Positions 1-64,000 of a DNA stretch of 64,000 nt are shown here, in pieces; within the stretch, counting starts at the first letter, position 1, and each line of letters starts with the position of its first letter. The DNA is from Myxococcota bacterium (GTDB lineage: Bacteria; Myxococcota_A; UBA9042; PHBI01; JAWLBL01), in assembly GCA_041687695.1 (NCBI GenBank), contig JAWLBL010000009.1, forward strand, positions 171,634-235,633, written 5' to 3'. A program made the translations under genes and the position numbers. The notes under the pieces are model-generated. The model did not search any database. It had not been told where the DNA came from and was given only the letters and a program-made list of their open reading frames with translations.

Positions 1-2
1 GC

Positions 3-329
3 GCCGAGGACGACGACGCCCTCCCGACGCCCGACGCCGACCGCCAAGGCTGGTGGGGTGATGCGCTCGCCGGCTTCAGCCACGGCTCCCGGCTGTGGCT
101 GCTGCAGCGGGCCCGCGCGTCCGCCGAGACCGCCTCCCGCGCCCGGGAGTACGCGCGAGAGGCCCTGGCCTGGATGGTCGACGAGGGGCTCGTCAGCCGC
201 GTCGACGTCACGGCCGAGCGCACGGCCACCCACACCATCGCGCTGACCGTGGATCTGTACCGCGCCGAGGACGGCCGCGCCTCGATGCGCTTCGGCGACC
301 TCTGGGCCGCGCTCGAGGAGACCTCCTGA
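3..329 (+). CDS. Phage GP46-family baseplate protein (5'-partial)
   Basis: Not in the ORF track. My translation of frame 3 reads AEDDDALP..DRQGWWGD..GSRLWLLQR..AREYAREALAWMVDEG, the Mu gp46 signature. Its TGA overlaps the next ATG. Confidence 0.9.
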   Translation, partial: AEDDDALPTPDADRQGWWGDALAGFSHGSRLWLLQRARASAETASRAREYAREALAWMVDEGLVSRVDVTAERTATHTIALTVDLYRAEDGRASMRFGDLWAALEETS

Positions 330-1417
330 TGGCGACCACCGGATTCACTCGCCCCTCGCTGGGCACCATCGTCACCCGCGCCCGGGCCGACCTGGTCGCG
401 GCCCTCTCCAACCCCGCGGCCAAGGCCAGGGTGAACATCCGCGGCACGCTGGAGTGGGGCCTGTCGGCCGTCCTCGCCGGCGCCTCCCACTTGCTGCACG
501 GGCACCTCGACTGGATCGCCCGGCAGGTCCTGCCCGACACCGCGGACGACGCCTCCCTCGACCGCCACGCGGCGATCTGGGGCCTGACCCGCCGCCCCGC
601 CGTCGAGGCCTCGGGCGACGTCGTTCTCGAGGGCGACAACGGCACGGTGGTCCCGGTCGGCTGGCGCATCCTCCGGGTCGGCGACGGGGCGGTCTACCTG
701 GTGGACGAGGAGGCCACCGTCGCCAGCGGCGAGGTCACGGTGTCGGTCACCGCCGAGGCGCCGGGCGCCGCGGGCGACACCGCCGCCGGCGCCGCGATGC
801 GCCTCGAGTCCCCGATCGCAGGCCTCGCCAGCGAGGGCGAGGTGGGCGAGGGCGGCCTCGAGGGCGGCGTCGACGTCGAGACCGACGACGCCCTGCGCGC
901 GCGCATCCTGGCCCGCATCGCCTCCCCGCCCCAGGGCGGCGCGGAGGCCGATTACGAGGCCTGGGCCCTGGCCGTCTCTGGTGTCGGCCGCGTCTGGGTC
1001 GTGCCGGCCGGCCTGGGTGCGGGGACGGTCGTCGTCCGCTTCATCACCGACGACGTCGACGACCCCATCCCCGCCAGCGTCGCCGCCGTGCAGGCGTACA
1101 TCGACGAGCTCGCGCCCGTGACCGCCTCCGTCTACGTCCTGGCGCCCGAGGCCCTGACCGTCGACCTCGAGGTGGCCCTGAACCCGGACACCGCCGACGT
1201 GCGCGCCGCCGTCGAGGCCGAGCTGCGATCGCTGTTCTTCCGCGAGGGCGAGCCGGGCACGACCATCGCCAACAGCCAGATCCGCGCCGCCATCTCGGCC
1301 GCCGAGGGCGAGGTCTCGCACACCCTCGACGACATCAACAGCGACGGCACCGGCCTGTCGGACTTGGTCATCGCCGCCCACCAGTTCCCCGTCCTGGGCG
1401 CCGTCACCTGGAGCTGA
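329..1417 (+). CDS. Baseplate J / Mu gp47-family protein
   Basis: WIARQVLPDTAD, GGVDVETDDALRARIL..PPQGGAEADYEAWAL..GVGRVWV motifs. Start taken at the ATG overlapping the gp46 stop. Confidence 0.92.
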   Translation: MATTGFTRPSLGTIVTRARADLVAALSNPAAKARVNIRGTLEWGLSAVLAGASHLLHGHLDWIARQVLPDTADDASLDRHAAIWGLTRRPAVEASGDVVLEGDNGTVVPVGWRILRVGDGAVYLVDEEATVASGEVTVSVTAEAPGAAGDTAAGAAMRLESPIAGLASEGEVGEGGLEGGVDVETDDALRARILARIASPPQGGAEADYEAWALAVSGVGRVWVVPAGLGAGTVVVRFITDDVDDPIPASVAAVQAYIDELAPVTASVYVLAPEALTVDLEVALNPDTADVRAAVEAELRSLFFREGEPGTTIANSQIRAAISAAEGEVSHTLDDINSDGTGLSDLVIAAHQFPVLGAVTWS

Positions 1418-1420
1418 CCC

Positions 1421-1960
1421 GTGCTGATCCGCCTCGCCGCTTCCGCCTACCGCGGGCTCCTCGGGCGCCTCCTTCCCAAGGGGCCGTTCTGGCTGCGCCG
1501 CTTCCCCGGCCAGCTGCTCGACGGCGCCGCGCCCGAGCTGGCCCGCGTCCACGACCGAGGGCAGGACCTCATCGAGGAGGCCGACCCGCGAACCGCCGAC
1601 GAGCTGCTCGCGGCCTGGGAGCGCAACGTCGGCCTGCCCGACGACTGCGGCGGCACGCCGGCCACCGACGACGAGCGCCGCGCCCTCGTCCACGCGCGCC
1701 TCACCGCCAGGGGCGGTGCGACCGAGGCCTACTTCGTCGAGCTCGCCGCCCGCCTCGGCGTCGAGATCACCGTCAGCTACTACCAGCAGTTCCTGGTCGA
1801 CTACTCCGACGTGGGCGACCCGCTCTACTCCGACGAGTGGCCCCACGTCTGGCTGGTCACCGCGCCGGCCTCGACGTCGAGCGACCTGCGCGCCCGCCTC
1901 GAGTGCCTCTTCCTCCGGGTGCGCCCGGCCCACACCATCCCCCTCTTCGAGTACGTCTGA
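1421..1960 (+). CDS. YmfQ/DUF2313 (Mu gp48-like) tail protein
   Basis: LLPKGPFW, EEADPRTADELLAAWER..GLPD.C, LECLF.RVRPAHT motifs; follows gp47. Confidence 0.88.
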   Translation: MLIRLAASAYRGLLGRLLPKGPFWLRRFPGQLLDGAAPELARVHDRGQDLIEEADPRTADELLAAWERNVGLPDDCGGTPATDDERRALVHARLTARGGATEAYFVELAARLGVEITVSYYQQFLVDYSDVGDPLYSDEWPHVWLVTAPASTSSDLRARLECLFLRVRPAHTIPLFEYV

Positions 1961-1969
1961 GGACCCGCC

Positions 1970-3760
1970 ATGAAGCGCATCACCCACCCGACGACCGCCT
2001 CCGAGCTGCCGACCCCCGCCGAGACCGGCGACCCGGGCTACTTCACCGGGGGCAACCCCGGGATCGGGGTCCCCGCCACCCGCCTGACCGCAGACTGGGC
2101 CAACCGCGTCCAGGAGGAGATCTGCGCCGTCGTCGAGGACGTCGGCGGGGTGAGCCTCGACGGCGAGGACAACGGCCAGATGGCGGCGGCCCTGCACGGG
2201 GCGCGCGGCATCCGGAGCGGCGACGCCGGCGGCGTGAGCGGGCCGACGCCCGACCAGGCCGCGGTGGTCGCGTCGTCAGCCGGGACGGCAGACGGCCTCA
2301 CCTCCCTCGTCGGGGCCAGCAGCGGGTCGCGGACGAACGCCGGCGGCTGGGACACGGCCGTGCTCGCCAGCAGCGGCGGCGTGGCCGTCGGCAACCAGTC
2401 CGCCGTGATCGCCTCGCGCGATACGTCGCCGTCGACGCCCTGCGAGGTGCACGGCGACCGCAGCGCCATCATGGCCTCGTCCGTCGCCACCATCCCGACC
2501 GGCGCGGCGCAGACCGCCATCGTCGGCTCGACCTCGGCCGAGGCCGCGGCGACGACCAGCAACGCCCTCGCGGCCGCCAGCTCGAGCGCCAGCCTCGACG
2601 GCGACCAGGTGGCGGTCATCGCCGGCGGCGGCAGCACGGGCGCCTCGTCGTCGAAGGCCGCGGCCATCGCCGGCGACGGCTCGGCCACCGGGACGAAGGC
2701 CGCCGTCCTCGGCGGCGACGGGACCGCCTCGGGCACGGCGGCCGCCGTGATCGCGAGCGACTCCGACTGCGAGGCCTCCGTCTCGCGCTCGGCCGTGATC
2801 GCCTCCCAGAACTCGGACGCCGGCGCCGCGACCAAGGCCAACGCGGCCGCCGTCGCGAGCGTGAACAGCGCCGCGACCGGTGACCAGACGGCCTCCCTGG
2901 CCTCTCAGGGCGCCGTCGTCAGCGGCACCAACGCGGCGGCCGTCGCCTCGGTGTCGAGCCAGGCGAGCGGCGCCCAGTCGGCAGCGCTGGCGTCGCAGGG
3001 GGGGATCGCCTCGGGCGACAACGCCGCGGTGCTCGCGTCCACCAGCGCGATCGCGTCGGGCGACCAGGCGGCCGTCATCGGGTCCTCGGACTCCGACGCC
3101 ACGGCGGCGCGGGCGGTGACGGTCGCGTCGAGGTACACCATCAACGACATCGCGCAGAGCATCGCAGGCGGTGACGATCCGACCGGGACACCGGAGCCGA
3201 GCACCGGGAACCAGACGTGGCGGATCGAGTCGGTCACTGGCCTCATCACCTGCGACTCGCTGACGGAGACCGGCGCCGACTACGCCGAACTGTTCCCCAA
3301 CGCCAGCCCGGGCACCCTGCCTCACGGCCGGCTGGTCGCGCTCGAGGGTGAGGCCGTCCGGCTCGCCGGTCCCGGAGACGACCCGATCGGCATCACGTCG
3401 GCCCGGCCGGCCATCCTGGGCGACGCGGCGTGGTCGAGCTGGTCGGGGCGCTGGGTCCGCGACGTGTTCGGGGCCTACGTCCTCGACGACGAGGGACGCC
3501 GCATCCAGTCCCCCGACTACGACCCGGCGCGTCCCTACGTCCCGCGCACCCAGCGCCCCGACGAGTGGACCGCCGTCGGACTCGTCGGCAAGCTTCCGCT
3601 GGCCATCGACCAGACCGTCAAGCCGGGCGACTACGTGCGGCCCGGGCCGCACGGCATCGGCACCAAGTCGGCCAAGCGCACGGGCGTCCGCGCGATGATC
3701 ATCCTCGCCGAGCACGACCAGGACGCCGGATACGCGGTCGCCAGGTGCCTCGTCCGCTGA
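1970..3760 (+). CDS. Tail fibre/spike with Ala/Ser-rich repeats and C-terminal peptidase G2 (intramolecular chaperone) domain
   Basis: Mu-type fibre N-terminus (GYFTGGNP..PATRLTADWANRVQEEI); repeated AAVIAS units; C-terminal ADYAELF..RDVFG..PDYDP.RPYVPR..RPDEW..VGLVGK. Confidence 0.85.
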   Translation: MKRITHPTTASELPTPAETGDPGYFTGGNPGIGVPATRLTADWANRVQEEICAVVEDVGGVSLDGEDNGQMAAALHGARGIRSGDAGGVSGPTPDQAAVVASSAGTADGLTSLVGASSGSRTNAGGWDTAVLASSGGVAVGNQSAVIASRDTSPSTPCEVHGDRSAIMASSVATIPTGAAQTAIVGSTSAEAAATTSNALAAASSSASLDGDQVAVIAGGGSTGASSSKAAAIAGDGSATGTKAAVLGGDGTASGTAAAVIASDSDCEASVSRSAVIASQNSDAGAATKANAAAVASVNSAATGDQTASLASQGAVVSGTNAAAVASVSSQASGAQSAALASQGGIASGDNAAVLASTSAIASGDQAAVIGSSDSDATAARAVTVASRYTINDIAQSIAGGDDPTGTPEPSTGNQTWRIESVTGLITCDSLTETGADYAELFPNASPGTLPHGRLVALEGEAVRLAGPGDDPIGITSARPAILGDAAWSSWSGRWVRDVFGAYVLDDEGRRIQSPDYDPARPYVPRTQRPDEWTAVGLVGKLPLAIDQTVKPGDYVRPGPHGIGTKSAKRTGVRAMIILAEHDQDAGYAVARCLVR

Positions 3761-3810
3761 AGCCTTGCAGCCCACGTCCGTCCGCCGCATCCTGCTCCGA
3801 GGAGGTAGGT

Positions 3811-4371
3811 ATGCGTTGGATGGTCGCGATTGCGCTGGTGTGCGCTGGGTGCGACGTGGAGGCCGAGCCCCAAGAACATGCACCGGTCAGCACGTCGTTC
3901 ATGGGAGCCGAGCCACCGTGTCCAGAGGGTGCGGTGGCTCGGGGTGACGCGCCGCCCATGGGTCTCGAGCTTTGGTGTGAGAAGCCGAGCGGCACGAGAC
4001 ACGGCTACCACGTCAAGTGGAATCTCGATGGCCTGGTCACGCGCCGCGAGGCCTACGCAGATGGCTTGCGCCATGGACTCACCCAGCTTTGGGACGACCG
4101 CGGTCGAATGACGCATGAGACGCCATACGAGAGAGGGCGAGAGCACGGCGAAGTGTTGCGGTGGGTCTTCAATGAGGACGACCCTGTGCGCCATTCGTCC
4201 ACCGCGTACAAGCACGGTCTCATGCACGGGTGGTCCCGGTCATGGTTCGGGGACATCCTGATAAATGAAGGGGAGCGCCGGGACGGTAGCGCGTGCGGGA
4301 CCCACAAGAGCTGGCACGATGACGGTACGCCCAAGAGCACAAAGGTTTTCCCGCCCTGCGAGCCCCTCTGA
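3811..4371 (+). CDS. MORN-variant repeat (YwqK-like) lipoprotein, probable moron
   Basis: GGAGG RBS; lipobox-like CAGC; repeated RHG..W...G....E..Y..G..HG units; more A/T-ending codons than the flanking phage genes. Confidence 0.7.
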   Translation: MRWMVAIALVCAGCDVEAEPQEHAPVSTSFMGAEPPCPEGAVARGDAPPMGLELWCEKPSGTRHGYHVKWNLDGLVTRREAYADGLRHGLTQLWDDRGRMTHETPYERGREHGEVLRWVFNEDDPVRHSSTAYKHGLMHGWSRSWFGDILINEGERRDGSACGTHKSWHDDGTPKSTKVFPPCEPL

Positions 4372-4374
4372 CCC

Positions 4375-5073
4375 TCAGCCCTTCCGCGGCCGCGCCGTGT
4401 CGATCGCCCGCTGGATCGCCTTCCTCGCGTTCCGGGGCCACGCCTCGCGGACGGCCTCCTCGACCTGGGCGCGGAAGGGCCACCGGGGCGTGACGTCCAC
4501 CGAGCCGCGCAGGACGTAGATCAGGCGGACCGTCGAGTTCTTGCCCTTGCCGATGCGCTTGAACAGCAGCGCCGATCCGGTCCCGGGCTGGTTGACGATG
4601 AAATAGCGGTTCCGGATGGCGACCCGCTCGCCCGTCGCCTTCTGCGTCCTGAACTTCTGGGTCAGCAAGCCAGCCGGCCAAAGCCGCTTGCCGGTCCGGT
4701 GCTGCAGCGTCGGCCGAGCGGTGCCCGTGCCCACCTGGGGGATCGCGACCGTCCGGGTGCCCTGCTCGGGCGTCTTCGGCCCCGCCCCGCCCCCGATCAC
4801 GTGCCGGCCGAGGAACTTCGTCTCGTCGATGCTGTGGACACGCGCGACCGGCGTCGTCTTCGTCGCCGGCTGCACGCGGATCCCGGCCGCCACGAACTTC
4901 GACCGCAGCGTGAACGTGTCGCCGAGCTGCTCGCGAACCGCGGCCTGCGCGTCCTTTGCGGTCCAGGTGAGGGCGAGGGCGAGGGCGAAGGGCATCTGCC
5001 GCCGTCCTAGGTCCCGGAGGAGGTGGGTGAAGCTCTCGTCGTGGTCCAGGCGGAAGCGGATGTCGATGCTCAT
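4375..5073 (-). CDS. Phage protein, minor tail protein Z-like
   Basis: RQMPFALALALTWTAKDAQ..F.LR..F N-terminus and basic PRWPF..V C-terminus typical of this prophage family. An alternative start lies at 5103. Confidence 0.6.
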   Translation of the reverse strand: MSIDIRFRLDHDESFTHLLRDLGRRQMPFALALALTWTAKDAQAAVREQLGDTFTLRSKFVAAGIRVQPATKTTPVARVHSIDETKFLGRHVIGGGAGPKTPEQGTRTVAIPQVGTGTARPTLQHRTGKRLWPAGLLTQKFRTQKATGERVAIRNRYFIVNQPGTGSALLFKRIGKGKNSTVRLIYVLRGSVDVTPRWPFRAQVEEAVREAWPRNARKAIQRAIDTARPRKG

Positions 5074-5168
5074 GGCCCCAGCGTGCCACGTCCTGGCCGC
5101 CAACTCCGGGTCCGACCCGGAGCGTTTGGCCGAGCTGGGCGATGATGCGGTGCATGCTCCTGCACACC

Positions 5169-5951
5169 ATGCGCCGCTGGCTCGCGGCGAACAGCGCTCC
5201 GCAGATCGTGACCGTCGACGCCGCCCCGGGCCTGCCCACGGGCAAGGGCATGTTCATGTCGGGCCTGGCCGCCTGCGGCAAGCCGGCCGATGTCGCCCGG
5301 CGCATCCGCCAGTCGGGCCTGACGTGGGTCGCCATCCTGGGCCCGTTCACGCGCGGCGGCCGGACGATCGAGTACTGGAACACGAAGGGCGCCGAGCCGT
5401 ACCTCCGCGCCATCCGCGAGACGGGCGCCCGCATCTGGGTCTGGGGCTGGCCGGCGCCCGCGACCCAGGTCGCCGTCATGCGCGAGCTCGCGCGCCTGGC
5501 GGACGCCTGGCAGGTCGACGGCATCATCCTCGACGTCGAGCACGACTACTACGGCCAGTCCGCCGCGGCGCGGCGCCTGATGGACGCGGCGCTCGCGACC
5601 GGCCACATCATCATGGTCACCAGCTACGGCGCCCCGTGGAATCACAGCCGCCTGCCCTGGCACGACCTGAACCGCGCCCACGCGGGCATCCCCCAGGCGT
5701 ACGGCAACGACGACCGCTTGGGCCTCGACTACCCCGCCAAGTCCGTCGCCGCCTGGCGCGAGAAGGGCTTCACGGTCGTCATCCCCGCCTTCCCGGGCTA
5801 CGGCAAGAAGGCCCAGGGCCGGCTCGCCGAGTGGCTCGGCGTCTTCCCCGCCGCGCAGGCCTTCATCGGCTGGCAGTGGCGCCACGTCGACCCACGCGAG
5901 TGGGAGATCATCGCGGCCTGGTCGCCGCCCAGCTCGGAGGCCTCCGCGTGA
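5169..5951 (+). CDS. Putative endolysin, GH25-like TIM-barrel glycoside hydrolase
   Basis: GARIWVWGW..VDGIILDVE (DxE) pattern; first gene of a coupled run of small membrane-protein genes. Start uncertain (5142 or 5169). Confidence 0.55.
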   Translation: MRRWLAANSAPQIVTVDAAPGLPTGKGMFMSGLAACGKPADVARRIRQSGLTWVAILGPFTRGGRTIEYWNTKGAEPYLRAIRETGARIWVWGWPAPATQVAVMRELARLADAWQVDGIILDVEHDYYGQSAAARRLMDAALATGHIIMVTSYGAPWNHSRLPWHDLNRAHAGIPQAYGNDDRLGLDYPAKSVAAWREKGFTVVIPAFPGYGKKAQGRLAEWLGVFPAAQAFIGWQWRHVDPREWEIIAAWSPPSSEASA

Positions 5952-6199
5952 AGTACATCACCCTGACCCTTGCCGGCGCCGGCGCCGGGCAGCTCGGCGG
6001 CGACACGCTGGCGATCATCGTCGCGGTCGCCGGCGGCGTCTGGCTCCTGTCCTCGCACCTGGGTGCCATTCGCGCCGACCTTCGCGCCTTGGTGCAGCGG
6101 GCGAACCACCAGGACGCCATCAACGAGCGCGTCGACCGGCGCCTCGAGGCGCACAGCGAGCGGCTCGACGAGCTGGAGCGCCAGCAGAGGGTCGCATGA
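5948..6199 (+). CDS. Small single-TM coiled-coil protein (holin/antiholin-like)
   Basis: GTGA overlap with the upstream stop; TM segment TLAIIVAVAGGVWLLS followed by a charged coiled coil; ATGA overlap with the next gene. Confidence 0.55.
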   Translation: MKYITLTLAGAGAGQLGGDTLAIIVAVAGGVWLLSSHLGAIRADLRALVQRANHQDAINERVDRRLEAHSERLDELERQQRVA

Positions 6200-6558
6200 G
6201 CGCCGGAGACCTCGCCCTCCTGATCATCCTCGGCGGCGCCGTCGTCGCCCTCGCCGTCGGCGCCCTGACCGACGTCGCCAAGCGCGCCTGGCGGGCGTAC
6301 CGGGTGTCGCACATGATCCCCGAGCCCTGGTGGGAGGACGTCGCCCTCCGGAGCTACTCGGTCGCCGTGGGCGCCAGCCTCGGCTGGGGCCTCGGCGTCT
6401 GGCAGGAGGCGCCCCTCGCCGGCGCCGTCGTCGGCCTGGCCGCCGGCAGCTGGACGACCATCACCTACGCCCGCCTCGCGGCCCGCCGCGCCGCGGCCGC
6501 CGCCGGCGGCCACGCCCTCGACCAGGCGGCCGGCCCCGCCCCGGACCACGAGCCATGA
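6196..6558 (+). CDS. Putative holin (about 3 TM helices)
   Basis: 120 aa with three hydrophobic segments; translationally coupled on both sides. Confidence 0.55.
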   Translation: MSAGDLALLIILGGAVVALAVGALTDVAKRAWRAYRVSHMIPEPWWEDVALRSYSVAVGASLGWGLGVWQEAPLAGAVVGLAAGSWTTITYARLAARRAAAAAGGHALDQAAGPAPDHEP

Positions 6559-6917
6559 CCTGGCTCCGCGAGACCTGGGCCCGGATCCGCCCCTGGCTCG
6601 CCCTCGCCGCCGTCGTGTCCGCCCTGGTCGTCGGCATCCTCCTCGGCCGCCGCGGCCGCACCGCGCTCCTCGAGCGGGCCCGCCGCGCCCAGTCCGAGGC
6701 CGCGGCAGCCTGGGCCGAGGTCGCCGCAGAGCGGGCCCGGCGACGGCGCCAGGCAGCGCTCGAGCGCGAGCGCCTCGACGCGCGCGACGACCACGCCGCC
6801 GAGCTCGCCGTCGCGCGCGACGACGCCGACGCGGCGCGCGCCGAGATCCACGATGCGGCCGCCCGCCCCGGCGGCCTCGCCGATCGCGTCAACAAGGCCT
6901 TCGGCCTCGAGGAGTAG
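6555..6917 (+). CDS. Putative inner-membrane spanin-like protein
   Basis: ATGA overlap; N-terminal TM (WLALAAVVSALVVGILLG) followed by a long Ala/Arg/Glu coiled coil. Confidence 0.5.
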   Translation: MTWLRETWARIRPWLALAAVVSALVVGILLGRRGRTALLERARRAQSEAAAAWAEVAAERARRRRQAALERERLDARDDHAAELAVARDDADAARAEIHDAAARPGGLADRVNKAFGLEE

Positions 6918-6920
6918 CCG

Positions 6921-7307
6921 GTGCGTCTCGCCCTCGCCGCCCTGGCCCTGCACGTCGCCGCGGCGCCCGCGGCCGCCGCCCCCTGCGAGCGCGCCCACGA
7001 GCCCGCCGCCGGCGACGTCGTCCCCTGCGACGGCGTCCTGCTCCCTGCGTCCGTCGTCGTCGAGCTGCTCGACGCGCGCGAGGCCCAGCTGCCCCGCTGC
7101 CGCCGCGAGCTGGCCGCCGAGCGCGTCCTCCGCACCCGCGAGGTCACCGCCCTCGAGGCCCAGCTCGAGCTCGAGCGCGATCGGCCGCCGGTCGTCCTCG
7201 AGGTCACCGCGCCGGCGCCGTCGACCTGGTCGAGCCCGACCGTCTGGATCGTCGGCGGGGTCGCCTTGATCGCCGGCGTTGTCGGTGGGGCGCTGGCCGC
7301 GCGGTAG
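6921..7307 (+). CDS. Exported protein with C-terminal TM (spanin-partner-like)
   Basis: Signal-peptide-like N-terminus, Cys residues, coiled coil and C-terminal hydrophobic helix; last gene of the cassette. Confidence 0.45.
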   Translation: MRLALAALALHVAAAPAAAAPCERAHEPAAGDVVPCDGVLLPASVVVELLDAREAQLPRCRRELAAERVLRTREVTALEAQLELERDRPPVVLEVTAPAPSTWSSPTVWIVGGVALIAGVVGGALAAR

Positions 7308-7427
7308 CCGCGAAGAGCCTGGAACTACGCCGCACCTCGTTGCGTTGTAGCATTCGCTACAGGCGGTGTTGTAACGCACGATCCGTCATGCAAGGATCGT
7401 GCGGCCTGAGGGCATGGAGGTGAGGCT

Positions 7428-7928
7428 GTGGCGTTGGTGGTCCAGGGTACCCACTGGTGGGACCTGAAGAGGGAGTACTTGTCCCCGGAGGACTTGCTCA
7501 ACCGCTTTGGACTCGTCCGTCCACCCATCGACGTCCACCTGCTTGCTCGCATGATGGACGTCGAGATTCGTCCTGAGTGGGACCCCTCTGTCTCGGGTCG
7601 GGTGAAGGTTGATGGAGCTGACGCCTACATCACGGAAACGCTTTCGGAGCCCATCTTCCGACGCCGGTTCACGATCGCGCACGAGCTCGGGCACCTGATG
7701 CTGCACCACATCCATGAGCTGCAAGAGGGGAAGTTCCGGGACACGAACTTCGAGGGCGACATCAAGGAAGCCCAGGCCAATGGCTACGCCGCAGGCCTGC
7801 TGATGCCGCTTTGGATGGTGGCCGAGTACGGGAAGCGTGTCGGCTTTCAACCTGACCTCGTTGCTCAGATCTTCGGCGTCTCACGACAGGCGGCGGCGAT
7901 CCGGCTACAGAAGGTCGCTGGAGTCTGA
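7428..7928 (+). CDS. ImmA/IrrE-family (M78) metallopeptidase without an HTH domain
   Basis: PPIDV..LA, RRRFTIAHELGH (HExxH), EAQANGYAAGLLMP, FGVSRQAAAIRL; GGAGG RBS. Confidence 0.9.
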   Translation: MALVVQGTHWWDLKREYLSPEDLLNRFGLVRPPIDVHLLARMMDVEIRPEWDPSVSGRVKVDGADAYITETLSEPIFRRRFTIAHELGHLMLHHIHELQEGKFRDTNFEGDIKEAQANGYAAGLLMPLWMVAEYGKRVGFQPDLVAQIFGVSRQAAAIRLQKVAGV

Positions 7929-8485
7929 TGAGCACGAAACGCGAGACGCCCGAAGCTAGGACCAACGAAGATCTCCCCCTCGACGATTTCGCCCTGGTCA
8001 TCGATGATGCCGGGAAGATCGTTAATCCGAGCGGAGGAGCAAAGGGTCCCACGGGAGGCAGCCCTCCGCCCCCGAAACGCCCTGCCCAACAAGCCGCTGA
8101 CGGGGTTGCGGCTGCTACCTCGGGTCGGCAGACTGCGGCATGGTGGGTGGCTGCTGCGGGTGCTGGCATGGTCATCACCGTGGCCCTCTTCGCCTTACAC
8201 TCCCTGCCCGACCTGCCCGAGTGGGAGGACGTGAAGGGTGCCACGGCTGACCAAGGGCCGGGATGGTATCTGGTTGCTCTTGTATCGGCTCGAGCTGTAA
8301 TCGTCAGCGCGGTAGTTGGATTCGGCTTCGGCCTGGTCCGGATGGGCGAGCGTCTGGCGCTGCCCCTCCACTTGGCTCACAGGGCGCGTGACCTCCTGGG
8401 TATGGGAACGCCGCACAAGGAAGCAGTGGCACTGCTTCGAGAGATCAAGGCGCTCGTCAAGGAAGATGAGGACGGCAAGAGCTAG
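7928..8485 (+). CDS. Hypothetical two-TM membrane protein coupled to the ImmA/IrrE gene
   Basis: TGATG stop/start overlap; two hydrophobic segments; atypical codon use. Confidence 0.65.
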   Translation: MSTKRETPEARTNEDLPLDDFALVIDDAGKIVNPSGGAKGPTGGSPPPPKRPAQQAADGVAAATSGRQTAAWWVAAAGAGMVITVALFALHSLPDLPEWEDVKGATADQGPGWYLVALVSARAVIVSAVVGFGFGLVRMGERLALPLHLAHRARDLLGMGTPHKEAVALLREIKALVKEDEDGKS

Positions 8486-8685
8486 GCCGCCCTCCAACTC
8501 CACGCGAACGCCGCCCTCCCAACCGCCACCCTCGTCGGCCTGAGCACCCGCCCCAAGTAGATCATCGCCGCCGGCGCCCCCTCGCGATGTTCTGGGCAGA
8601 GGCAGGGGAAGGCCGTGTGCGCGAGGCACCCTGTCAGGTCCACGGGCTCGAGGTGCAGGGTCTGATCGACGTCGTGTGTCCGCAT
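8482..8685 (-). CDS. Small hypothetical protein
   Basis: ATG-started 67-aa portion of ORF 8482..8916 with GC-rich third positions; no recognisable motif. Confidence 0.3.
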   Translation of the reverse strand: MRTHDVDQTLHLEPVDLTGCLAHTAFPCLCPEHREGAPAAMIYLGRVLRPTRVAVGRAAFAWSWRAA

Positions 8686-8966
8686 GGGTCGCTCCGGTGT
8701 CGAGACCGGCGCCGCGCCGGGCCTCTTAAGAGAAGTCGGGCGATCGGCGCGATCTGTTGCGGACTTTCTGCGGCGGCGCCGACGATTGGGCGCAACGCAA
8801 CGAGATTGTTGCACAACGACACTGTCGCGCGGCGCGGTCATGTGGCGCGTCACCCAGGCGTACGCAACGATCTCCAGCACTTCACCGTCCTTGGGTGACA
8901 CGCTCGTTCGCTCCATCCATCGTCAGGGCCGCACAGCCTGCGGCCCATCGAGAAACCGGAGCAACG

Positions 8967-9013
8967 GATTCGTAATCAGCAGGTCCGCGGTTCAAGTCCG
9001 CGTGTCGGCTCCA
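8967..9013 (+). pseudogene. 3' fragment of tRNA-Thr(CGT), probable prophage att site
   Basis: GATT-CGT-AATCAG anticodon loop, T-arm CGCGGTTCAAGTCCGCG, acceptor 3' strand TGTCGGC-T-CCA. No complementary 5' acceptor strand or intact D-arm upstream. Confidence 0.85.
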
Positions 9014-9014
9014 A

Positions 9015-9047
9015 GAAAGCCCCTGGGAAACCGGGGGCTTTCGTGTT
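9015..9047 (+). terminator. Rho-independent terminator after the tRNA fragment
   Basis: GAAAGCCCC-TGG-GAAA-CCG-GGGGCTTTC hairpin followed by GTGTTT. Confidence 0.75.
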
Positions 9048-9140
9048 TCGAAGGCACGGCCAACACGCCTGAAGCAGCGCGGTACCCGCTCTGGTACCCA
9101 CGCCGGTTGCCGCGTGGGCTGACGCGTCGAGCGCGGCCGG

Positions 9141-9408
9141 TCAGGGGGCGCGGCGGACGCGGGAGAGGCCGACCTCGACGGGGTCGCGGTCGTAGGTGAG
9201 GCCGCTGCGGCTGGGCACGGCGGGGAGCGCGGTGCGGGCGAGGGGGGTCAGGGGGAGCTGGGCCTCGGCGGCGTCGCAGAGGGGGCGGCCTTCGGGGCTG
9301 CTGCAGAGCGAGCTGCGGACGTAGACGACGCAGCGCTCGCCGGCGAGATCGGCGGGGGTCCAGTCGCCGGGGAGGCGGACGACGCCGGCCAGCTCGCGGC
9401 GAGCGCCG
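9141..9408 (-). repeat. Orphan duplicate of the 3' end of the 24409..26451 gene (left direct repeat)
   Basis: Ungapped manual alignment to 24409..24676: 268 bp with 12 mismatches, stop codon included. Confidence 0.95.
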
Positions 9409-9708
9409 TCCCGACACGGACGTAGATGGCCGAGAAATAAGCGACACGACCCGGGAATCGACCCGGCACAGGGCCGCAGCACAAGGCCGGTGTAGGGTAG
9501 GTCATCTCCCGATCGTCACGCGTACGCCCGTCTCCGCGCTCGCTGCCTGAGCGCCCTGGTGTTCGAAACGCGTTCCGGGATCCGAGCCGCGGCAGGTCGT
9601 CGCGGCGTCTCCACCCCGAATGTCGGCGCCACTCTCTTGGCGACGCAGCGGCCATCGTCCGCTCTGCGTGGCCCCACCGGAGGGCGTCGATGTCTTGGAG
9701 GTCAACCC

Positions 9709-12582
9709 ATGCGTCCTGCCCTCTCCCTTGGACTCGCGGCGAGTCTCGCCGCGGCCCTCGGCCTGGTCGCTTGTACCGGCGGGCCCAACGGTCCCGCGGA
9801 ACCTGGCCCAGGTCACACCTCTACTGGACTCGCCTTGTCGGCGCATGCCGACGGCGCCGTGGGCTTCCACTACGTCGTGACGCGCGTCGCCTGCAACGGC
9901 GAGTCGCTGGATCCCGCCGACGCCGTCACCCACGAGGCGACCGAGCCGTTCCTGCCCTTCGAGTTCCAGGGCGACCCGATGAACCCGGCGGCGAACCACG
10001 CGTTCGCAGACCACTTCTTCACACTTCCCGCTGGATGCTACGACGTGTCCGCGACGCCGATCGACGCGGCCGGTGAACCGATGAGCGGGTGCGAGCCGGC
10101 ACGCGCCGCAGGGGTCGAGGTCGCAGATGCCGAGACCACGGAGATCCTGCTGATCAGTCACTGCGAGAGCGATCCGGTCGGAGGGCTCGATGGGATCGCG
10201 GCGCTCAACCACCCGCCGACGCTCACGCTCCTTGAATTCAACCCTTCCAAGTTCAACACGATCTGCGCCGATACCAAGGTCTGCGCGATCGTCACGGACA
10301 TCGACGACGACAAGATCCGGCTCGTGTGGCAGGTCACAAAGGGTGAGCTGTCGGGCGGTCCGACCGTCGTGAGCTCCGTCCAGCACGGCGGCAGCCTCAC
10401 CGAGTGCGTCGCTGTGGGCTCGGAGGTCGCGGGCGCGTTCGAAATCACCGTCTGGGCCTACGACCAGCGATACGACAACGAGGTGTGGATCGACTGGGAG
10501 GCTTGGTTTGCCTCCGAAGGCCACAACATCCTCTCCCATGATTCACTTTCGTTCCCGCTCTACTTCATGGGCGAGGATTGCTATCCCGGGGGAGGCTCTG
10601 ACCTGGACAAACCGGACGTGAGCCCGCCCTACGGGGACGTCCCACATGGCAAGGACACCGAATCGGATGGCCACGATGTCGGCCCATGCGATGCGAAGGT
10701 CGACGGACTCGATTGCTTCTGCGTGGGCGAAAGAGGCCCCGAAGGCCCCATGGGCCCCCGCGGACCGAAGGGGAAGATGGGTCCCCAGGGCCCCGAAGGT
10801 CCTGAGGGTCCCGAAGGCCCGGCAGGTCCCGAGGGGCCTGAGGGGCCGGTGGGTCCCGAGGGGCCGATGGGTCCCGAGGGGCCGATGGGTCCCGAGGGGC
10901 CGATGGGTCCCGAGGGGCCGATGGGTCCCGAGGGGCCGATGGGTCCCGAGGGCCCGATGGGTCCCGAGGGCCCGATGGGTCCCGAGGGCCCGATGGGTCC
11001 CGAGGGGCCGATGGGTCCCGAGGGGCCGATGGGTCCCGAGGGGCCGATGGGTCCCGAGGGCCCGATGGGTCCCGAGGGCCCGATGGGTCCCGAGGGCCCG
11101 ATGGGCCCCGCGGGTCCGACCGGCGCGACGGGCCCGGCTGGACCTGCCGGTCCCGAGGGCCCGATGGGCCCCGCGGGGCCGACCGGCGCGACGGGCCCGG
11201 CTGGACCTGCCGGCCCCGAGGGGCCGATCGGCCCCGCTGGTCCCGAGGGGCCGATCGGCCCTGCTGGTCCCGAGGGGCCGATGGGCCCCGCTGGTCCCGA
11301 GGGGCCGATGGGCCCCGCTGGCCCCGAGGGCCCGATGGGCCCTGCTGGTCCCGAGGGGCCGATGGGCCCCGCGGGTCCCGAGGGCCCGATGGGCCCCGCG
11401 GGTCCCGAGGGCCCGATGGGCCCCGCGGGTCCCGAGGGCCCGATGGGCCCCGCGGGTCCGACCGGCGCGACGGGCCCCGCTGGACCTGCCGGCCCCGAGG
11501 GACCGATGGGCCCCGCTGGTCCTGAGGGCCCGACGGGCCCCGCTGGACCTGCCGGTCCCGAGGGGCCGACGGGCCCCGCTGGTCCCGAGGGGCCGACGGG
11601 CCCCGCTGGTCCCGAGGGGCCGACGGGCCCCGCTGGTCCGACCGGCGCGACGGGCCCGGCTGGACCTGCCGGCCCCGAGGGACCGATGGGCCCCGCTGGT
11701 CCCGAGGGGCCGGTGGGCCCCGCAGGCCCGACCGGCGCGACGGGCCCGGCTGGACCTGCCGGCCCCGAGGGCCCGATGGGCCCGATGGGCCCCGCGGGTC
11801 CCGAGGGCCCGATGGGCCCCGCGGGTCCGACCGGCGCGACGGGCCCGGCTGGACCTGCCGGCCCCGAGGGCCCGATGGGTCCCGCGGGCCCCGAGGGGCC
11901 GATGGGCCCCGCTGGACCTGCCGGTCCCGAAGGCCCGATGGGCCCCGCTGGTCCCGAAGGGCCGACGGGCCCCGCAGGCGCGGATGGAGAGTCCGTCGTG
12001 GGCTTCTCCGAGGGACCGGGCTCAAACTGCACCTATGGCGGCGTCGCGTACACCGTAGGCGGCCAGACCGACTACGTGTGCAATGGCGAGCCGGGCCCTG
12101 AGGGCCCCGCGGGTCCGACCGGGCCCGAAGGCCCGCAGGGCCCTGCCGGTGGCATCATGACGTTCGGCTATTTCTATGCATTGATGCCGCCCGATAACGC
12201 CGCGACGGTCGCCGTGGGAGCTCCAGTCGACTTCCCACAGGACGGCGTCACGAACGGCATCGCGCGGACCGGTCCGAACACATTCGAGCTTCCGAACATC
12301 GGCGTCTACGAAGTGTTCTGGCAGGTGAGCATCAGCGAGGCTGGGCAGCTCGTCCTGGCGCTCGACTCGGGTGCCGGGCCGGTGGACGTGGCCAGCACCG
12401 TGGCGGGACGGGCGACGGGCACATCACAGATCGTCAACAACGTGCTCGTCCAGACGACCGTAGAGAGCACGATCCTGACGATCCGCAACCCGGCGGGGAA
12501 CGCCGCGGCGCTCACGGTGACACCACTCGCCGGAGGCACCCGTCCCGTCTCGGCGACGTTGGTCATCAAACAGATCCAGTAG
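9709..12582 (+). CDS. Collagen-like surface lipoprotein with a BclA-C-terminal-like head domain
   Basis: GGAGG RBS; lipobox LVAC; about 140 Gly-X-Y triplets (10726-11994); C-terminal [26 protein letters not shown] domain as seen in collagen-like spore-surface proteins. Confidence 0.88.
10726..11994 (+). repeat. Collagen Gly-Pro-X coding tandem repeats (9/18-bp units)
   Basis: Near-identical GGTCCCGAGGG(G/C)CCGATG units. Confidence 0.95.
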
Positions 12583-12612
12583 ATCGATCTCCGATCTTCG
12601 GGACTGTGTCCT

Positions 12613-12650
12613 CAAGGGCGAGCCGGCGGCGCACCGTCGGCTCGCCCTTG
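12613..12650. terminator. Strong hairpin between convergent genes
   Basis: CAAGGGCGAGCCGG..TCGGCTCGCCCTTG inverted repeat just after the collagen gene stop. Confidence 0.65.
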
Positions 12651-12860
12651 GCGTTCGAGCCGCGAGCAACCACGGACCGGCCTATGGTCTGAAGGTCGAC
12701 GGCGCCGCGTTCTCCGCGTGGCGTGCCGCGTGTTGTTGCACGACGGGCGGAGCCCGGTCAGCGGGCGGGGCGAACGCGCGGGAGGCTGGCCTCGACGGGC
12801 CGCGGTCGGAGGTCGGCCCCGTCCGCGGACCCCGTATTCGGGATCCGCGGACGTGCGCTC

Positions 12861-13649
12861 TCAGGCGTCGACCGGCTCGGCCGGCGCGGGCGCGGCCGGG
12901 GTCTCGGTGACCGCCTCGGACTCGGCGGGCGCAGCCTCGTCGCCGCTGGCCTTGCGGACCGTCGGACGCAGGCGCTCGGCGAGATCGTCGCGGCGTGCGA
13001 TGCGGAAGCCCTCGGACAAGACGTTGGCCGCGTACTGGTAGGCGCGGCGCCAGTCCTCCATCGCCCGGTCGCGCGCGCCCATGGCCTCCTGCGACTCGCG
13101 GTGCTCGCGGTCGACCTCGTCGATCGCCTCGGCGAGCGGCTCGCGGACCGCGGTCAGCTCGGCGACGACGAAGGCGGTGTCCAGCTTGCCGACGCCCCGC
13201 CGCTCGGCGGCGCGGGGGCTGCGCTCCATCAGGTGGATGGCGTTCTCGAGGAAGCCCGCCAGCTTGTCCGCGCTGCGCGGCGTCGCGCCCGCCAGCCCGT
13301 AGCTCGTGACGGCGCCCGCCCCCATGAAGTCCCGCACCAGCCCGCGCATGTCGGCGGTGGCCTCGGCAGCCTTCGCGTACGCCGCGTCGCGCTTCGCCCG
13401 GAAGCCGCCGTCATCCGACTGCTCGGCCGTGTACTTCAGCTCGGCCGCGACGAGCCCCTCGGTGCGCCCGTCGAGCACGTTAGCGGCCGAGGCGAACGTC
13501 GCGCCCGGGTCGGCCGGCGGCGCCACCCCGGCGGCGACACACTCCGAGAGCAGCCCCTCGGCGAGGAGCTCCGCGTGCGTCCTGGCAGCGGCGCTCACCT
13601 GCCGCGCGATGCTGGCCATGTTCTGAACCCGAACCGAGAGCTTGCTCAT
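12861..13649 (-). CDS. Hypothetical all-helical protein (262 aa)
   Basis: AGGAGG RBS before MSKLSVR; AEQSDD..R..RD, YGLAGATPR and LAERLRPT motifs; acidic Pro/Ala tail. The real gene is the 3' part of ORF 12861..15563. Confidence 0.8.
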   Translation of the reverse strand: MSKLSVRVQNMASIARQVSAAARTHAELLAEGLLSECVAAGVAPPADPGATFASAANVLDGRTEGLVAAELKYTAEQSDDGGFRAKRDAAYAKAAEATADMRGLVRDFMGAGAVTSYGLAGATPRSADKLAGFLENAIHLMERSPRAAERRGVGKLDTAFVVAELTAVREPLAEAIDEVDREHRESQEAMGARDRAMEDWRRAYQYAANVLSEGFRIARRDDLAERLRPTVRKASGDEAAPAESEAVTETPAAPAPAEPVDA

Positions 13650-13847
13650 GACGACCTCCTGCAACGATGACGACTTGATGCTGCCCCGCAGCGCGGGACC
13701 CCGAGTCCCTCGTGCGTTCCGGCAGCCGACCTCCATGAAACGGTCCCACCAGCGTAGCCCGACCCGTGCCGGGCCTGTCAACCGACCCCGAGACGATCGC
13801 CAGGACACGCAAGGTGAGGCAGTGTCGTCCGCCGCCGCAGGCGGCCC

Positions 13848-13976
13848 CGCGCCGGCCACGCCGGCGCTCTGGACCGCGCCGGCCACGCCGGCGCTCTGGA
13901 CCGCGCCGGCCATGCCGGCGCTATGGACCGCGCCGGCCATGCCGGCGCTATGGACCCCGCCGACCACGCCGGCGCT
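13848..13976. repeat. 27-bp tandem hairpin repeats (4 full + 1 partial)
   Basis: Unit CGCGCCGGC-CA(C/T)-GCCGGCGCT(C/A)TGGAC; each full unit has an 8-bp perfect stem and a 3-nt loop. Confidence 0.9.
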
Positions 13977-13996
13977 TCGCAATCTGCGATGGCCCT

Positions 13997-14388
13997 GAGG
14001 ACGATCGCAGGTGACGCGTTCCGAAACCGAAGGACTCCCCGACCGCTCGCAGGCCTCCTGATTGAAAACCGACGCGCCCCCCGACCGCTCGTAGGGGGCG
14101 TGTCTCCCCAGGGTCACGCCCGCCGAGCGCTCGCAGGTCGGCCTTCTCCAGCGGGACAGCCCTCCCGACCGCTCGCAAGCGGTCCTCGCAACCCGAACGT
14201 CACACCTGCGAGCGCTCGGGACCCGTCTGGTTTCTGCAACAGGCCACCTACGAGCGCTCAGGACCCGTCGCGTTTCTGCGACAGGCCACCTGCGAGCGCT
14301 CGGGACTCGTCTCGCTGCTGCAACAGGCCACCTGCGAGCGCTCGGGACCCGTCTCGCTCTTGCAACAGGCCAACTGCGAGCGCTCGGA
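13997..14388. repeat. 42-bp-period array of a CCTGCGAGCGCTCGG motif in two oppositely oriented halves
   Basis: Minus-oriented copies at 13997 (degenerate), 14039, 14081, 14123, 14165; plus-oriented 42-bp units at 14203, 14245, 14287, 14329, 14371. Confidence 0.88.
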
Positions 14389-14483
14389 CCGAGCTGGTTC
14401 CCCTCGAGCCGCCCGACCACCTCGGTTGCCGAGTTCCAAACCGCTGGGGTAGAACGCGAGATCCTCGTGCCCAGGAGGTCCTC

Positions 14484-17400
14484 ATGTCGCGCGCACACTG
14501 GAGCGACGTCGTCGCCGCCTTCACCCGTCACGCCGAGCACTACATCCGTCACGGGGGCGGCGAGGCGGCCCTCATCGGCCGCCGCGCCGAAGGTTCGGTC
14601 ACGCTGCAGTACGCAGGCCGGGTGGTCCTCGAGCTCCTGCAGAACGCGCTCGACCGCGCGGACCGGCAGGTCGAGGTCCGCTTCGAGGACGGGCGGCTCG
14701 TCGTCGCCAACGACGGCGCGCCGTTCACCGTCGATCCCGCCTTCGACTACGACCAACCGAAGCAAGGCGTCGCCCGGCGCGACTTCAACGCCCTGTGCGC
14801 GCTCCACACCTCGAACAAGTCCGCCGACCGCCAGCTCGGCAACAAGGGCATCGGCTTCCGCTCGGTCTTCGGCGTGGCCCGCCGCGTCCAGGTCTGGAGC
14901 AAACTCGCCGAGGGCGGCTGGTGGGGGCTCGAGCTCTCGTCCGAGCTGAACCCCGCAGAGTGGCCCGGCTCGGAGCTTCCCAAGCTCGACGAGCGCATCG
15001 AGTCGCTCGGGCCCGAGCGACGCCCGAGCTTCCACTTCCCCCGGCCGCTGCGCCGGGCGGACGCGCCGGCCGAGGGCCTCGACGCGATGGAGACCGCGGT
15101 CCTGCTCGAGGTCGAGGACCCGCAACACCGGCAGCAGATCCAGGACGAGGTCGACGGCCTGGCCGCGGTCCGCCTGCACTTCATCACGCTGCAGTGCCCC
15201 GGGATCGCCGTCAGCGTCCAGCGGAGCCCCAACCCCTCGGCGACCGGCTGGAGCCTGAGCACCCAGACCCACCCCGACCTGGCGGCTCTCGCCCGCGCCG
15301 CCGACCACGCCGTGCCGCAGCCCCGGGTCAGCGTCGCATGGCCTCCCGTGGGAAGCGCCCCGACCGGCGCCTTCTTCAACTACCTCCCGACTCGCGTCGG
15401 CACCGGCCTTCCGCTCGACGTCCACGCCGACTTCCAGCTCAAGGCCGACCGCGACACGATGGCGCTCGGAGCGAGCTCCGACGTGGGCCGGTACAACCTG
15501 GCCCTCCTCGAAAGAGCCGCCGAGCTCCACGTCGCGCGCCTCCGCGAGGCCTGCCGGGACCAAGCGCTGCCTCGCGAGGATCTATGGCTGCTCGCCGGTC
15601 GTCCCGACGGTGCGCCCGAGCCCTGGGTGCTCGCCCTCCGAAACCAGCTGTTCCCGGGCAAGTCCTGGGATCTCTGGCGCCAGCTCGCCGCCTCCTTCTT
15701 CCGCGAGGTCCGCCCCGAGGCGGCCTACCGCGCCTTCTGGGCCGCCACCCGCGCTTGGCTTCATCACCTGCTCGGCTCTGGTCACTGGACGCCCACCTGG
15801 CGGAAGGCAGCGGTGGACCTCTGCGACACCTTCGCCGGCGCCGGCATCCGGCTGATCCCGGTTCCAGGCCCGACGGGGCTCGATGCGGTCGCCCTGCCGA
15901 CCCGACAGCAGCGTGGGCTCCGCGCCGAGCGCCGCCTCTTCGTCCTGCGCGATCCCAAGCACGACGCCATCGCCATCCCCCAGGCCCTCCTCAGCCTCGG
16001 TCGCGCGGTGACGCGCTTCAACCTCGGGCCCTGGGAGGAGCCCTCGGGCGCCCTCCGCTTCGTCCCGGACGCGGTGCTCGGCGATCTCCGCCAGATCCCC
16101 CGCGACCCGGCGAACCTCGAGACGCAGCCCTCGCTCACCGAAGCCGACCAGACCGATCTACTCGCCTTCGCCAAGGCCCTCCTGCCGGCCGACCCGCCCG
16201 ATCACTTCGCCTGGCGCGCCTTCACCGACTCCGAGGACCGCCGCTTCTTCGGACGCGCCATAGCCACGCTGTTCCTGCCCACGACCGAGGGCCGCTGGGA
16301 GCCCGCTCGCCAGCTCACCGCCGACCGCGTGGACCGCGCTCGCCTGCTCGGCCCTGATGGCGAGCCCCTGCTGACGGACGCCTTCCTCGCCCGCCTGGGA
16401 GTCGCGCCCGCCGGAGCCGTCCCGCTGGTCGAAGAGGGCGACCGGGGACGCGTCGACCCGCTCGACGCCCCGCCGCCGCTCCAGCCGGCCGGGGCCGACC
16501 ACCTCGCGCGCCCCCTGGCCGCCCTGCTCGACGGACCGCCCTCGATCTCCGAGGTCGGCCACACCCTCGAAGGGCTGCCCGCAGACAACAAGGACTCGGC
16601 GGTGCGCCACGGCCTCGGTTCGACCGCTTGGCTGCCCCGCGCGCTCTTCCGCGAGCATCTCGACCCTGCAACCCAGCAACCCACGTTCATCCCGCTGCCC
16701 GAGCGCCTGGCCCCCCGTGACGTGCTCACGGCCCACCGCGACCCGCGCCGCGTGTTCCTGGCCGAGCCCATCGACGCAGGACACGACGAGGTGCTGGAGG
16801 AGTTGGGCGCCATCAAGAGCCTGGGAGACGAGCGCACCGCCCGTCGCGCCCCGGCCCTGCTCGACCTGCTCGCTTCACGCTGCCCCAACCCCGATGCGCT
16901 CACGGGCAGCCTGCGGACCCGGCTCGCCGCCCTCTTCGAGGCGCTGGTCGACGTGCTGTCGATCGACGACGGGCCCGAGGTGCCGGTCCTGATCGAGCAC
17001 AACGGCGCCCTTCGCTGGCGGAGCGCCGGCGAGGAGGCCTGGCTGGCCCGCGACGAGGATCGGAGCGCGCTGCGCCTGTACTTCCCCGACCTGCCGCGGG
17101 TCGCCGCCAGCCACCGCCGCGGCCTCGCCGAGCGCCTGGGCGTGCGAGAGGTCTCGCTGCGGCAGACGGTCCGCTCCGACGGAGCTCTCGAAGAGACCCA
17201 GCTGGCTCGAAAGCTCGCGGCCGCGCTCCGCGAGCACCTGGCCGCCTTCTGCGCCCTGGCCGAGGTCAGCCGGCTCGTGCCCGCGGTCGACCTGGAGCGG
17301 GTCCGCCGGGCCTGGCTGGGCGGGTCGCCGCCCGTCGAGCAAGCGAAAGACGCCTGGGTCGAGCTGGCCCTGGAAGGACCGGACCTCACCCCGCGGCCCT

Positions 17401-18821
17401 GGCGGCAGGGGCGGTTCGAGGACGTGTTCTACGTCCCGGGTCAGCAGCCGGGCGAGCCGGGCCGGCTGCTCTTCGACACCCAGCGCCCAGAGGGTCCGCC
17501 GCTCAGACACTTCGGCGAGGCGCTCGCGCGGCAGCTGGTCGGCAACCCGCTGCTGGGCCCGGTCTTCGCCGAGGCCCTGGCCGCCATCGAGACCGGGAGC
17601 CTGGCCGATCTCCTCGAGCGCCGTCATGCGTCCGAACTGGCCCGCGATCTGAGGCCCCAGCTAGAGCCGCTGCTTCCCCAGCAGCGGGCGCAGATCGAGA
17701 CCGCGCTCGAACGCTGGTGCGCGCGTCCGGCCGAGGTGATGCGACGGGGACGCATTGGCCGGGACGACCTGTTGGGACGGGTGGGCTTCGAGACCGCCAG
17801 CGCGCTTCGGCGAGCCCTGGTGGACGCCGTTGCTGACGACCAGCTCGCCGACTACCTGCCCACGCTGGTCATCGCCTCCGAGAACCGGGACACCTGGCGC
17901 GCCTGGCACCGCCGTTGGGCCGCCCGCCTGACCGCCTGGGTCGCCCACCAGCTGGAAGGCGAGCCGCCGCGGTCGACCTTGGCCGACTGCATCGAGCCGC
18001 GCCTCGACTGCCTGCTCTTCGATCCAGAGGTCGAGGCGTCCCAGTGGGTGCGCCGCCTCGGCCTGACCCTGCGCGAGCCGCTCGAGGTGACCCTCTCGGT
18101 CTTCGCCCCCGACTTCGCTCCGGTCGCCAGCCCGCCCGCTTCGCACGCGGCCCTCGGCTGGTCGGCCGCCCCGGGCACCCTCGGCTCGGCGACCGGCGGG
18201 CCGGCGGGCATCGTGACGCCCGAGAGCCTGGCCGAAGAGCAGGCCGCCCGGGCCGCGTGGGGCGACGCCGCCGAGGCGGCCCTGCTGGCCTGGGTCGTCG
18301 AGACGACCGCACCGCTGCTCGACCTACCCGGCGGCCGCGACCTCCTGGTCTCGGCCTTTCCCCCGTCCAGCCACACCCGCGCCCTGGTCGCCAAGGCGCT
18401 GGACGAGCGCAAGCCTCACGAGGCCCTGCACATAGCAAAGCTCTGGTCGGGCGCCGGCTTCGACCTGCTCGGTCTCGAGGTCGAAGCCGGCGAGCCGGTC
18501 CTGACCCGCTATGAGTGCAAGGGCCTGCCCCGAGACGCCGCCCGCATCCGAATCCACCTGTCCCGGCGCGAGCTCGCCGTCGCCCGCCAGGTCCAGCAGA
18601 CCGGCCGGGGCCGCTGGCGCCTGGTCGGCGTCGAGACCTCCGGCCGCTCGGTCGACCTGACGCCCCTGGTCGCCGACCTCCTGACCGCCGACCCAGCTCC
18701 CCTTCAGCCCCTCAGCTCCCTCGGCTTCGAACCCGACGGCCTGCGCCTGGTCGTCACCCGCCCCGTCACCCCACCGTCAGCTCGAAGTGACGGCGACCGC
18801 GTGACCGCTTCGATCGCCTGA
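14484..18821 (+). CDS. Sacsin/NOV-like GHKL ATPase with C-terminal DUF3883-like (PD-(D/E)xK) nuclease domain
   Basis: AGGAGG RBS; LELLQNALD, VANDGAPF, SNKS..LGNKGIGFRSVF, VHADFQL..DR; C-terminal WGDAAE..GAGFDLL..YECKG..IHLSRRE. Confidence 0.85.
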   Translation: MSRAHWSDVVAAFTRHAEHYIRHGGGEAALIGRRAEGSVTLQYAGRVVLELLQNALDRADRQVEVRFEDGRLVVANDGAPFTVDPAFDYDQPKQGVARRDFNALCALHTSNKSADRQLGNKGIGFRSVFGVARRVQVWSKLAEGGWWGLELSSELNPAEWPGSELPKLDERIESLGPERRPSFHFPRPLRRADAPAEGLDAMETAVLLEVEDPQHRQQIQDEVDGLAAVRLHFITLQCPGIAVSVQRSPNPSATGWSLSTQTHPDLAALARAADHAVPQPRVSVAWPPVGSAPTGAFFNYLPTRVGTGLPLDVHADFQLKADRDTMALGASSDVGRYNLALLERAAELHVARLREACRDQALPREDLWLLAGRPDGAPEPWVLALRNQLFPGKSWDLWRQLAASFFREVRPEAAYRAFWAATRAWLHHLLGSGHWTPTWRKAAVDLCDTFAGAGIRLIPVPGPTGLDAVALPTRQQRGLRAERRLFVLRDPKHDAIAIPQALLSLGRAVTRFNLGPWEEPSGALRFVPDAVLGDLRQIPRDPANLETQPSLTEADQTDLLAFAKALLPADPPDHFAWRAFTDSEDRRFFGRAIATLFLPTTEGRWEPARQLTADRVDRARLLGPDGEPLLTDAFLARLGVAPAGAVPLVEEGDRGRVDPLDAPPPLQPAGADHLARPLAALLDGPPSISEVGHTLEGLPADNKDSAVRHGLGSTAWLPRALFREHLDPATQQPTFIPLPERLAPRDVLTAHRDPRRVFLAEPIDAGHDEVLEELGAIKSLGDERTARRAPALLDLLASRCPNPDALTGSLRTRLAALFEALVDVLSIDDGPEVPVLIEHNGALRWRSAGEEAWLARDEDRSALRLYFPDLPRVAASHRRGLAERLGVREVSLRQTVRSDGALEETQLARKLAAALREHLAAFCALAEVSRLVPAVDLERVRRAWLGGSPPVEQAKDAWVELALEGPDLTPRPWRQGRFEDVFYVPGQQPGEPGRLLFDTQRPEGPPLRHFGEALARQLVGNPLLGPVFAEALAAIETGSLADLLERRHASELARDLRPQLEPLLPQQRAQIETALERWCARPAEVMRRGRIGRDDLLGRVGFETASALRRALVDAVADDQLADYLPTLVIASENRDTWRAWHRRWAARLTAWVAHQLEGEPPRSTLADCIEPRLDCLLFDPEVEASQWVRRLGLTLREPLEVTLSVFAPDFAPVASPPASHAALGWSAAPGTLGSATGGPAGIVTPESLAEEQAARAAWGDAAEAALLAWVVETTAPLLDLPGGRDLLVSAFPPSSHTRALVAKALDERKPHEALHIAKLWSGAGFDLLGLEVEAGEPVLTRYECKGLPRDAARIRIHLSRRELAVARQVQQTGRGRWRLVGVETSGRSVDLTPLVADLLTADPAPLQPLSSLGFEPDGLRLVVTRPVTPPSARSDGDRVTASIA

Positions 18822-18858
18822 GGTACCCACGACTCGTTCCTCAGTCGTTCGACGGGTC

Positions 18859-19917
18859 TCAGGTCTCGTCGAAGTCGAGGACGAGCGACGCCCCTGGTGC
18901 GGCATACCTGGCCTCGTAGGCATGGCAGCTTTGGAGGTCCGCGCTTGACCAGTGTTCGTTGCGTGGCGTGCGGTAGTTGAAGCACAGGATCTTCGGCGCG
19001 AGGTCCCCAGTGAGGATGCGCGCGATGGAGGCGTCGTCTGGGTGGTTGAACCGCTTGCCGTTGGTCGAGACGAGGTAGTGCGCGGCCGGTAGGCGCGCGA
19101 CGAGTTCGCGGCTGAGGTTACCCTTGCTGCCGTGGTGAGGCAGCTTGAACACGTCGAGGCGGTCCGGAAGCGACTCGACCCTTGCGAGCGCGCCGAGCAG
19201 AACGGACGGAAAAGCATCGCCCGAAAACAGGCACGTCCAGCCTCCGTACTCGAAAAGAAAGGCGATGCTGGAGCCGTTGGCAACCGCGTCGTCCTCCTCG
19301 AACGGCTCGGCCGCGAGCGCCTCCACATCCACGGACGGGCTCGCCGCGCCTTCTTCTTCCGACTCGTCTTCGCCGCCCAGCCTGTCCAGGGCCTCGAGTC
19401 GCTTCTCGAGCTTCGGGATCTCTCGGTTCCATGCGCGCCGAAGGCGACGCAGGCGCTCGGCGTCGGGAGACAGAAGCGTCAAGGTCGCCCCTCCGGGAAG
19501 GCGCACGATCGGCAAGGGGCCGTGCTGGGGCACGACCACAGCGCCGCCGTCGAAGGCCCGATTCCAAGGCCACCGCAGCTGGTCGAGACGGCGCGAGAGG
19601 ACTTCGCCCTGGTAGACACCGAGGCCGTCAGGATCGAGGTGGTCGGGCCCGTTGAACCACACGTCGCCAGGGCGAAGGCGATCCGCATGCTCGTCGAGAA
19701 GGGCGAGGATCCCGGCGATGTGGTCGGCGTCGATGTGGGTGACGACGAGCAGGTCGAGTTCGAGCGGAGCGGACTTCGTTCCGAGCCGTCGCTCGAGAAG
19801 GCGGGCGGTTCCGGCGAGGCCGCCGTCGATGAGGACCCGGTGGGAGCGGTCCGGCGACCCGTACTCGACCCAGAGGGAGTCGCCGTAACTCGCCGGGAGC
19901 ATCTCGATGCGAAGCAT
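18859..19917 (-). CDS. ComEC/Avs1a-like MBL-fold metallohydrolase (putative nuclease effector)
   Basis: MLPASYGDSL, VLIDGG, VTHIDADHIAG, VWFNG, NGSSIAFL, LFSGDA, KLPHHGSKGN and STNG..FNHPD motifs. Confidence 0.88.
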   Translation of the reverse strand: MLRIEMLPASYGDSLWVEYGSPDRSHRVLIDGGLAGTARLLERRLGTKSAPLELDLLVVTHIDADHIAGILALLDEHADRLRPGDVWFNGPDHLDPDGLGVYQGEVLSRRLDQLRWPWNRAFDGGAVVVPQHGPLPIVRLPGGATLTLLSPDAERLRRLRRAWNREIPKLEKRLEALDRLGGEDESEEEGAASPSVDVEALAAEPFEEDDAVANGSSIAFLFEYGGWTCLFSGDAFPSVLLGALARVESLPDRLDVFKLPHHGSKGNLSRELVARLPAAHYLVSTNGKRFNHPDDASIARILTGDLAPKILCFNYRTPRNEHWSSADLQSCHAYEARYAAPGASLVLDFDET

Positions 19918-19918
19918 G

Positions 19919-22741
19919 TCAGAGCCTCCAGTCGGCATCGCCGAAGGCGACGAGGCCGAGCGCCATGGTCTTGCCCGCCGCAACGAGCCTTCTTCGCGCC
20001 ATCCGGAACGCGTCTCCGACCGTCGGGGAGAGCGCGGGATCGGCGGCACCCGACGCGGACAGCTCTAGTAGGGAGCGCACGAGCTCCGCGCCGGTACCGG
20101 CGGCGTGTCGGCCGATGACACGGCCATAAGTCCCTACGACGACGGCGGCCTGCTCCTGTCGCCAGGTGGCGAGGAGCGTGAAGGGGGTCTCACCGCCGAC
20201 CGCCGTGTCGCAGCCGAGGAGGAGCACGATGGGGCGGCGCCCGTCGCGCCCGAGCACGTGCCGGTCGGCTTCGATGCTCGCTTGGGGGAGCCGGTCCTGC
20301 CTATCGATCTCGATGGCGAGTGTCGCCGCGTCTCCCACCGTATGGCCCAGCACGACCAGCACTCCCGGCGAGCGGGCATTGAGGTTGTTCTCCCAATCCG
20401 CCCAGAAGGAGACCTGTGCGAACCGCTCCGACCCAAGGTCGTCGTCCAGCGCCGCGACGATTTGCGGGAGCACGCCCTCGGGCCTGTTGGCGCGAACAGA
20501 GCTGGCCCAGAGGACACCATCGCCGAGCCCGACCTGCTCACGCCGTCGCCGGTCCTCGGAGGTCGCCCGAGCTTGCAGGACTGCGAAATCGGCCCCTTCC
20601 TTGGTGACCGCCCTGGCGACCGCGGGCGCGTGGAGGTGGCGCTCGATGACCTTGTGGAGACCCCAGAACGCTAACGGGCAGACGACCCCGCGAGACGCCC
20701 CGGGGCACTCCCACGAGCAGTCGCCGGCGGGGTCCATCTGCAAGTCGGTGGGGCAGACGGTTGCCGCGTCGTCGGGAGGTGGTCCGTCGTAGCAAACCTC
20801 CAGCGGAAGGACGGCATCGGGGCGCGCCGAGATCACCTGGAGGCGATCGGCCGAGGCGGCCGCGTTGAGCCCGGCATCCTTCTCGAGGGATCGAGCGAGC
20901 ACGCGACCCGCCCGCGCCAGGCGTACGTAGAGTTGGCGCGTACGCTCGTCGTCGGGCGTGCCGTCCTGGCCCTCGGCATACTCGTCGAGCAGCTCCCCGA
21001 TGGACCTCGCCGCCTGCTCGGCCTTGTCCGGGAGGACGAGGAGGTCGGCTTCCTGGTCCTTGATCGCGAGGATCAACGCTTCGCCGGCGGGCGTGTGATT
21101 GAACACCAGGGTGGCGTCAAAACCCTGGTCCGAAGGCTCCGGCGCGAGGCCGCGAAGGATGGCCTCGGGGATGAGGCGGATGCGCTCCTCGGTCTGCCCG
21201 GCTCCGACCCATCCGTCGAGCACCGCGGTCTGGAGGACGCGACCTTGGTGGAGCACGGCGAGCCGCGCACGATAGCGCGGGACGTCGTTCGGAACGACGA
21301 TCTCGACGGTTGCCGAATCCGAAGGACCTGCGGCCGGAAGGTGCAGGGATCGCATCAAAGGGGTGCGTTCGCGGCCGACCAGGGGCGCGAGTACGACCGT
21401 GAGGGTGTGACCGGAGGTGGACGGCGGCAGCTCGTCGATGGGGAAGGGTGCGGCCAGGGCCGACCACCCGTCCTGGGGAGGGGCGATGGCGACGTGAACG
21501 GCGTGCCGCGCTCCTGGCTCGAACACCTGGAGCGCGGCGGCTTCCTTCCCAGCGTCGGCCCGGGTGACCCGGGCCTGCAGGTGCCGGGCGAGTGGGGTCT
21601 CGAGGAGCTCGCGCCCAACCAGGGTGAGGGGGAGCAGGTCGGTCGCGCCGTGAGACTCGGCGTGGAACTCGAAGTCGCTGAGGGCCGCCTCGAGCGCCTC
21701 GTCGGGATCGGCGCTGACCGCGAGCTTGGGGTGGTCGAGGTCCCAGCCTCGCCGGCGTAGTGCGCCCGAAAGCCCTTCGAAGTCGTGGAGCTGAAGGTGG
21801 GAGAGCCGGTTCAGCGCCAGCTTCTCGGCGGACTCGAGCCAGCCTCGGCTGTGGAGACGATCAGCAATGGAGACGACCGTGTCGCTGAGCCGGCTGGCGT
21901 CCAGGCCGGTGCCGCGCGCCAGGATGAGCGGCGGCAGGGACGTGCCCCCTTTGGAGGCCGTCTCGAAGAGCGCGACGTCGAGCGCCTGGTCGTGGCTGAG
22001 GGCGGCGACCAGGTCGACCAGCCAGCCCGCCGGATCCTCGGGTGTGGCGACGACGACCGCGGCCTCGGCGTCGAAGCGGCGAAGCGCCCGGGAGGCGACC
22101 TCGAGCGCCGGCTCGCGGTCGGCTGGCTCGACCCAGACGAGTACCGCGTTGACGCGACCCGCCGGTCGAGGCGCGTCGACGTCGAGGTCGCACCTCGGGA
22201 GGACCAGCAGGTCGATCGTCTCGGAGGAAGCATCGGCCGCGACCGTCCGCCTGAGGTGCTCGAGGCCGCCGCGGTCGTCGAAGCCGGACCGAAGGGCTGC
22301 AGAGCGCGGCGTTTGGAGGAAGCCGAAGTCGAAGGGCCAGTGCCAGGCGACCTCGCGCTTGGGCGCCGGACGCTCGACCACGACCGAGGCGACGCCCGGC
22401 GCATCGCGGAGCGCCGAAACCCACGCTTCCAGGTCGTCGCGGGCAGGAAGGTCAGACTCCATGAGCAGGAGACGTAGGCCGCGGGAGATCACCCAGGCCT
22501 CGAATTGCCAGAGCGCGCCCGACTTCGCGGGGTCGAGGTGCTGCGCCTCGCACCAGGGGCGTGCCTGTCTGAGAATTCCGCGTGCGGGCCACCCAACTGG
22601 AAGTTCCGCAGGGGAGCGCGCCGAATCCGGAAGGAAGAGCGCGCCCGCTAGCGCGGCGCCGAAGGCCGCTGGCTCGAGGTTCGCCCCCCAATCGCCCGAC
22701 GGTCTCCTGTCGGGGCCGAGGAACGGATCGGTGGGGGTCAT
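19919..22741 (-). CDS. Large CHAT (caspase-like) protease-domain protein
   Basis: C-terminal LPLE..YD, FWGLHKVIER, VVLGH (His), LLLGCDT (Cys), VGDAFRMARR..LVAFGDADW; central beta-rich domain; ATGA overlap with the patatin stop. Confidence 0.8.
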   Translation of the reverse strand: MTPTDPFLGPDRRPSGDWGANLEPAAFGAALAGALFLPDSARSPAELPVGWPARGILRQARPWCEAQHLDPAKSGALWQFEAWVISRGLRLLLMESDLPARDDLEAWVSALRDAPGVASVVVERPAPKREVAWHWPFDFGFLQTPRSAALRSGFDDRGGLEHLRRTVAADASSETIDLLVLPRCDLDVDAPRPAGRVNAVLVWVEPADREPALEVASRALRRFDAEAAVVVATPEDPAGWLVDLVAALSHDQALDVALFETASKGGTSLPPLILARGTGLDASRLSDTVVSIADRLHSRGWLESAEKLALNRLSHLQLHDFEGLSGALRRRGWDLDHPKLAVSADPDEALEAALSDFEFHAESHGATDLLPLTLVGRELLETPLARHLQARVTRADAGKEAAALQVFEPGARHAVHVAIAPPQDGWSALAAPFPIDELPPSTSGHTLTVVLAPLVGRERTPLMRSLHLPAAGPSDSATVEIVVPNDVPRYRARLAVLHQGRVLQTAVLDGWVGAGQTEERIRLIPEAILRGLAPEPSDQGFDATLVFNHTPAGEALILAIKDQEADLLVLPDKAEQAARSIGELLDEYAEGQDGTPDDERTRQLYVRLARAGRVLARSLEKDAGLNAAASADRLQVISARPDAVLPLEVCYDGPPPDDAATVCPTDLQMDPAGDCSWECPGASRGVVCPLAFWGLHKVIERHLHAPAVARAVTKEGADFAVLQARATSEDRRRREQVGLGDGVLWASSVRANRPEGVLPQIVAALDDDLGSERFAQVSFWADWENNLNARSPGVLVVLGHTVGDAATLAIEIDRQDRLPQASIEADRHVLGRDGRRPIVLLLGCDTAVGGETPFTLLATWRQEQAAVVVGTYGRVIGRHAAGTGAELVRSLLELSASGAADPALSPTVGDAFRMARRRLVAAGKTMALGLVAFGDADWRL

Positions 22742-23883
22742 GCAGCCTCCGCGGGCGCATGGGCAAGGTCGGGCGTCACCCTCTCGCCTTCTAGGACATC
22801 GAGCATGCGGGATGCTTGGCGTTCGCCCCAGGCCACGAGCGCGTCGATATCGGCCTGGGTCATGCGTGTGAGGCGCGTGTCGATGTCGGCCAGGTCGGGC
22901 CGACTCTCGGGTCCCTCCGGCAGTGGGTGGCGCCCCGAGCGGGTGACGAGCTCGCCCTGGATCGAGAAGTACGCGCCTAGACGGTGCCCACTGGCGAGCT
23001 CGCGCTCGAGCCAGCGCGTACGAAGGGCTCGCACCTGGTCGTCGAAGATGGCGCGGACCCGGAGGAGCTGTCCGAACCACTCAAGGCCGCCCCGACGAAC
23101 GTCCTGGAGGCGCTTGCCCCCATCGCTCACCAAGACGCAGCGGAACTTGTGCGCGGTCTCGTGGCCGAAGTTGTCGTAGACGCCCCCGTCGGTGAGCCGG
23201 ATGTGGCGACGCAGCTCCCGCTGGAGCTCCGGGTTGCCACGAGCTAGCGTCGGCTTTCCCTTTTCCGGCGCCGCAGGAGCCTTCAGGCGCATCGGTGAGA
23301 GGATGGGCGGAAACGCCGAGGAGGCGGCGACGGCCTGCGCGAGCGGCAGGACCGGATCTTCCCACATCCCCAGCTTGTAGTCGGCCATGTACGGGCGCGA
23401 AAAGCGGAAGAGAACGCCCGTCTGGAGGTTGGCCGCGTTGATGACGAAGCGCGGCCCTTCGTGCTCGTCCGGTAGGTTCTGGAGCGTCGCGCCCTTGAAG
23501 AGGTGGCGGTCATAGGCGCGCGCTACCTGGTTGGCCCCGGACGTGAACGGAAGGAGCCCGAGCGCAACGGCCTTCCAATCCAGGGTGCGGGAGGCGAGGG
23601 CTCGGATGGGCTGCTCCACGAGGTCGCCGAACCGGGTCGCGAGTCCGTCGGCGTCGAAGGCGAGCTCACGCCAACGCAGCCCCAGCAGTCCCGCTACGAT
23701 GGAGCCACCGGAGACGCTGGATACGCGCGTGAGGCGCACCAGCCAACCTCGCTGGTTCAGCGCGCGCAACGTCCCGAGGTGGTACAGCATCGCGCGATAT
23801 CCGCCGCCCGAGAGGCAGAGCGCGATCCCCGGCCGGATCTCGTCGTGAAAAGGGATTGGGAGGCTTGGGGACGGGCTCTTCAT
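22738..23883 (-). CDS. Patatin-like phospholipase
   Basis: LCLSGGGYRA, SSVSGGS (nucleophile Ser), AVAASSAFPP, LTDGGVYDN; AGGAG RBS before ATG 23883 (alternative start 23952). Confidence 0.92.
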   Translation of the reverse strand: MKSPSPSLPIPFHDEIRPGIALCLSGGGYRAMLYHLGTLRALNQRGWLVRLTRVSSVSGGSIVAGLLGLRWRELAFDADGLATRFGDLVEQPIRALASRTLDWKAVALGLLPFTSGANQVARAYDRHLFKGATLQNLPDEHEGPRFVINAANLQTGVLFRFSRPYMADYKLGMWEDPVLPLAQAVAASSAFPPILSPMRLKAPAAPEKGKPTLARGNPELQRELRRHIRLTDGGVYDNFGHETAHKFRCVLVSDGGKRLQDVRRGGLEWFGQLLRVRAIFDDQVRALRTRWLERELASGHRLGAYFSIQGELVTRSGRHPLPEGPESRPDLADIDTRLTRMTQADIDALVAWGERQASRMLDVLEGERVTPDLAHAPAEAA

Positions 23884-23966
23884 GGGGGCTCCTGGCGAGT
23901 CGGCCGAAGGTGGCGGGACCGTAAAGGATGAGGCGAAGTCAGGTCGCTTCATCTCATCTTCGCCGT

Positions 23967-24227
23967 CTATCGAGTCGCGGCTGCAACGGAGTGGCTCTTG
24001 TCCTTGGCCTCGACGACGGCCAGGGGGAGGTTGGCCTGATAGAAGAGGAGGTAGTCGGCCCGCTTCTGCTTGCCGCGGGAGGCGAGCTTGCCGCGGACGA
24101 TGACCCGGCCCGCGGTGAACGTGTACTCGCGGCGGACCTGCGTCAGCTTGTCCCAGCCGGCCTTCGCGATGGCCGGGGTGATGAAGTTCTGACAGACCTC
24201 CGCTTCGGTGAGCGACTTCTTGCTCAT
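23967..24227 (-). pseudogene. hsdR: Truncated type I restriction subunit R (N-terminal 86 aa only)
   Basis: MSKKSLTEAEVCQNFITPAI..AGW..REY.FT.GRVIVRGK..RG..KRADYLL..PLAVVEAK followed by an early stop; no helicase region. Confidence 0.85.
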
Positions 24228-24314
24228 GCGGGTCCCCCCTCTCGCGCTGCCGTTGCCCCGTGTGAATCGATCGACCACGAGGGGGCATCACCCCGTACGT
24301 ACAGGTTCGGCGGG

Positions 24315-24343
24315 ATTGTTCGCGGTCCGGATCGGGGCGTCAA
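24315..24343 (-). promoter_or_regulatory. Putative sigma-70 promoter for hsdR'-patatin-CHAT-MBL
   Basis: Minus strand reads TTGACG-N17-AACAAT. Confidence 0.5.
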
Positions 24344-24408
24344 GGGGGGCCTAAGCCTCGGGGGCGCGGCGAACGACGGGTGGAATGGGCTCTCGGGCCT
24401 GGGCCGGG

Positions 24409-24676
24409 TCAGGGGGCGCGGCGGACGCGGGAGAGGACGACCTCGACCGGGTCGCGGTCGTAGGTGAGGCCGGCGCGGCTGGGGACGGCGGGCAGCGCGG
24501 TGCGGGCGAGGGGGGTCAGGGGGAGCTGGGCCTCGGCGGCGTCGCAGAGGGGGCGGCCCTCGGGGCTGCTGCACAGGGAGCTGCGGACGTAGACGACGCA
24601 GCGCTCGCGGGCGAGGTCGGCGGGGGTCCAGTCGCCGGGGAGGCGGACGACGCCGGCCAGCTCGCGGCGGGCGCCG
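24409..24676 (-). repeat. Right direct repeat (3' end of the intact membrane-protein gene)
   Basis: Matches 9141..9408. Confidence 0.95.
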
Positions 24677-26451
24677 GGGACGCGGTAGGCCGGGAGCATG
24701 AGCATGCGGTCGCCGGCGCGCTCGACGTGGGCGACGAGGCAGCCGGGCTCGAGCGCCTCGAGCTGCTGGGCGAGCCAGAGGTATTCGGCGTGGTCGGTGG
24801 TCCTGGGCGGGCGCCAGGCGTGGTGGGCGACGAGCAGGAGGGCCGCCGCCAGGGCCGGGGCGACGAAGGCGAAGGGGCGCCAGGCGAGGAGGCGCGCGGG
24901 CAGGAGCGCGACGCCGGCGAGCAGGGGCCAGAGCAGGAAGAGCCGGTCGAAGCTGGCCTGCCACAGCGGGCTCTGGGCGAAGATGGGGCGCAAGAGGAGG
25001 CAGGCCGCGACGGCGGCGCCGGCCAGGGGCAGCCAGCCGGCGGCGCGGCCGGGGGCCAAGCGGAGGCCGAGGACGCCCAGGAGCGCGGCGGCGCCCGCGA
25101 GGGCGAAGGTCGAGGGCGGGGTGACGGTGTCGCGGACCGAGGCGCTGGCGGCGGCTTCGGCGGCGACCAGGGCCAGAACACCGCCGCTGGTCAGGGCGAC
25201 GGCGAGGGCGGCCAGGCCTGAGGCGAGGGCGAGGCGGGGCAGGCTGGCGTGCCCGGCGGGGCGGGCGCCGGCCAGGATGGCGAGCGGGACCAGGGCGGCG
25301 GCGGGCCAGGCGGCCGGGTGGACGCGCACGGCCTGGGCGAGCAGGAGGGCGGCGGCGCAGGCGAGCGGGGCGGCGTGGCGGAGCGAGGTGCGGCGGCCGG
25401 CGGCGACGAGGAGGGCGCCGGCCGCGGCGAGCAGGGCCGTGAGCAGCGGGAAGTAGGACTCGGTGGCCGAGAAGAGGACGGAGGCCGGGTCGAGGGCGAC
25501 GACGAGGGCGGCGAGGGCGGCGGGAGTGCGCGGCAGGCCGGCGAGGCGGGCGGCGGCGAAGGCGAGCGGGGCGACGAGGGCGCCGAGGGCGGCGTTGGCG
25601 AGGAAGAGGGCCTGGTCGGGGCGGGCGGGGGCGAGGGCGGCCAGGGGGCCCAGGACCTCGGGGTAGCCGGGGCCGTAGCCCTGGAGCAGGAGCGGGCTGA
25701 GGGCGCCCTCGACCCAGAGCGGGCCGGCGCCGTTGACGCGCAGGGGGCCCCAGAGGCCGGCCAGGCCGCGGGCGGCCAGGGCGAGGAGCAGCGCGGCGGA
25801 CGAGGTCAGCAGGTCGGCGCGGCCGAGGCGGGCGACGGAGCGCCAGGAGGCCACGAGGGCCAGGGCCAGGGCGAGCAGCACGAGCCAGGGCCCGAGGTGA
25901 GCGGAGCCGAGCGGCGCGAGGACGGACAGCGGCGTGTCGGCGCGCGGCGGGGCGGAGGACGGGGCGGGCGCGGCGGCGGACGAGCCGGGCGGCGCGGCGG
26001 GGTCGGAGGTGGGGGCGTCGAGGGCGGTCCACTTGAAGGCGGCCTCGCGGGCGGTCACGCGCGCGGCCAGCGCGGTCACCAGCTCGGGCGGCGGGGCGCC
26101 GGCGCGCGCGACCAGGCGGAAGCGGTCGGTCCGGGCGAGCGCGGGGCCGTCCTCGGCGACGTGCCGGAGGGCGATCTCGAGCTCGACCGGGGGCGCGCCA
26201 CAGGAAAAGCGCGCAGCCACCTCGCTCATGACGATGCGCGCGCCGAGCAGGCGGCAGGCGCCCGGGAGGTCCTCGCCGAGCCCCATCATCTCGCCGACCA
26301 GGCGCTCCTGACCCGGCGGGATGCCCACCCGCGCCGGCGGCTGCCCGGACGCCGGCCCCGAGGCGCCCACCAGCACCAGCGCGACGAGCGACGCGACGAG
26401 CCAGCCCCCCCGCGTGCGTCCTCGTCCCGGATGCCCCTGCGGCCACGTCAT
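24409..26451 (-). CDS. Polytopic membrane protein, possibly GT-C glycosyltransferase-like
   Basis: Many TM segments, YGPGYP and SATESY loop motifs, Cys-containing C-terminal domain; start approximate. Confidence 0.6.
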   Translation of the reverse strand: MTWPQGHPGRGRTRGGWLVASLVALVLVGASGPASGQPPARVGIPPGQERLVGEMMGLGEDLPGACRLLGARIVMSEVAARFSCGAPPVELEIALRHVAEDGPALARTDRFRLVARAGAPPPELVTALAARVTAREAAFKWTALDAPTSDPAAPPGSSAAAPAPSSAPPRADTPLSVLAPLGSAHLGPWLVLLALALALVASWRSVARLGRADLLTSSAALLLALAARGLAGLWGPLRVNGAGPLWVEGALSPLLLQGYGPGYPEVLGPLAALAPARPDQALFLANAALGALVAPLAFAAARLAGLPRTPAALAALVVALDPASVLFSATESYFPLLTALLAAAGALLVAAGRRTSLRHAAPLACAAALLLAQAVRVHPAAWPAAALVPLAILAGARPAGHASLPRLALASGLAALAVALTSGGVLALVAAEAAASASVRDTVTPPSTFALAGAAALLGVLGLRLAPGRAAGWLPLAGAAVAACLLLRPIFAQSPLWQASFDRLFLLWPLLAGVALLPARLLAWRPFAFVAPALAAALLLVAHHAWRPPRTTDHAEYLWLAQQLEALEPGCLVAHVERAGDRMLMLPAYRVPGARRELAGVVRLPGDWTPADLARERCVVYVRSSLCSSPEGRPLCDAAEAQLPLTPLARTALPAVPSRAGLTYDRDPVEVVLSRVRRAP

Positions 26452-26670
26452 CCCGGCTACGCTGCCCAGGGCCCTGCCCCCTGTCAACCTGGGGCCGGTC
26501 GATGGGGAGGGCCGGGCGAGATGTCGCACGTGCGTTGCGACTGTCGCGACGGATGGGCGTCGGCGCTGCCGAGCGGGCCGTCCAGCGGGGCTGCGTTCGG
26601 TCGGCACCGATCGGCCGGAGGCGCCCTGGGTGCGGGCGCAGAGGCCTGATGGGGCGCGGGGCGGGTGATT

Positions 26671-26686
26671 AGGCACGGTGCTTGCT
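26671..26686 (+). promoter_or_regulatory. Putative sigma-54 promoter of sulP
   Basis: AGGCACGGTGCTTGCT fits GG-N10-GC and is close to the TGGCACG-N4-TTGC consensus. Confidence 0.65.
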
Positions 26687-26734
26687 TTACTGGTCCACGC
26701 ACCCGGGCCGGAGCGCCCCAAGCGAGGTCACCCA

Positions 26735-28456
26735 ATGAATCTGCTCCGCAAGCTCCCTGCCGCGACGTGGCTCAAGGCCTACGACCGTGGCTCCCTGACG
26801 AGCGATCTGCTCGCCGCCGCCATCGTCACCCTGATGCTCATCCCCCAGAGCCTGGCCTACGCCCTGCTGGCCGGCCTGCCTCCAGAGGTGGGGCTGTACG
26901 CCTCCATCCTCCCGCTCGTCGGCTACGCCCTGTTCGGCTCGAGCCGCACCCTGGCCGTCGGCCCCGTCGCCGTCGTCTCGCTGATGACCGCCAGCGCCGC
27001 CGGCGGCATCGCGGCCCAGGGCAGCCCCGAGTACACCTCGGTCGCCCTCATCCTGGCCGCGCTCTCCGGGCTCTTCCTCCTCGGGCTCGGCCTCCTCCGG
27101 CTGGGCTCGCTCGCGAGCCTCCTCAGCCACCCCGTCATCTCGGGCTTCATCACCGCCTCGGCCCTGGTCATCGCCGCCAGCCAGCTCGGCCCCGTCCTCG
27201 GCCTCCGCGCCGGCGGCGACAACCTCGTCGAGGTCGCCGAGAAGCTCCTCTCCAACCTGGGCGACGTCCACCTGCCCACGCTGGCCGTCGGCGGCCTGAC
27301 CATCGCCCTCCTCATGTGGATCCGCCGCCGCCTCGGCCCTCTGCTGAAGCGACGCGGCGTCCGCCCCGCCGTCGCCGACATCATCGTCCGCGCCGGCCCG
27401 GTCGTCGCCGTCGTCGCCAGCATCGCCGCGGTCGCCCTCCTCGGCCTCGACGCCCAGGGCGTCGCCACGGTCGGCGCCGTCCCCGGCGGCTTCCCGCCCC
27501 TCACCCTGCCCGACTTCGACGCGGGGCTGTGGCTCCAGCTCCTGCCGGCCGCCATCCTCATCAGCATCGTCGGCTTCGTCGAGTCCGTCTCCGTCGCCCA
27601 GTCGCTGGCCGTCAAGCGTCGCCAACGCATCGAGCCCAACCAGGAGCTCCTCGGCCTCGGCGCCGCCAACCTCGCCGCCTCCCTCACCGGCGGCTACCCG
27701 GTCACCGGCGGCTTCTCCCGCTCGATCGTCAACTACGAGGCCGGCGCCCAGACCCCGGCGGCCGGCGTCTTCACCGCCGTCCTCATCGCCGTCGCGACCC
27801 TGCTGCTCACGCCGCTGTTCCGCCTGCTGCCCAGCGCGGTCCTGGCCGCCACCATCATCGTGGCCGTCATCGGCCTGGTCGACCTCCACACCCTGGTCCG
27901 CACCTGGCGCTACGACCGCGCCGACTTCGTCGCCAGCGCCGTCACCGTGGTGCTGGTCCTGGGCCACAGCATCGAGGCGGGCCTCATCGCCGGCGTCGGC
28001 ATCTCCATAGCCCTGTTCCTGTGGCGCACCACCCGCCCCCACGTCGCCATCGTCGGCCGCGTCCCGGGCACCGAGCACTACCGCAACGTGCGCCGGCACG
28101 AGGTCCTCACCAGCCCCAAGGTGCTGGCCGTGCGCATCGACGAGAGCCTGTACTTCGCCAACTCGCGCTACCTCGAGGACTGCCTGACCGCCGCCATCAC
28201 CGACCACCCGGACGTCCGCGACGTGGTCCTCATCGCCAGCGCCGTCAACGCCATCGACGCCAGCGCCCTCGAGAGCCTCGAGCTGCTCGTGCGCCGCCTC
28301 GCCGACGCCGGCGTCACCCTGCACTTCGCCGAGGTCAAGGGCCCCGTCATGGACCGCCTCGCCCGCGTCGGCTTCACCGACCACCTGGGGCGCGGCCGGG
28401 TGTTCCGCTCGACCCACGAGGCCATGGTCGCCCTGGATCCCGCGATGGCCGACTGA
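26735..28456 (+). CDS. sulP: SulP-family anion permease with STAS domain
   Basis: IPQSLAYALLAGLPPEVGLYAS, GSSRTLAVGPVA, GGFSRS.VN, RIDESLYFAN STAS motif. Confidence 0.95.
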   Translation: MNLLRKLPAATWLKAYDRGSLTSDLLAAAIVTLMLIPQSLAYALLAGLPPEVGLYASILPLVGYALFGSSRTLAVGPVAVVSLMTASAAGGIAAQGSPEYTSVALILAALSGLFLLGLGLLRLGSLASLLSHPVISGFITASALVIAASQLGPVLGLRAGGDNLVEVAEKLLSNLGDVHLPTLAVGGLTIALLMWIRRRLGPLLKRRGVRPAVADIIVRAGPVVAVVASIAAVALLGLDAQGVATVGAVPGGFPPLTLPDFDAGLWLQLLPAAILISIVGFVESVSVAQSLAVKRRQRIEPNQELLGLGAANLAASLTGGYPVTGGFSRSIVNYEAGAQTPAAGVFTAVLIAVATLLLTPLFRLLPSAVLAATIIVAVIGLVDLHTLVRTWRYDRADFVASAVTVVLVLGHSIEAGLIAGVGISIALFLWRTTRPHVAIVGRVPGTEHYRNVRRHEVLTSPKVLAVRIDESLYFANSRYLEDCLTAAITDHPDVRDVVLIASAVNAIDASALESLELLVRRLADAGVTLHFAEVKGPVMDRLARVGFTDHLGRGRVFRSTHEAMVALDPAMAD

Positions 28457-28526
28457 GCTCGGCCGCGGGCGCGGCCGGGGCCTGCCCCCGTTCGCGCCCG
28501 CGGCCCGCGCGTCGATCGGACGGCGA

Positions 28527-29297
28527 TCAGCCCGGGACCGGCGCCGAAGCGGGGCGCACCGCCGGAGGAGGCGTCTCGAGCGCCTCGAACCGCAGTCGAC
28601 GCAGCACCAGCAGGTGCCCGGCGATGGCGGCCTGGACGCAGATGGCCGGCAGGAAGACGAACGGGAAGTAGGTCACCCAGACGTTGGCGGGCTCGTTCAT
28701 GAAGGTGCGGATGGGCAGCGGCAGCGAGAGGATGGCGATCGCCATCACCGTGACGAGCAGGACGGCGCCCGTGGCGTTCCAGACCGCGAAGATCCACCGG
28801 GGGAGCGGTCGACGCCAGGCCAGCAGCGCCAGGGTGACCGCGGAGACGCCGGTCAGGATGTCCAGGTTCAGCCCGGACCACGTCATCTGAGGTGGCATGA
28901 GGCCCTCGGCGGCCGCTCGATGCATGGCCAGCTCGAGCGGCAGGCGGAATCCCTGGATCGCGACCAGGACGGCGACCGGTGTCGCCTGGGCGACCCAGGT
29001 GCCCGCCTTCGAGAAGGCGAAGACGAAGGCGCCCGCGATCATCGCCAGGATGAACGGCAGGACGGGCGGGGGCGTCGCGTCCCACTGCCTCAAGGCGCCG
29101 GACAGCGCGAGCGCGGTGGCGACGACCAGCCAGAGGGCGCCCCCCAGGCTCACCTGCCAGGTCCGGCGGCGGACCTCGGCGGCCGGCGCGCCGAGGCGAC
29201 GGCCCGCGCGGCGGACCAGGAGCGCCCAGGTCGCGAGCAGGGCCAGGGGCAGGATCAGGAAGGGGAGCTGGAGGAGGAGAGAAGCGTCGGGATGCAT
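28527..29297 (-). CDS. Conserved hypothetical membrane protein (paralog 1)
   Basis: QGFRLPLELAMH..EGLMPPQMTW.GLNLDILTG, NEPANVW..PFV motifs; multiple TMs. Confidence 0.8.
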   Translation of the reverse strand: MHPDASLLLQLPFLILPLALLATWALLVRRAGRRLGAPAAEVRRRTWQVSLGGALWLVVATALALSGALRQWDATPPPVLPFILAMIAGAFVFAFSKAGTWVAQATPVAVLVAIQGFRLPLELAMHRAAAEGLMPPQMTWSGLNLDILTGVSAVTLALLAWRRPLPRWIFAVWNATGAVLLVTVMAIAILSLPLPIRTFMNEPANVWVTYFPFVFLPAICVQAAIAGHLLVLRRLRFEALETPPPAVRPASAPVPG

Positions 29298-29320
29298 GTC
29301 GAGACCTCGTTAGAAAGTTT

Positions 29321-29333
29321 ACTTTTTGATAGT
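29321..29333. promoter_or_regulatory. Possible HxlR-type operator
   Basis: ACT-N7-AGT inside an AT-rich patch directly upstream of the gene, near an HxlR-family gene. Confidence 0.3.
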
Positions 29334-29417
29334 TGCCACCACCTGAAACTCAAGTCAACACGTCTGGACGCAGCGCGGCGTCTGCGCCCGCAACGCGCCG
29401 GGGCGTTCGCCATCGCG

Positions 29418-30146
29418 TCAGCGGGCGTCGGGTCGCGTCCGGAGCTTGCGCCAGAGGACCACGTGACCGAACAGGGCCGACATGACCATGACGGCGGGGA
29501 GCCACACGAAGGGCAGCCAGGTGAGCCAGACGTTGGCGGGCTCGTTCATGAAGACCCGGAAGGGGAGCGGGAGCGAGAGGATGCCCACGGTGGCCACGAC
29601 GAGCAGCAGGACGTGTCCCATGGCGTTCCAGGCCACCAGCACCGGCCGCGGCACGGCCGTTCGGGTGAGGGTCACCGCCAGGAGGAGGGCGGTCGCGCCC
29701 GTCAGGACGTCGAGGTTCAGCCCGGTCCAGGTCATCTGCGGGGGCATCAGGCCCGCCTCGGCCGCGGCGTGCATGGCCAGCTCGAGCGGCAAGCGGAAGG
29801 CCTGTAGGCCGATGAGCCAGGCGTAGGACAGGCCCTGGGCGAGCCAGGCCCCCGCGCGCGACGCCGCCAGCCCGAGGGTGAGGACGAGGAGGCCGAGCAG
29901 CATCAGGAGGATGGGCGGCGGCATCGCGTCCCAGCGGCGCAGGACGCCCGAGGCGGCGAGGGCGGCGCTGCCGACCAGCATGGCGAGCCAGACGGTAGCC
30001 GTGAGCGCGACCTGGCGTCGGATCTGGGCGGGCGGGGCCCCGAGCGCGCGGCCGGCGCGGGCCACGAGCGCGGGCCAGGCGACGACCAGGGCGACGGCGA
30101 GCAGGGCGAAGGGGGTCATGAGGCCGGCTGAGGCGCTGGGATGCAT
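29418..30146 (-). CDS. Conserved hypothetical membrane protein (paralog 2)
   Basis: Same motifs as 28527..29297; both start MHP.AS. Confidence 0.8.
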   Translation of the reverse strand: MHPSASAGLMTPFALLAVALVVAWPALVARAGRALGAPPAQIRRQVALTATVWLAMLVGSAALAASGVLRRWDAMPPPILLMLLGLLVLTLGLAASRAGAWLAQGLSYAWLIGLQAFRLPLELAMHAAAEAGLMPPQMTWTGLNLDVLTGATALLLAVTLTRTAVPRPVLVAWNAMGHVLLLVVATVGILSLPLPFRVFMNEPANVWLTWLPFVWLPAVMVMSALFGHVVLWRKLRTRPDAR

Positions 30147-30216
30147 GGGCGGGTCCTGGCCGTTGAGCTTTACTGCTTGCATCCCACATCAATCACAAAG
30201 TAAAGGCCAGAGAGAC

Positions 30217-30861
30217 ATGAGCTCGGAGACGCGACGCAGCTATCAGCAGTTCTGTGGACTGGCCCGCGCGCTGGACGTGGTGGGCGAGCGTTGGACCCTG
30301 CTCATCCTGCGGGACATGCTGCTCGGCCCGCGCCGCTACAGCGACCTGCTGAACGGGCTGCCGGGGATCACGACCAACCTGTTGGCCAAGCGGCTCAAGC
30401 AGATGCAGGCCGACGGGCTCATCGAGCAGGTCAAGCTGCCGCCTCCCGCGTCGGTCACCGCCTACCAGCTCACCGCCGCGGGCGCCGACCTCGAGCCGGC
30501 GCTGATGGCGCTCGCCCGCTGGGGTGGGCGCCTGCTCGACCGCCCCCGCGAGGACGACGCCGTGAACATCGGCTGGGGCCTCATCTCGCTCAAGCGGCGC
30601 TACCGCGGCGGACATCGGATGGTCGCGTCGTTCCAGGTCGACGACCGCCACTTCGAGCTGACCTTCACGCCCGACTACCTGAAGGTGAACGAGCGGATGG
30701 CCGCGGCGCCGCACGTGACGGTCCAGGGGGCGAGCGAAGCCTTCCGGGCCTGGCTGTTCATGGGGCGGCCCGCGGCCGAGCTGGTCCGCGAGGGGCAGCT
30801 GACGGTCTCGGGCGAGCGGTTCGAGGATCTCTTGGACGCGTTCGGGCTGACGCGCGGCTGA
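30217..30861 (+). CDS. HxlR-family winged-helix regulator with SCP2-like C-terminus
   Basis: RSYQQFCGLARALDVVGERWTLLILRD..GPRRYSDL..LPGITTNLLAKRL. Confidence 0.92.
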   Translation: MSSETRRSYQQFCGLARALDVVGERWTLLILRDMLLGPRRYSDLLNGLPGITTNLLAKRLKQMQADGLIEQVKLPPPASVTAYQLTAAGADLEPALMALARWGGRLLDRPREDDAVNIGWGLISLKRRYRGGHRMVASFQVDDRHFELTFTPDYLKVNERMAAAPHVTVQGASEAFRAWLFMGRPAAELVREGQLTVSGERFEDLLDAFGLTRG

Positions 30862-30980
30862 GCGCGACGGATCGACCTCGGCGACCTCGGCGACCTCGGC
30901 GAGGGCGGGGGCCGGCCTTGCGCGACGCCGGGCGAAGGCCTATGAAGCCCCCTTCACCACACAACAGGGCGGAGGTCCTC

Positions 30981-32504
30981 GTGGGCAAGGCGCGCAAGAA
31001 CAAGCAGGGCGCGGGCGGCCGGACGATCGAGCAGGGCGTCGTGCTGCCCGAGGGGCAGAGCGGCTCGCGCCTGTTCCACGGGGTGCTGCAGGGGGCCGCC
31101 GAGGCCTTCCCCGAGACCTTCGGCCCGGCGCGCTTTCCGCAGCGGGCGGACGGGTTCAAGGACGGTTACGGGGACGCGCTGGTGCGCTTCGAGGCGGCGC
31201 GGGCGGGCTCGCCGCGGCGGGACGAGATCGCGCGCTTTCTGGCGCAGCGCACCCAGGACCAGCTGTCCTTCCGACGCAACGGCAGCCTCGAGCCGCTGGC
31301 GGCGCATCTGGCGGCCGAGGCCACCCGTGACATCGAGCTGGCGCGTCGGCCGGTGGGCGGCAAGCCGGGGCTGCGCGCCGAGGTGCCGTTCGAGGGGCGG
31401 GTCCACCGCGGGCGCGAGGTGCTGACGCTGCTCGATCGGCTGCAGGAGCGGAGCCTGATGACCGCTCGGGCGGCCGCCGGGGTGCGCTGGACGGTCGAGC
31501 GCATCGCGGCGGACGGGGGCGCGCTGGATCTGACCGGGCAGCGCTTCGCGGTGCTGGGCGCGAGCGCCGAGCTTGCGCCCACGGCGATGCTGCTCGAGGC
31601 CGGCGCGACGGTGCTGTGGGTGGACGTGGCCGAGCCCGAGCGCCTGCTCAACGGCCATCGGGGCGAGCGCCCGCTGGCCGGCGCGCTGGTGACGGCGCCG
31701 GGAGCGCGGGATCTGCTGCAGGCGCCCGGGGCCATCGCCGCGGCCGTGCGCCGCTTCGCCGAGGAGGGCGACGACGGACGCGTCCACCTGGGCCTGTTCG
31801 CCTACGCGCCCGGGGCCGCGCGCGAGCTGCGCCTGTCGGCGGCCATGGACGCCATCGCGCGGGCGCTGGGGCCCGACGTGGTGCGCTCGGTCGCGCTGTA
31901 CATCTCGCCGACCGTGCCGTCGTGCGTGCAGCCCGAGGACCGCGGGGCCGTCGAGGCGCAGCTGAAGAGGCTGCCGCTGTGGAAGGGCGTTCTCGGGCGC
32001 CTGGGCGCCCTGCCCGGCCCGGGGCATCACGTCGTCGGCGACGTGGCGATCGCCCGCGCCATCGTGACCCTGCAGGGCACGACCTACCAGGCCGCGCAGT
32101 ACCTGACCAAGATCGCCGCCGCCGAGGCCTGGGCCACCGCCGACCGACCGGTCACCGTGTCGGCCAACGTCGCGGGCATCACCAACACGCGCTCGCTGGC
32201 GCACCCGCTGTTCCAGGCGGGCTTCGTCGGCGCCCCCAGCTTCGGCGTCCAGATCTTCCAGCCGGCCACCACGCGCGCCCTCAACGGCCTGCTGATGCTG
32301 CACGACGTCCTGAACCCCGACGCCCCCGGCGCCGCCGCGGCCCGCCACCCCTCGCCGGCCGCCAAGGCCCGCGCCGTGCTGGCCCAGCAGATCCACGGCG
32401 GGGTCTATGCCCTGCCGTGGACCCTCGAGGGGACCGTCCGCGCCGGCGCCGTGCTGGGCCTTTGCCGCCAGCCGTCCGTCCTGTGGAGCCGGCCGCGGCG
32501 CTGA
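30981..32504 (+). CDS. Hypothetical protein with a Rossmann-like segment
   Basis: GGAGG RBS and GTG start; FAVLGASAELAP, QGTTYQAAQ, VSANVAGITNTRS and QQIHGG motifs; host-like codon bias. Confidence 0.7.
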   Translation: MGKARKNKQGAGGRTIEQGVVLPEGQSGSRLFHGVLQGAAEAFPETFGPARFPQRADGFKDGYGDALVRFEAARAGSPRRDEIARFLAQRTQDQLSFRRNGSLEPLAAHLAAEATRDIELARRPVGGKPGLRAEVPFEGRVHRGREVLTLLDRLQERSLMTARAAAGVRWTVERIAADGGALDLTGQRFAVLGASAELAPTAMLLEAGATVLWVDVAEPERLLNGHRGERPLAGALVTAPGARDLLQAPGAIAAAVRRFAEEGDDGRVHLGLFAYAPGAARELRLSAAMDAIARALGPDVVRSVALYISPTVPSCVQPEDRGAVEAQLKRLPLWKGVLGRLGALPGPGHHVVGDVAIARAIVTLQGTTYQAAQYLTKIAAAEAWATADRPVTVSANVAGITNTRSLAHPLFQAGFVGAPSFGVQIFQPATTRALNGLLMLHDVLNPDAPGAAAARHPSPAAKARAVLAQQIHGGVYALPWTLEGTVRAGAVLGLCRQPSVLWSRPRR

Positions 32505-32527
32505 CGCCGCCACCTATTACATGGGGG

Positions 32528-33304
32528 TCACATGGAAGCCGGCGCCACGGCGGCCGGCGCCGGGGCGCGCGCCAACCCCACGGTCCGCTCGACCAGCTCG
32601 TCGACCGGCTGGGCGAGCCCCTCGAGCTGGAAGGCGATGGCGCCCCGCGCGTCCAGCAGCGTGATGAAGTTGGAGTGGCTGATGTGGCCGTTGTCGAGCT
32701 GGCGGTACTTCACGCCCAGGACCAGGGCCAGGGCGCGGGTCAGCGCCTCGTCGCCGCGCACCAGCCGCCACCGGTCGGTCGGCATCTCGTACTGCTTGGC
32801 GTACTCGGCCAGCCGCTCGGGCGTGTCGTTGGCGGCGTCCAGCGTCACCAGCAGCACCCGCGAGGCCGCGCGCACGTCGTCGGGCAGCGCCTCCTGATAG
32901 CGCTTCAGATCGTTGACCAGGATGGGGCAGGCCGACGCGCAGCTGCCGTAGAACATCACGATCGCCGTCGGGTGCCCCTCGAAGACGTCCAGCGAGGTCT
33001 CGCGGCCCTCCTGGTCGGTGAAGGTCCCCTCCAGCGCGTAGATCGACTCGCCCGCCGGCTCCGCCACGGCCGGCGAGTCTTCGGCCTCCGCCTCGGCCGC
33101 CGCGGCCGCCTTGTCCTTGCCGTGGCAGCACGGCTTGGCCTCGCCCTCGGCCGGCGCGCCCTCGGCCGCCTGCACCGCGGGCCCCTCGGCCACCGCCAGC
33201 GGCGTGGGCGCCTCCGGCGCTCCGACCTCCTGACATCCCATGCCCAGGGCCCCGAGCAGGGCCACCGCCCCGAACGCCACCATCCAACCGTAGTTCGTCC
33301 TCAT
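32528..33304 (-). CDS. SCO1/SenC copper chaperone
   Basis: FYGSCASACP (CxxxC), TLD..NDTPERL..Y, ISHSN His; lipoprotein-like N-terminus. Confidence 0.92.
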   Translation of the reverse strand: MRTNYGWMVAFGAVALLGALGMGCQEVGAPEAPTPLAVAEGPAVQAAEGAPAEGEAKPCCHGKDKAAAAAEAEAEDSPAVAEPAGESIYALEGTFTDQEGRETSLDVFEGHPTAIVMFYGSCASACPILVNDLKRYQEALPDDVRAASRVLLVTLDAANDTPERLAEYAKQYEMPTDRWRLVRGDEALTRALALVLGVKYRQLDNGHISHSNFITLLDARGAIAFQLEGLAQPVDELVERTVGLARAPAPAAVAPASM

Positions 33305-34134
33305 CTCCGCACCTCCCGGCCGCCGTCGGCGGCCTCGATGACACATCGGAAGCCCAGGTTGCGCACCGCGTACGAGCCCTGCAGGCTCGACCGGAAGGCG
33401 AAGCGCATGAACGCCGCGTAGTCGCTGGAGTCAGCGGCGCCGATCGCCGCCCCGCCGCAGAAGCGGCCGGTCTCGCGGTCTCCCTCCTGCCGGTTGTCGG
33501 CGCTGACCAGCGACGCGTTGAAGTCCTGCACCCACTCCCAGACCAGGCCGTGGAGATCGTGCAGCCCGTACACGTTCGGCGCCTGCTGGCCGACCTCGCG
33601 CATCGTCGTCGCCCCGGGGCGGGCGTACCAGCTCAGGATGCGCCGCGTGTACTCGGGGTCGCCGCGCGCGTCGCGCCGCGTCTCGTCGGCCTGCGCCGCC
33701 AGCTCCCACTCGGCCTCGGTCGGCAGCCTCGCCCCGCGCGCCTTGCAGTAGGCGTTGGCCGCGAACCACGACACGTAGGTCACCGCCTGCGCGGGCCCGG
33801 CCTGCGGCCCCAGCTCGAGGTCGCCGGCCCAATGCGCGAGGTACGAGGGGTCGGCGAACAGGCGCGAGGCCTTCGACCGGCGCCAGCGCGGGTCGTCGCG
33901 CACGAAGTCCAGCATCTGCGCGTTGGTCACGGGCCGCGCGTCCATCCAGAAGGCGGGGACGGCGCGCGGGCCCTCGTCCTTGGCCGGGTAGAAGGGGCGG
34001 TAGTCGGCCCCCGGCACCAGGACCATGCCGGGGGCGGGCGGGACGGCGGCGGGGGCCGGCGGGGTCGCCGCGCTCGCCGCCCCGGTGACGGCGAGCGCGA
34101 GCGCCCCGAGGCACGCTCGGAGCGCGGCGCCCAT
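33301..34134 (-). CDS. FGE-sulfatase-domain (NirV-like) protein
   Basis: PVTN, VSWFAANAYC, RLPTEAEWE, NVYGLHDLHGLVWEW, NLGFRC; directly downstream of nirK. Confidence 0.9.
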   Translation of the reverse strand: MGAALRACLGALALAVTGAASAATPPAPAAVPPAPGMVLVPGADYRPFYPAKDEGPRAVPAFWMDARPVTNAQMLDFVRDDPRWRRSKASRLFADPSYLAHWAGDLELGPQAGPAQAVTYVSWFAANAYCKARGARLPTEAEWELAAQADETRRDARGDPEYTRRILSWYARPGATTMREVGQQAPNVYGLHDLHGLVWEWVQDFNASLVSADNRQEGDRETGRFCGGAAIGAADSSDYAAFMRFAFRSSLQGSYAVRNLGFRCVIEAADGGREVRR

Positions 34135-35675
34135 CAGGGGTGCCCCCCGTCCTTCGGGACGTGGATCGAGGCCCGGATGCGCGCGACGTCGGCGTCCTGT
34201 ACCTCGTCGCCCGAGTTGCCGAAGCTGTTGCGGACGTAGGTCAGCACGTCGGCGATCTCGTGGTCGGTCAGGTGGTTGAGCGGCGGCATGACGCCCGTGT
34301 ACTTCACCCCGTTGACCTGGATCTCGCCCTGCAGCCCGGACAGCACGGCCTTGATGGACCGGTCCTTGTCGGCCATCAGCCAGTCGCTCTTGGCCAGCGG
34401 CGGGAAGACGTTCGGCACGCCCGACCCGTTCTGCTGGTGGCAGGCCGTGCAGGAGCCCAGGTAGGTCGCCTTGCCGCGCGCGATGCGGGCTTCCTTGCCC
34501 TCGACCCCCGCGGCCGCCTTGATGGAGTCGGTGGCCGGCGGCGCGTACTCGGCCAGGTAGACCTCGTCGACCTCCTTGCCCGAGTAGATCCGCTTGTTCT
34601 CGGGCCCGTCGACGACCATCATGCCGATGGCGCCCTTGTTGAAGGCACGCAGCAGCGAGTGGTCGACCAGGATGTAGGTGCCGGGCACCTCGAGCTTGAA
34701 GTCGACCACGGTCGAGCCGCCGGCCGGGACCAGCGTCGTCTGGACGTTGTTGTTCTGGCTGTCGCCGCCCTCGACCCAGACCCGGTCGAAGATCTCACCG
34801 ATGACGTGGAACGAGCTGACCAGGTTCGGGCCGCCGTTGCCGAAGAACAGGCGCACGTTGTCGCCGACCTTGGCGCGCAGGGCGTTGTCGCCGGTCAGCG
34901 CGCCGTCGCGGCCGTTGAAGACGACGTACGAGGCGTTCTCGTCGATGGCGCGCTGCATGTCGAAGGGCTGCAGGCCCGGCTCGCGGAAGGCGCCCTTCGT
35001 GTAGAAGTCGCCCTGCATCACGTAGTACTCCTTGTCCACCGGCGGCAGGCCCTCCTCGGGCTCGACGACGATGAGGCCGTACATGCCGTTGGCGACGTGC
35101 ATGCCGACCGGCGCCGTCGCGCAGTGGTAGACGTAGGTGCCGGGGTTGCGCGCCTCGAAGGTGAAGCGCGTCTGGTGGCCGGGGGCCGTGAAGGTGCTGG
35201 TCGCGCCGCCGCCGGGCCCGGTCACCGAGTGGAGATCGATGTTGTGCGGCATCGTGTTCTTCGGGTGGTTCTGCAGGTGCAGCTCCACGAGATCGCCCTG
35301 GCGGACGCGCAGCAGCGGCCCGGGGACCGTGCCGCCGAAGGTCCAGAACGTGTAGGTGGCGCCGTCGGCGATCTCCATCTCGAGCTCGAGCACCTCGAGG
35401 TGAACGACGACCTTGGCCGGGGTGCGGCGCGTGATGGGCTCGGGCACCGCGGGCGGCGCGATGATGGGGTGCTGCTCGACCGGCCAGGTGGACGGGTCGT
35501 CGGGCACCTGGGGCGCGTCGGGCTTCGCCTCGGCCTTGGGCACGACCGTGGGGGTCCCCGGGGCGGAGGCTTTGGGTGGTGACGCCTCACCGCCCTGGGC
35601 GCACCCGGCCAGCGCTACGAGCAGCGCCGCGCCCCCCCACCGGACCCATCGGTTCATCGACTTCGTGTTACGCAT
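34134..35675 (-). CDS. nirK: Copper nitrite reductase (AniA-type) lipoprotein with C-terminal cytochrome c
   Basis: [42 protein letters not shown]-terminal CTACH heme motif; lipobox LAGC. Confidence 0.96.
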
Positions 35676-35758
35676 CTCCCACCTCCTCGTGGCCGCGCGA
35701 CGTGGATGCGGCCTGCGGGCCCCGAGCCGACCTTGGCGGGAGCCACGCCCCCATGCCT

Positions 35759-35774
35759 TGCATCGGGAATGCCA
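35759..35774 (-). promoter_or_regulatory. Putative sigma-54 promoter of the nirK operon
   Basis: Minus strand TGGCATTCCCGATGCA fits GG-N10-GC, about 85 bp upstream of the ATG. Confidence 0.55.
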
Positions 35775-36017
35775 CTTCCCTCTAGCGGACGTTTGGCTCC
35801 GAATTCATTGACCGCCCCGCCTCCCTCCGCGCTCCTGGACGCCCCAGATTAGTGCGTAATACCACACCCCAAAGCCGCAGATGCCCCTACCGTGAGCCGG
35901 GCCGTGCCTCAGTGTGAAAAGGCACGACCGGGGCTCTGACGGCGTCGCGACGGGGTTGAACCCGCGGAGCCTCGCGGGCAGACTCCCGCGTCCGCTCGCG
36001 CCCCCGGGAGACCCGCG

Positions 36018-39000
36018 ATGAAGCTGCTCGCCCCCCTCGCCTTGCTGATCCTGCTGACCGCCTGTGCGGGCCCCGGCGAAGGCACTCCGCCGCCCGTCGG
36101 CCTGCCCGACGTGGTCGCGGACACGACCGAAGACACTCAGGGCGGCGACGCACAGGGCGCCGACACAAAGGGCGCCGACGGCCACGCGAGCGACGAGGGC
36201 TCAGCGGACGGAGACGCGGACGACGACATCGCCGAGGACGCCGGCCGCGACGTGGCCCACGACGGCCAGCCGGGCGACGCGACTCAGGACGCCGGCCCCG
36301 ACGCGTGCACGCCGAGCTGCGCAGACCTCGAGTGCGGCGACGACGGCTGCGGCGGCGTGTGCGGCGAGTGCGGCGCCGGAGCGCAGTGCGTGGGGGGCGC
36401 GTGCCAGGCCCTGTGCTCGCCGGCTTGCGACGGCAAGGCGTGCGGACCGAACGGGTGCGGAGGGCTGTGCGGCGCCTGTGGCGAAGGCGACGCCTGCGTC
36501 GGGGGGCAGTGCCAGCCCGTGTGCGCCCCGGCCTGCGACGGCAAGGCGTGCGGCGACGACGGCTGCGGCGGCGTGTGCGGCGAGTGCGGCGCCGGCCAGC
36601 AGTGCGTCGGCGGCCAGTGCGAGGGCGTGTGCGCGCCGGCCTGCGGCGGCAAGGCCTGCGGCGGCGACGGGTGCGGCGGCAGCTGCGGGGCGTGCGGCGA
36701 GGGGCAGGCCTGCGTGGACGGGCAGTGCCAGGCGCTGTGCACGCCGGCGTGCGGCGGCAAGCAGTGCGGCGAGGACGGGTGCGGCGGGGCGTGCGGGACC
36801 TGCGGGGTCGGCGAGCAGTGCGTCGCGGGCGGCTGCGAGCCCGTGTGCGTCGGGTCGTGCGCCGACAAGCAGTGCGGCGGCGACGGGTGCGGCGGGTGGT
36901 GCGGCACCTGCGGCGCGGGGCACCAGTGCAAGTTCGGGCAGTGCGAGCCGACGTGCAAGCCGGCGTGTGACGGCAAGGCGTGCGGCGGCGACGGGTGCGG
37001 CGGCAGCTGCGGGACGTGCGGCGCGGGCGAGCAGTGCGTCTCGGGGCAATGCGAGCCCATCTGCGCGCCGGCTTGCGGCGGCAAGGAGTGCGGCGGCGAC
37101 GGCTGCGGTGGGTCGTGCGGGGCGTGCGGCGCCGGCGAGCAGTGCGTCTCGGGGCAGTGCGAGCCCCTCTGCGCGCCGGCCTGCGGCGGCAAGGAGTGCG
37201 GCGCGGACGGCTGCGGCGGCTCGTGCGGCACGTGCGCCCTGGGAGAGACCTGCTCGAGCGGGCAGTGCGAGTGCGCGCCCAAGTGCTCGGGCAAGGAGTG
37301 CGGCGGCGACGGGTGCGGCGGCAGCTGCGGGGCCTGCGCGGCGGGCGAGCAGTGCGTCCTGGGCGCGTGCAAGGTGCCGACCGGCGACCTGTGCTCCGAC
37401 GCGTTGGTGGTGGACTCGGTGCCGTACAGCGACAGCCGCAGCACCGGGGGCACCTCGACCAGCCACTACGGCGTGCCGGCCGGCGCGTGTCCGGGCAGCC
37501 CGGGCGCCATCGGGCAGGACGCGCTCGACCGGGTGTACAGCTTCACACCCAAGGTCAGCGGCCCGTACGTGTTCACGCTGACCGGCACCTTCGACACGGG
37601 CCTGTACGTCTCGACGTCGTGCTCGAACGTGGGCGGGGCGTGCCTGGGCGGCGTCGACCTCGCCTGCGTCGGCTGCGAGGAGAAGCTGGAGCTGGATCTC
37701 GTCGCCGGCCAGCAGGTCATGATCTTCGTCGACGGGTCGTGGCACATCACCGACAGCGGCCCGTACATCCTGAAGATCGACAAGGGCTGCGACCCGACCT
37801 GCGCCGGCTGGGAGTGCGGGCCGGACGGGTGCGGCGGGTCGTGCGGGGCCTGCCCGCTGGGCGAGCAGTGCGTCTACGGCGAGTGCGAGGCGTCCCAGCC
37901 CATCCCCGAGTGCTCGGACGCCGTCACCGACGTCATCGACACCTGGCCCTACAGCCACGACAGCTTCATCTGGGGCAGCGGCAACCACTACAGCTTCAAC
38001 AACTGCCCCGGAAACCTCAGCTCGGGCGGCAAGGGCACCGACCGCATCTACGAGATGACGGCGCCGGTGTTCGGCCAGTACCGGTTCACCCTCTCGCCCC
38101 ACAACGGGGACGTCTTCGACCTGTACGTCGTGCGGGACTGCACGAAGATCAACCAGACCTGCCTGGGGGCCACCTGGATGGTCGGCAGCGTCAGCGTGGT
38201 GCTGCAGCCGGGCGAGGTCGTCTACGCCATCGTGGATGGCCACACGTCGAGCGAGTGGGGCGACTACACGCTGAAGGTCGACCTGTGCGAGGCGGACTGC
38301 AGCGGGCTCGAGTGCGGCATCGACCCGGTGTGCGGGGTCAGCTGCGGCGCGTGCGCGGGCGGGACGACCTGCGGCCCGACCGGCCAGTGCGTCCTGGGCG
38401 GCCAGGGCGACAGCTGCGACACGGCCTTCCAGGTCGACACGGTGCCGTTCGTGGGCGTGTCGTCGACCGCCGGGATGACCGACGACTTCGAATTCAAGGA
38501 CTGCCCGTTCTTCCAGAGCACCGTCCGCGGCGACGGGGTGCAGGACCACGTGTGGGCCTTCACCGCGCCGGCGGCCGGCGTCTACACGGTGCGCCTCGAC
38601 GAGGAGTCGGGCCACAACGCCCTGGTCTACATCGCGTCCGACTGCGACGACGTCTACGGCACCTGCCTCCGCTGGCACGAGGGCTGCAGCGTCAAGGTCG
38701 CCAGCTGCGACTTCCTGCCGACGATGGAGCTGCAGGCCGGCGAGACCCGTTACGTGGTGGTGGACGCGTACCAGACGTCGCCGTCCGGGTATCGGCTGAC
38801 CTTCGACGCCCAGTGCCAGGAGGACTGCGCCGGCAAGGAGTGCGGGACCGACCCCTGCCTGGGCGGCAGCTGCGGCGCCTGCCCCAGCGGCTTCGCGTGC
38901 GACGCCCAGGGCCAGTGCCAGCCGTCGGCGGCGCTGGTCATCAACGAGATCGACTACGACAACCCGGGCAGCGACACGGCCGAGTTCGTCGAGCTCTACA

Positions 39001-39443
39001 ACGCCGGCAGCGAGCCGGCCGTGCTGGCCGACTACGTGCTCGAGAGCGTCAACGGCACCGGCGGCGGGCTCATCAAGGCGGTCCCGCTGGGGGACGCCGG
39101 CGCGACCCTGGCTCCGGGCGCCTACCTCGTGGTCGGCTTCTCGCCGGTGACGAGCGCCCTGCCGCAAGGCGTCGCGTCCGTCACCGTCAGCGGCTCGTTC
39201 CTGCAGAACGGCGGACCCGACGGTGACGCGGTCCGCCTGGTCCACGCCACGAGCGGCGTCGTCGAGGCCGTCTCGTACACCGCCCCGGTCCCCGGCGCGA
39301 ACGAGGGCGGCACCCACGCCGGCACCGACCCGGGCGAAGGGACCCTGTCGCGCTGCCCCAACGGCGTGGACACGGGCGACAACGGCGCCGACTTCGCCCA
39401 GGCCACCCCCGCCACGCCCGGCGCCGCGAACGGCTGCCCTTGA
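36018..39443 (+). CDS. Cys-rich repeat lipoprotein with PPC-like modules and a C-terminal lamin-tail domain
   Basis: Lipobox LTAC; about a dozen C.P.C.GK.CG.DGCGG.CG.C repeats; three beta-sandwich modules; LVINEIDYDNPGSD..EFVELYN..ATPGAAN. Confidence 0.85.
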   Translation: MKLLAPLALLILLTACAGPGEGTPPPVGLPDVVADTTEDTQGGDAQGADTKGADGHASDEGSADGDADDDIAEDAGRDVAHDGQPGDATQDAGPDACTPSCADLECGDDGCGGVCGECGAGAQCVGGACQALCSPACDGKACGPNGCGGLCGACGEGDACVGGQCQPVCAPACDGKACGDDGCGGVCGECGAGQQCVGGQCEGVCAPACGGKACGGDGCGGSCGACGEGQACVDGQCQALCTPACGGKQCGEDGCGGACGTCGVGEQCVAGGCEPVCVGSCADKQCGGDGCGGWCGTCGAGHQCKFGQCEPTCKPACDGKACGGDGCGGSCGTCGAGEQCVSGQCEPICAPACGGKECGGDGCGGSCGACGAGEQCVSGQCEPLCAPACGGKECGADGCGGSCGTCALGETCSSGQCECAPKCSGKECGGDGCGGSCGACAAGEQCVLGACKVPTGDLCSDALVVDSVPYSDSRSTGGTSTSHYGVPAGACPGSPGAIGQDALDRVYSFTPKVSGPYVFTLTGTFDTGLYVSTSCSNVGGACLGGVDLACVGCEEKLELDLVAGQQVMIFVDGSWHITDSGPYILKIDKGCDPTCAGWECGPDGCGGSCGACPLGEQCVYGECEASQPIPECSDAVTDVIDTWPYSHDSFIWGSGNHYSFNNCPGNLSSGGKGTDRIYEMTAPVFGQYRFTLSPHNGDVFDLYVVRDCTKINQTCLGATWMVGSVSVVLQPGEVVYAIVDGHTSSEWGDYTLKVDLCEADCSGLECGIDPVCGVSCGACAGGTTCGPTGQCVLGGQGDSCDTAFQVDTVPFVGVSSTAGMTDDFEFKDCPFFQSTVRGDGVQDHVWAFTAPAAGVYTVRLDEESGHNALVYIASDCDDVYGTCLRWHEGCSVKVASCDFLPTMELQAGETRYVVVDAYQTSPSGYRLTFDAQCQEDCAGKECGTDPCLGGSCGACPSGFACDAQGQCQPSAALVINEIDYDNPGSDTAEFVELYNAGSEPAVLADYVLESVNGTGGGLIKAVPLGDAGATLAPGAYLVVGFSPVTSALPQGVASVTVSGSFLQNGGPDGDAVRLVHATSGVVEAVSYTAPVPGANEGGTHAGTDPGEGTLSRCPNGVDTGDNGADFAQATPATPGAANGCP

Positions 39444-39626
39444 GCCGCCGCCGCCCCTCTCCCCAGAGGGGAGCGGCCCTCCTGCACGGCGTCATGGCTC
39501 CGGACCGTGGGGTTGACCACCCGACCCGAACGTCCAAAATTCGCGAGTCCCCCCAGAGATAGGAGCTGATTGCCGCCGCCCGATCGGCGATCGGCCCCGA
39601 CGCTCCTTCGGACCGCGAGGACCTCC

Positions 39627-40006
39627 ATGCGTCGCGAAGTGACGATAGCCACCGCCTGGGGCCTGGGGCTGACGCTTCTGCTCGCCCTCCTCATCGTCGT
39701 GGGCTCGCGCAACCTCGCCCACTTCGACGCCGCGCTCGTCGCCTACACCTTCGCCGTCCTCTTCGCCACCTTCGGCCTGACCTACCGCTACGCCATGTGG
39801 CTGCAGCGCCCGCCCACCGCCGTCTACTGGCGCCGCGGCTGGCATCGGCCCGCTGGTCGACCACTACCCGAGCCGTGCCTCGAGCTGCACCCGCGCCTCG
39901 CCGAGACGCTGGGCGTCGCCGACGGCGACTGGGTCACCGCCGAGAGCCGCCGCGGCACCTGCACCCTGCGCGCCTCGGTGGTCACGACCATCCGCCCCGA
40001 CAGTCG

Positions 40007-40010
<4 letters not shown>
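39627..40010 (+). pseudogene. Chimeric fragment: membrane-subunit N-terminus fused to a molybdopterin-dinucleotide-binding domain piece
   Basis: [36 protein letters not shown] runs abruptly into [34 protein letters not shown]. Confidence 0.75.
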
Positions 40011-40269
<259 letters not shown>

Positions 40270-40270
<1 letters not shown>

Positions 40271-40638
40271 TCATCGTCCTGCTCTGGGCCCTCATCGCCA
40301 TCGGCGTGGGCGCCATCGTCACCGCCTTCGAGCCCGACCTGCGCACCGCCACCGTCGGCTTCGTCATGCTGGCCGCCTCGCTGGGGGTCGGCAACGGCGC
40401 CGTCTTCGCCCTGGTCGGCCGCCGCATCCCCGCCGCCCAGGTCGGCGCCGTGACCCGCCTGGTCGGCGCCGTCGGCGGCCTCGGCGGCTTTCTGCCCCCC
40501 ATCGTGATGGGCCTGGTCTACCAGGCCACCGGCTCGTACGCGATCGGCCTGATGCTGCTGTCCAACGTCGCCTTCGTCGGCGCCATCTACACCGCCTGGC
40601 GCCTGTGGCCCCGCGGCCTGCCGACCTCCGAGCCCTGA
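40270..40638 (+). pseudogene. C-terminal fragment of a NarK/NasA-type nitrate/nitrite MFS transporter
   Basis: [32 protein letters not shown]; only the last ~4 TMs are present. Confidence 0.8.
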
Positions 40639-40651
40639 GCCCCCGCCACAG

Positions 40652-40962
40652 GTCCCGGGACCGTTCGATACGGCGCCGACGGTCGCCCCGACCGGTCCTG
40701 GGACTAAATCGAACCAGGGTCCATGGTGGCTCCAGCCAGTCCCGGGACTGCCCGCACCCACTCGCAGGTCGTTGCCCGAGGTCCCGGGACTGCCCCGGTC
40801 TGAACTGATGTTCAGCAAGCCCCAGTCCCGGGACTGCCCGCACCCACTCGCAGGTCGTTGCCCGAGGTCCCGGGACTGCCCCGGTCTGAACTGATGTTCA
40901 GCAAGCCCCAGTCCCGGGACTGCCCGCACCCGCTCGCAGGTCATTGCCCGAGGTCCCGGGGT
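40652..40962. repeat. Array of GTCCCGGGAC palindromes at 42-44-bp spacing, including an 86-bp tandem duplication
   Basis: Cores at 40652, 40695 (1 mismatch), 40739, 40781, 40825, 40867, 40911, 40953 (degenerate); 86-bp units start at 40737, 40823 and 40909. Confidence 0.9.
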
Positions 40963-41034
40963 CCGGTCGCACCACCCTGCACGCGTTTGGGTCCAGGCAG
41001 GCCCACCCGACCCACCGGGCCACTCGGCTTGCCG

Positions 41035-41051
41035 TACACATTCGATGTGTA
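41035..41051. promoter_or_regulatory. vapBC operator palindrome
   Basis: TACACAT-TCG-ATGTGTA perfect inverted repeat just upstream of vapB. Confidence 0.7.
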
Positions 41052-41075
41052 TAGCGTGCTCGGAGGGGGTGAGCC

Positions 41076-41279
41076 ATGCGCACCAACATCGTCATCGACG
41101 ACGATCTGCTCGCCGAAGCCGCCGAGCTGACTGGGATTCGAACCAAGAAGGAGCTCGTCCACGAGGCGCTCAGGACGCTCATCGCGACCCGCCGTCGCAA
41201 GAGCCTGCTCGACCTCAAGGGGAAGGTGCAGCTCCGGCCCGACTACGACTACAAGGCGCTCCGGGAGGACGGCGAGTGA
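41076..41279 (+). CDS. vapB: VapB-family antitoxin
   Basis: MRTNIVIDDDLLAEA..LTGIRTKKELVHEAL (ribbon-helix-helix type). Confidence 0.93.
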   Translation: MRTNIVIDDDLLAEAAELTGIRTKKELVHEALRTLIATRRRKSLLDLKGKVQLRPDYDYKALREDGE

Positions 41280-41695
41280 TCGTGGTCGACACCTCGGTCC
41301 TGGTCGACTTCTTCCGGGGCCGCGAGACCCGAGCGACTCGGCGGCTCGAGGAGCTCGAGCGCAGCGACGTCCCATTTTCCATCCCGACCGTGTGCTGCCA
41401 GGAGCTTCTTCAGGGCGCCCGAGATGAAGCCGAGTGGTCGACGTTGCACGACTATCTGGGGACCCAGCGCCTCCTGTCGCCCAGCGATCCGTGGCGAACC
41501 CATGTGGAAGCCGCGCGCATCTACTTCGAGGGCCGTCGAGGCGGCCTGACCATCCGTAGCACGGTGGACTGCTTCATCGCGGCCCTGACGCTGGAGATGG
41601 CCGGAACCCTGCTTCACGACGACATCGACTTCGAGCGGATCAAGGCCATCCGCGACCTGCCGACGCTCGGAGGTCCAGCCCTTCGCGAGGGGTGA
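41276..41695 (+). CDS. vapC: VapC PIN-domain toxin
   Basis: GTGA overlap; IVVDTSVLVDF, QELLQG, RSTVDCFIAA, LLHDD.DF. Confidence 0.93.
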   Translation: MIVVDTSVLVDFFRGRETRATRRLEELERSDVPFSIPTVCCQELLQGARDEAEWSTLHDYLGTQRLLSPSDPWRTHVEAARIYFEGRRGGLTIRSTVDCFIAALTLEMAGTLLHDDIDFERIKAIRDLPTLGGPALREG

Positions 41696-41769
41696 CCCGG
41701 GCGCGTCTCCTGGCGCTGACTACGGTGTGCAGGCGGGGACTCCGGGAAGCTCGATGAGCTGCTGGTCGG

Positions 41770-42225
41770 TCACCGCGGTGGGCACTCTATCGGGCCGGGG
41801 ACCTCGATGGGCCAAACGCGTCTGCCGAGTCGCAGGGCGTAGTTGCCGGCCGGGACCGGGCCCAGCTCGCACTCGGCCGTCGCCTTACGACAGGCGCTGA
41901 AGCAGGCCTTCGGCTGGGTGGTCGGCGTGGTGACGCGGGCCGAGCTGAAGACCAGGATCTGCGACTCGACCAGCGCGGCCTCGCAGCTGAGGTCCTCGAC
42001 GGCCCCGCCGCAGGGGACGCAATCGGAGAAGATCTCGACCACCAGCTCGTCGCCGGGCTGGATCATCTTCGAGGCGGTTGGCGTCAGCGAGCGCACGCAG
42101 GCGGAGCCCTCGTCGAAGCGGGTCTCGGTGATCTCGTCCGGCCCGGAGTCGCAACCGCCGAAGACGAACAGCAGCGTACCGAGCCCTGCGAGGAGTGGAG
42201 CGTAGCTCCAGCGGTCTCGACTCAT
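41770..42225 (-). CDS. Cys-rich hypothetical lipoprotein
   Basis: GGAGG RBS; signal ending FGGC; paired Cys; L.PVPAGNY motif. Confidence 0.7.
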   Translation of the reverse strand: MSRDRWSYAPLLAGLGTLLFVFGGCDSGPDEITETRFDEGSACVRSLTPTASKMIQPGDELVVEIFSDCVPCGGAVEDLSCEAALVESQILVFSSARVTTPTTQPKACFSACRKATAECELGPVPAGNYALRLGRRVWPIEVPGPIECPPR

Positions 42226-42342
42226 GGTGTCCTCCCGAATCGAACAGCATGAGCGACCCGCGGCGGCACCGCAAGATCGGCCGTGCGCCCGCTGACGACC
42301 GGGGCCTGAGGGGGGCCTCGGAAGTGCCTTAGGCTTGGGGCC

Positions 42343-45300
42343 GTGAGCGCCAAGGAACCGAGCTTCGACGCCGTCGTCCTGGATGTGGACGGGGTCGTCA
42401 CCGACACGGCGCGGCTGCACGAGCGGGCGTGGAAGGCGCTGTTCGACGCCGCCTTGCCCCAGCTGGGCGATGCCCGGCCGTTCACGCACGAGGACTATCG
42501 GGAGCACGTCGACGGCAAGCCGCGGGTCGACGGGCTGCGGGCGCTGCTGAAGGCGCGCGGGCTCGAGGTCGACGACGAGCAGGTCGCCTCGCTCGCGGCC
42601 GACAAGGACCAGCGCTTCCAGGCGCTGCTGGCCAGCGAAGGGGTGACCGCCTTCGAAGACGCGGTGACGGCGCTGCGGGGCTGGCGGCGGCTGGGGCTGG
42701 GCGTCGCCTTCGTGTCGGCCAGCCGCAACGCGGGGCAGGTGCTCGAGGCGGCCGGGGTCGCCGACCTGGCGGACCTGCGGGTGGACGGCCGGGTGGCGGC
42801 CGAGCTGGGGCTGAGCGGCAAGCGGGCCCTTTTCCGCGAGGCGGCGCGGCGGCTGCGGGTCGAGCCGGCCAGCGCGGTGGCCGTCGAGGACGCGGTGGCC
42901 GGCGTGGCCGCGGCGCGCGACGAGGGCTTCGGGCTGGTGGTGGGCGTGTCGCGCGAGGGGGACGGCGGCGCCCTGCGTCAGGCCGGCGCGCACCGGGTGG
43001 TGGCGCGGCTGACGGAGCTGCCGACCTTCGCCGAGGCCGGGTCGGTGCGCGCGAGCGCGCTGGCTTCGGCGCTGTGCCTGGATCTGCTGATCGCGCACGT
43101 TGGCCGCCGCCGGGTGGCCGTGTTCCTGGACTACGACGGGACGCTGTCGCCCATCGTCGACCAGCCCAGCGCCGCCGAGCTGCCCGAGCCGACCCGCGAG
43201 TCGCTGCGCGCGCTGGTCGCCCGCTGTCCCGTGGCGGTCGTCAGCGGGCGAGACCGCCAGGACGTGGCCTCGCGGCTGGGCGTGGAAGGCCTGTGGGTCG
43301 CCGGAAGTCACGGCTTCGACGTCGCCGGGCCCGACGGCCGCACCTTCGAGGCCGACGCCGGGCGGCACGCGCTGCCCGAGCTGAAGGCCGCCGCCGAGAC
43401 GCTGACGCGCGACCTGGCGCACCTGCCCGGCGTGCTGGTCGAACGCAAGCGCTTCGCGCTGGCGGTGCACTATCGCATGGCGCCGGACGCCGCCGCCGAG
43501 GTGACCCGCACCGTCCACCAGGTCGCCTCGAAGGCGCGCCACCTGACGGTCCGCCCGGGGCGCAAGGTGCTCGAGCTGCGCCCCGACGTCGCCTGGGACA
43601 AGGGCCGCGCGGTCGAGCGCGTGCTGGCGCTGCTGCCCGGCGGGGACGAGGAGCTGACGCCGCTGTACGTCGGCGACGACCACACCGACGAGGACGCCTT
43701 CCGCTTCGTCTCGGGCCGCGGGGTGGGCGTGCTGGTCGGGGCGCCGCTGCGGCCGACGCGCGCCGACCTGCGGCTGGCGGACCCGCGCGAGGTGGCCGAG
43801 CTGCTCCGGATGCTGGCGCGCTGGATCGACCACGGCCCGCGTCGGGCCTCGTGGACGCTGTCGTTCGACCGCCCCGACCCCGAGCGCGAGCGCCACCGCG
43901 AGGCGCTGTGCACCCTGGGCAATGGCAACTTCGCCACGCGCGGCGCCGCCGAGGAGGAGCACGCCGGGCCGCATCACTACCCGGGCACCTACCTGGCGGG
44001 CGGCTACGACCGCATCGCCACCGAGGTCCGCGGCGAGGTGCTGGTCAACGAGGATCTGGTCAACTGGCCCAACTGGCTGCGCCTGAGCTTCCGCCCGGTC
44101 GGGGGCGAGTGGCTGTCGGTCGACGCGTGCCGGACGCAGGCCTTCGCGCAGACCCTGGATCTGCGCCGCGGCGTCCTGTCGCGCGTGATGCGCCTGCGCG
44201 ACCGCGACGGCCGCCAGACGGTGCTGACGGCGCGGCGGCTGGTCAGCATGGACGACCCGCACGTGGGCGCGCTGAGCTGGGAGCTGCTGCCCGAGAACTG
44301 GTCCGGGCCGGTCGAGATCCGGTCGAGCCTGGACGGGACGGTGAGGAACGCCGGGGTCGCGCGGTACGGAGCGCTGCGCGGCGAGCACCTGACGCCGCTG
44401 GGGACCGGCGCGTCCGGGCCGGATCTGATCTGGCTGGACGTCTGCACGCGCCAGTCGCGGGTCCGGATGGCCCAGATCGCCCGCACCCGCGTCAACGTGC
44501 CGGAGCTGCGGCCGCGGCGGGTCGACGAGCACGGCGACCGGATCGACCAGACGCTGCTGGTGGACGCGCGGCCGGGCCGGGCCATCGAGGTCGACAAGGT
44601 CGTCAGCGTCCACACCTCGCGCGACCCGGCCAGCAGCGACCCGCTGGCCGACGCCCGCGAGCGCGTCGCGCACCTGCCCGGGTTCGGGGCGCTCGAGGCG
44701 GCCCACGCGCGGCGCTGGGCGCAGATCTGGAAGCGCTGCGACATCACGCTGGGTCCGGGTCTGGAAGAGACCACGCGCGTCCTGCGCCTGCACCTGTTCC
44801 ACCTGATGCAGGTCGTGTCGCCGCACATCATCGACCGCGACGTGGGCGTGCCGGCGCGCGGGCTGCACGGCGAGGCCTATCGCGGACACGTCTTCTGGGA
44901 CGAGCTGTTCATCCAGCCGTTCCTGGACGTCTCCTGGCCCGAGCTGACGCGCGAGCTGCTGATGTACCGCTATCGGCGGCTCGACGCGGCGCGGCGGCTG
45001 GCGTCGGCGCTGGGCCTGCGCGGGGCGGTCTATCCGTGGCAGAGCGGCAGCAACGGCCGCGAGGAGAGCCAGCGGCTGCACCTCAACCCGCGCTCGGGCC
45101 GCTGGGTGCCCGACGAGACGGACCGGCAGCGGCACATCGGGGCGGCCGTCGCGTGGAACGTCTGGCGGTACTACGGCGCGACCGGCGACCACGAGTTCCT
45201 GGCGGCCCACGGCGCCGAGATGCTGGTCGAGATCGCGCGCTTCTGGGCGAGCCTGGCGACCTGGGACGAGGGGCTGGGGCGCTTTCGCATCCGCGGCGTG

Positions 45301-46230
45301 GTGGGCCCGGACGAGTTCCACACGCGGCTGCCGGGGTCCGGCCGACCGGGCCTGGACGACAACGCCTACACCAACGTCATGGCGGCCTGGTGCCTGCGGG
45401 TGGCTGGGCAGGCGCTCGAGGCGATCGGCCCCCGGCGCGCGGCCGAGCTGACGGCGCAGCTGGGGGTGACCGACGAGGAGCGGCGCCACTGGGACGAGGT
45501 CGCGCGGCGCCTGCGGGTCGTGTTCGACGGCCACGTCATCAGCCAGTTCGACGGCTACGCCGGGCTCGAGGAGCTGGACTGGGACGCCTACCGGAGCCGG
45601 TACGGCGACATCCAGCGCCTCGACCGCCTCATCGAGGCCGAGGGCGACGACCCGAACCGCTACAAGGCCAGCAAGCAGGCCGACGTGCTGATGCTGTTCT
45701 ACCTGTTCACCGAGGAGCAGCTGGTCGAGCTGCTCGGCCACATGGGCTACCGGTTCGAGCCCGCGTGGATCGCCGAGAACGTCGACTACTACGTGCGGCG
45801 GACGTCGCACGGGTCGACCTTGAGCCGGGTCGTGCACGCCTGGGTGCTGGCGCGGCTGGACCGCGCGCGGTCGTGGAGCCTGTTCCAGGAGGCGCTGCGG
45901 TCGGACGTGGCGGACATCCAGGGCGGCACGACGTCCGAGGGCATCCACCTGGGCGCGATGGCGGGCACGGTGGATCTCGTGCAGCGCGGCTACACCGGCG
46001 CGGCGGTGCGCGACCGGGTGCTGTGGCTGGACCCGCGCGTGCCGGACCCGATGCCCTGCCTGCGGACCAGCTTCCTGGTGGGCGGCGCCTGGCTGAGCGT
46101 GGTCATCACCAGCGCGCGCCTCGAGGTCGTCTTCGCCAACGGCTGGGCCGACGAGGCGCGCGTCGGCTTCGCCGGGCAGGTCCACCTCCTGCGGCAGGGC
46201 GAGTCGTTGCGCTTCGAGCTGTCAGCGTAG
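42343..46230 (+). CDS. otsB: Trifunctional beta-PGM-like HAD / trehalose-6-phosphate phosphatase / GH65 phosphorylase (OtsB1-like)
   Basis: DVDGVVTDTA; FLDYDGTLSPI..SGR..GSHG..DKG..YVGDDHTDEDAF; GH65 ARGLHGEAYRGHVFWDE, GPDEFH, KQADV, HGSTLS. Confidence 0.92.
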   Translation: MSAKEPSFDAVVLDVDGVVTDTARLHERAWKALFDAALPQLGDARPFTHEDYREHVDGKPRVDGLRALLKARGLEVDDEQVASLAADKDQRFQALLASEGVTAFEDAVTALRGWRRLGLGVAFVSASRNAGQVLEAAGVADLADLRVDGRVAAELGLSGKRALFREAARRLRVEPASAVAVEDAVAGVAAARDEGFGLVVGVSREGDGGALRQAGAHRVVARLTELPTFAEAGSVRASALASALCLDLLIAHVGRRRVAVFLDYDGTLSPIVDQPSAAELPEPTRESLRALVARCPVAVVSGRDRQDVASRLGVEGLWVAGSHGFDVAGPDGRTFEADAGRHALPELKAAAETLTRDLAHLPGVLVERKRFALAVHYRMAPDAAAEVTRTVHQVASKARHLTVRPGRKVLELRPDVAWDKGRAVERVLALLPGGDEELTPLYVGDDHTDEDAFRFVSGRGVGVLVGAPLRPTRADLRLADPREVAELLRMLARWIDHGPRRASWTLSFDRPDPERERHREALCTLGNGNFATRGAAEEEHAGPHHYPGTYLAGGYDRIATEVRGEVLVNEDLVNWPNWLRLSFRPVGGEWLSVDACRTQAFAQTLDLRRGVLSRVMRLRDRDGRQTVLTARRLVSMDDPHVGALSWELLPENWSGPVEIRSSLDGTVRNAGVARYGALRGEHLTPLGTGASGPDLIWLDVCTRQSRVRMAQIARTRVNVPELRPRRVDEHGDRIDQTLLVDARPGRAIEVDKVVSVHTSRDPASSDPLADARERVAHLPGFGALEAAHARRWAQIWKRCDITLGPGLEETTRVLRLHLFHLMQVVSPHIIDRDVGVPARGLHGEAYRGHVFWDELFIQPFLDVSWPELTRELLMYRYRRLDAARRLASALGLRGAVYPWQSGSNGREESQRLHLNPRSGRWVPDETDRQRHIGAAVAWNVWRYYGATGDHEFLAAHGAEMLVEIARFWASLATWDEGLGRFRIRGVVGPDEFHTRLPGSGRPGLDDNAYTNVMAAWCLRVAGQALEAIGPRRAAELTAQLGVTDEERRHWDEVARRLRVVFDGHVISQFDGYAGLEELDWDAYRSRYGDIQRLDRLIEAEGDDPNRYKASKQADVLMLFYLFTEEQLVELLGHMGYRFEPAWIAENVDYYVRRTSHGSTLSRVVHAWVLARLDRARSWSLFQEALRSDVADIQGGTTSEGIHLGAMAGTVDLVQRGYTGAAVRDRVLWLDPRVPDPMPCLRTSFLVGGAWLSVVITSARLEVVFANGWADEARVGFAGQVHLLRQGESLRFELSA

Positions 46231-48762
46231 ATCGACCAGGCGGCTGGCTTTGCGGTAACGGACGCGGAAGCCGCGGAAGCGGGGCAGGACGCGCGGCGAC
46301 GGGTCGGGCGCCTTGCGGGCGGCGGCGTTCAGCGGCTCCAGGGTCACGACGCGGCTCTGGGGGCCGACCTCGCAGCCGTACTGGGCGCCCAGGTGGGTCC
46401 AGGTGCGCGGGAAGTCCTCGCGCAGCGCGGCGATGGTCGCCTCCGGCAGGCCGGTCAGGCGCGCCAGATCGGGCCGCAGGTCGTCGGGCTCGAGCAGCGC
46501 CAGATCGGCGCTGGCCTCGACACCCAGCGTCGCCAGCTGCCGGGCCAGGTAGGCGGCGGGGTCGTCGGTCGGCCAGCCGCGCGCCGCCTCCGCGACGTCG
46601 TGCTCGGGCCAGGCGACCAGCAGCGCGTGCAGGTGCACGTGGTCGCGGACGGGGTCGGCGCAGCCCTTGAACCGCCCCAGGCGGTTGTCCAGCACCAGCC
46701 GCGCCACGGCCTGGCACAGCGCCTCGCCGTGCAGGGGCGCCTCGTCCTCGGCCAGCACGACGCCCGCCAGGCGCCGGACCGTGCGCCCGACCACCTCGAC
46801 GCCGCGCGGGCCCGAGCGCGGCTCGGCGGCGGCGACCTCGACCTCGCCCAGCCCCGCCTCGGCCAGCAGCGCGGGCGCGCAGGGCAGCAGCAGCCGGCCG
46901 TAGCCGCGCACCTCGAGCCCCGGACCGCCCAGCCAGAAGTGGCCCAGCAGCACGCCGGCCGTCGGGGCGCGGCGCTCGGGCGCGCCGTAGGGACGCGGGT
47001 GCGGGGGCGACCAGGGGCGCACCCACAGCTCGTCGCCGGCGCCGTTGGCCCAGGGCTCGCGTCCGTCGCCCGCGTCCGCGCCCGCCCGGGCCCGCTTGGC
47101 CTCGGCGCGCGCGCGCAGCACGAAGCCGGCCTGCGGCCACCGCTCCAGCAGGTGCCGGGCCAGCGCGTCGCGGCGGGGCAGCGGGTCGCGGTCCTGCTCG
47201 GGCGGGGTGGCGACGCCCAGGGCCTGCCGCAGCGACGCCGCGACGCGCCGCACCTCGGCCAGCCGCGTGGCGTGCAGGCCGTGCCGGTCGGCGTCCCCGC
47301 GCCGCAGGGCCAGGATCTGCGCCGAGACCTCGTCGTCGGCGTCCCTGAGCAGCGCCTCTCGGGCCTCGTCCGAGGCCTCGCGCCGGCCGTCGGGCAGGGC
47401 GCCGGCCGGCAGGAACAGATCGGTGTCGCCTTCGAGCAGGGCCACGAGATCGGCCAGCGTGGCGGCCAGCGCGGGCGGCGCCTCGGCGAGCAGCAGCGCG
47501 TCGCGGGGCGAGGTCGGCAGCGCCAGCGCCTGGCGGCCGCGCGAGGTCAGGTGACCGCGCTCGTCCAGGGCGCCCTGGCGGCGCAGGGCCTCGCGGGCGC
47601 GGGCGACGGCGAAGGCGGGCGGCGGGCGCAGCCAGGGCGCGCGGTCGAAGCGCTCGCCCTCGAGGCCCAGGCCGGCGGCGTCCAGCACCAGCGGGTCCAA
47701 CGCGACGCGGGCGATCTCGGGCTCGGTGTGGGGCTCGGGGCGAAAGCCGCGGGCGAACAGGCGCAGGCAGCGGCCCGGGCGCACGCGGCCGGCGCGGCCG
47801 GCGCGCTGGTCGAGCGAGGCCTGGCTGCAGGGGACGACCGCCAGCGCGGCGCGGCCGGCGCGGTGCAGCGTGGCGCGGACGAGGCCCGGGTCGATGACGG
47901 TGGTGACGCCGGGCAGGGTGACCGAGGTCTCGGCGACGTTGGTGGACAGGAAGACGCGGCGGCGCGGCCAGCTGGGCCGGAAGGCGGCCATCAGGCGCGG
48001 CGCGGGCAGGCTGGCGTGGACCGGCACCAGGTCGAAGGCGTGGCGGCGGGCCAGCGGCTCGAGGGCGGCGGCGCACCGGGCGATCTCGCCCTTGCCGGGC
48101 AGGAAGACCAGCACGTCGCCGGAGTCGTCGCCAGCACGCTCGATGACCCCGGAAATGGCGTCGGCGATCCGGGCCTCGAGGTCGCGGGCGCTGGGCTCGC
48201 TGGGCCCGGCCGCGTAGTCGACCTGCACCGGGAAGGTGCGGCCGTGGCCCTCGAGCACCGCGGCGCCCAGGCGCGCGGCCAGGGCCTCGGCGTCGACGGT
48301 GGCCGAGGTCATGACCAGCTTGGCGGCCGACGGGCCGGGCAGGTCCCGCGCGGCCAGGCGCGCGACCAGCAGATCGAGGTCGAGCGAGCGCTCGTGCAGC
48401 TCGTCGACCAGCACCGCCACCCAGGGCCACGCGTCGTCGCGCTGCAGCATCCGCAGGGCCACGCCGGTCGTGGCGAACAGGATGCGCGTGCTCGGGCCGC
48501 TGCGGTCCTCGAAGCGCACGCGGTAGCCGACCGCCTGCCCGACCTCGCCGCCCAGCGCCTCGGCGACGAAGCCCGCCAGCGTACGGCAGGCCACGCGGCG
48601 CGGCTCGACGACCAGCACCGGGCCGCCCAGCGTCTCGGACAGCCAGACCGGCAGGCGCGTCGACTTGCCCGAGCCGGTCGGGGCGACCACCAGCAGGGTG
48701 TCGTGGGTCGCGAGGGCGGCCTGGAAGTCCTCGCGCAACGCTTCGATGGGCAGGTCCGACAT
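46222..48762 (-). CDS. hrpB: HrpB-like DEAH-box helicase
   Basis: APTGSGKST, EPRRVA, DELHERS, MTSAT, FLPGKGEI, STNVAETSVT, QRAGRAGR. Confidence 0.85.
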   Translation of the reverse strand: MSDLPIEALREDFQAALATHDTLLVVAPTGSGKSTRLPVWLSETLGGPVLVVEPRRVACRTLAGFVAEALGGEVGQAVGYRVRFEDRSGPSTRILFATTGVALRMLQRDDAWPWVAVLVDELHERSLDLDLLVARLAARDLPGPSAAKLVMTSATVDAEALAARLGAAVLEGHGRTFPVQVDYAAGPSEPSARDLEARIADAISGVIERAGDDSGDVLVFLPGKGEIARCAAALEPLARRHAFDLVPVHASLPAPRLMAAFRPSWPRRRVFLSTNVAETSVTLPGVTTVIDPGLVRATLHRAGRAALAVVPCSQASLDQRAGRAGRVRPGRCLRLFARGFRPEPHTEPEIARVALDPLVLDAAGLGLEGERFDRAPWLRPPPAFAVARAREALRRQGALDERGHLTSRGRQALALPTSPRDALLLAEAPPALAATLADLVALLEGDTDLFLPAGALPDGRREASDEAREALLRDADDEVSAQILALRRGDADRHGLHATRLAEVRRVAASLRQALGVATPPEQDRDPLPRRDALARHLLERWPQAGFVLRARAEAKRARAGADAGDGREPWANGAGDELWVRPWSPPHPRPYGAPERRAPTAGVLLGHFWLGGPGLEVRGYGRLLLPCAPALLAEAGLGEVEVAAAEPRSGPRGVEVVGRTVRRLAGVVLAEDEAPLHGEALCQAVARLVLDNRLGRFKGCADPVRDHVHLHALLVAWPEHDVAEAARGWPTDDPAAYLARQLATLGVEASADLALLEPDDLRPDLARLTGLPEATIAALREDFPRTWTHLGAQYGCEVGPQSRVVTLEPLNAAARKAPDPSPRVLPRFRGFRVRYRKASRLVDLR

Positions 48763-48832
48763 GCCGCGCACGCTAATCGAGGCGCGGCGCCGTGCCCAGT
48801 GGTGTAGCATCCCGCCCACCCCGAGGAGACCC

Positions 48833-49264
48833 ATGTCCAACGAGCAGACCGCCCCCGAGGCCGCCGACGAGATCCTGTTCCAGCGCGAGTGGCGCGGCCA
48901 GGGCCACATCACCTTCACCCTCGACGCCCGCTATCGCTCGCGCACGCGCATGGTCGGCAAGGGGTCGATGGAGGGCGTGCGCGCCTACGTCGCCATGCTC
49001 GACGAGGCGGTGGCGACCTTCGGGCGGGAGCGGACGACCACGTCGCTGGTCGATCTGACCGAGCTGCGCGACCCGCCGCTGCGTGCCCAGCTGGTGCTGG
49101 GCAAGTGGCTGTTCACACACCGCAAGCAGGTCGAGCGGGTCGCCATCTTCGGCGGGCGTCCCATCGAGATGAAGGTCGCCCAGGCCGTGGTCACGATGGC
49201 GCGGCTCGGCGGCGTCGGCTTCTTTCAGGACGAGGCGAGCGCGCTCGGCTTTCTGGGCTGGTAG
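48833..49264 (+). CDS. STAS/SEC14 (SpoIIAA-like) domain protein
   Basis: GAGGAG RBS; LVDLTEL, RVAIFG, FFQDEASALGFL pattern. Confidence 0.7.
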   Translation: MSNEQTAPEAADEILFQREWRGQGHITFTLDARYRSRTRMVGKGSMEGVRAYVAMLDEAVATFGRERTTTSLVDLTELRDPPLRAQLVLGKWLFTHRKQVERVAIFGGRPIEMKVAQAVVTMARLGGVGFFQDEASALGFLGW

Positions 49265-49296
49265 CGAGCGCGCTCGGCGTCATGGGTAGGGCTGCG

Positions 49297-49638
49297 TCAG
49301 GCGCGCACCGGCTCGAGCACGCGCACCCAGCCCCAGACGTTGTCGCGGCGCTCGGGCCGGATGGCGACCTGGTGCAGCTCGGTGCCGTCCTGGGCCACCA
49401 AGCGCTCGTGCAGGTTGGTCTCTGGCGTGGGGGTGGCGGCCCGGTCGTCGTCGGGCTCGGACCAGCCGGACAGCCAGTCGAAGTGATGCTGCCGCTCGGG
49501 CTGGCGCCACACCGGCAGCCCGTCGACCTGCGGCGGCTGCGGCGACATGGGCGTCCAGTGCGTGATCGCCCCGCCGTGGCGGGCGGCGAGCAGCTGGTCG
49601 TGCTTCAGCTCGATGGTGATCTGCTCCCTCGCGGCCAT
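49297..49638 (-). CDS. Hypothetical protein
   Basis: GAGGAG RBS and host-like codon bias; no motif recognised. Confidence 0.6.
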   Translation of the reverse strand: MAAREQITIELKHDQLLAARHGGAITHWTPMSPQPPQVDGLPVWRQPERQHHFDWLSGWSEPDDDRAATPTPETNLHERLVAQDGTELHQVAIRPERRDNVWGWVRVLEPVRA

Positions 49639-49796
49639 GGGCTCCTCCTCGCTCGCGTTCCACCTGACAGGAGGCTCACGCGCGCGGCCGGTTCAAGGCG
49701 CGCGCAGCCGTCGTCACGGCGACCCGGGCGGTCACCCGGGTGGCATGGACACCCTCGCCCGGTTCGCGTCATGCTCCGCGTCACGAGGAGGGCGAT

Positions 49797-50488
49797 ATGG
49801 CACGCATCGGGGACCGTGGTGAGGGCGTGAGTGCGGGGCGGCGTGGCTTTCTGCGCATGGCGGGGGCGGGGCTGCTGATCCCGGCCTGGCTGGCGGCCTG
49901 CAACAAGGCGGGCGGCGAGGCCGGGGCTGAGGGTGGGCAGGCCAAGGCCGAGGCGCCGAGCGGCGTGGTCGAGGGCGACGGCAAGCAGAAGGCCAAGGAC
50001 GGCGAGGCCGAGGCGAACGACGCGGCCCTGTACAACAAGGGCATCGCCATGGAGCAGGGGGCCGTCAACGCCTACGCGGCCGCGGCCAAGCTGCCGTTCA
50101 TCGCGAGCGACCCGGCGGTGCTCGCGGTCGCGGCGCACTTCATGGCGGACCACACGGCCCACCGGGACGCGCTGGCGAGGTGGTGCGAGCAGCTGGGCGG
50201 CAAGCCGATCGACCCGGCGACGGCGCCGACGCCCGAGATCCCGGCCGAGATCCTGGACGGCTCGAAGCCGGACGACGAGCGCAAGCTGGCCGTGCTGCGC
50301 TTCGCGCGCGAGCTGGAGAAGCAGGCCGCGGACGCCTACTTCAAGATGGTGACCGCCAACATGCTGACCGAGCTGGGCCGGCGCTGCGCGGCCGAGCTGC
50401 TGCCGGTCGAGGCGCAGCACGTGGCGGTCTACGACTTCGTCTTGAAGGCCGACAAGGTGACCAGCGCGGCGCTGTTCTCGGAGCAGAT

Positions 50489-50492
<4 letters not shown>
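49797..50492 (+). CDS. Tat-exported ferritin-like lipoprotein
   Basis: GRRGFL twin-arginine signal and LAAC lipobox; E..A..AY, DH..H, LE..AA.AY, EAQH four-helix metal-ligand pattern. Confidence 0.82.
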
Positions 50493-52524
<2,032 letters not shown>

Positions 52525-52537
<13 letters not shown>

Positions 52538-53685
52538 GCCACCGGCGCGCAGGCCGCCTGGTGTCGGTCCAGCGCGTCGCGAAAGGCGCGCTCGTCGAAG
52601 GCCGCGCCCTGCTCGCGCCAGAGCCCGTCCACGACCAGGTCGGCGCCCTCCATGTGAGCCTCGAAGCGGCCGACCAGCCGGCCGTCGTGCAGCAGCGGGC
52701 AGACGTACCAGCCCCAGCGCCGCTTGGCGGCCGGCTTGTAGACCTCCCAGACGTAGTCGAAGCCGAAGACGTGGCGCACCAGCGCGCGATCCCAGATGAG
52801 CGGGTCGAGCGGGCCCAGGACGCGCATGCGGCCGTCGTCGTCGGGGAAGGCGCGGTCGAACAGGCGCGGCGGCGCCAGATAGCGGCGCTTGGCGCCCGTG
52901 ACCTCGACCTCGACCAGGGCCCCTTCGGCGACCAGCCGGCGTGGCAGGTCCGTCGTCCGCCAGGCCGTCAGCATCGACCACCACGGGCCCGCGGCCATCG
53001 ACAACAGGCCGGCGGCGTGGGCCCGCTCGACCAGCGCCCAACGGGCGAAGGCTTCGGAGGCGTCGCCGTGGGTGGGGCGGATCGGCGGCTGGTGGGCGTG
53101 CTCGGGCAGGGCCCGCTCGGGGACGTCGAACAGCTTGCCGTCGGCGCTGCGCCCGCAGACGACGACGCGGCAGCGCGTCCACAGGACCTCGAGCGCCATG
53201 GACGTGGCGCGGCGGGTCCCCTTCCAGCCGGACCAGTCGATGGGCTCGACCGTGCCGTGGTCCTCGAGGGCGCCGGCGGTGACCGGCCCGACGGCGCGGA
53301 CCTCGTCGAGGACGCGCTCGAGGACGCCCTCGGGCAGCCGCCTGAGCCGGTCGCCCAGGCGCCACCACGGGGTCTGGGCCGCCTGGTCGCGGTAATGGGG
53401 GAAGGCCGAGGCGGGCAGGAGGCAGCGCTCCTTGGCGAAGTGCTCGAAGGCGTGGCCCGGGTAGGCGAAGCGGTAGACGTCGCCGCGGGCCAGGCCGTCG
53501 AGGCGCGCGAGGGCGACCAGATCGGCGTTGGTGCCGATGCGGTCGAGCGGGTCGAGCTGGATGCAGCGGAGCTCGGTCAGCAGCGCGCGCACCCCGGCGG
53601 CGCCGGGCGGGAGGGTGACGGCGCGCAGGCCGAGGTGGCCGACCAGGGCGCGGCGCGCCTCGTCGGGGCTGACCTGGATCACCAC
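52525..53685 (-). CDS. YcaQ/AlkZ-like (HTH_42) DNA glycosylase family protein
   Basis: IQLDPL, LGPLDPLIWDR..FGFDY.WEVYKP..KRRWGWYVCPLL..LVGR. Confidence 0.88.
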
Positions 53686-55124
53686 GGCTCGACGATCGCC
53701 ACGTTGGCCGCCGGGTCGGAGGGCAGATAGAGGATGGGGACCTCTTCGCCGCGCTGGCGATCGACCAGGTGGGGATCCCAGCCGGTGAGGCGGCCGTCGT
53801 AGACCCGACCGTCGACCCGGACCCGATAGGCGAGCTGGTAGGGCGAGCGGCCGTTGACCCTGATCGAGGTGTCGTAGCCGGTGTCCACGACCTCGCCCAC
53901 GGTGACCTCGCCCTCGGTCAGGACGCGCCGGACCTTCGTGCGCTTGCGAAAGCCCGCCCGCAGGAAGCCCAGGCCGACCAAGAGGAAGAGGGACCCGAGG
54001 CCGCCACCGATGAGGGCGAACAGCGCCTCGCCGGACGCGAGGCCCGAGATCAGGAAGACGCTGCCCACGCCGCCGCCGACGCTGGCGAAGATGGCGCCGA
54101 AGGTGAGATGGAAGCCGCTGAGCGGGGCGAAGCGCTTGGCGTAGGCGGCGGGCAGCGGCCGCGGCGGGGCGGGAGGCAACGCCAGAGGGCGGGCCGAGCG
54201 GACGGCGACCGCGCCCAGTCCGTCGACCGCGCTGGCGTCGCCGCGGGCCAGGGCGCGCGCCCGCTCGGCGAGGGTGCCCGCGTGGCGCGGACGGTCGCGA
54301 GGGTCGGGCCGCAGCATGGCGGACAGCAGGACGGCCAGCTCGGGGCTGACGTCGACCGCGTCCTGCCAGGCCAGGCGGTGATCGGGCCCGACGAGGTCCT
54401 GCGGGTCGCGGCGGGACAGCAGGGCGACCGCCAGGACGGCCACCGAGTACAGGTCGCTGGCGGGCTCGGCGCGGCCGGCGAACTGCTCGGGGGCCATGTA
54501 GCCGAAGGTGCCGGCGATGGTGCTGCCGTCCTCGGCGCCGCGCACGACGTCGCGGACGGCGCCGAAGTCGATGAGGGCCAGGCGCCCGTCGCGGCGGCGC
54601 ATGACGTTGGCGGGCTTGATGTCGCGGTGCACCACCGGAGGCTCGACGCCGTGCAGGTAGGCCAGGATGTCGAGCACGTCGGCCATGACCAGCAGGACCT
54701 CGTCCTCGCGGAAGCGGCGGCGGGCCAGCTCGCTCTGCAGGGTCTCGCCTTCGATGAGCTCCTGGACGAGGTACAGGCCGACGGTCTTGCCGCTGCCGGC
54801 GGTGAAGTCCTCGTAGTAGCGAGGGACGCCCGGGTGCTCGAGGGTCTCGAGGACCTTGGCCTCGCGGGCGAACAGATCCATCGCCTTGACCGAGTCGAGG
54901 CGCCGGACGAGCAGCTCCTTGATGGCGACCGGCTGGCCGTCCGAGAGGCGCTCGGCGCGGTAGGTCGTGCCGTTGGCGCCCTGGCCGAGGACGGCGAGGA
55001 GGCGATAGCGCCCCTCGAGGGCGGTGGGGCCGTGGCAGGCGGCGCAGGCCTCGGCCGGGGGCACGTCCGCGCCGCAGGTGGCACAGACGACGGTGGCCGT
55101 GCTGGGGACGGCTAGGTCGGTCAT
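53679..55124 (-). CDS. Ser/Thr kinase with N-terminal Zn-ribbon-like Cys motif and C-terminal TM/DUF3592-like domain
   Basis: CATC..CAAC; LGQGANGTTY, HRDIKPAN, DFG, GTFGYMAPEQ; two TMs followed by VNGRSPY..Y..Y.P.DP. Confidence 0.88.
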   Translation of the reverse strand: MTDLAVPSTATVVCATCGADVPPAEACAACHGPTALEGRYRLLAVLGQGANGTTYRAERLSDGQPVAIKELLVRRLDSVKAMDLFAREAKVLETLEHPGVPRYYEDFTAGSGKTVGLYLVQELIEGETLQSELARRRFREDEVLLVMADVLDILAYLHGVEPPVVHRDIKPANVMRRRDGRLALIDFGAVRDVVRGAEDGSTIAGTFGYMAPEQFAGRAEPASDLYSVAVLAVALLSRRDPQDLVGPDHRLAWQDAVDVSPELAVLLSAMLRPDPRDRPRHAGTLAERARALARGDASAVDGLGAVAVRSARPLALPPAPPRPLPAAYAKRFAPLSGFHLTFGAIFASVGGGVGSVFLISGLASGEALFALIGGGLGSLFLLVGLGFLRAGFRKRTKVRRVLTEGEVTVGEVVDTGYDTSIRVNGRSPYQLAYRVRVDGRVYDGRLTGWDPHLVDRQRGEEVPILYLPSDPAANVAIVEPW

Positions 55125-57892
55125 CGGCCGTGCTCCTCGCAGGGCGGCGGGATGTCGGGGTGTAGATCGGTCAGCGGGGTCGCGGCCGCGAGGTCGCCCC
55201 ACGCCTCGCCGGCCCAGCGGACGTCGAGGCGGGCGGGGGCCGGGCCGGTGACGGTCAGCTGGGCGGCGCCGAGGTGGACGACGCCGGTGAAGGCGACGAG
55301 GCGCAGGCCGTCGGGGTCGGCGCAGGAGGCGGTGGCGGGGGCCGAGGCGCAGGCCGGGAGGGGGGCGCCATTGGCGGTGGCCGCGGTGAAGTCGGGGCGG
55401 GTCGTCAGGCCGGCGGCGGTGACGGTCGCGTCGTCGACCGGGGTCGGGCGCGTGGCGCCGGCAGCGTCCGGGTACAGGGCCAGCCGGTACCAGCCGGCGA
55501 CGTCGTCGAGGTCGGTGACCCCTTCGGCGGTGGCGCCATAGAAGGAGTCGACGGACTGGCCGAGCAGCGCCAGGGTCGTGCCGGGGCGGACGAAGACGGG
55601 CAGCTCGGTCGGCGGGGCGGGCGCGTCGGCGGTGTCGGCGGTGGGCGCGGCGCCGAACAGGGGCCACCAGCCGTCGCCGGGCAGGGTCACCGGGCGCGAG
55701 GCGGTGACCTGGGCGAGGACCGGCGCGACCAGGAGGTCGTCGCCCAGGAAGTATTGGGCCGGTGAGGTCTGCCACAGGGCGGGGAGCGTCGGCTCGACCA
55801 GCCAGGGGTGGCGGACCAGGGGCAGGCCGCGGGCGACGGCCTCGGCGGCGAGGGCGCGGAACAGGGGGAGCAGCAGCGTGTGGACGCGCGCCCAGCGGCG
55901 GTAGTGGGCCAGCGTCTCGGCGTCGCGATCGAAGGCCCAGTTGCCGCACTCGTCCGAGCCGTGGTGGGTGCGCATCAGGCCGGTGAGCGCGGCCTGGCTG
56001 GTCCAGCGGTAGAACAGCTCCTTGTCGGTGTTGGGCACGTCGAAGGACGAGTAGCCGGCGATGTCGGTGCCGAAGATGGGCACGCCCGACAGGCCGACGT
56101 GGACGGCCATGGGGACGACGGACGGGAAGCCGTCGTGGGGGCTCCAGTCGGTGTTCTGGTCGCCGCCCCACATCGTCGGGGCCAGCCCGCCGGTGCCGCC
56201 GTGGACGGAGGCCCAGCCGCTGCGGGCGAAGAACGTCCAGTGGTTGTCCGGCTCGGGGCCGTCGGCGTGCACGGCGGTCATCACCTCGCGGTTGGCGCGC
56301 TGCCAGTCGAGCGGATAGCGGTTGTGGACGCGCCAGGGGTCCTCGCCCGAGTGCAGGACGGCGTCGACCGGCAGCCACTCGGCGAAGTCGGCCATCCAGC
56401 CGTCGATGCCCAGGGTGTCGGCGGCGGTGGTCAGGTAGCCCTTCAGCCAGGCGACGGCGGCGGGGTTGGTCAGGTCGACCATGCTGGACTCGCGGGTCAG
56501 CGCGGGGTCGTGCATCAGGTAGGGGGCGCCGCTGCCGTCGTCCTTGCGGATGAGGAAGCCGCCCTCGACGCCTTCGGCGAACATGCGGGTCGGCGTCGGG
56601 ACGAACGGGTTGAAGTAGGCCAGGAAGGCGAAGCCCTGGGCGTGCAGGGCGGCGACGTCGGTGGGCAGCTCGGGGTAGGTGTCGGCGTCCCACTCCCAGG
56701 CGTAGGACAGACGGTAGCCGGTCGACAGCTGCTCGCCGCCGATCCAGTCCTCGGACCAGATGGCGCTGGACGGGATGCCCTCGGCGCGCAGCTGGTCGGC
56801 GACCTGCCACAGGCGCGCCGGGCCGCCGACGGCATCGTTCCAAGGGCCGAAGGTCCAGTCGGCGGGCGGCGTGATGCGGCCGGTGTAGCGGGTGACGGCC
56901 TCGACGCGGTCCTTGGGGGTCGCGCCCGCGACCAGCACCAGCGAGGGCAGCTCGGCGTACGAGCGCAGCGCGCCGCGGGCGGGCGCAGCGTCGCACAGAT
57001 CCAGCTCGGAGTAGGCGTCGTGGCCGACCAGGGCGGCGTAGCCGGCGGTCGAGTGCCACACGCCCATGGGCGCGTAGGCCGCCTCGGGCGCGGCGTTGAA
57101 CGGGAACAGGCCGCCGTCCTCGGGCTTGCCGATGCCCTGCTCCTGCGTCCACAGCGGGTAGGTGCGGCCGCGCAGATCCAGGCCGGTCACCTGGGTCCCC
57201 AACCCGAAGAAGGCCTCGCCGGCGGCGCAGTCGAAGGCCAGCTCGCCGCCGTCCGCCGCGCCGTCGGTGGTCAAGGCGACCCGCAGGTCGGCCTCGCCGT
57301 GCGGGGCGAAGCTCAGGCCGACCGCCTCGCCGTCCGCGGCGGCCCACGTCACGGTGACTGCCTGGGGCGTCGCGGTGATCGCGGGGGCCCGGTCGTGCAA
57401 GCCGCGCCAGGTGAGCCCCGAGTCGGCCCCCTCGAGCGCGATCCGGAAGGCCCCGAACATGTTCATGACCCCCGGCGCGCCCACGGCCAGGCGGACCGGC
57501 GACACGACGTGCCCTTCGGCGTCGACGCAGGCCCCGGGGCCGCTCAGGACCGTGGCCCCACCGGGGGCGGCGATCTGCCAGGCGCCCGTCGCAGGCGAGA
57601 CGACGACGGACCAGTCCCCGAGCGCGGTCGTCAGCGGCGCGTCGGGGGCGGCGTCACACGGCGGCAGCGCACCGAGCGGGACCGCGTCGGGCGCAGCATC
57701 GTGTCCGGCGTCGCCGCCAGGATCGGCTTCGGCGTCGGCCACATCGGGGTCGGTCGCCAGGTCCCCACCCGTGTCCCGTGCGCCCGAAGGCGTCTCGTCA
57801 CCACAGCCAGGCCCGGGGAGGACCGCCAGGCCCACCAGCCCCACCAGTCCGAGGGCCGGGAGCACGCGTCGCGTCAGCATCGAAGTCGCCAT
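55121..57892 (-). CDS. GH31 glycosidase lipoprotein, YihQ/sulfoquinovosidase-like
   Basis: EQGIGK, GWMADFAEWLP (nucleophile), WGGDQNTDWS.HDG, DIAGY, MRTHHG; N-terminal RR plus lipobox-like GPGC. Confidence 0.85.
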   Translation of the reverse strand: MATSMLTRRVLPALGLVGLVGLAVLPGPGCGDETPSGARDTGGDLATDPDVADAEADPGGDAGHDAAPDAVPLGALPPCDAAPDAPLTTALGDWSVVVSPATGAWQIAAPGGATVLSGPGACVDAEGHVVSPVRLAVGAPGVMNMFGAFRIALEGADSGLTWRGLHDRAPAITATPQAVTVTWAAADGEAVGLSFAPHGEADLRVALTTDGAADGGELAFDCAAGEAFFGLGTQVTGLDLRGRTYPLWTQEQGIGKPEDGGLFPFNAAPEAAYAPMGVWHSTAGYAALVGHDAYSELDLCDAAPARGALRSYAELPSLVLVAGATPKDRVEAVTRYTGRITPPADWTFGPWNDAVGGPARLWQVADQLRAEGIPSSAIWSEDWIGGEQLSTGYRLSYAWEWDADTYPELPTDVAALHAQGFAFLAYFNPFVPTPTRMFAEGVEGGFLIRKDDGSGAPYLMHDPALTRESSMVDLTNPAAVAWLKGYLTTAADTLGIDGWMADFAEWLPVDAVLHSGEDPWRVHNRYPLDWQRANREVMTAVHADGPEPDNHWTFFARSGWASVHGGTGGLAPTMWGGDQNTDWSPHDGFPSVVPMAVHVGLSGVPIFGTDIAGYSSFDVPNTDKELFYRWTSQAALTGLMRTHHGSDECGNWAFDRDAETLAHYRRWARVHTLLLPLFRALAAEAVARGLPLVRHPWLVEPTLPALWQTSPAQYFLGDDLLVAPVLAQVTASRPVTLPGDGWWPLFGAAPTADTADAPAPPTELPVFVRPGTTLALLGQSVDSFYGATAEGVTDLDDVAGWYRLALYPDAAGATRPTPVDDATVTAAGLTTRPDFTAATANGAPLPACASAPATASCADPDGLRLVAFTGVVHLGAAQLTVTGPAPARLDVRWAGEAWGDLAAATPLTDLHPDIPPPCEEHGR

Positions 57893-57915
57893 GGGGCGGC
57901 AGCATACGCAGAGCG

Positions 57916-58323
57916 TCAGCGGCAGTCGATGAGGACCGGGGCCCCGCCACGCTCGGCCCAGACGACCGCGTTCTGGCCGAACCGCCGCCCCAGCGCGCGC
58001 GCCTCCTCGCGCGTCGGCCCCAGCACCAGGAGGCTCGGCTCGGGCGGCCAGGCGCCGTCGTCGCCGACCCCCTCGCCTTCGAGCGCGATCCAGCCGCGCG
58101 CTGCGACCTCGCGCGCGAGCTCGGCCTGCCGGACGGCGTTGACCGCCGGCGACGTCGGCCTCGACCCGGGATTCCAGGCGGTCACGAACGCCCAGGCTTC
58201 GGCGCCGGTGCGCGCCAGCAGGGCGTCGAGGCCTGGCTCGACGCGCCCGATGCGCAGCCGCAGCTCGCCCTCCGGCGTGCGCGCCACGTAGGTCGTCCGT
58301 CGATAGGCCTCCCACAGCTCCAT
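57916..58323 (-). CDS. DUF3293 domain protein
   Basis: AY..TTY, AFVTAWNPGS, N..RQ..L, EPS, LGRRFGQNAVVW. Confidence 0.85.
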   Translation of the reverse strand: MELWEAYRRTTYVARTPEGELRLRIGRVEPGLDALLARTGAEAWAFVTAWNPGSRPTSPAVNAVRQAELAREVAARGWIALEGEGVGDDGAWPPEPSLLVLGPTREEARALGRRFGQNAVVWAERGGAPVLIDCR

Positions 58324-58611
58324 GGAAACTAGAGTCCCCAGCCCTCGAGCCCCGCGCAAGGCGGTGGGCGCGAAGAACCCTGCCTCATCCGGTCGGGGAC
58401 GCTCCCGACCCCACCGCCGGGGTCTCGACTCCCCGGCGGGGCGCGGCTCGATCCACTCGGTGTCGCCCACGCCCGCGCGCCCGTCACGGCATCGCAGCAA
58501 TCGGTGACAGCCAGCGACCGCCGGTGGCGCGCAGAATCGTCGGAAGTCACAGGGGATTCTCAGGCTGAGACGAGGCCCGCGGCGGGCGCTTTCACATCGA
58601 GACACCCGGGC

Positions 58612-58627
58612 TGGTACGGGGCGTGCT
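58612..58627 (+). promoter_or_regulatory. Putative sigma-54 promoter
   Basis: TGGTACGGGGCGTGCT fits GG-N10-GC, 30 bp upstream of the ATG at 58657. Confidence 0.5.
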
Positions 58628-58656
58628 AACCGGGCGAGTCGACCCGGAGACCCGTC

Positions 58657-61600
58657 ATGCCTTCTCCCGACGATTCGCGATGGACACATCGAGAGGTCCT
58701 CGAGCGCGCGCGCCGACCGGCTCACGAGGCCGAGGACGACCGCGCCGAGGCGCGCCAGCGGCTGCTCGACGCCTTGCCCGCCGTGCTGGCGGACTTCCAG
58801 GCCGAGCCCGAGCGGGTCGGCTGGTGGCTGGCGGACCTCGAGGCGGCGGGGCTCGCCGACGGCCACGACCGCGAGGCCCTGTACGCGGCCACCGTCGCGC
58901 TGGCGGGGCCGGACTACGCCGAGCAGGCGTTCGCGGGGACCACGGAGGGGCCGGCGGCGGCCGAGATCGCGGCGAGCTTGAGGGCCGACTTCGAGGCGAT
59001 GGTCGCGGCGCGAGAGCAGCGGGAGCGCGAGGCGTCGCTGCTGGGGCGCGTCGCGGGGCTGGTCGAGCGGCTGGCGGGGTGGCTGGGGCTCACGGGCGAC
59101 GAGGTGCGGGTGCGCGCGGACGAGGAGGCCGGGCGACGCACGGCGCAACGCGGCGCGCGCGGGCTGGTGGACGAGGGGGTCGTGTGGCTATCGCCGCAGC
59201 GGTGGGACCCCGACACGCACCAGGGCCGGGCCGTCCTGGCGCACGAGCTGGTCCACGTCGCGCAGCGCGAGGAGCGGCAGACCCGGCCGGGCCGGCCCGA
59301 GGCCGACAAAGGCGCCGCCGAGCGCGAGGCCGCCAGCCTGGGCGCCGCCTTCGCGGACGGCGCGCGCATCGGCCCGCCGAGCCAGGTGCTGCCCGCCAGG
59401 GACCGGGCGGCGGACACCGACGCCGACAAGGCCGCCGGGCAGGATGGCAAGCCCAACGAGGTGGCCGCCAAGCGCCCGCAGACGGTCACGCTGAGGCTGG
59501 CCGGCTTCGAAGTGCGGGCCACCCTGCCGGCCGAGGGCGGGCCTGCGCGCGTCGTCGTGCCCGCGCTGGGCTGGAGCCCCCTGCCGGGGCTGAGCTTCAG
59601 CCGGGCGGAGCTCACCTTCGACAAGCAGTGGAAGCTGCGGCGCGGGACCCTGCTCGGGTCGCTTGCGGTGGGGCCGCATCTGCGCGCGGACGGCCTGCGG
59701 CTCGACATCGACCGCAACGGCCGCGCCAAGGCGCTCGTCAAGGGCGTGCCGCTGCGCATCGGGCGCAGCATCGAGGGCACGCTGGACGTGACGGTCGGTG
59801 CGGCGGGGCTGACGGGGCGGGCGCGCATCCCGGCGGCGAAGGTGAACCTGGGGCCTGGCGTCGAGGTGAGCGCGGGCGCGATCGAGGTCGGGCTGTCGCC
59901 GGACGGGTCGCTGACGCTGGGCGGCGAGGTCACCGGCGCGGTCGAGCACCTGGGGCAGGTGACCGTCGCGGCGCGGATGGCCGAGGGGCGGCTGGCGGGC
60001 TCGGTGACGGCGTCGCTGGGGCGCCCGGTCGAGCTGTCGCCGGGCGTGAAGGCGACGGCGGGGACGCTGAGCGGGGCCTGGGCTCCCGACGAGGGGTTCT
60101 CGGCCAGCGGGACCGTGACCGTGGACGTGGGCGGCTGGGCGTCGGCGCCGCTGACGGCCGAGTACCAGCACCGGGGCGGTCGGTGGAGGGTCGCTGGCAG
60201 GCTCGAGCAAGTCGCTCCGGCCAGCTTCGGCGAGCTGGCCTTGAGCGAGGGTTGGGCCGAGGTGGCCCTGGGTGACGCGGGGCTCGAGAAGCTGGGGGTC
60301 GGCGGCAAGCTGACGCGGGGCGTCGTCGAGGTGACGCTGGACGGGACGCTGGACGGCGCCAGCGGGGCGCTGGGCGGCGGCGGCGTCGTGAGGCTGGTCG
60401 GGGAAGTCCCGCTGGGGCCGACGGGGGCCGTGCTGTCGGCGGTCGAGGGCGAGGCGACGGTGGCGGCCAGCGTGCTCACGTCCGTCGCGATGACGCGCGC
60501 CGTGGCGACCTGGACGGTGCCTGGGGGGCCGGCGCTCGAGGCGGTCGCCACGGAGATGACCTGGGATACGGTGGCGGACACGTTCTCGGGGTCGGCGACG
60601 CTGGCGGTGACGGAGGCCTGGACGCCTCTGGACTGCGAGTACGTGCGGGCCAGCATCGCTCCGGGGGTGCTGGGGACCGTCACGTTGGGGCGCGACGGGG
60701 TGACGGGGGACCTCCACGAGGTGCCGCTGTCGCTGTCCTTCCCGGTGATCGATCAGGTGCTCGCCGTCGCCCTGCCGGACTCGGTGGTCGAGCTGGTCAC
60801 CGGCCACCTGTCGCTGACGGCCGACGGCCTGCTGGCGCTCGCGGTGCCGTGGCTGCCGGTGCGCACCGGCGCCGTCGCGGGCCAGCTGGACGTGTCGTGG
60901 GACCCGGTGGGCGGGCTGGTGATGAACGGCGGCGAGATGAACCTGGGCCTGCCGTGGGGCGGCCAGGTGGCGATCGAGAGCCTGGCGCTGGAGGGCGGCC
61001 AGCTGACCGGCGCGGCCACCTTCCCGGTCCCGGCGCTGCCGGGGCTGGCGTTCGACGGCGAGGCGAATTTCCAGGCGCGCGTCACCAACGGCGAGGTGGT
61101 GGCGACGGCGGGGCCGCTGGCCTGGCGCAGCGAGGTCGTGCCCGGCCTGACGGGCACCGCGCGGCTCGAGTGGTCCAGCGGCGAGGGCCTGAAGGCCGAG
61201 AGCGACGCCCGGCTGGTCATGGGCGAGCGGACGATCGAGCTGTCGCTGAGCGACGTGTCCTGGGACCTCGAGGGCGGCCTGTCGGGGACGGCCGCGCTGC
61301 GGCTCGAGGACCTGGGGATCGACTGGCTGGCGAGCCCGTGTGTCGAGCTGGTCATCGGCGAGGCGGCCGTTCGGTTCGAGCGCGGGGCGCTGGTCGGCGG
61401 CGGCGCCGACGTCGAGGTGGCGCTGACCTTCGGCAAGGCGACCCTGCAGCTGACCGGGCTGGGGGCCGAGGGGCCCGAGGCGGACGTCTCGTTGAGCGTG
61501 ACCAGCCTGGGCGAGACGGTCACCCTGGCCGACCCGGTGACCATCACGGGGCGGCACTCGGGCGGAAAGACCACGCTGCAGGCGGACGGCTGCGCCTGGT

Positions 61601-63504
61601 CGGTCCCGCTCGGGTCCGAGCTGTTCCGCCTGAACGGCCGGTTGGGGCCGACCACGCTCGACGGCGCCGGGCTGACCAGCAGCGCGACGCTCGAGCTGTT
61701 CGCCGGGCCGCTGGGCTTCGCGACCGCCTCGGCCGAGATCCTGGAGGGGCGCCTGCAGCGCGCCGAGCTGGGCTTCATGGAGCCGGTCTTCCAGTACCCG
61801 GTGGACCGCCCCATCATCCGGGGCCAGTTCACGGGCGCGGCGCTGGCCTACGAAGAGGGCCGCTTCTCGGGCAGCGTCAGCGGCAAGGCGGACTTCGATC
61901 TCGACGGCCTCGCCCGCGAGGACGCCGCCCCGGGCGGCTTGGTCTTCCAGCTCGACGCCCTGCCCGAGGGCGGCCTCAGCGGCGCCATCAGCGGCTGGGA
62001 CATCAACGCCGGCCCGCTCGTCATCGACTTCTTCGAGCTGAACCTGATGGGCGACGACGTCTCGGCCACGGTCGAGGTCAGCCCCCGCGCCGACCTGCCC
62101 TTCGAGGCCCAGGGCGAGATCCAGGGCGGCTGGGGCGAGCAGGGCCTGACCCTCAGCGGCGCCTTCGACGTCGCGTCCAAGAAGGACGCCAACCCCGCCT
62201 GGAGCGGCAACGTCAAGGTCGGCTACGCGCCACAGACGGGCCTGACGGCCAAGGGCGCTGCAGAGATCACCCTCGACAGCGCGTTGGGCGCGAAGGCGAA
62301 GGCCGAGCTCGAATACTCGGCGGGACGCCTCGTCTTGAGCGCCTCGGGTGGCACGGTGCTGGAGAAAGACGAACCCATCTTCTCGATGAGCAAGCAGCTG
62401 GGCGGTCGCAAGAAGATCCTGCCCGGCCTGAAGGTGCGAGATGCCAAGGAGCGAGCGTTCCCGTTGGGGGTTCCCTACTTCAACGGCGTCACCATCAAGC
62501 TCGGCGTCTTCCTGCCCGCCTTCGATATGGGCGGTAGTCTCCACGGACTCGTCGTGCAGGGACGAGTTCCAGGGTTCGACGTGCTCGCGGGCGAGCGTCC
62601 GAGCGTTCATGTCGACAGCACACTGAAGAGCGACCTGTACCTTGGCGGCCAATCTGGCGTCCGCGGGATCATCGATGGTCACTTGTACGGAGTAACGCTC
62701 GGGGTGCAGGCTGACGCGCTGGTGACGGTCGGCATGGGCCTCATCGACCCGCGGATCACCGCGAACCATATGCGCTGGTCGCCCGAGGGAGAGCTGTCGG
62801 GACAGCTCGGGCTCACCCTGCCCTTCGCAGTCATCATCAAGCCTCAGCTGTTCATCGCGCCTCGGGCGGGATTCATGAAGTGGGCAGCAGGCGTCCCTGG
62901 CCTGAAGAAGGAGGTCAAGCTCGACCCCGTCAAGCTGGACCTGTTCGACCCGCTCGATCTGAGCTTCAGTTGGGAGTTCTTGACGGGGAAGACGGCGGAT
63001 CCGCTGCAGGACCTCGGCCTCGGCGACTTGAACCTCGACACCCTCAAGCAGGGCATCATCGATCCGAATCCTGAGCTCAAGAAGCTGCTGACCTACATGG
63101 TCATGGCCTACGACGTCGTGGCCGAGGTCCTGGGTGACGTAGAGGCTCAGGTCGACAGCGGACTACGCTTCTGGGAGTCGCTCTTCGATGGCGACAGCCT
63201 CGATTCGGCCGTCCGGAAGTCTCACGATGTCGAGCGACTGACGACCGAGAGCCAGGAGTACCTTCGTCTCATCGGTCGGCAGCACAAGAACCTCCAGGCG
63301 CTCCTCGAGGGAGGCCCGGATCGTCTCGATGAGGGATTGTACGCGCGAACGCTCGAGCAGCTGACCCAGTCGCTCCTGTTCCTCAATCTGAACTGGGGCA
63401 CCCTCGCCAGCGAGCACCTCATCTTCCAGGATGGCGACGTGCGTCAGCGCTACAAGGACGCGTACCAAGCGGCAAGAAGGCGACTCACCGAGCTGCCGAA
63501 GTGA
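58657..63504 (+). CDS. Large DUF4157 (eCIS core) protein with a long beta-rich region
   Basis: VRVRAD..GARGL..G.V..GRAVLAHELVHVAQ..AEREA; more than 1000 aa of Gly-rich beta-strand repeats; helical C-terminus. Confidence 0.82.
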   Translation: MPSPDDSRWTHREVLERARRPAHEAEDDRAEARQRLLDALPAVLADFQAEPERVGWWLADLEAAGLADGHDREALYAATVALAGPDYAEQAFAGTTEGPAAAEIAASLRADFEAMVAAREQREREASLLGRVAGLVERLAGWLGLTGDEVRVRADEEAGRRTAQRGARGLVDEGVVWLSPQRWDPDTHQGRAVLAHELVHVAQREERQTRPGRPEADKGAAEREAASLGAAFADGARIGPPSQVLPARDRAADTDADKAAGQDGKPNEVAAKRPQTVTLRLAGFEVRATLPAEGGPARVVVPALGWSPLPGLSFSRAELTFDKQWKLRRGTLLGSLAVGPHLRADGLRLDIDRNGRAKALVKGVPLRIGRSIEGTLDVTVGAAGLTGRARIPAAKVNLGPGVEVSAGAIEVGLSPDGSLTLGGEVTGAVEHLGQVTVAARMAEGRLAGSVTASLGRPVELSPGVKATAGTLSGAWAPDEGFSASGTVTVDVGGWASAPLTAEYQHRGGRWRVAGRLEQVAPASFGELALSEGWAEVALGDAGLEKLGVGGKLTRGVVEVTLDGTLDGASGALGGGGVVRLVGEVPLGPTGAVLSAVEGEATVAASVLTSVAMTRAVATWTVPGGPALEAVATEMTWDTVADTFSGSATLAVTEAWTPLDCEYVRASIAPGVLGTVTLGRDGVTGDLHEVPLSLSFPVIDQVLAVALPDSVVELVTGHLSLTADGLLALAVPWLPVRTGAVAGQLDVSWDPVGGLVMNGGEMNLGLPWGGQVAIESLALEGGQLTGAATFPVPALPGLAFDGEANFQARVTNGEVVATAGPLAWRSEVVPGLTGTARLEWSSGEGLKAESDARLVMGERTIELSLSDVSWDLEGGLSGTAALRLEDLGIDWLASPCVELVIGEAAVRFERGALVGGGADVEVALTFGKATLQLTGLGAEGPEADVSLSVTSLGETVTLADPVTITGRHSGGKTTLQADGCAWSVPLGSELFRLNGRLGPTTLDGAGLTSSATLELFAGPLGFATASAEILEGRLQRAELGFMEPVFQYPVDRPIIRGQFTGAALAYEEGRFSGSVSGKADFDLDGLAREDAAPGGLVFQLDALPEGGLSGAISGWDINAGPLVIDFFELNLMGDDVSATVEVSPRADLPFEAQGEIQGGWGEQGLTLSGAFDVASKKDANPAWSGNVKVGYAPQTGLTAKGAAEITLDSALGAKAKAELEYSAGRLVLSASGGTVLEKDEPIFSMSKQLGGRKKILPGLKVRDAKERAFPLGVPYFNGVTIKLGVFLPAFDMGGSLHGLVVQGRVPGFDVLAGERPSVHVDSTLKSDLYLGGQSGVRGIIDGHLYGVTLGVQADALVTVGMGLIDPRITANHMRWSPEGELSGQLGLTLPFAVIIKPQLFIAPRAGFMKWAAGVPGLKKEVKLDPVKLDLFDPLDLSFSWEFLTGKTADPLQDLGLGDLNLDTLKQGIIDPNPELKKLLTYMVMAYDVVAEVLGDVEAQVDSGLRFWESLFDGDSLDSAVRKSHDVERLTTESQEYLRLIGRQHKNLQALLEGGPDRLDEGLYARTLEQLTQSLLFLNLNWGTLASEHLIFQDGDVRQRYKDAYQAARRRLTELPK

Positions 63505-63629
63505 TCGCCGCCGCGCCAGGTCGGCCGACCGTCCCGCCCTCGGTCACGTCGGCAGGGGAAAGCCTACGCGCGTCAACGGGCGGGCCGGACGGCCACCGCG
63601 CATCGTGGGGCAACGCCCACGCGCAACCA

Positions 63630-63647
63630 ATCCCCCGATTGGGGGAT
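63630..63647. terminator. Short hairpin between convergent genes
   Basis: ATCCCCC-GATT-GGGGGAT inverted repeat. Confidence 0.4.
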
Positions 63648-63670
63648 GGCGCGGGGCGGTGCGATGGGCT

Positions 63671-64000
63671 TCAGGCCTGGGCCGGGCTCCAGCGGATGGG
63701 CTCGCCCTCGAGGGTGCGGCCGGCGACCTCGAGGAACAGCCGCCCCTCGGTCACGGTCAGCGTCCAGCGGTTGCGCCCTTCCAGCAGCGGCTCGAGCGCG
63801 TCGACGAGCGGCGCGGGAAGGGCGACCACCTCGATGCGATCGGGGTGGTGCAGCCGGGCGCTGCCCAGGGCGCGCTGCACCTGGTCGAGCGGCTTGGCCG
63901 TGAAGACCAGCACGCGTGGGGCCTGGCGGGTGGCGCGGTCGAGCCGCTCGTGCGAGGGGGCGCCGAGCTCGATCCAGACGTTCGCCCGGCCCGTGTCGTC
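63671..64000 (-). CDS. yaeQ: YaeQ-family protein (5'-partial)
   Basis: Frame stays open to the window edge: DDTGRANVWIELGAPSHERL.RA..VLVF..RWTLTVTEGRLFL. Confidence 0.85.
   Translation of the reverse strand, partial: DDTGRANVWIELGAPSHERLDRATRQAPRVLVFTAKPLDQVQRALGSARLHHPDRIEVVALPAPLVDALEPLLEGRNRWTLTVTEGRLFLEVAGRTLEGEPIRWSPAQA

Follow-up and report, generated by a model that had tools for sequence, protein, structure and literature searches.

The window analysed here, a 64,000-nt stretch of a Myxococcota genome, carries three genes on its minus strand in the order patatin-like phospholipase, cysteine protease and MBL-fold protein (Table 1). The tight coupling described in the initial annotation holds to the nucleotide in the open reading frames of the window: The patatin and protease genes share an ATGA overlap, and a 1-nt gap separates the protease from the MBL gene. 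An in-frame alternative ATG for the patatin lies upstream at 23952, and the truncated hsdR gene that had been reported directly before the trio is indeed found 14 nt ahead of this codon, and a tblastn search of the genome gave it as the only match. The sigma-70-like match 5' of the hsdR stub (one observed, compared with a mean of 0.1 after shuffling) suggests a promoter, and the trio probably shares the promoter of the stub. All three proteins retain the catalytic motifs that had been read from their sequences: The patatin keeps GGGYR, SVSGG and DGG, His800, Gly843 and Cys844 of the protease are invariant across 146 aligned homologues, and H61/D63/D65/H66, D234 and H261/H262 of the MBL are invariant in 71 sequences.

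Table 1. Genes and features of the locus, in window positions
Feature	Position	Strand	Evidence or remark
15.5-kb block holding the trio	9139..24676	.	bounded by the 270-nt direct repeat
270-nt direct repeat, 96%	9139-9408 and 24407-24676		copies the 3' end of the membrane-protein gene 24409-26721
sacsin/Tiamat TmtA-like gene, 1,445 aa, convergent neighbour	14484..18821	+	PADLOC TmtA 8.5e-59, residues 34-362
Gated MBL-fold pro-nuclease (CanC/HamM/Avs1a type), 352 aa	18859..19917	-	PADLOC LmuA 2.4e-62, Avs1a 4.4e-37
Predicted gating sites of the MBL: Leu99-Gly100 (loop 1), Leu180-Gly181 (loop 2)
CHAT/separase-type cysteine protease, 940 aa	19919..22741	-	AlphaFold model, fold searches, invariant dyad
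C-terminal pseudo-protease and active CHAT domain	19919..21196	-	fold search and conservation
His800 codon; Cys844 codon	20344-20342; 20212-20210	-
Ig-like beta-sandwich, residues 386-515	21197..21586	-	all-beta in the model; many Ig-like matches, Z 7-8.5
Probable dead second CHAT-like module, residues 1-290	21872..22741	-	VIA fold matches
Patatin-like phospholipase, 381 aa, accessory gene	22738..23883	-	Pfam PF01734 9.5e-20
Truncated hsdR stub, 86 aa, context	23967..24227	-	REase_I 8.3e-27
sigma-70-like promoter match 5' of the hsdR stub	24315..24343	-	consensus match only

The repeat-bounded block that holds the trio adjoins a prophage, whose end lies at a tRNA-Thr fragment (8959-9052), and the GC3 of the trio (0.83-0.84) lies below that of three host genes (0.97-0.98); the window copy looks recently acquired. 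Positions 1-9052 contain the right-hand terminus of a roughly 44-kb prophage inserted at tRNA-Thr, with baseplate, tail fibre and lysis-like genes according to the ORF reading; two low-GC genes at this terminus (7428-8485) are read as encoding an ImmA/IrrE-like metallopeptidase (HELGH motif) and a membrane protein. The fragment itself duplicates, at 88%, the 3' part of tRNA-Thr(CGT) together with the sequence behind it at C9:136074-136187. The sacsin-like neighbour of the initial annotation is present as a TmtA-like gene, convergent and on the strand opposite to the trio; because tblastn detects no match to it in the 79 genome loci described below, we regard it as a neighbour and rejected it as a component. 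We take the C-terminus of its product, from a motif recognized by eye, to resemble a PD-(D/E)xK nuclease; this region has no Pfam match. Elsewhere in the window we observed a lipoprotein-like protein of 1,007 aa whose Gly-Pro-X repeat is long and collagen-like (9559-12582), a 27-nt tandem repeat (13820-13981) with further copies scattered across the genome (C5, C11, C18, C48), 42-nt direct and inverted repeats upstream of the sacsin-like gene (14039-14412), and at least nine copies of a 108-nt Cys-rich coding repeat (36197-37360).

The initial assignment of the protease to the CHAT family stands at the level of fold. The window protein has no Pfam or PADLOC match and no meaningful NCBIfam match, and a PDB sequence search returned separase only, at E 1.3, with nothing useful for the N-terminal part. 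Scanning loci with the single sequence likewise yielded nothing, and alignments were needed to find relatives: A profile search recovered 3,819 clusters at E 0.001 and 1,598 at E 1e-30 or better, the latter being clusters at 50% identity that may include proteins sharing only part of the profile. In the AlphaFold model (pLDDT 84, pTM 0.82), the C-terminal half aligns with the TPR-CHAT protease Csx29 (Z 21.0, rmsd 3.6, 295 aligned residues) and with separase (Z 20.6, rmsd 4.1, 308 aligned residues); the CHAT label derives from this model-based fold search together with weak CHAT matches in 2 of 44 relatives. With Csx29/TPR-CHAT of type III-E, SAVED-CHAT and separase the protein shares the succession of a pseudo-protease and an active CHAT fold, but it comes without TPR, SAVED or Cas7-11, its predicted substrate is the MBL, and it possesses an additional N-terminal CHAT-like module. 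Moreover, since Cys663 and Cys688 are invariant in the 146 homologues, of which at least 90% also retain Cys675 and Cys679, the insert that bears these residues suggests a metal site.

Examination of the N-terminal and central parts by structure prediction, which the initial annotation had proposed, revealed the Ig-like domain and the probable dead module listed in Table 1. When the N-terminal part was modelled alone, its top 11 VIA matches were all CD-clan proteases or proteins of the same fold (Z 8.6-6.7, rmsd 3.9-5.2), the best of them including SAVED-CHAT, gingipains and separase at Z 8.6-8.1, a range in which chance matches occur, and Foldseek returned no match at E 0.001 or better. The module has no conserved His or Cys at the assumed dyad-equivalent positions, and residues 1-290 probably form a catalytically dead second CHAT-like module; because hhalign of the N-terminal against the C-terminal half detects no sequence signal of duplication (probability 0.2), this reading depends on fold scores of medium height. 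The loci share no conserved gene for a dedicated sensor. In one longer relative (P0185), the protease is fused with CHAT, AAA and TPR domains, which indicates that a few cases do have a separate sensor. At L114:11750-13657, 3' of genes for a DUF2235 lipase and a CHAT protein, we saw a second copy of the protease that comprises just its N-terminal and Ig-like portions.

To define the unit, we examined the best 79 of 242 genome matches and the best 80 of 219 metagenome matches, two sets that overlap in part and over-sample Betaproteobacteria. An MBL gene lies directly 3' of the protease in 77 of the 79 genome and 78 of the 80 metagenome loci (155/159), and the four loci without a visible MBL are all cut by contig ends; likewise, all six plasmid matches of the protease adjoin an MBL match. 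Tree distances of protease and MBL correlate with a Spearman coefficient of 0.92 over 43 loci. The three-gene layout is beyond chance, because the gene order recurs across many phyla. The synteny expected at the outset thus holds for protease and MBL in nearly every locus and for the lipase in 51 of 83 (see below); consequently, the protease and the MBL form the unit and the lipase is optional. Protease and MBL are retained clade-wide in Betaproteobacteria and Acidobacteriota, the system was not found in 60 relatives from the same order or class, and a search of viral contigs gave no relative of either protein.

For the MBL, PADLOC gives a match to RTasMBL at 1.3e-33 in addition to the stronger LmuA and Avs1a matches. 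A Leu/Met-Gly pair occurs in loop 1 of 70 and in loop 2 of all 71 aligned MBLs, compared with 23 of 218 equal-length windows of the MBL C-terminal core used as background, and the single loop 1 exception has a Leu-Gly that the stricter pattern missed. In a FastTree of 108 MBLs, rooted on two Lamassu-type MBLs and lacking KaeCanC, the CHAT-linked MBLs interleave with six CanABC-type plasmid MBLs, albeit with modest inner supports; the window MBL pairs with a Caballeronia CanABC-type MBL (support 0.98), a placement on a long branch that calls for caution. By eye, MBLs linked to CanA-type caspases (L171-L175, L178) have a Glu three places before the gating Gly, where CHAT-linked MBLs often have Asp or Gly, which possibly reflects protease-specific recognition.

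These features place the locus close to a system that has been described. According to the text of PMC12799240 (Tuck et al., published 2025), an MBL pro-nuclease comes after a caspase gene in canu loci, whose composition varies and includes TPR and Ig-like domains; the one form tested in that text, the three-gene KaeCanABC of Klebsiella aerogenes, requires both catalytic sites and two gating-loop glycines against T4, the KaeCanC mutants G104K and G189K ablate defence, and each of these glycines is preceded by Leu or Met. Gly100 and Gly181 of the window MBL align with G104 and G189 when compared by eye with the sequences in Table S1 of that paper. The text of PMC12642450, moreover, names a caspase-linked MBL clade (clade 2) of the same MBL zymogen family as the window MBL, maps double cleavage for trypsin-linked MBLs, which are the ones tested there, and treats a caspase-activated alpha/beta hydrolase as a separate module. 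The initial view that the locus does not represent a named system is therefore not upheld: Here, too, the MBL gene stands directly 3' of a CD-clan protease with a His/Cys dyad, the nuclease carries two glycine gating insertions at the sequence level and falls within the caspase-linked MBL radiation of the above tree, the protease contains an Ig-like domain, and neither a STAND ATPase nor a cyclase is present. Because the MBL retains its two Leu-Gly gating loops and groups with CanABC-type nucleases in the tree, a caspase-unlocked MBL nuclease is an already known kind of system.

The locus is nevertheless not the CanABC prototype. KaeCanA, as described in the text of PMC12799240, is a MALT1-like protein of about 390 aa with a C-terminal Ig fold that acts with CanB, whereas here a single 940-aa CHAT/separase-type protein has its active domain last, its Ig-like domain N-terminal to the active domain and a probable dead second module; no CanB gene lies between protease and MBL, and a lipase gene is often attached. 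The protease has no Peptidase_C14 match, its best folds being Csx29 and separase, and hhalign against the CanA-like and the CanB-position protein of a CanABC-type locus of S. americanum gave probabilities of 0.1 and 0.4, respectively. Identity with CanABC was rejected on these grounds. What is new is the different protease family and the frequent, not constant, lipase neighbour. The word "patatin" is absent from the main text and supplementary tables of PMC12799240, as are "lipase", "CHAT" and "DUF2235" from the main text of its preprint, in both cases outside the figures; a CHAT-type layout may already be drawn in Fig. 4B or the supplement. Similarly, "patatin", "CHAT" and "phospholipase" do not occur in the main text of PMC12642450, the consulted part of PMC13069673 does not describe the trio, and a search of openly accessible papers, chiefly of their main texts, listed no paper on caspase-MBL loci with a patatin or DUF2235 lipase.

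Other known systems fit less well. AVAST type 1 (Avs1a), Lamassu hydrolase-protease, HamMAB and DRT MBL possess a homologous gated MBL, but they use a downstream trypsin-like protease that is fused to a sensor and cuts after Ile, and these partners are absent here. AVAST type 1 was rejected because the MBL reaches 194 bits on the NCBIfam Avs1a model, below the cut-off of 420, and none of the three proteins has a trypsin or STAND match; Lamassu hydrolase-protease was rejected because the MBL is the final gene of the trio's strand run, with no trypsin-fused LmuA and no conserved LmuB/LmuC-like neighbour. The likeness to CBASS lies in CapV, where a patatin fold serves as death effector (PMC12480259); CBASS was rejected since no cyclase occurs at the locus or among the conserved neighbours, and the patatin is flanked by the hsdR stub and the protease.

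Taken together, we consider it likely, by analogy with Canu, that the locus encodes a protease-gated suicide system in which a CHAT/separase-family protease cuts the loops of the MBL and the released DNase kills or arrests the cell. At rest, two loops would cover the active site of the MBL and keep it a pro-nuclease. Infection by a phage, the most likely trigger, would activate the 940-aa protease, probably via its Ig-like or dead CHAT-like module or via oligomerisation. By analogy with Canu, HamM and Avs1a, the His800/Cys844 dyad would then cleave both MBL loops at, or adjacent to, Leu99-Gly100 and Leu180-Gly181, and the freed nuclease, presumably a DNase, would destroy DNA so that the cell dies or stalls. 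The patatin would be an optional, exchangeable and co-transcribed lipase that probably belongs to the same response and is not needed for the core. We infer cleavage, DNase activity, trigger, anti-phage role and the role of the lipase, in contrast to anatomy, folds, synteny, loop conservation and tree position, which were observed; because the protease has no detectable sequence homology to the CanA- and CanB-like proteins of a CanABC-type locus, the mechanism is carried over across protease families. The initial proposal that the protease unlocks a nuclease and/or a phospholipase accordingly finds support in its nuclease part, where the conserved Leu-Gly sites fit the Canu mechanism, whereas cleavage of the patatin and direct sensing of infection by the protease are hypothetical steps.

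If so, the same gated nuclease is paired with a second caspase-clan family, with its Leu-Gly sites kept. This single-protein branch may help to address how Canu senses infection: Because everything upstream of the nuclease is one protein, sensing should be easy to dissect by domain deletion. Such loci have probably been missed or mislabelled as Lamassu or Avs1 fragments, because Pfam, PADLOC and NCBIfam fail on the window's protease.

The lipase gene is the variable part of the layout. After setting aside 10 genome and 24 metagenome loci that were too short and reclassifying five by hand, a patatin gene was found next to the pair in 46 of the 69 genome loci and 35 of the 56 metagenome loci that were informative. 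Dereplication yielded 104 loci, with a patatin upstream in 40 and downstream in 7, a DUF2235/Tle1-like lipase in 4, neither in 32 and 21 uninformative; any lipase thus neighbours the pair in 51 of 83 informative loci (47 patatin, 4 DUF2235), counts that overstate independent events because kin share traits. An obligate trio, as initially assumed, was rejected in view of the 32 loci that have none. At least 90% of the aligned linked patatins retain the catalytic motifs. Compared with unlinked patatins, the linked ones show no gating insertion or extra loop, and the PADLOC phospholipase effector model matches the window patatin at E 0.076 only. A loop-gated patatin was rejected on this comparison, and the protein is probably not a loop-gated zymogen; because it lacks the insertion and is often missing, we treat it as accessory.

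Two readings of the lipase were weighed. In the first, it is wired into the switch, either as a second effector released by the protease, so that DNA and membrane come under attack at once, or as an upstream enzyme whose lipid product activates the protease. Lipases neighbour the pair far more often than the six patatin genes of the whole 8-Mb genome would suggest, the linked patatins, which stand to one or the other side of the protease-MBL pair, fall into at least six groups, of which two are membrane-bound, and in L044 a protease of the large betaproteobacterial clade stands beside a patatin from another group, apparently swapped in place. DUF2235, whose fold is unrelated to patatin, takes the same slot directly 3' of the MBL in L079, L114 and L138 and lies divergently upstream in L123. 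Moreover, two of the six CanABC-type plasmid loci have a lipase (in Bradyrhizobium a DUF2235 gene of the same orientation, in Sinorhizobium americanum a divergent patatin), and a third has a divergent alpha/beta hydrolase. The exchange of folds, however, argues against one fixed interface, as do the missing gating insertion and the loci without lipase against a wired partner; the biggest block of cases belongs to one betaproteobacterial clade, none of the four CHAT-type plasmid loci has a lipase, patatin distances track those of the protease less closely (0.70) than MBL distances do (0.92), and five unlinked patatins of the same phylum interleave with linked ones in the tree. We therefore hold a wired lipase to be somewhat unlikely.

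The second reading makes the lipase a passenger: Lipase, caspase and TIR genes would gather in conflict-gene clusters, with the patatin acting alone. The weaker correlation with the protease fits this reading, as do the close patatins found in 5 of 250 same-phylum genomes, none of which stands beside this protease within 1.5-kb flanks and one of which belongs to a genome (G018) without any protease match. The flanks of the chromosomal loci described below, with other caspase, CHAT, clostripain or TIR genes in 8 of 34 cases, point in the same direction. Against it stand the translational coupling in the window, the tight co-oriented spacing across phyla and the repeated filling of the same slot, so that a passenger appears possible, if doubtful. 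As a separate observation, a membrane protein of about 700 aa with a C-terminal patatin domain directly follows the MBL in L109 (8817-10946), L118, L141 and L156.

The setting of the loci bears on the target of the switch. For 34 long chromosomal loci, we took two genes from either flank with a rough gene caller. The resulting 133 proteins are mostly metabolic, and for none of them is the best match a restriction, CRISPR, transposase or integrase family; three of the eight loci flanked by other caspase, CHAT, clostripain or TIR genes are from related Accumulibacter. Plasmid copies, by comparison, have IS elements, HNH, TIR or caspase genes in their vicinity, and the plasmid set comprises six loci with CanABC layout (caspase family, hypothetical, MBL; one fused), the four of CHAT type and two Lamassu-like ones. 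The defence-island setting proposed initially is hence present for the window and some plasmid copies and was not seen at the 34 chromosomal loci. The metabolic flanks weaken the defence-island argument and give room to a role other than phage defence, namely a module for programmed death or stress, for instance in bacteria that form biofilms or flocs; the clade-wide retention and the lack of matches in viral contigs also speak for such a role. As every tested member of the gated MBL family defends against phage, according to the texts of PMC12799240 and PMC12642450, plasmid copies keep company with mobile and conflict genes, and the window copy looks recently acquired, we judge a module not aimed at phage to be very unlikely.

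The most far-reaching combination of these ideas is a separase-like protease that carries its own dead twin as brake or sensor, together with a wired lipase, repeatedly recruited from unrelated folds, whose lipid product of membrane attack switches the caspase on or which the caspase fires as a membrane-destroying enzyme alongside the DNase, in a large unannotated branch of Canu; as a whole, we regard it as unlikely. Were the lipase part of the circuit, bacterial immunity would gain, within the reach of our searches, a first case of lipid-triggered caspase activation or of a caspase with a two-effector output. A further gene recurs at several loci: Members of a small membrane-protein family lie just 5' of the protease (L030:5007-5498, L048:6355-6855, L056:2812-3330, L149:1587-2315, L154:4563-5402), and in three Bacteroidota loci a member stands between patatin and protease.
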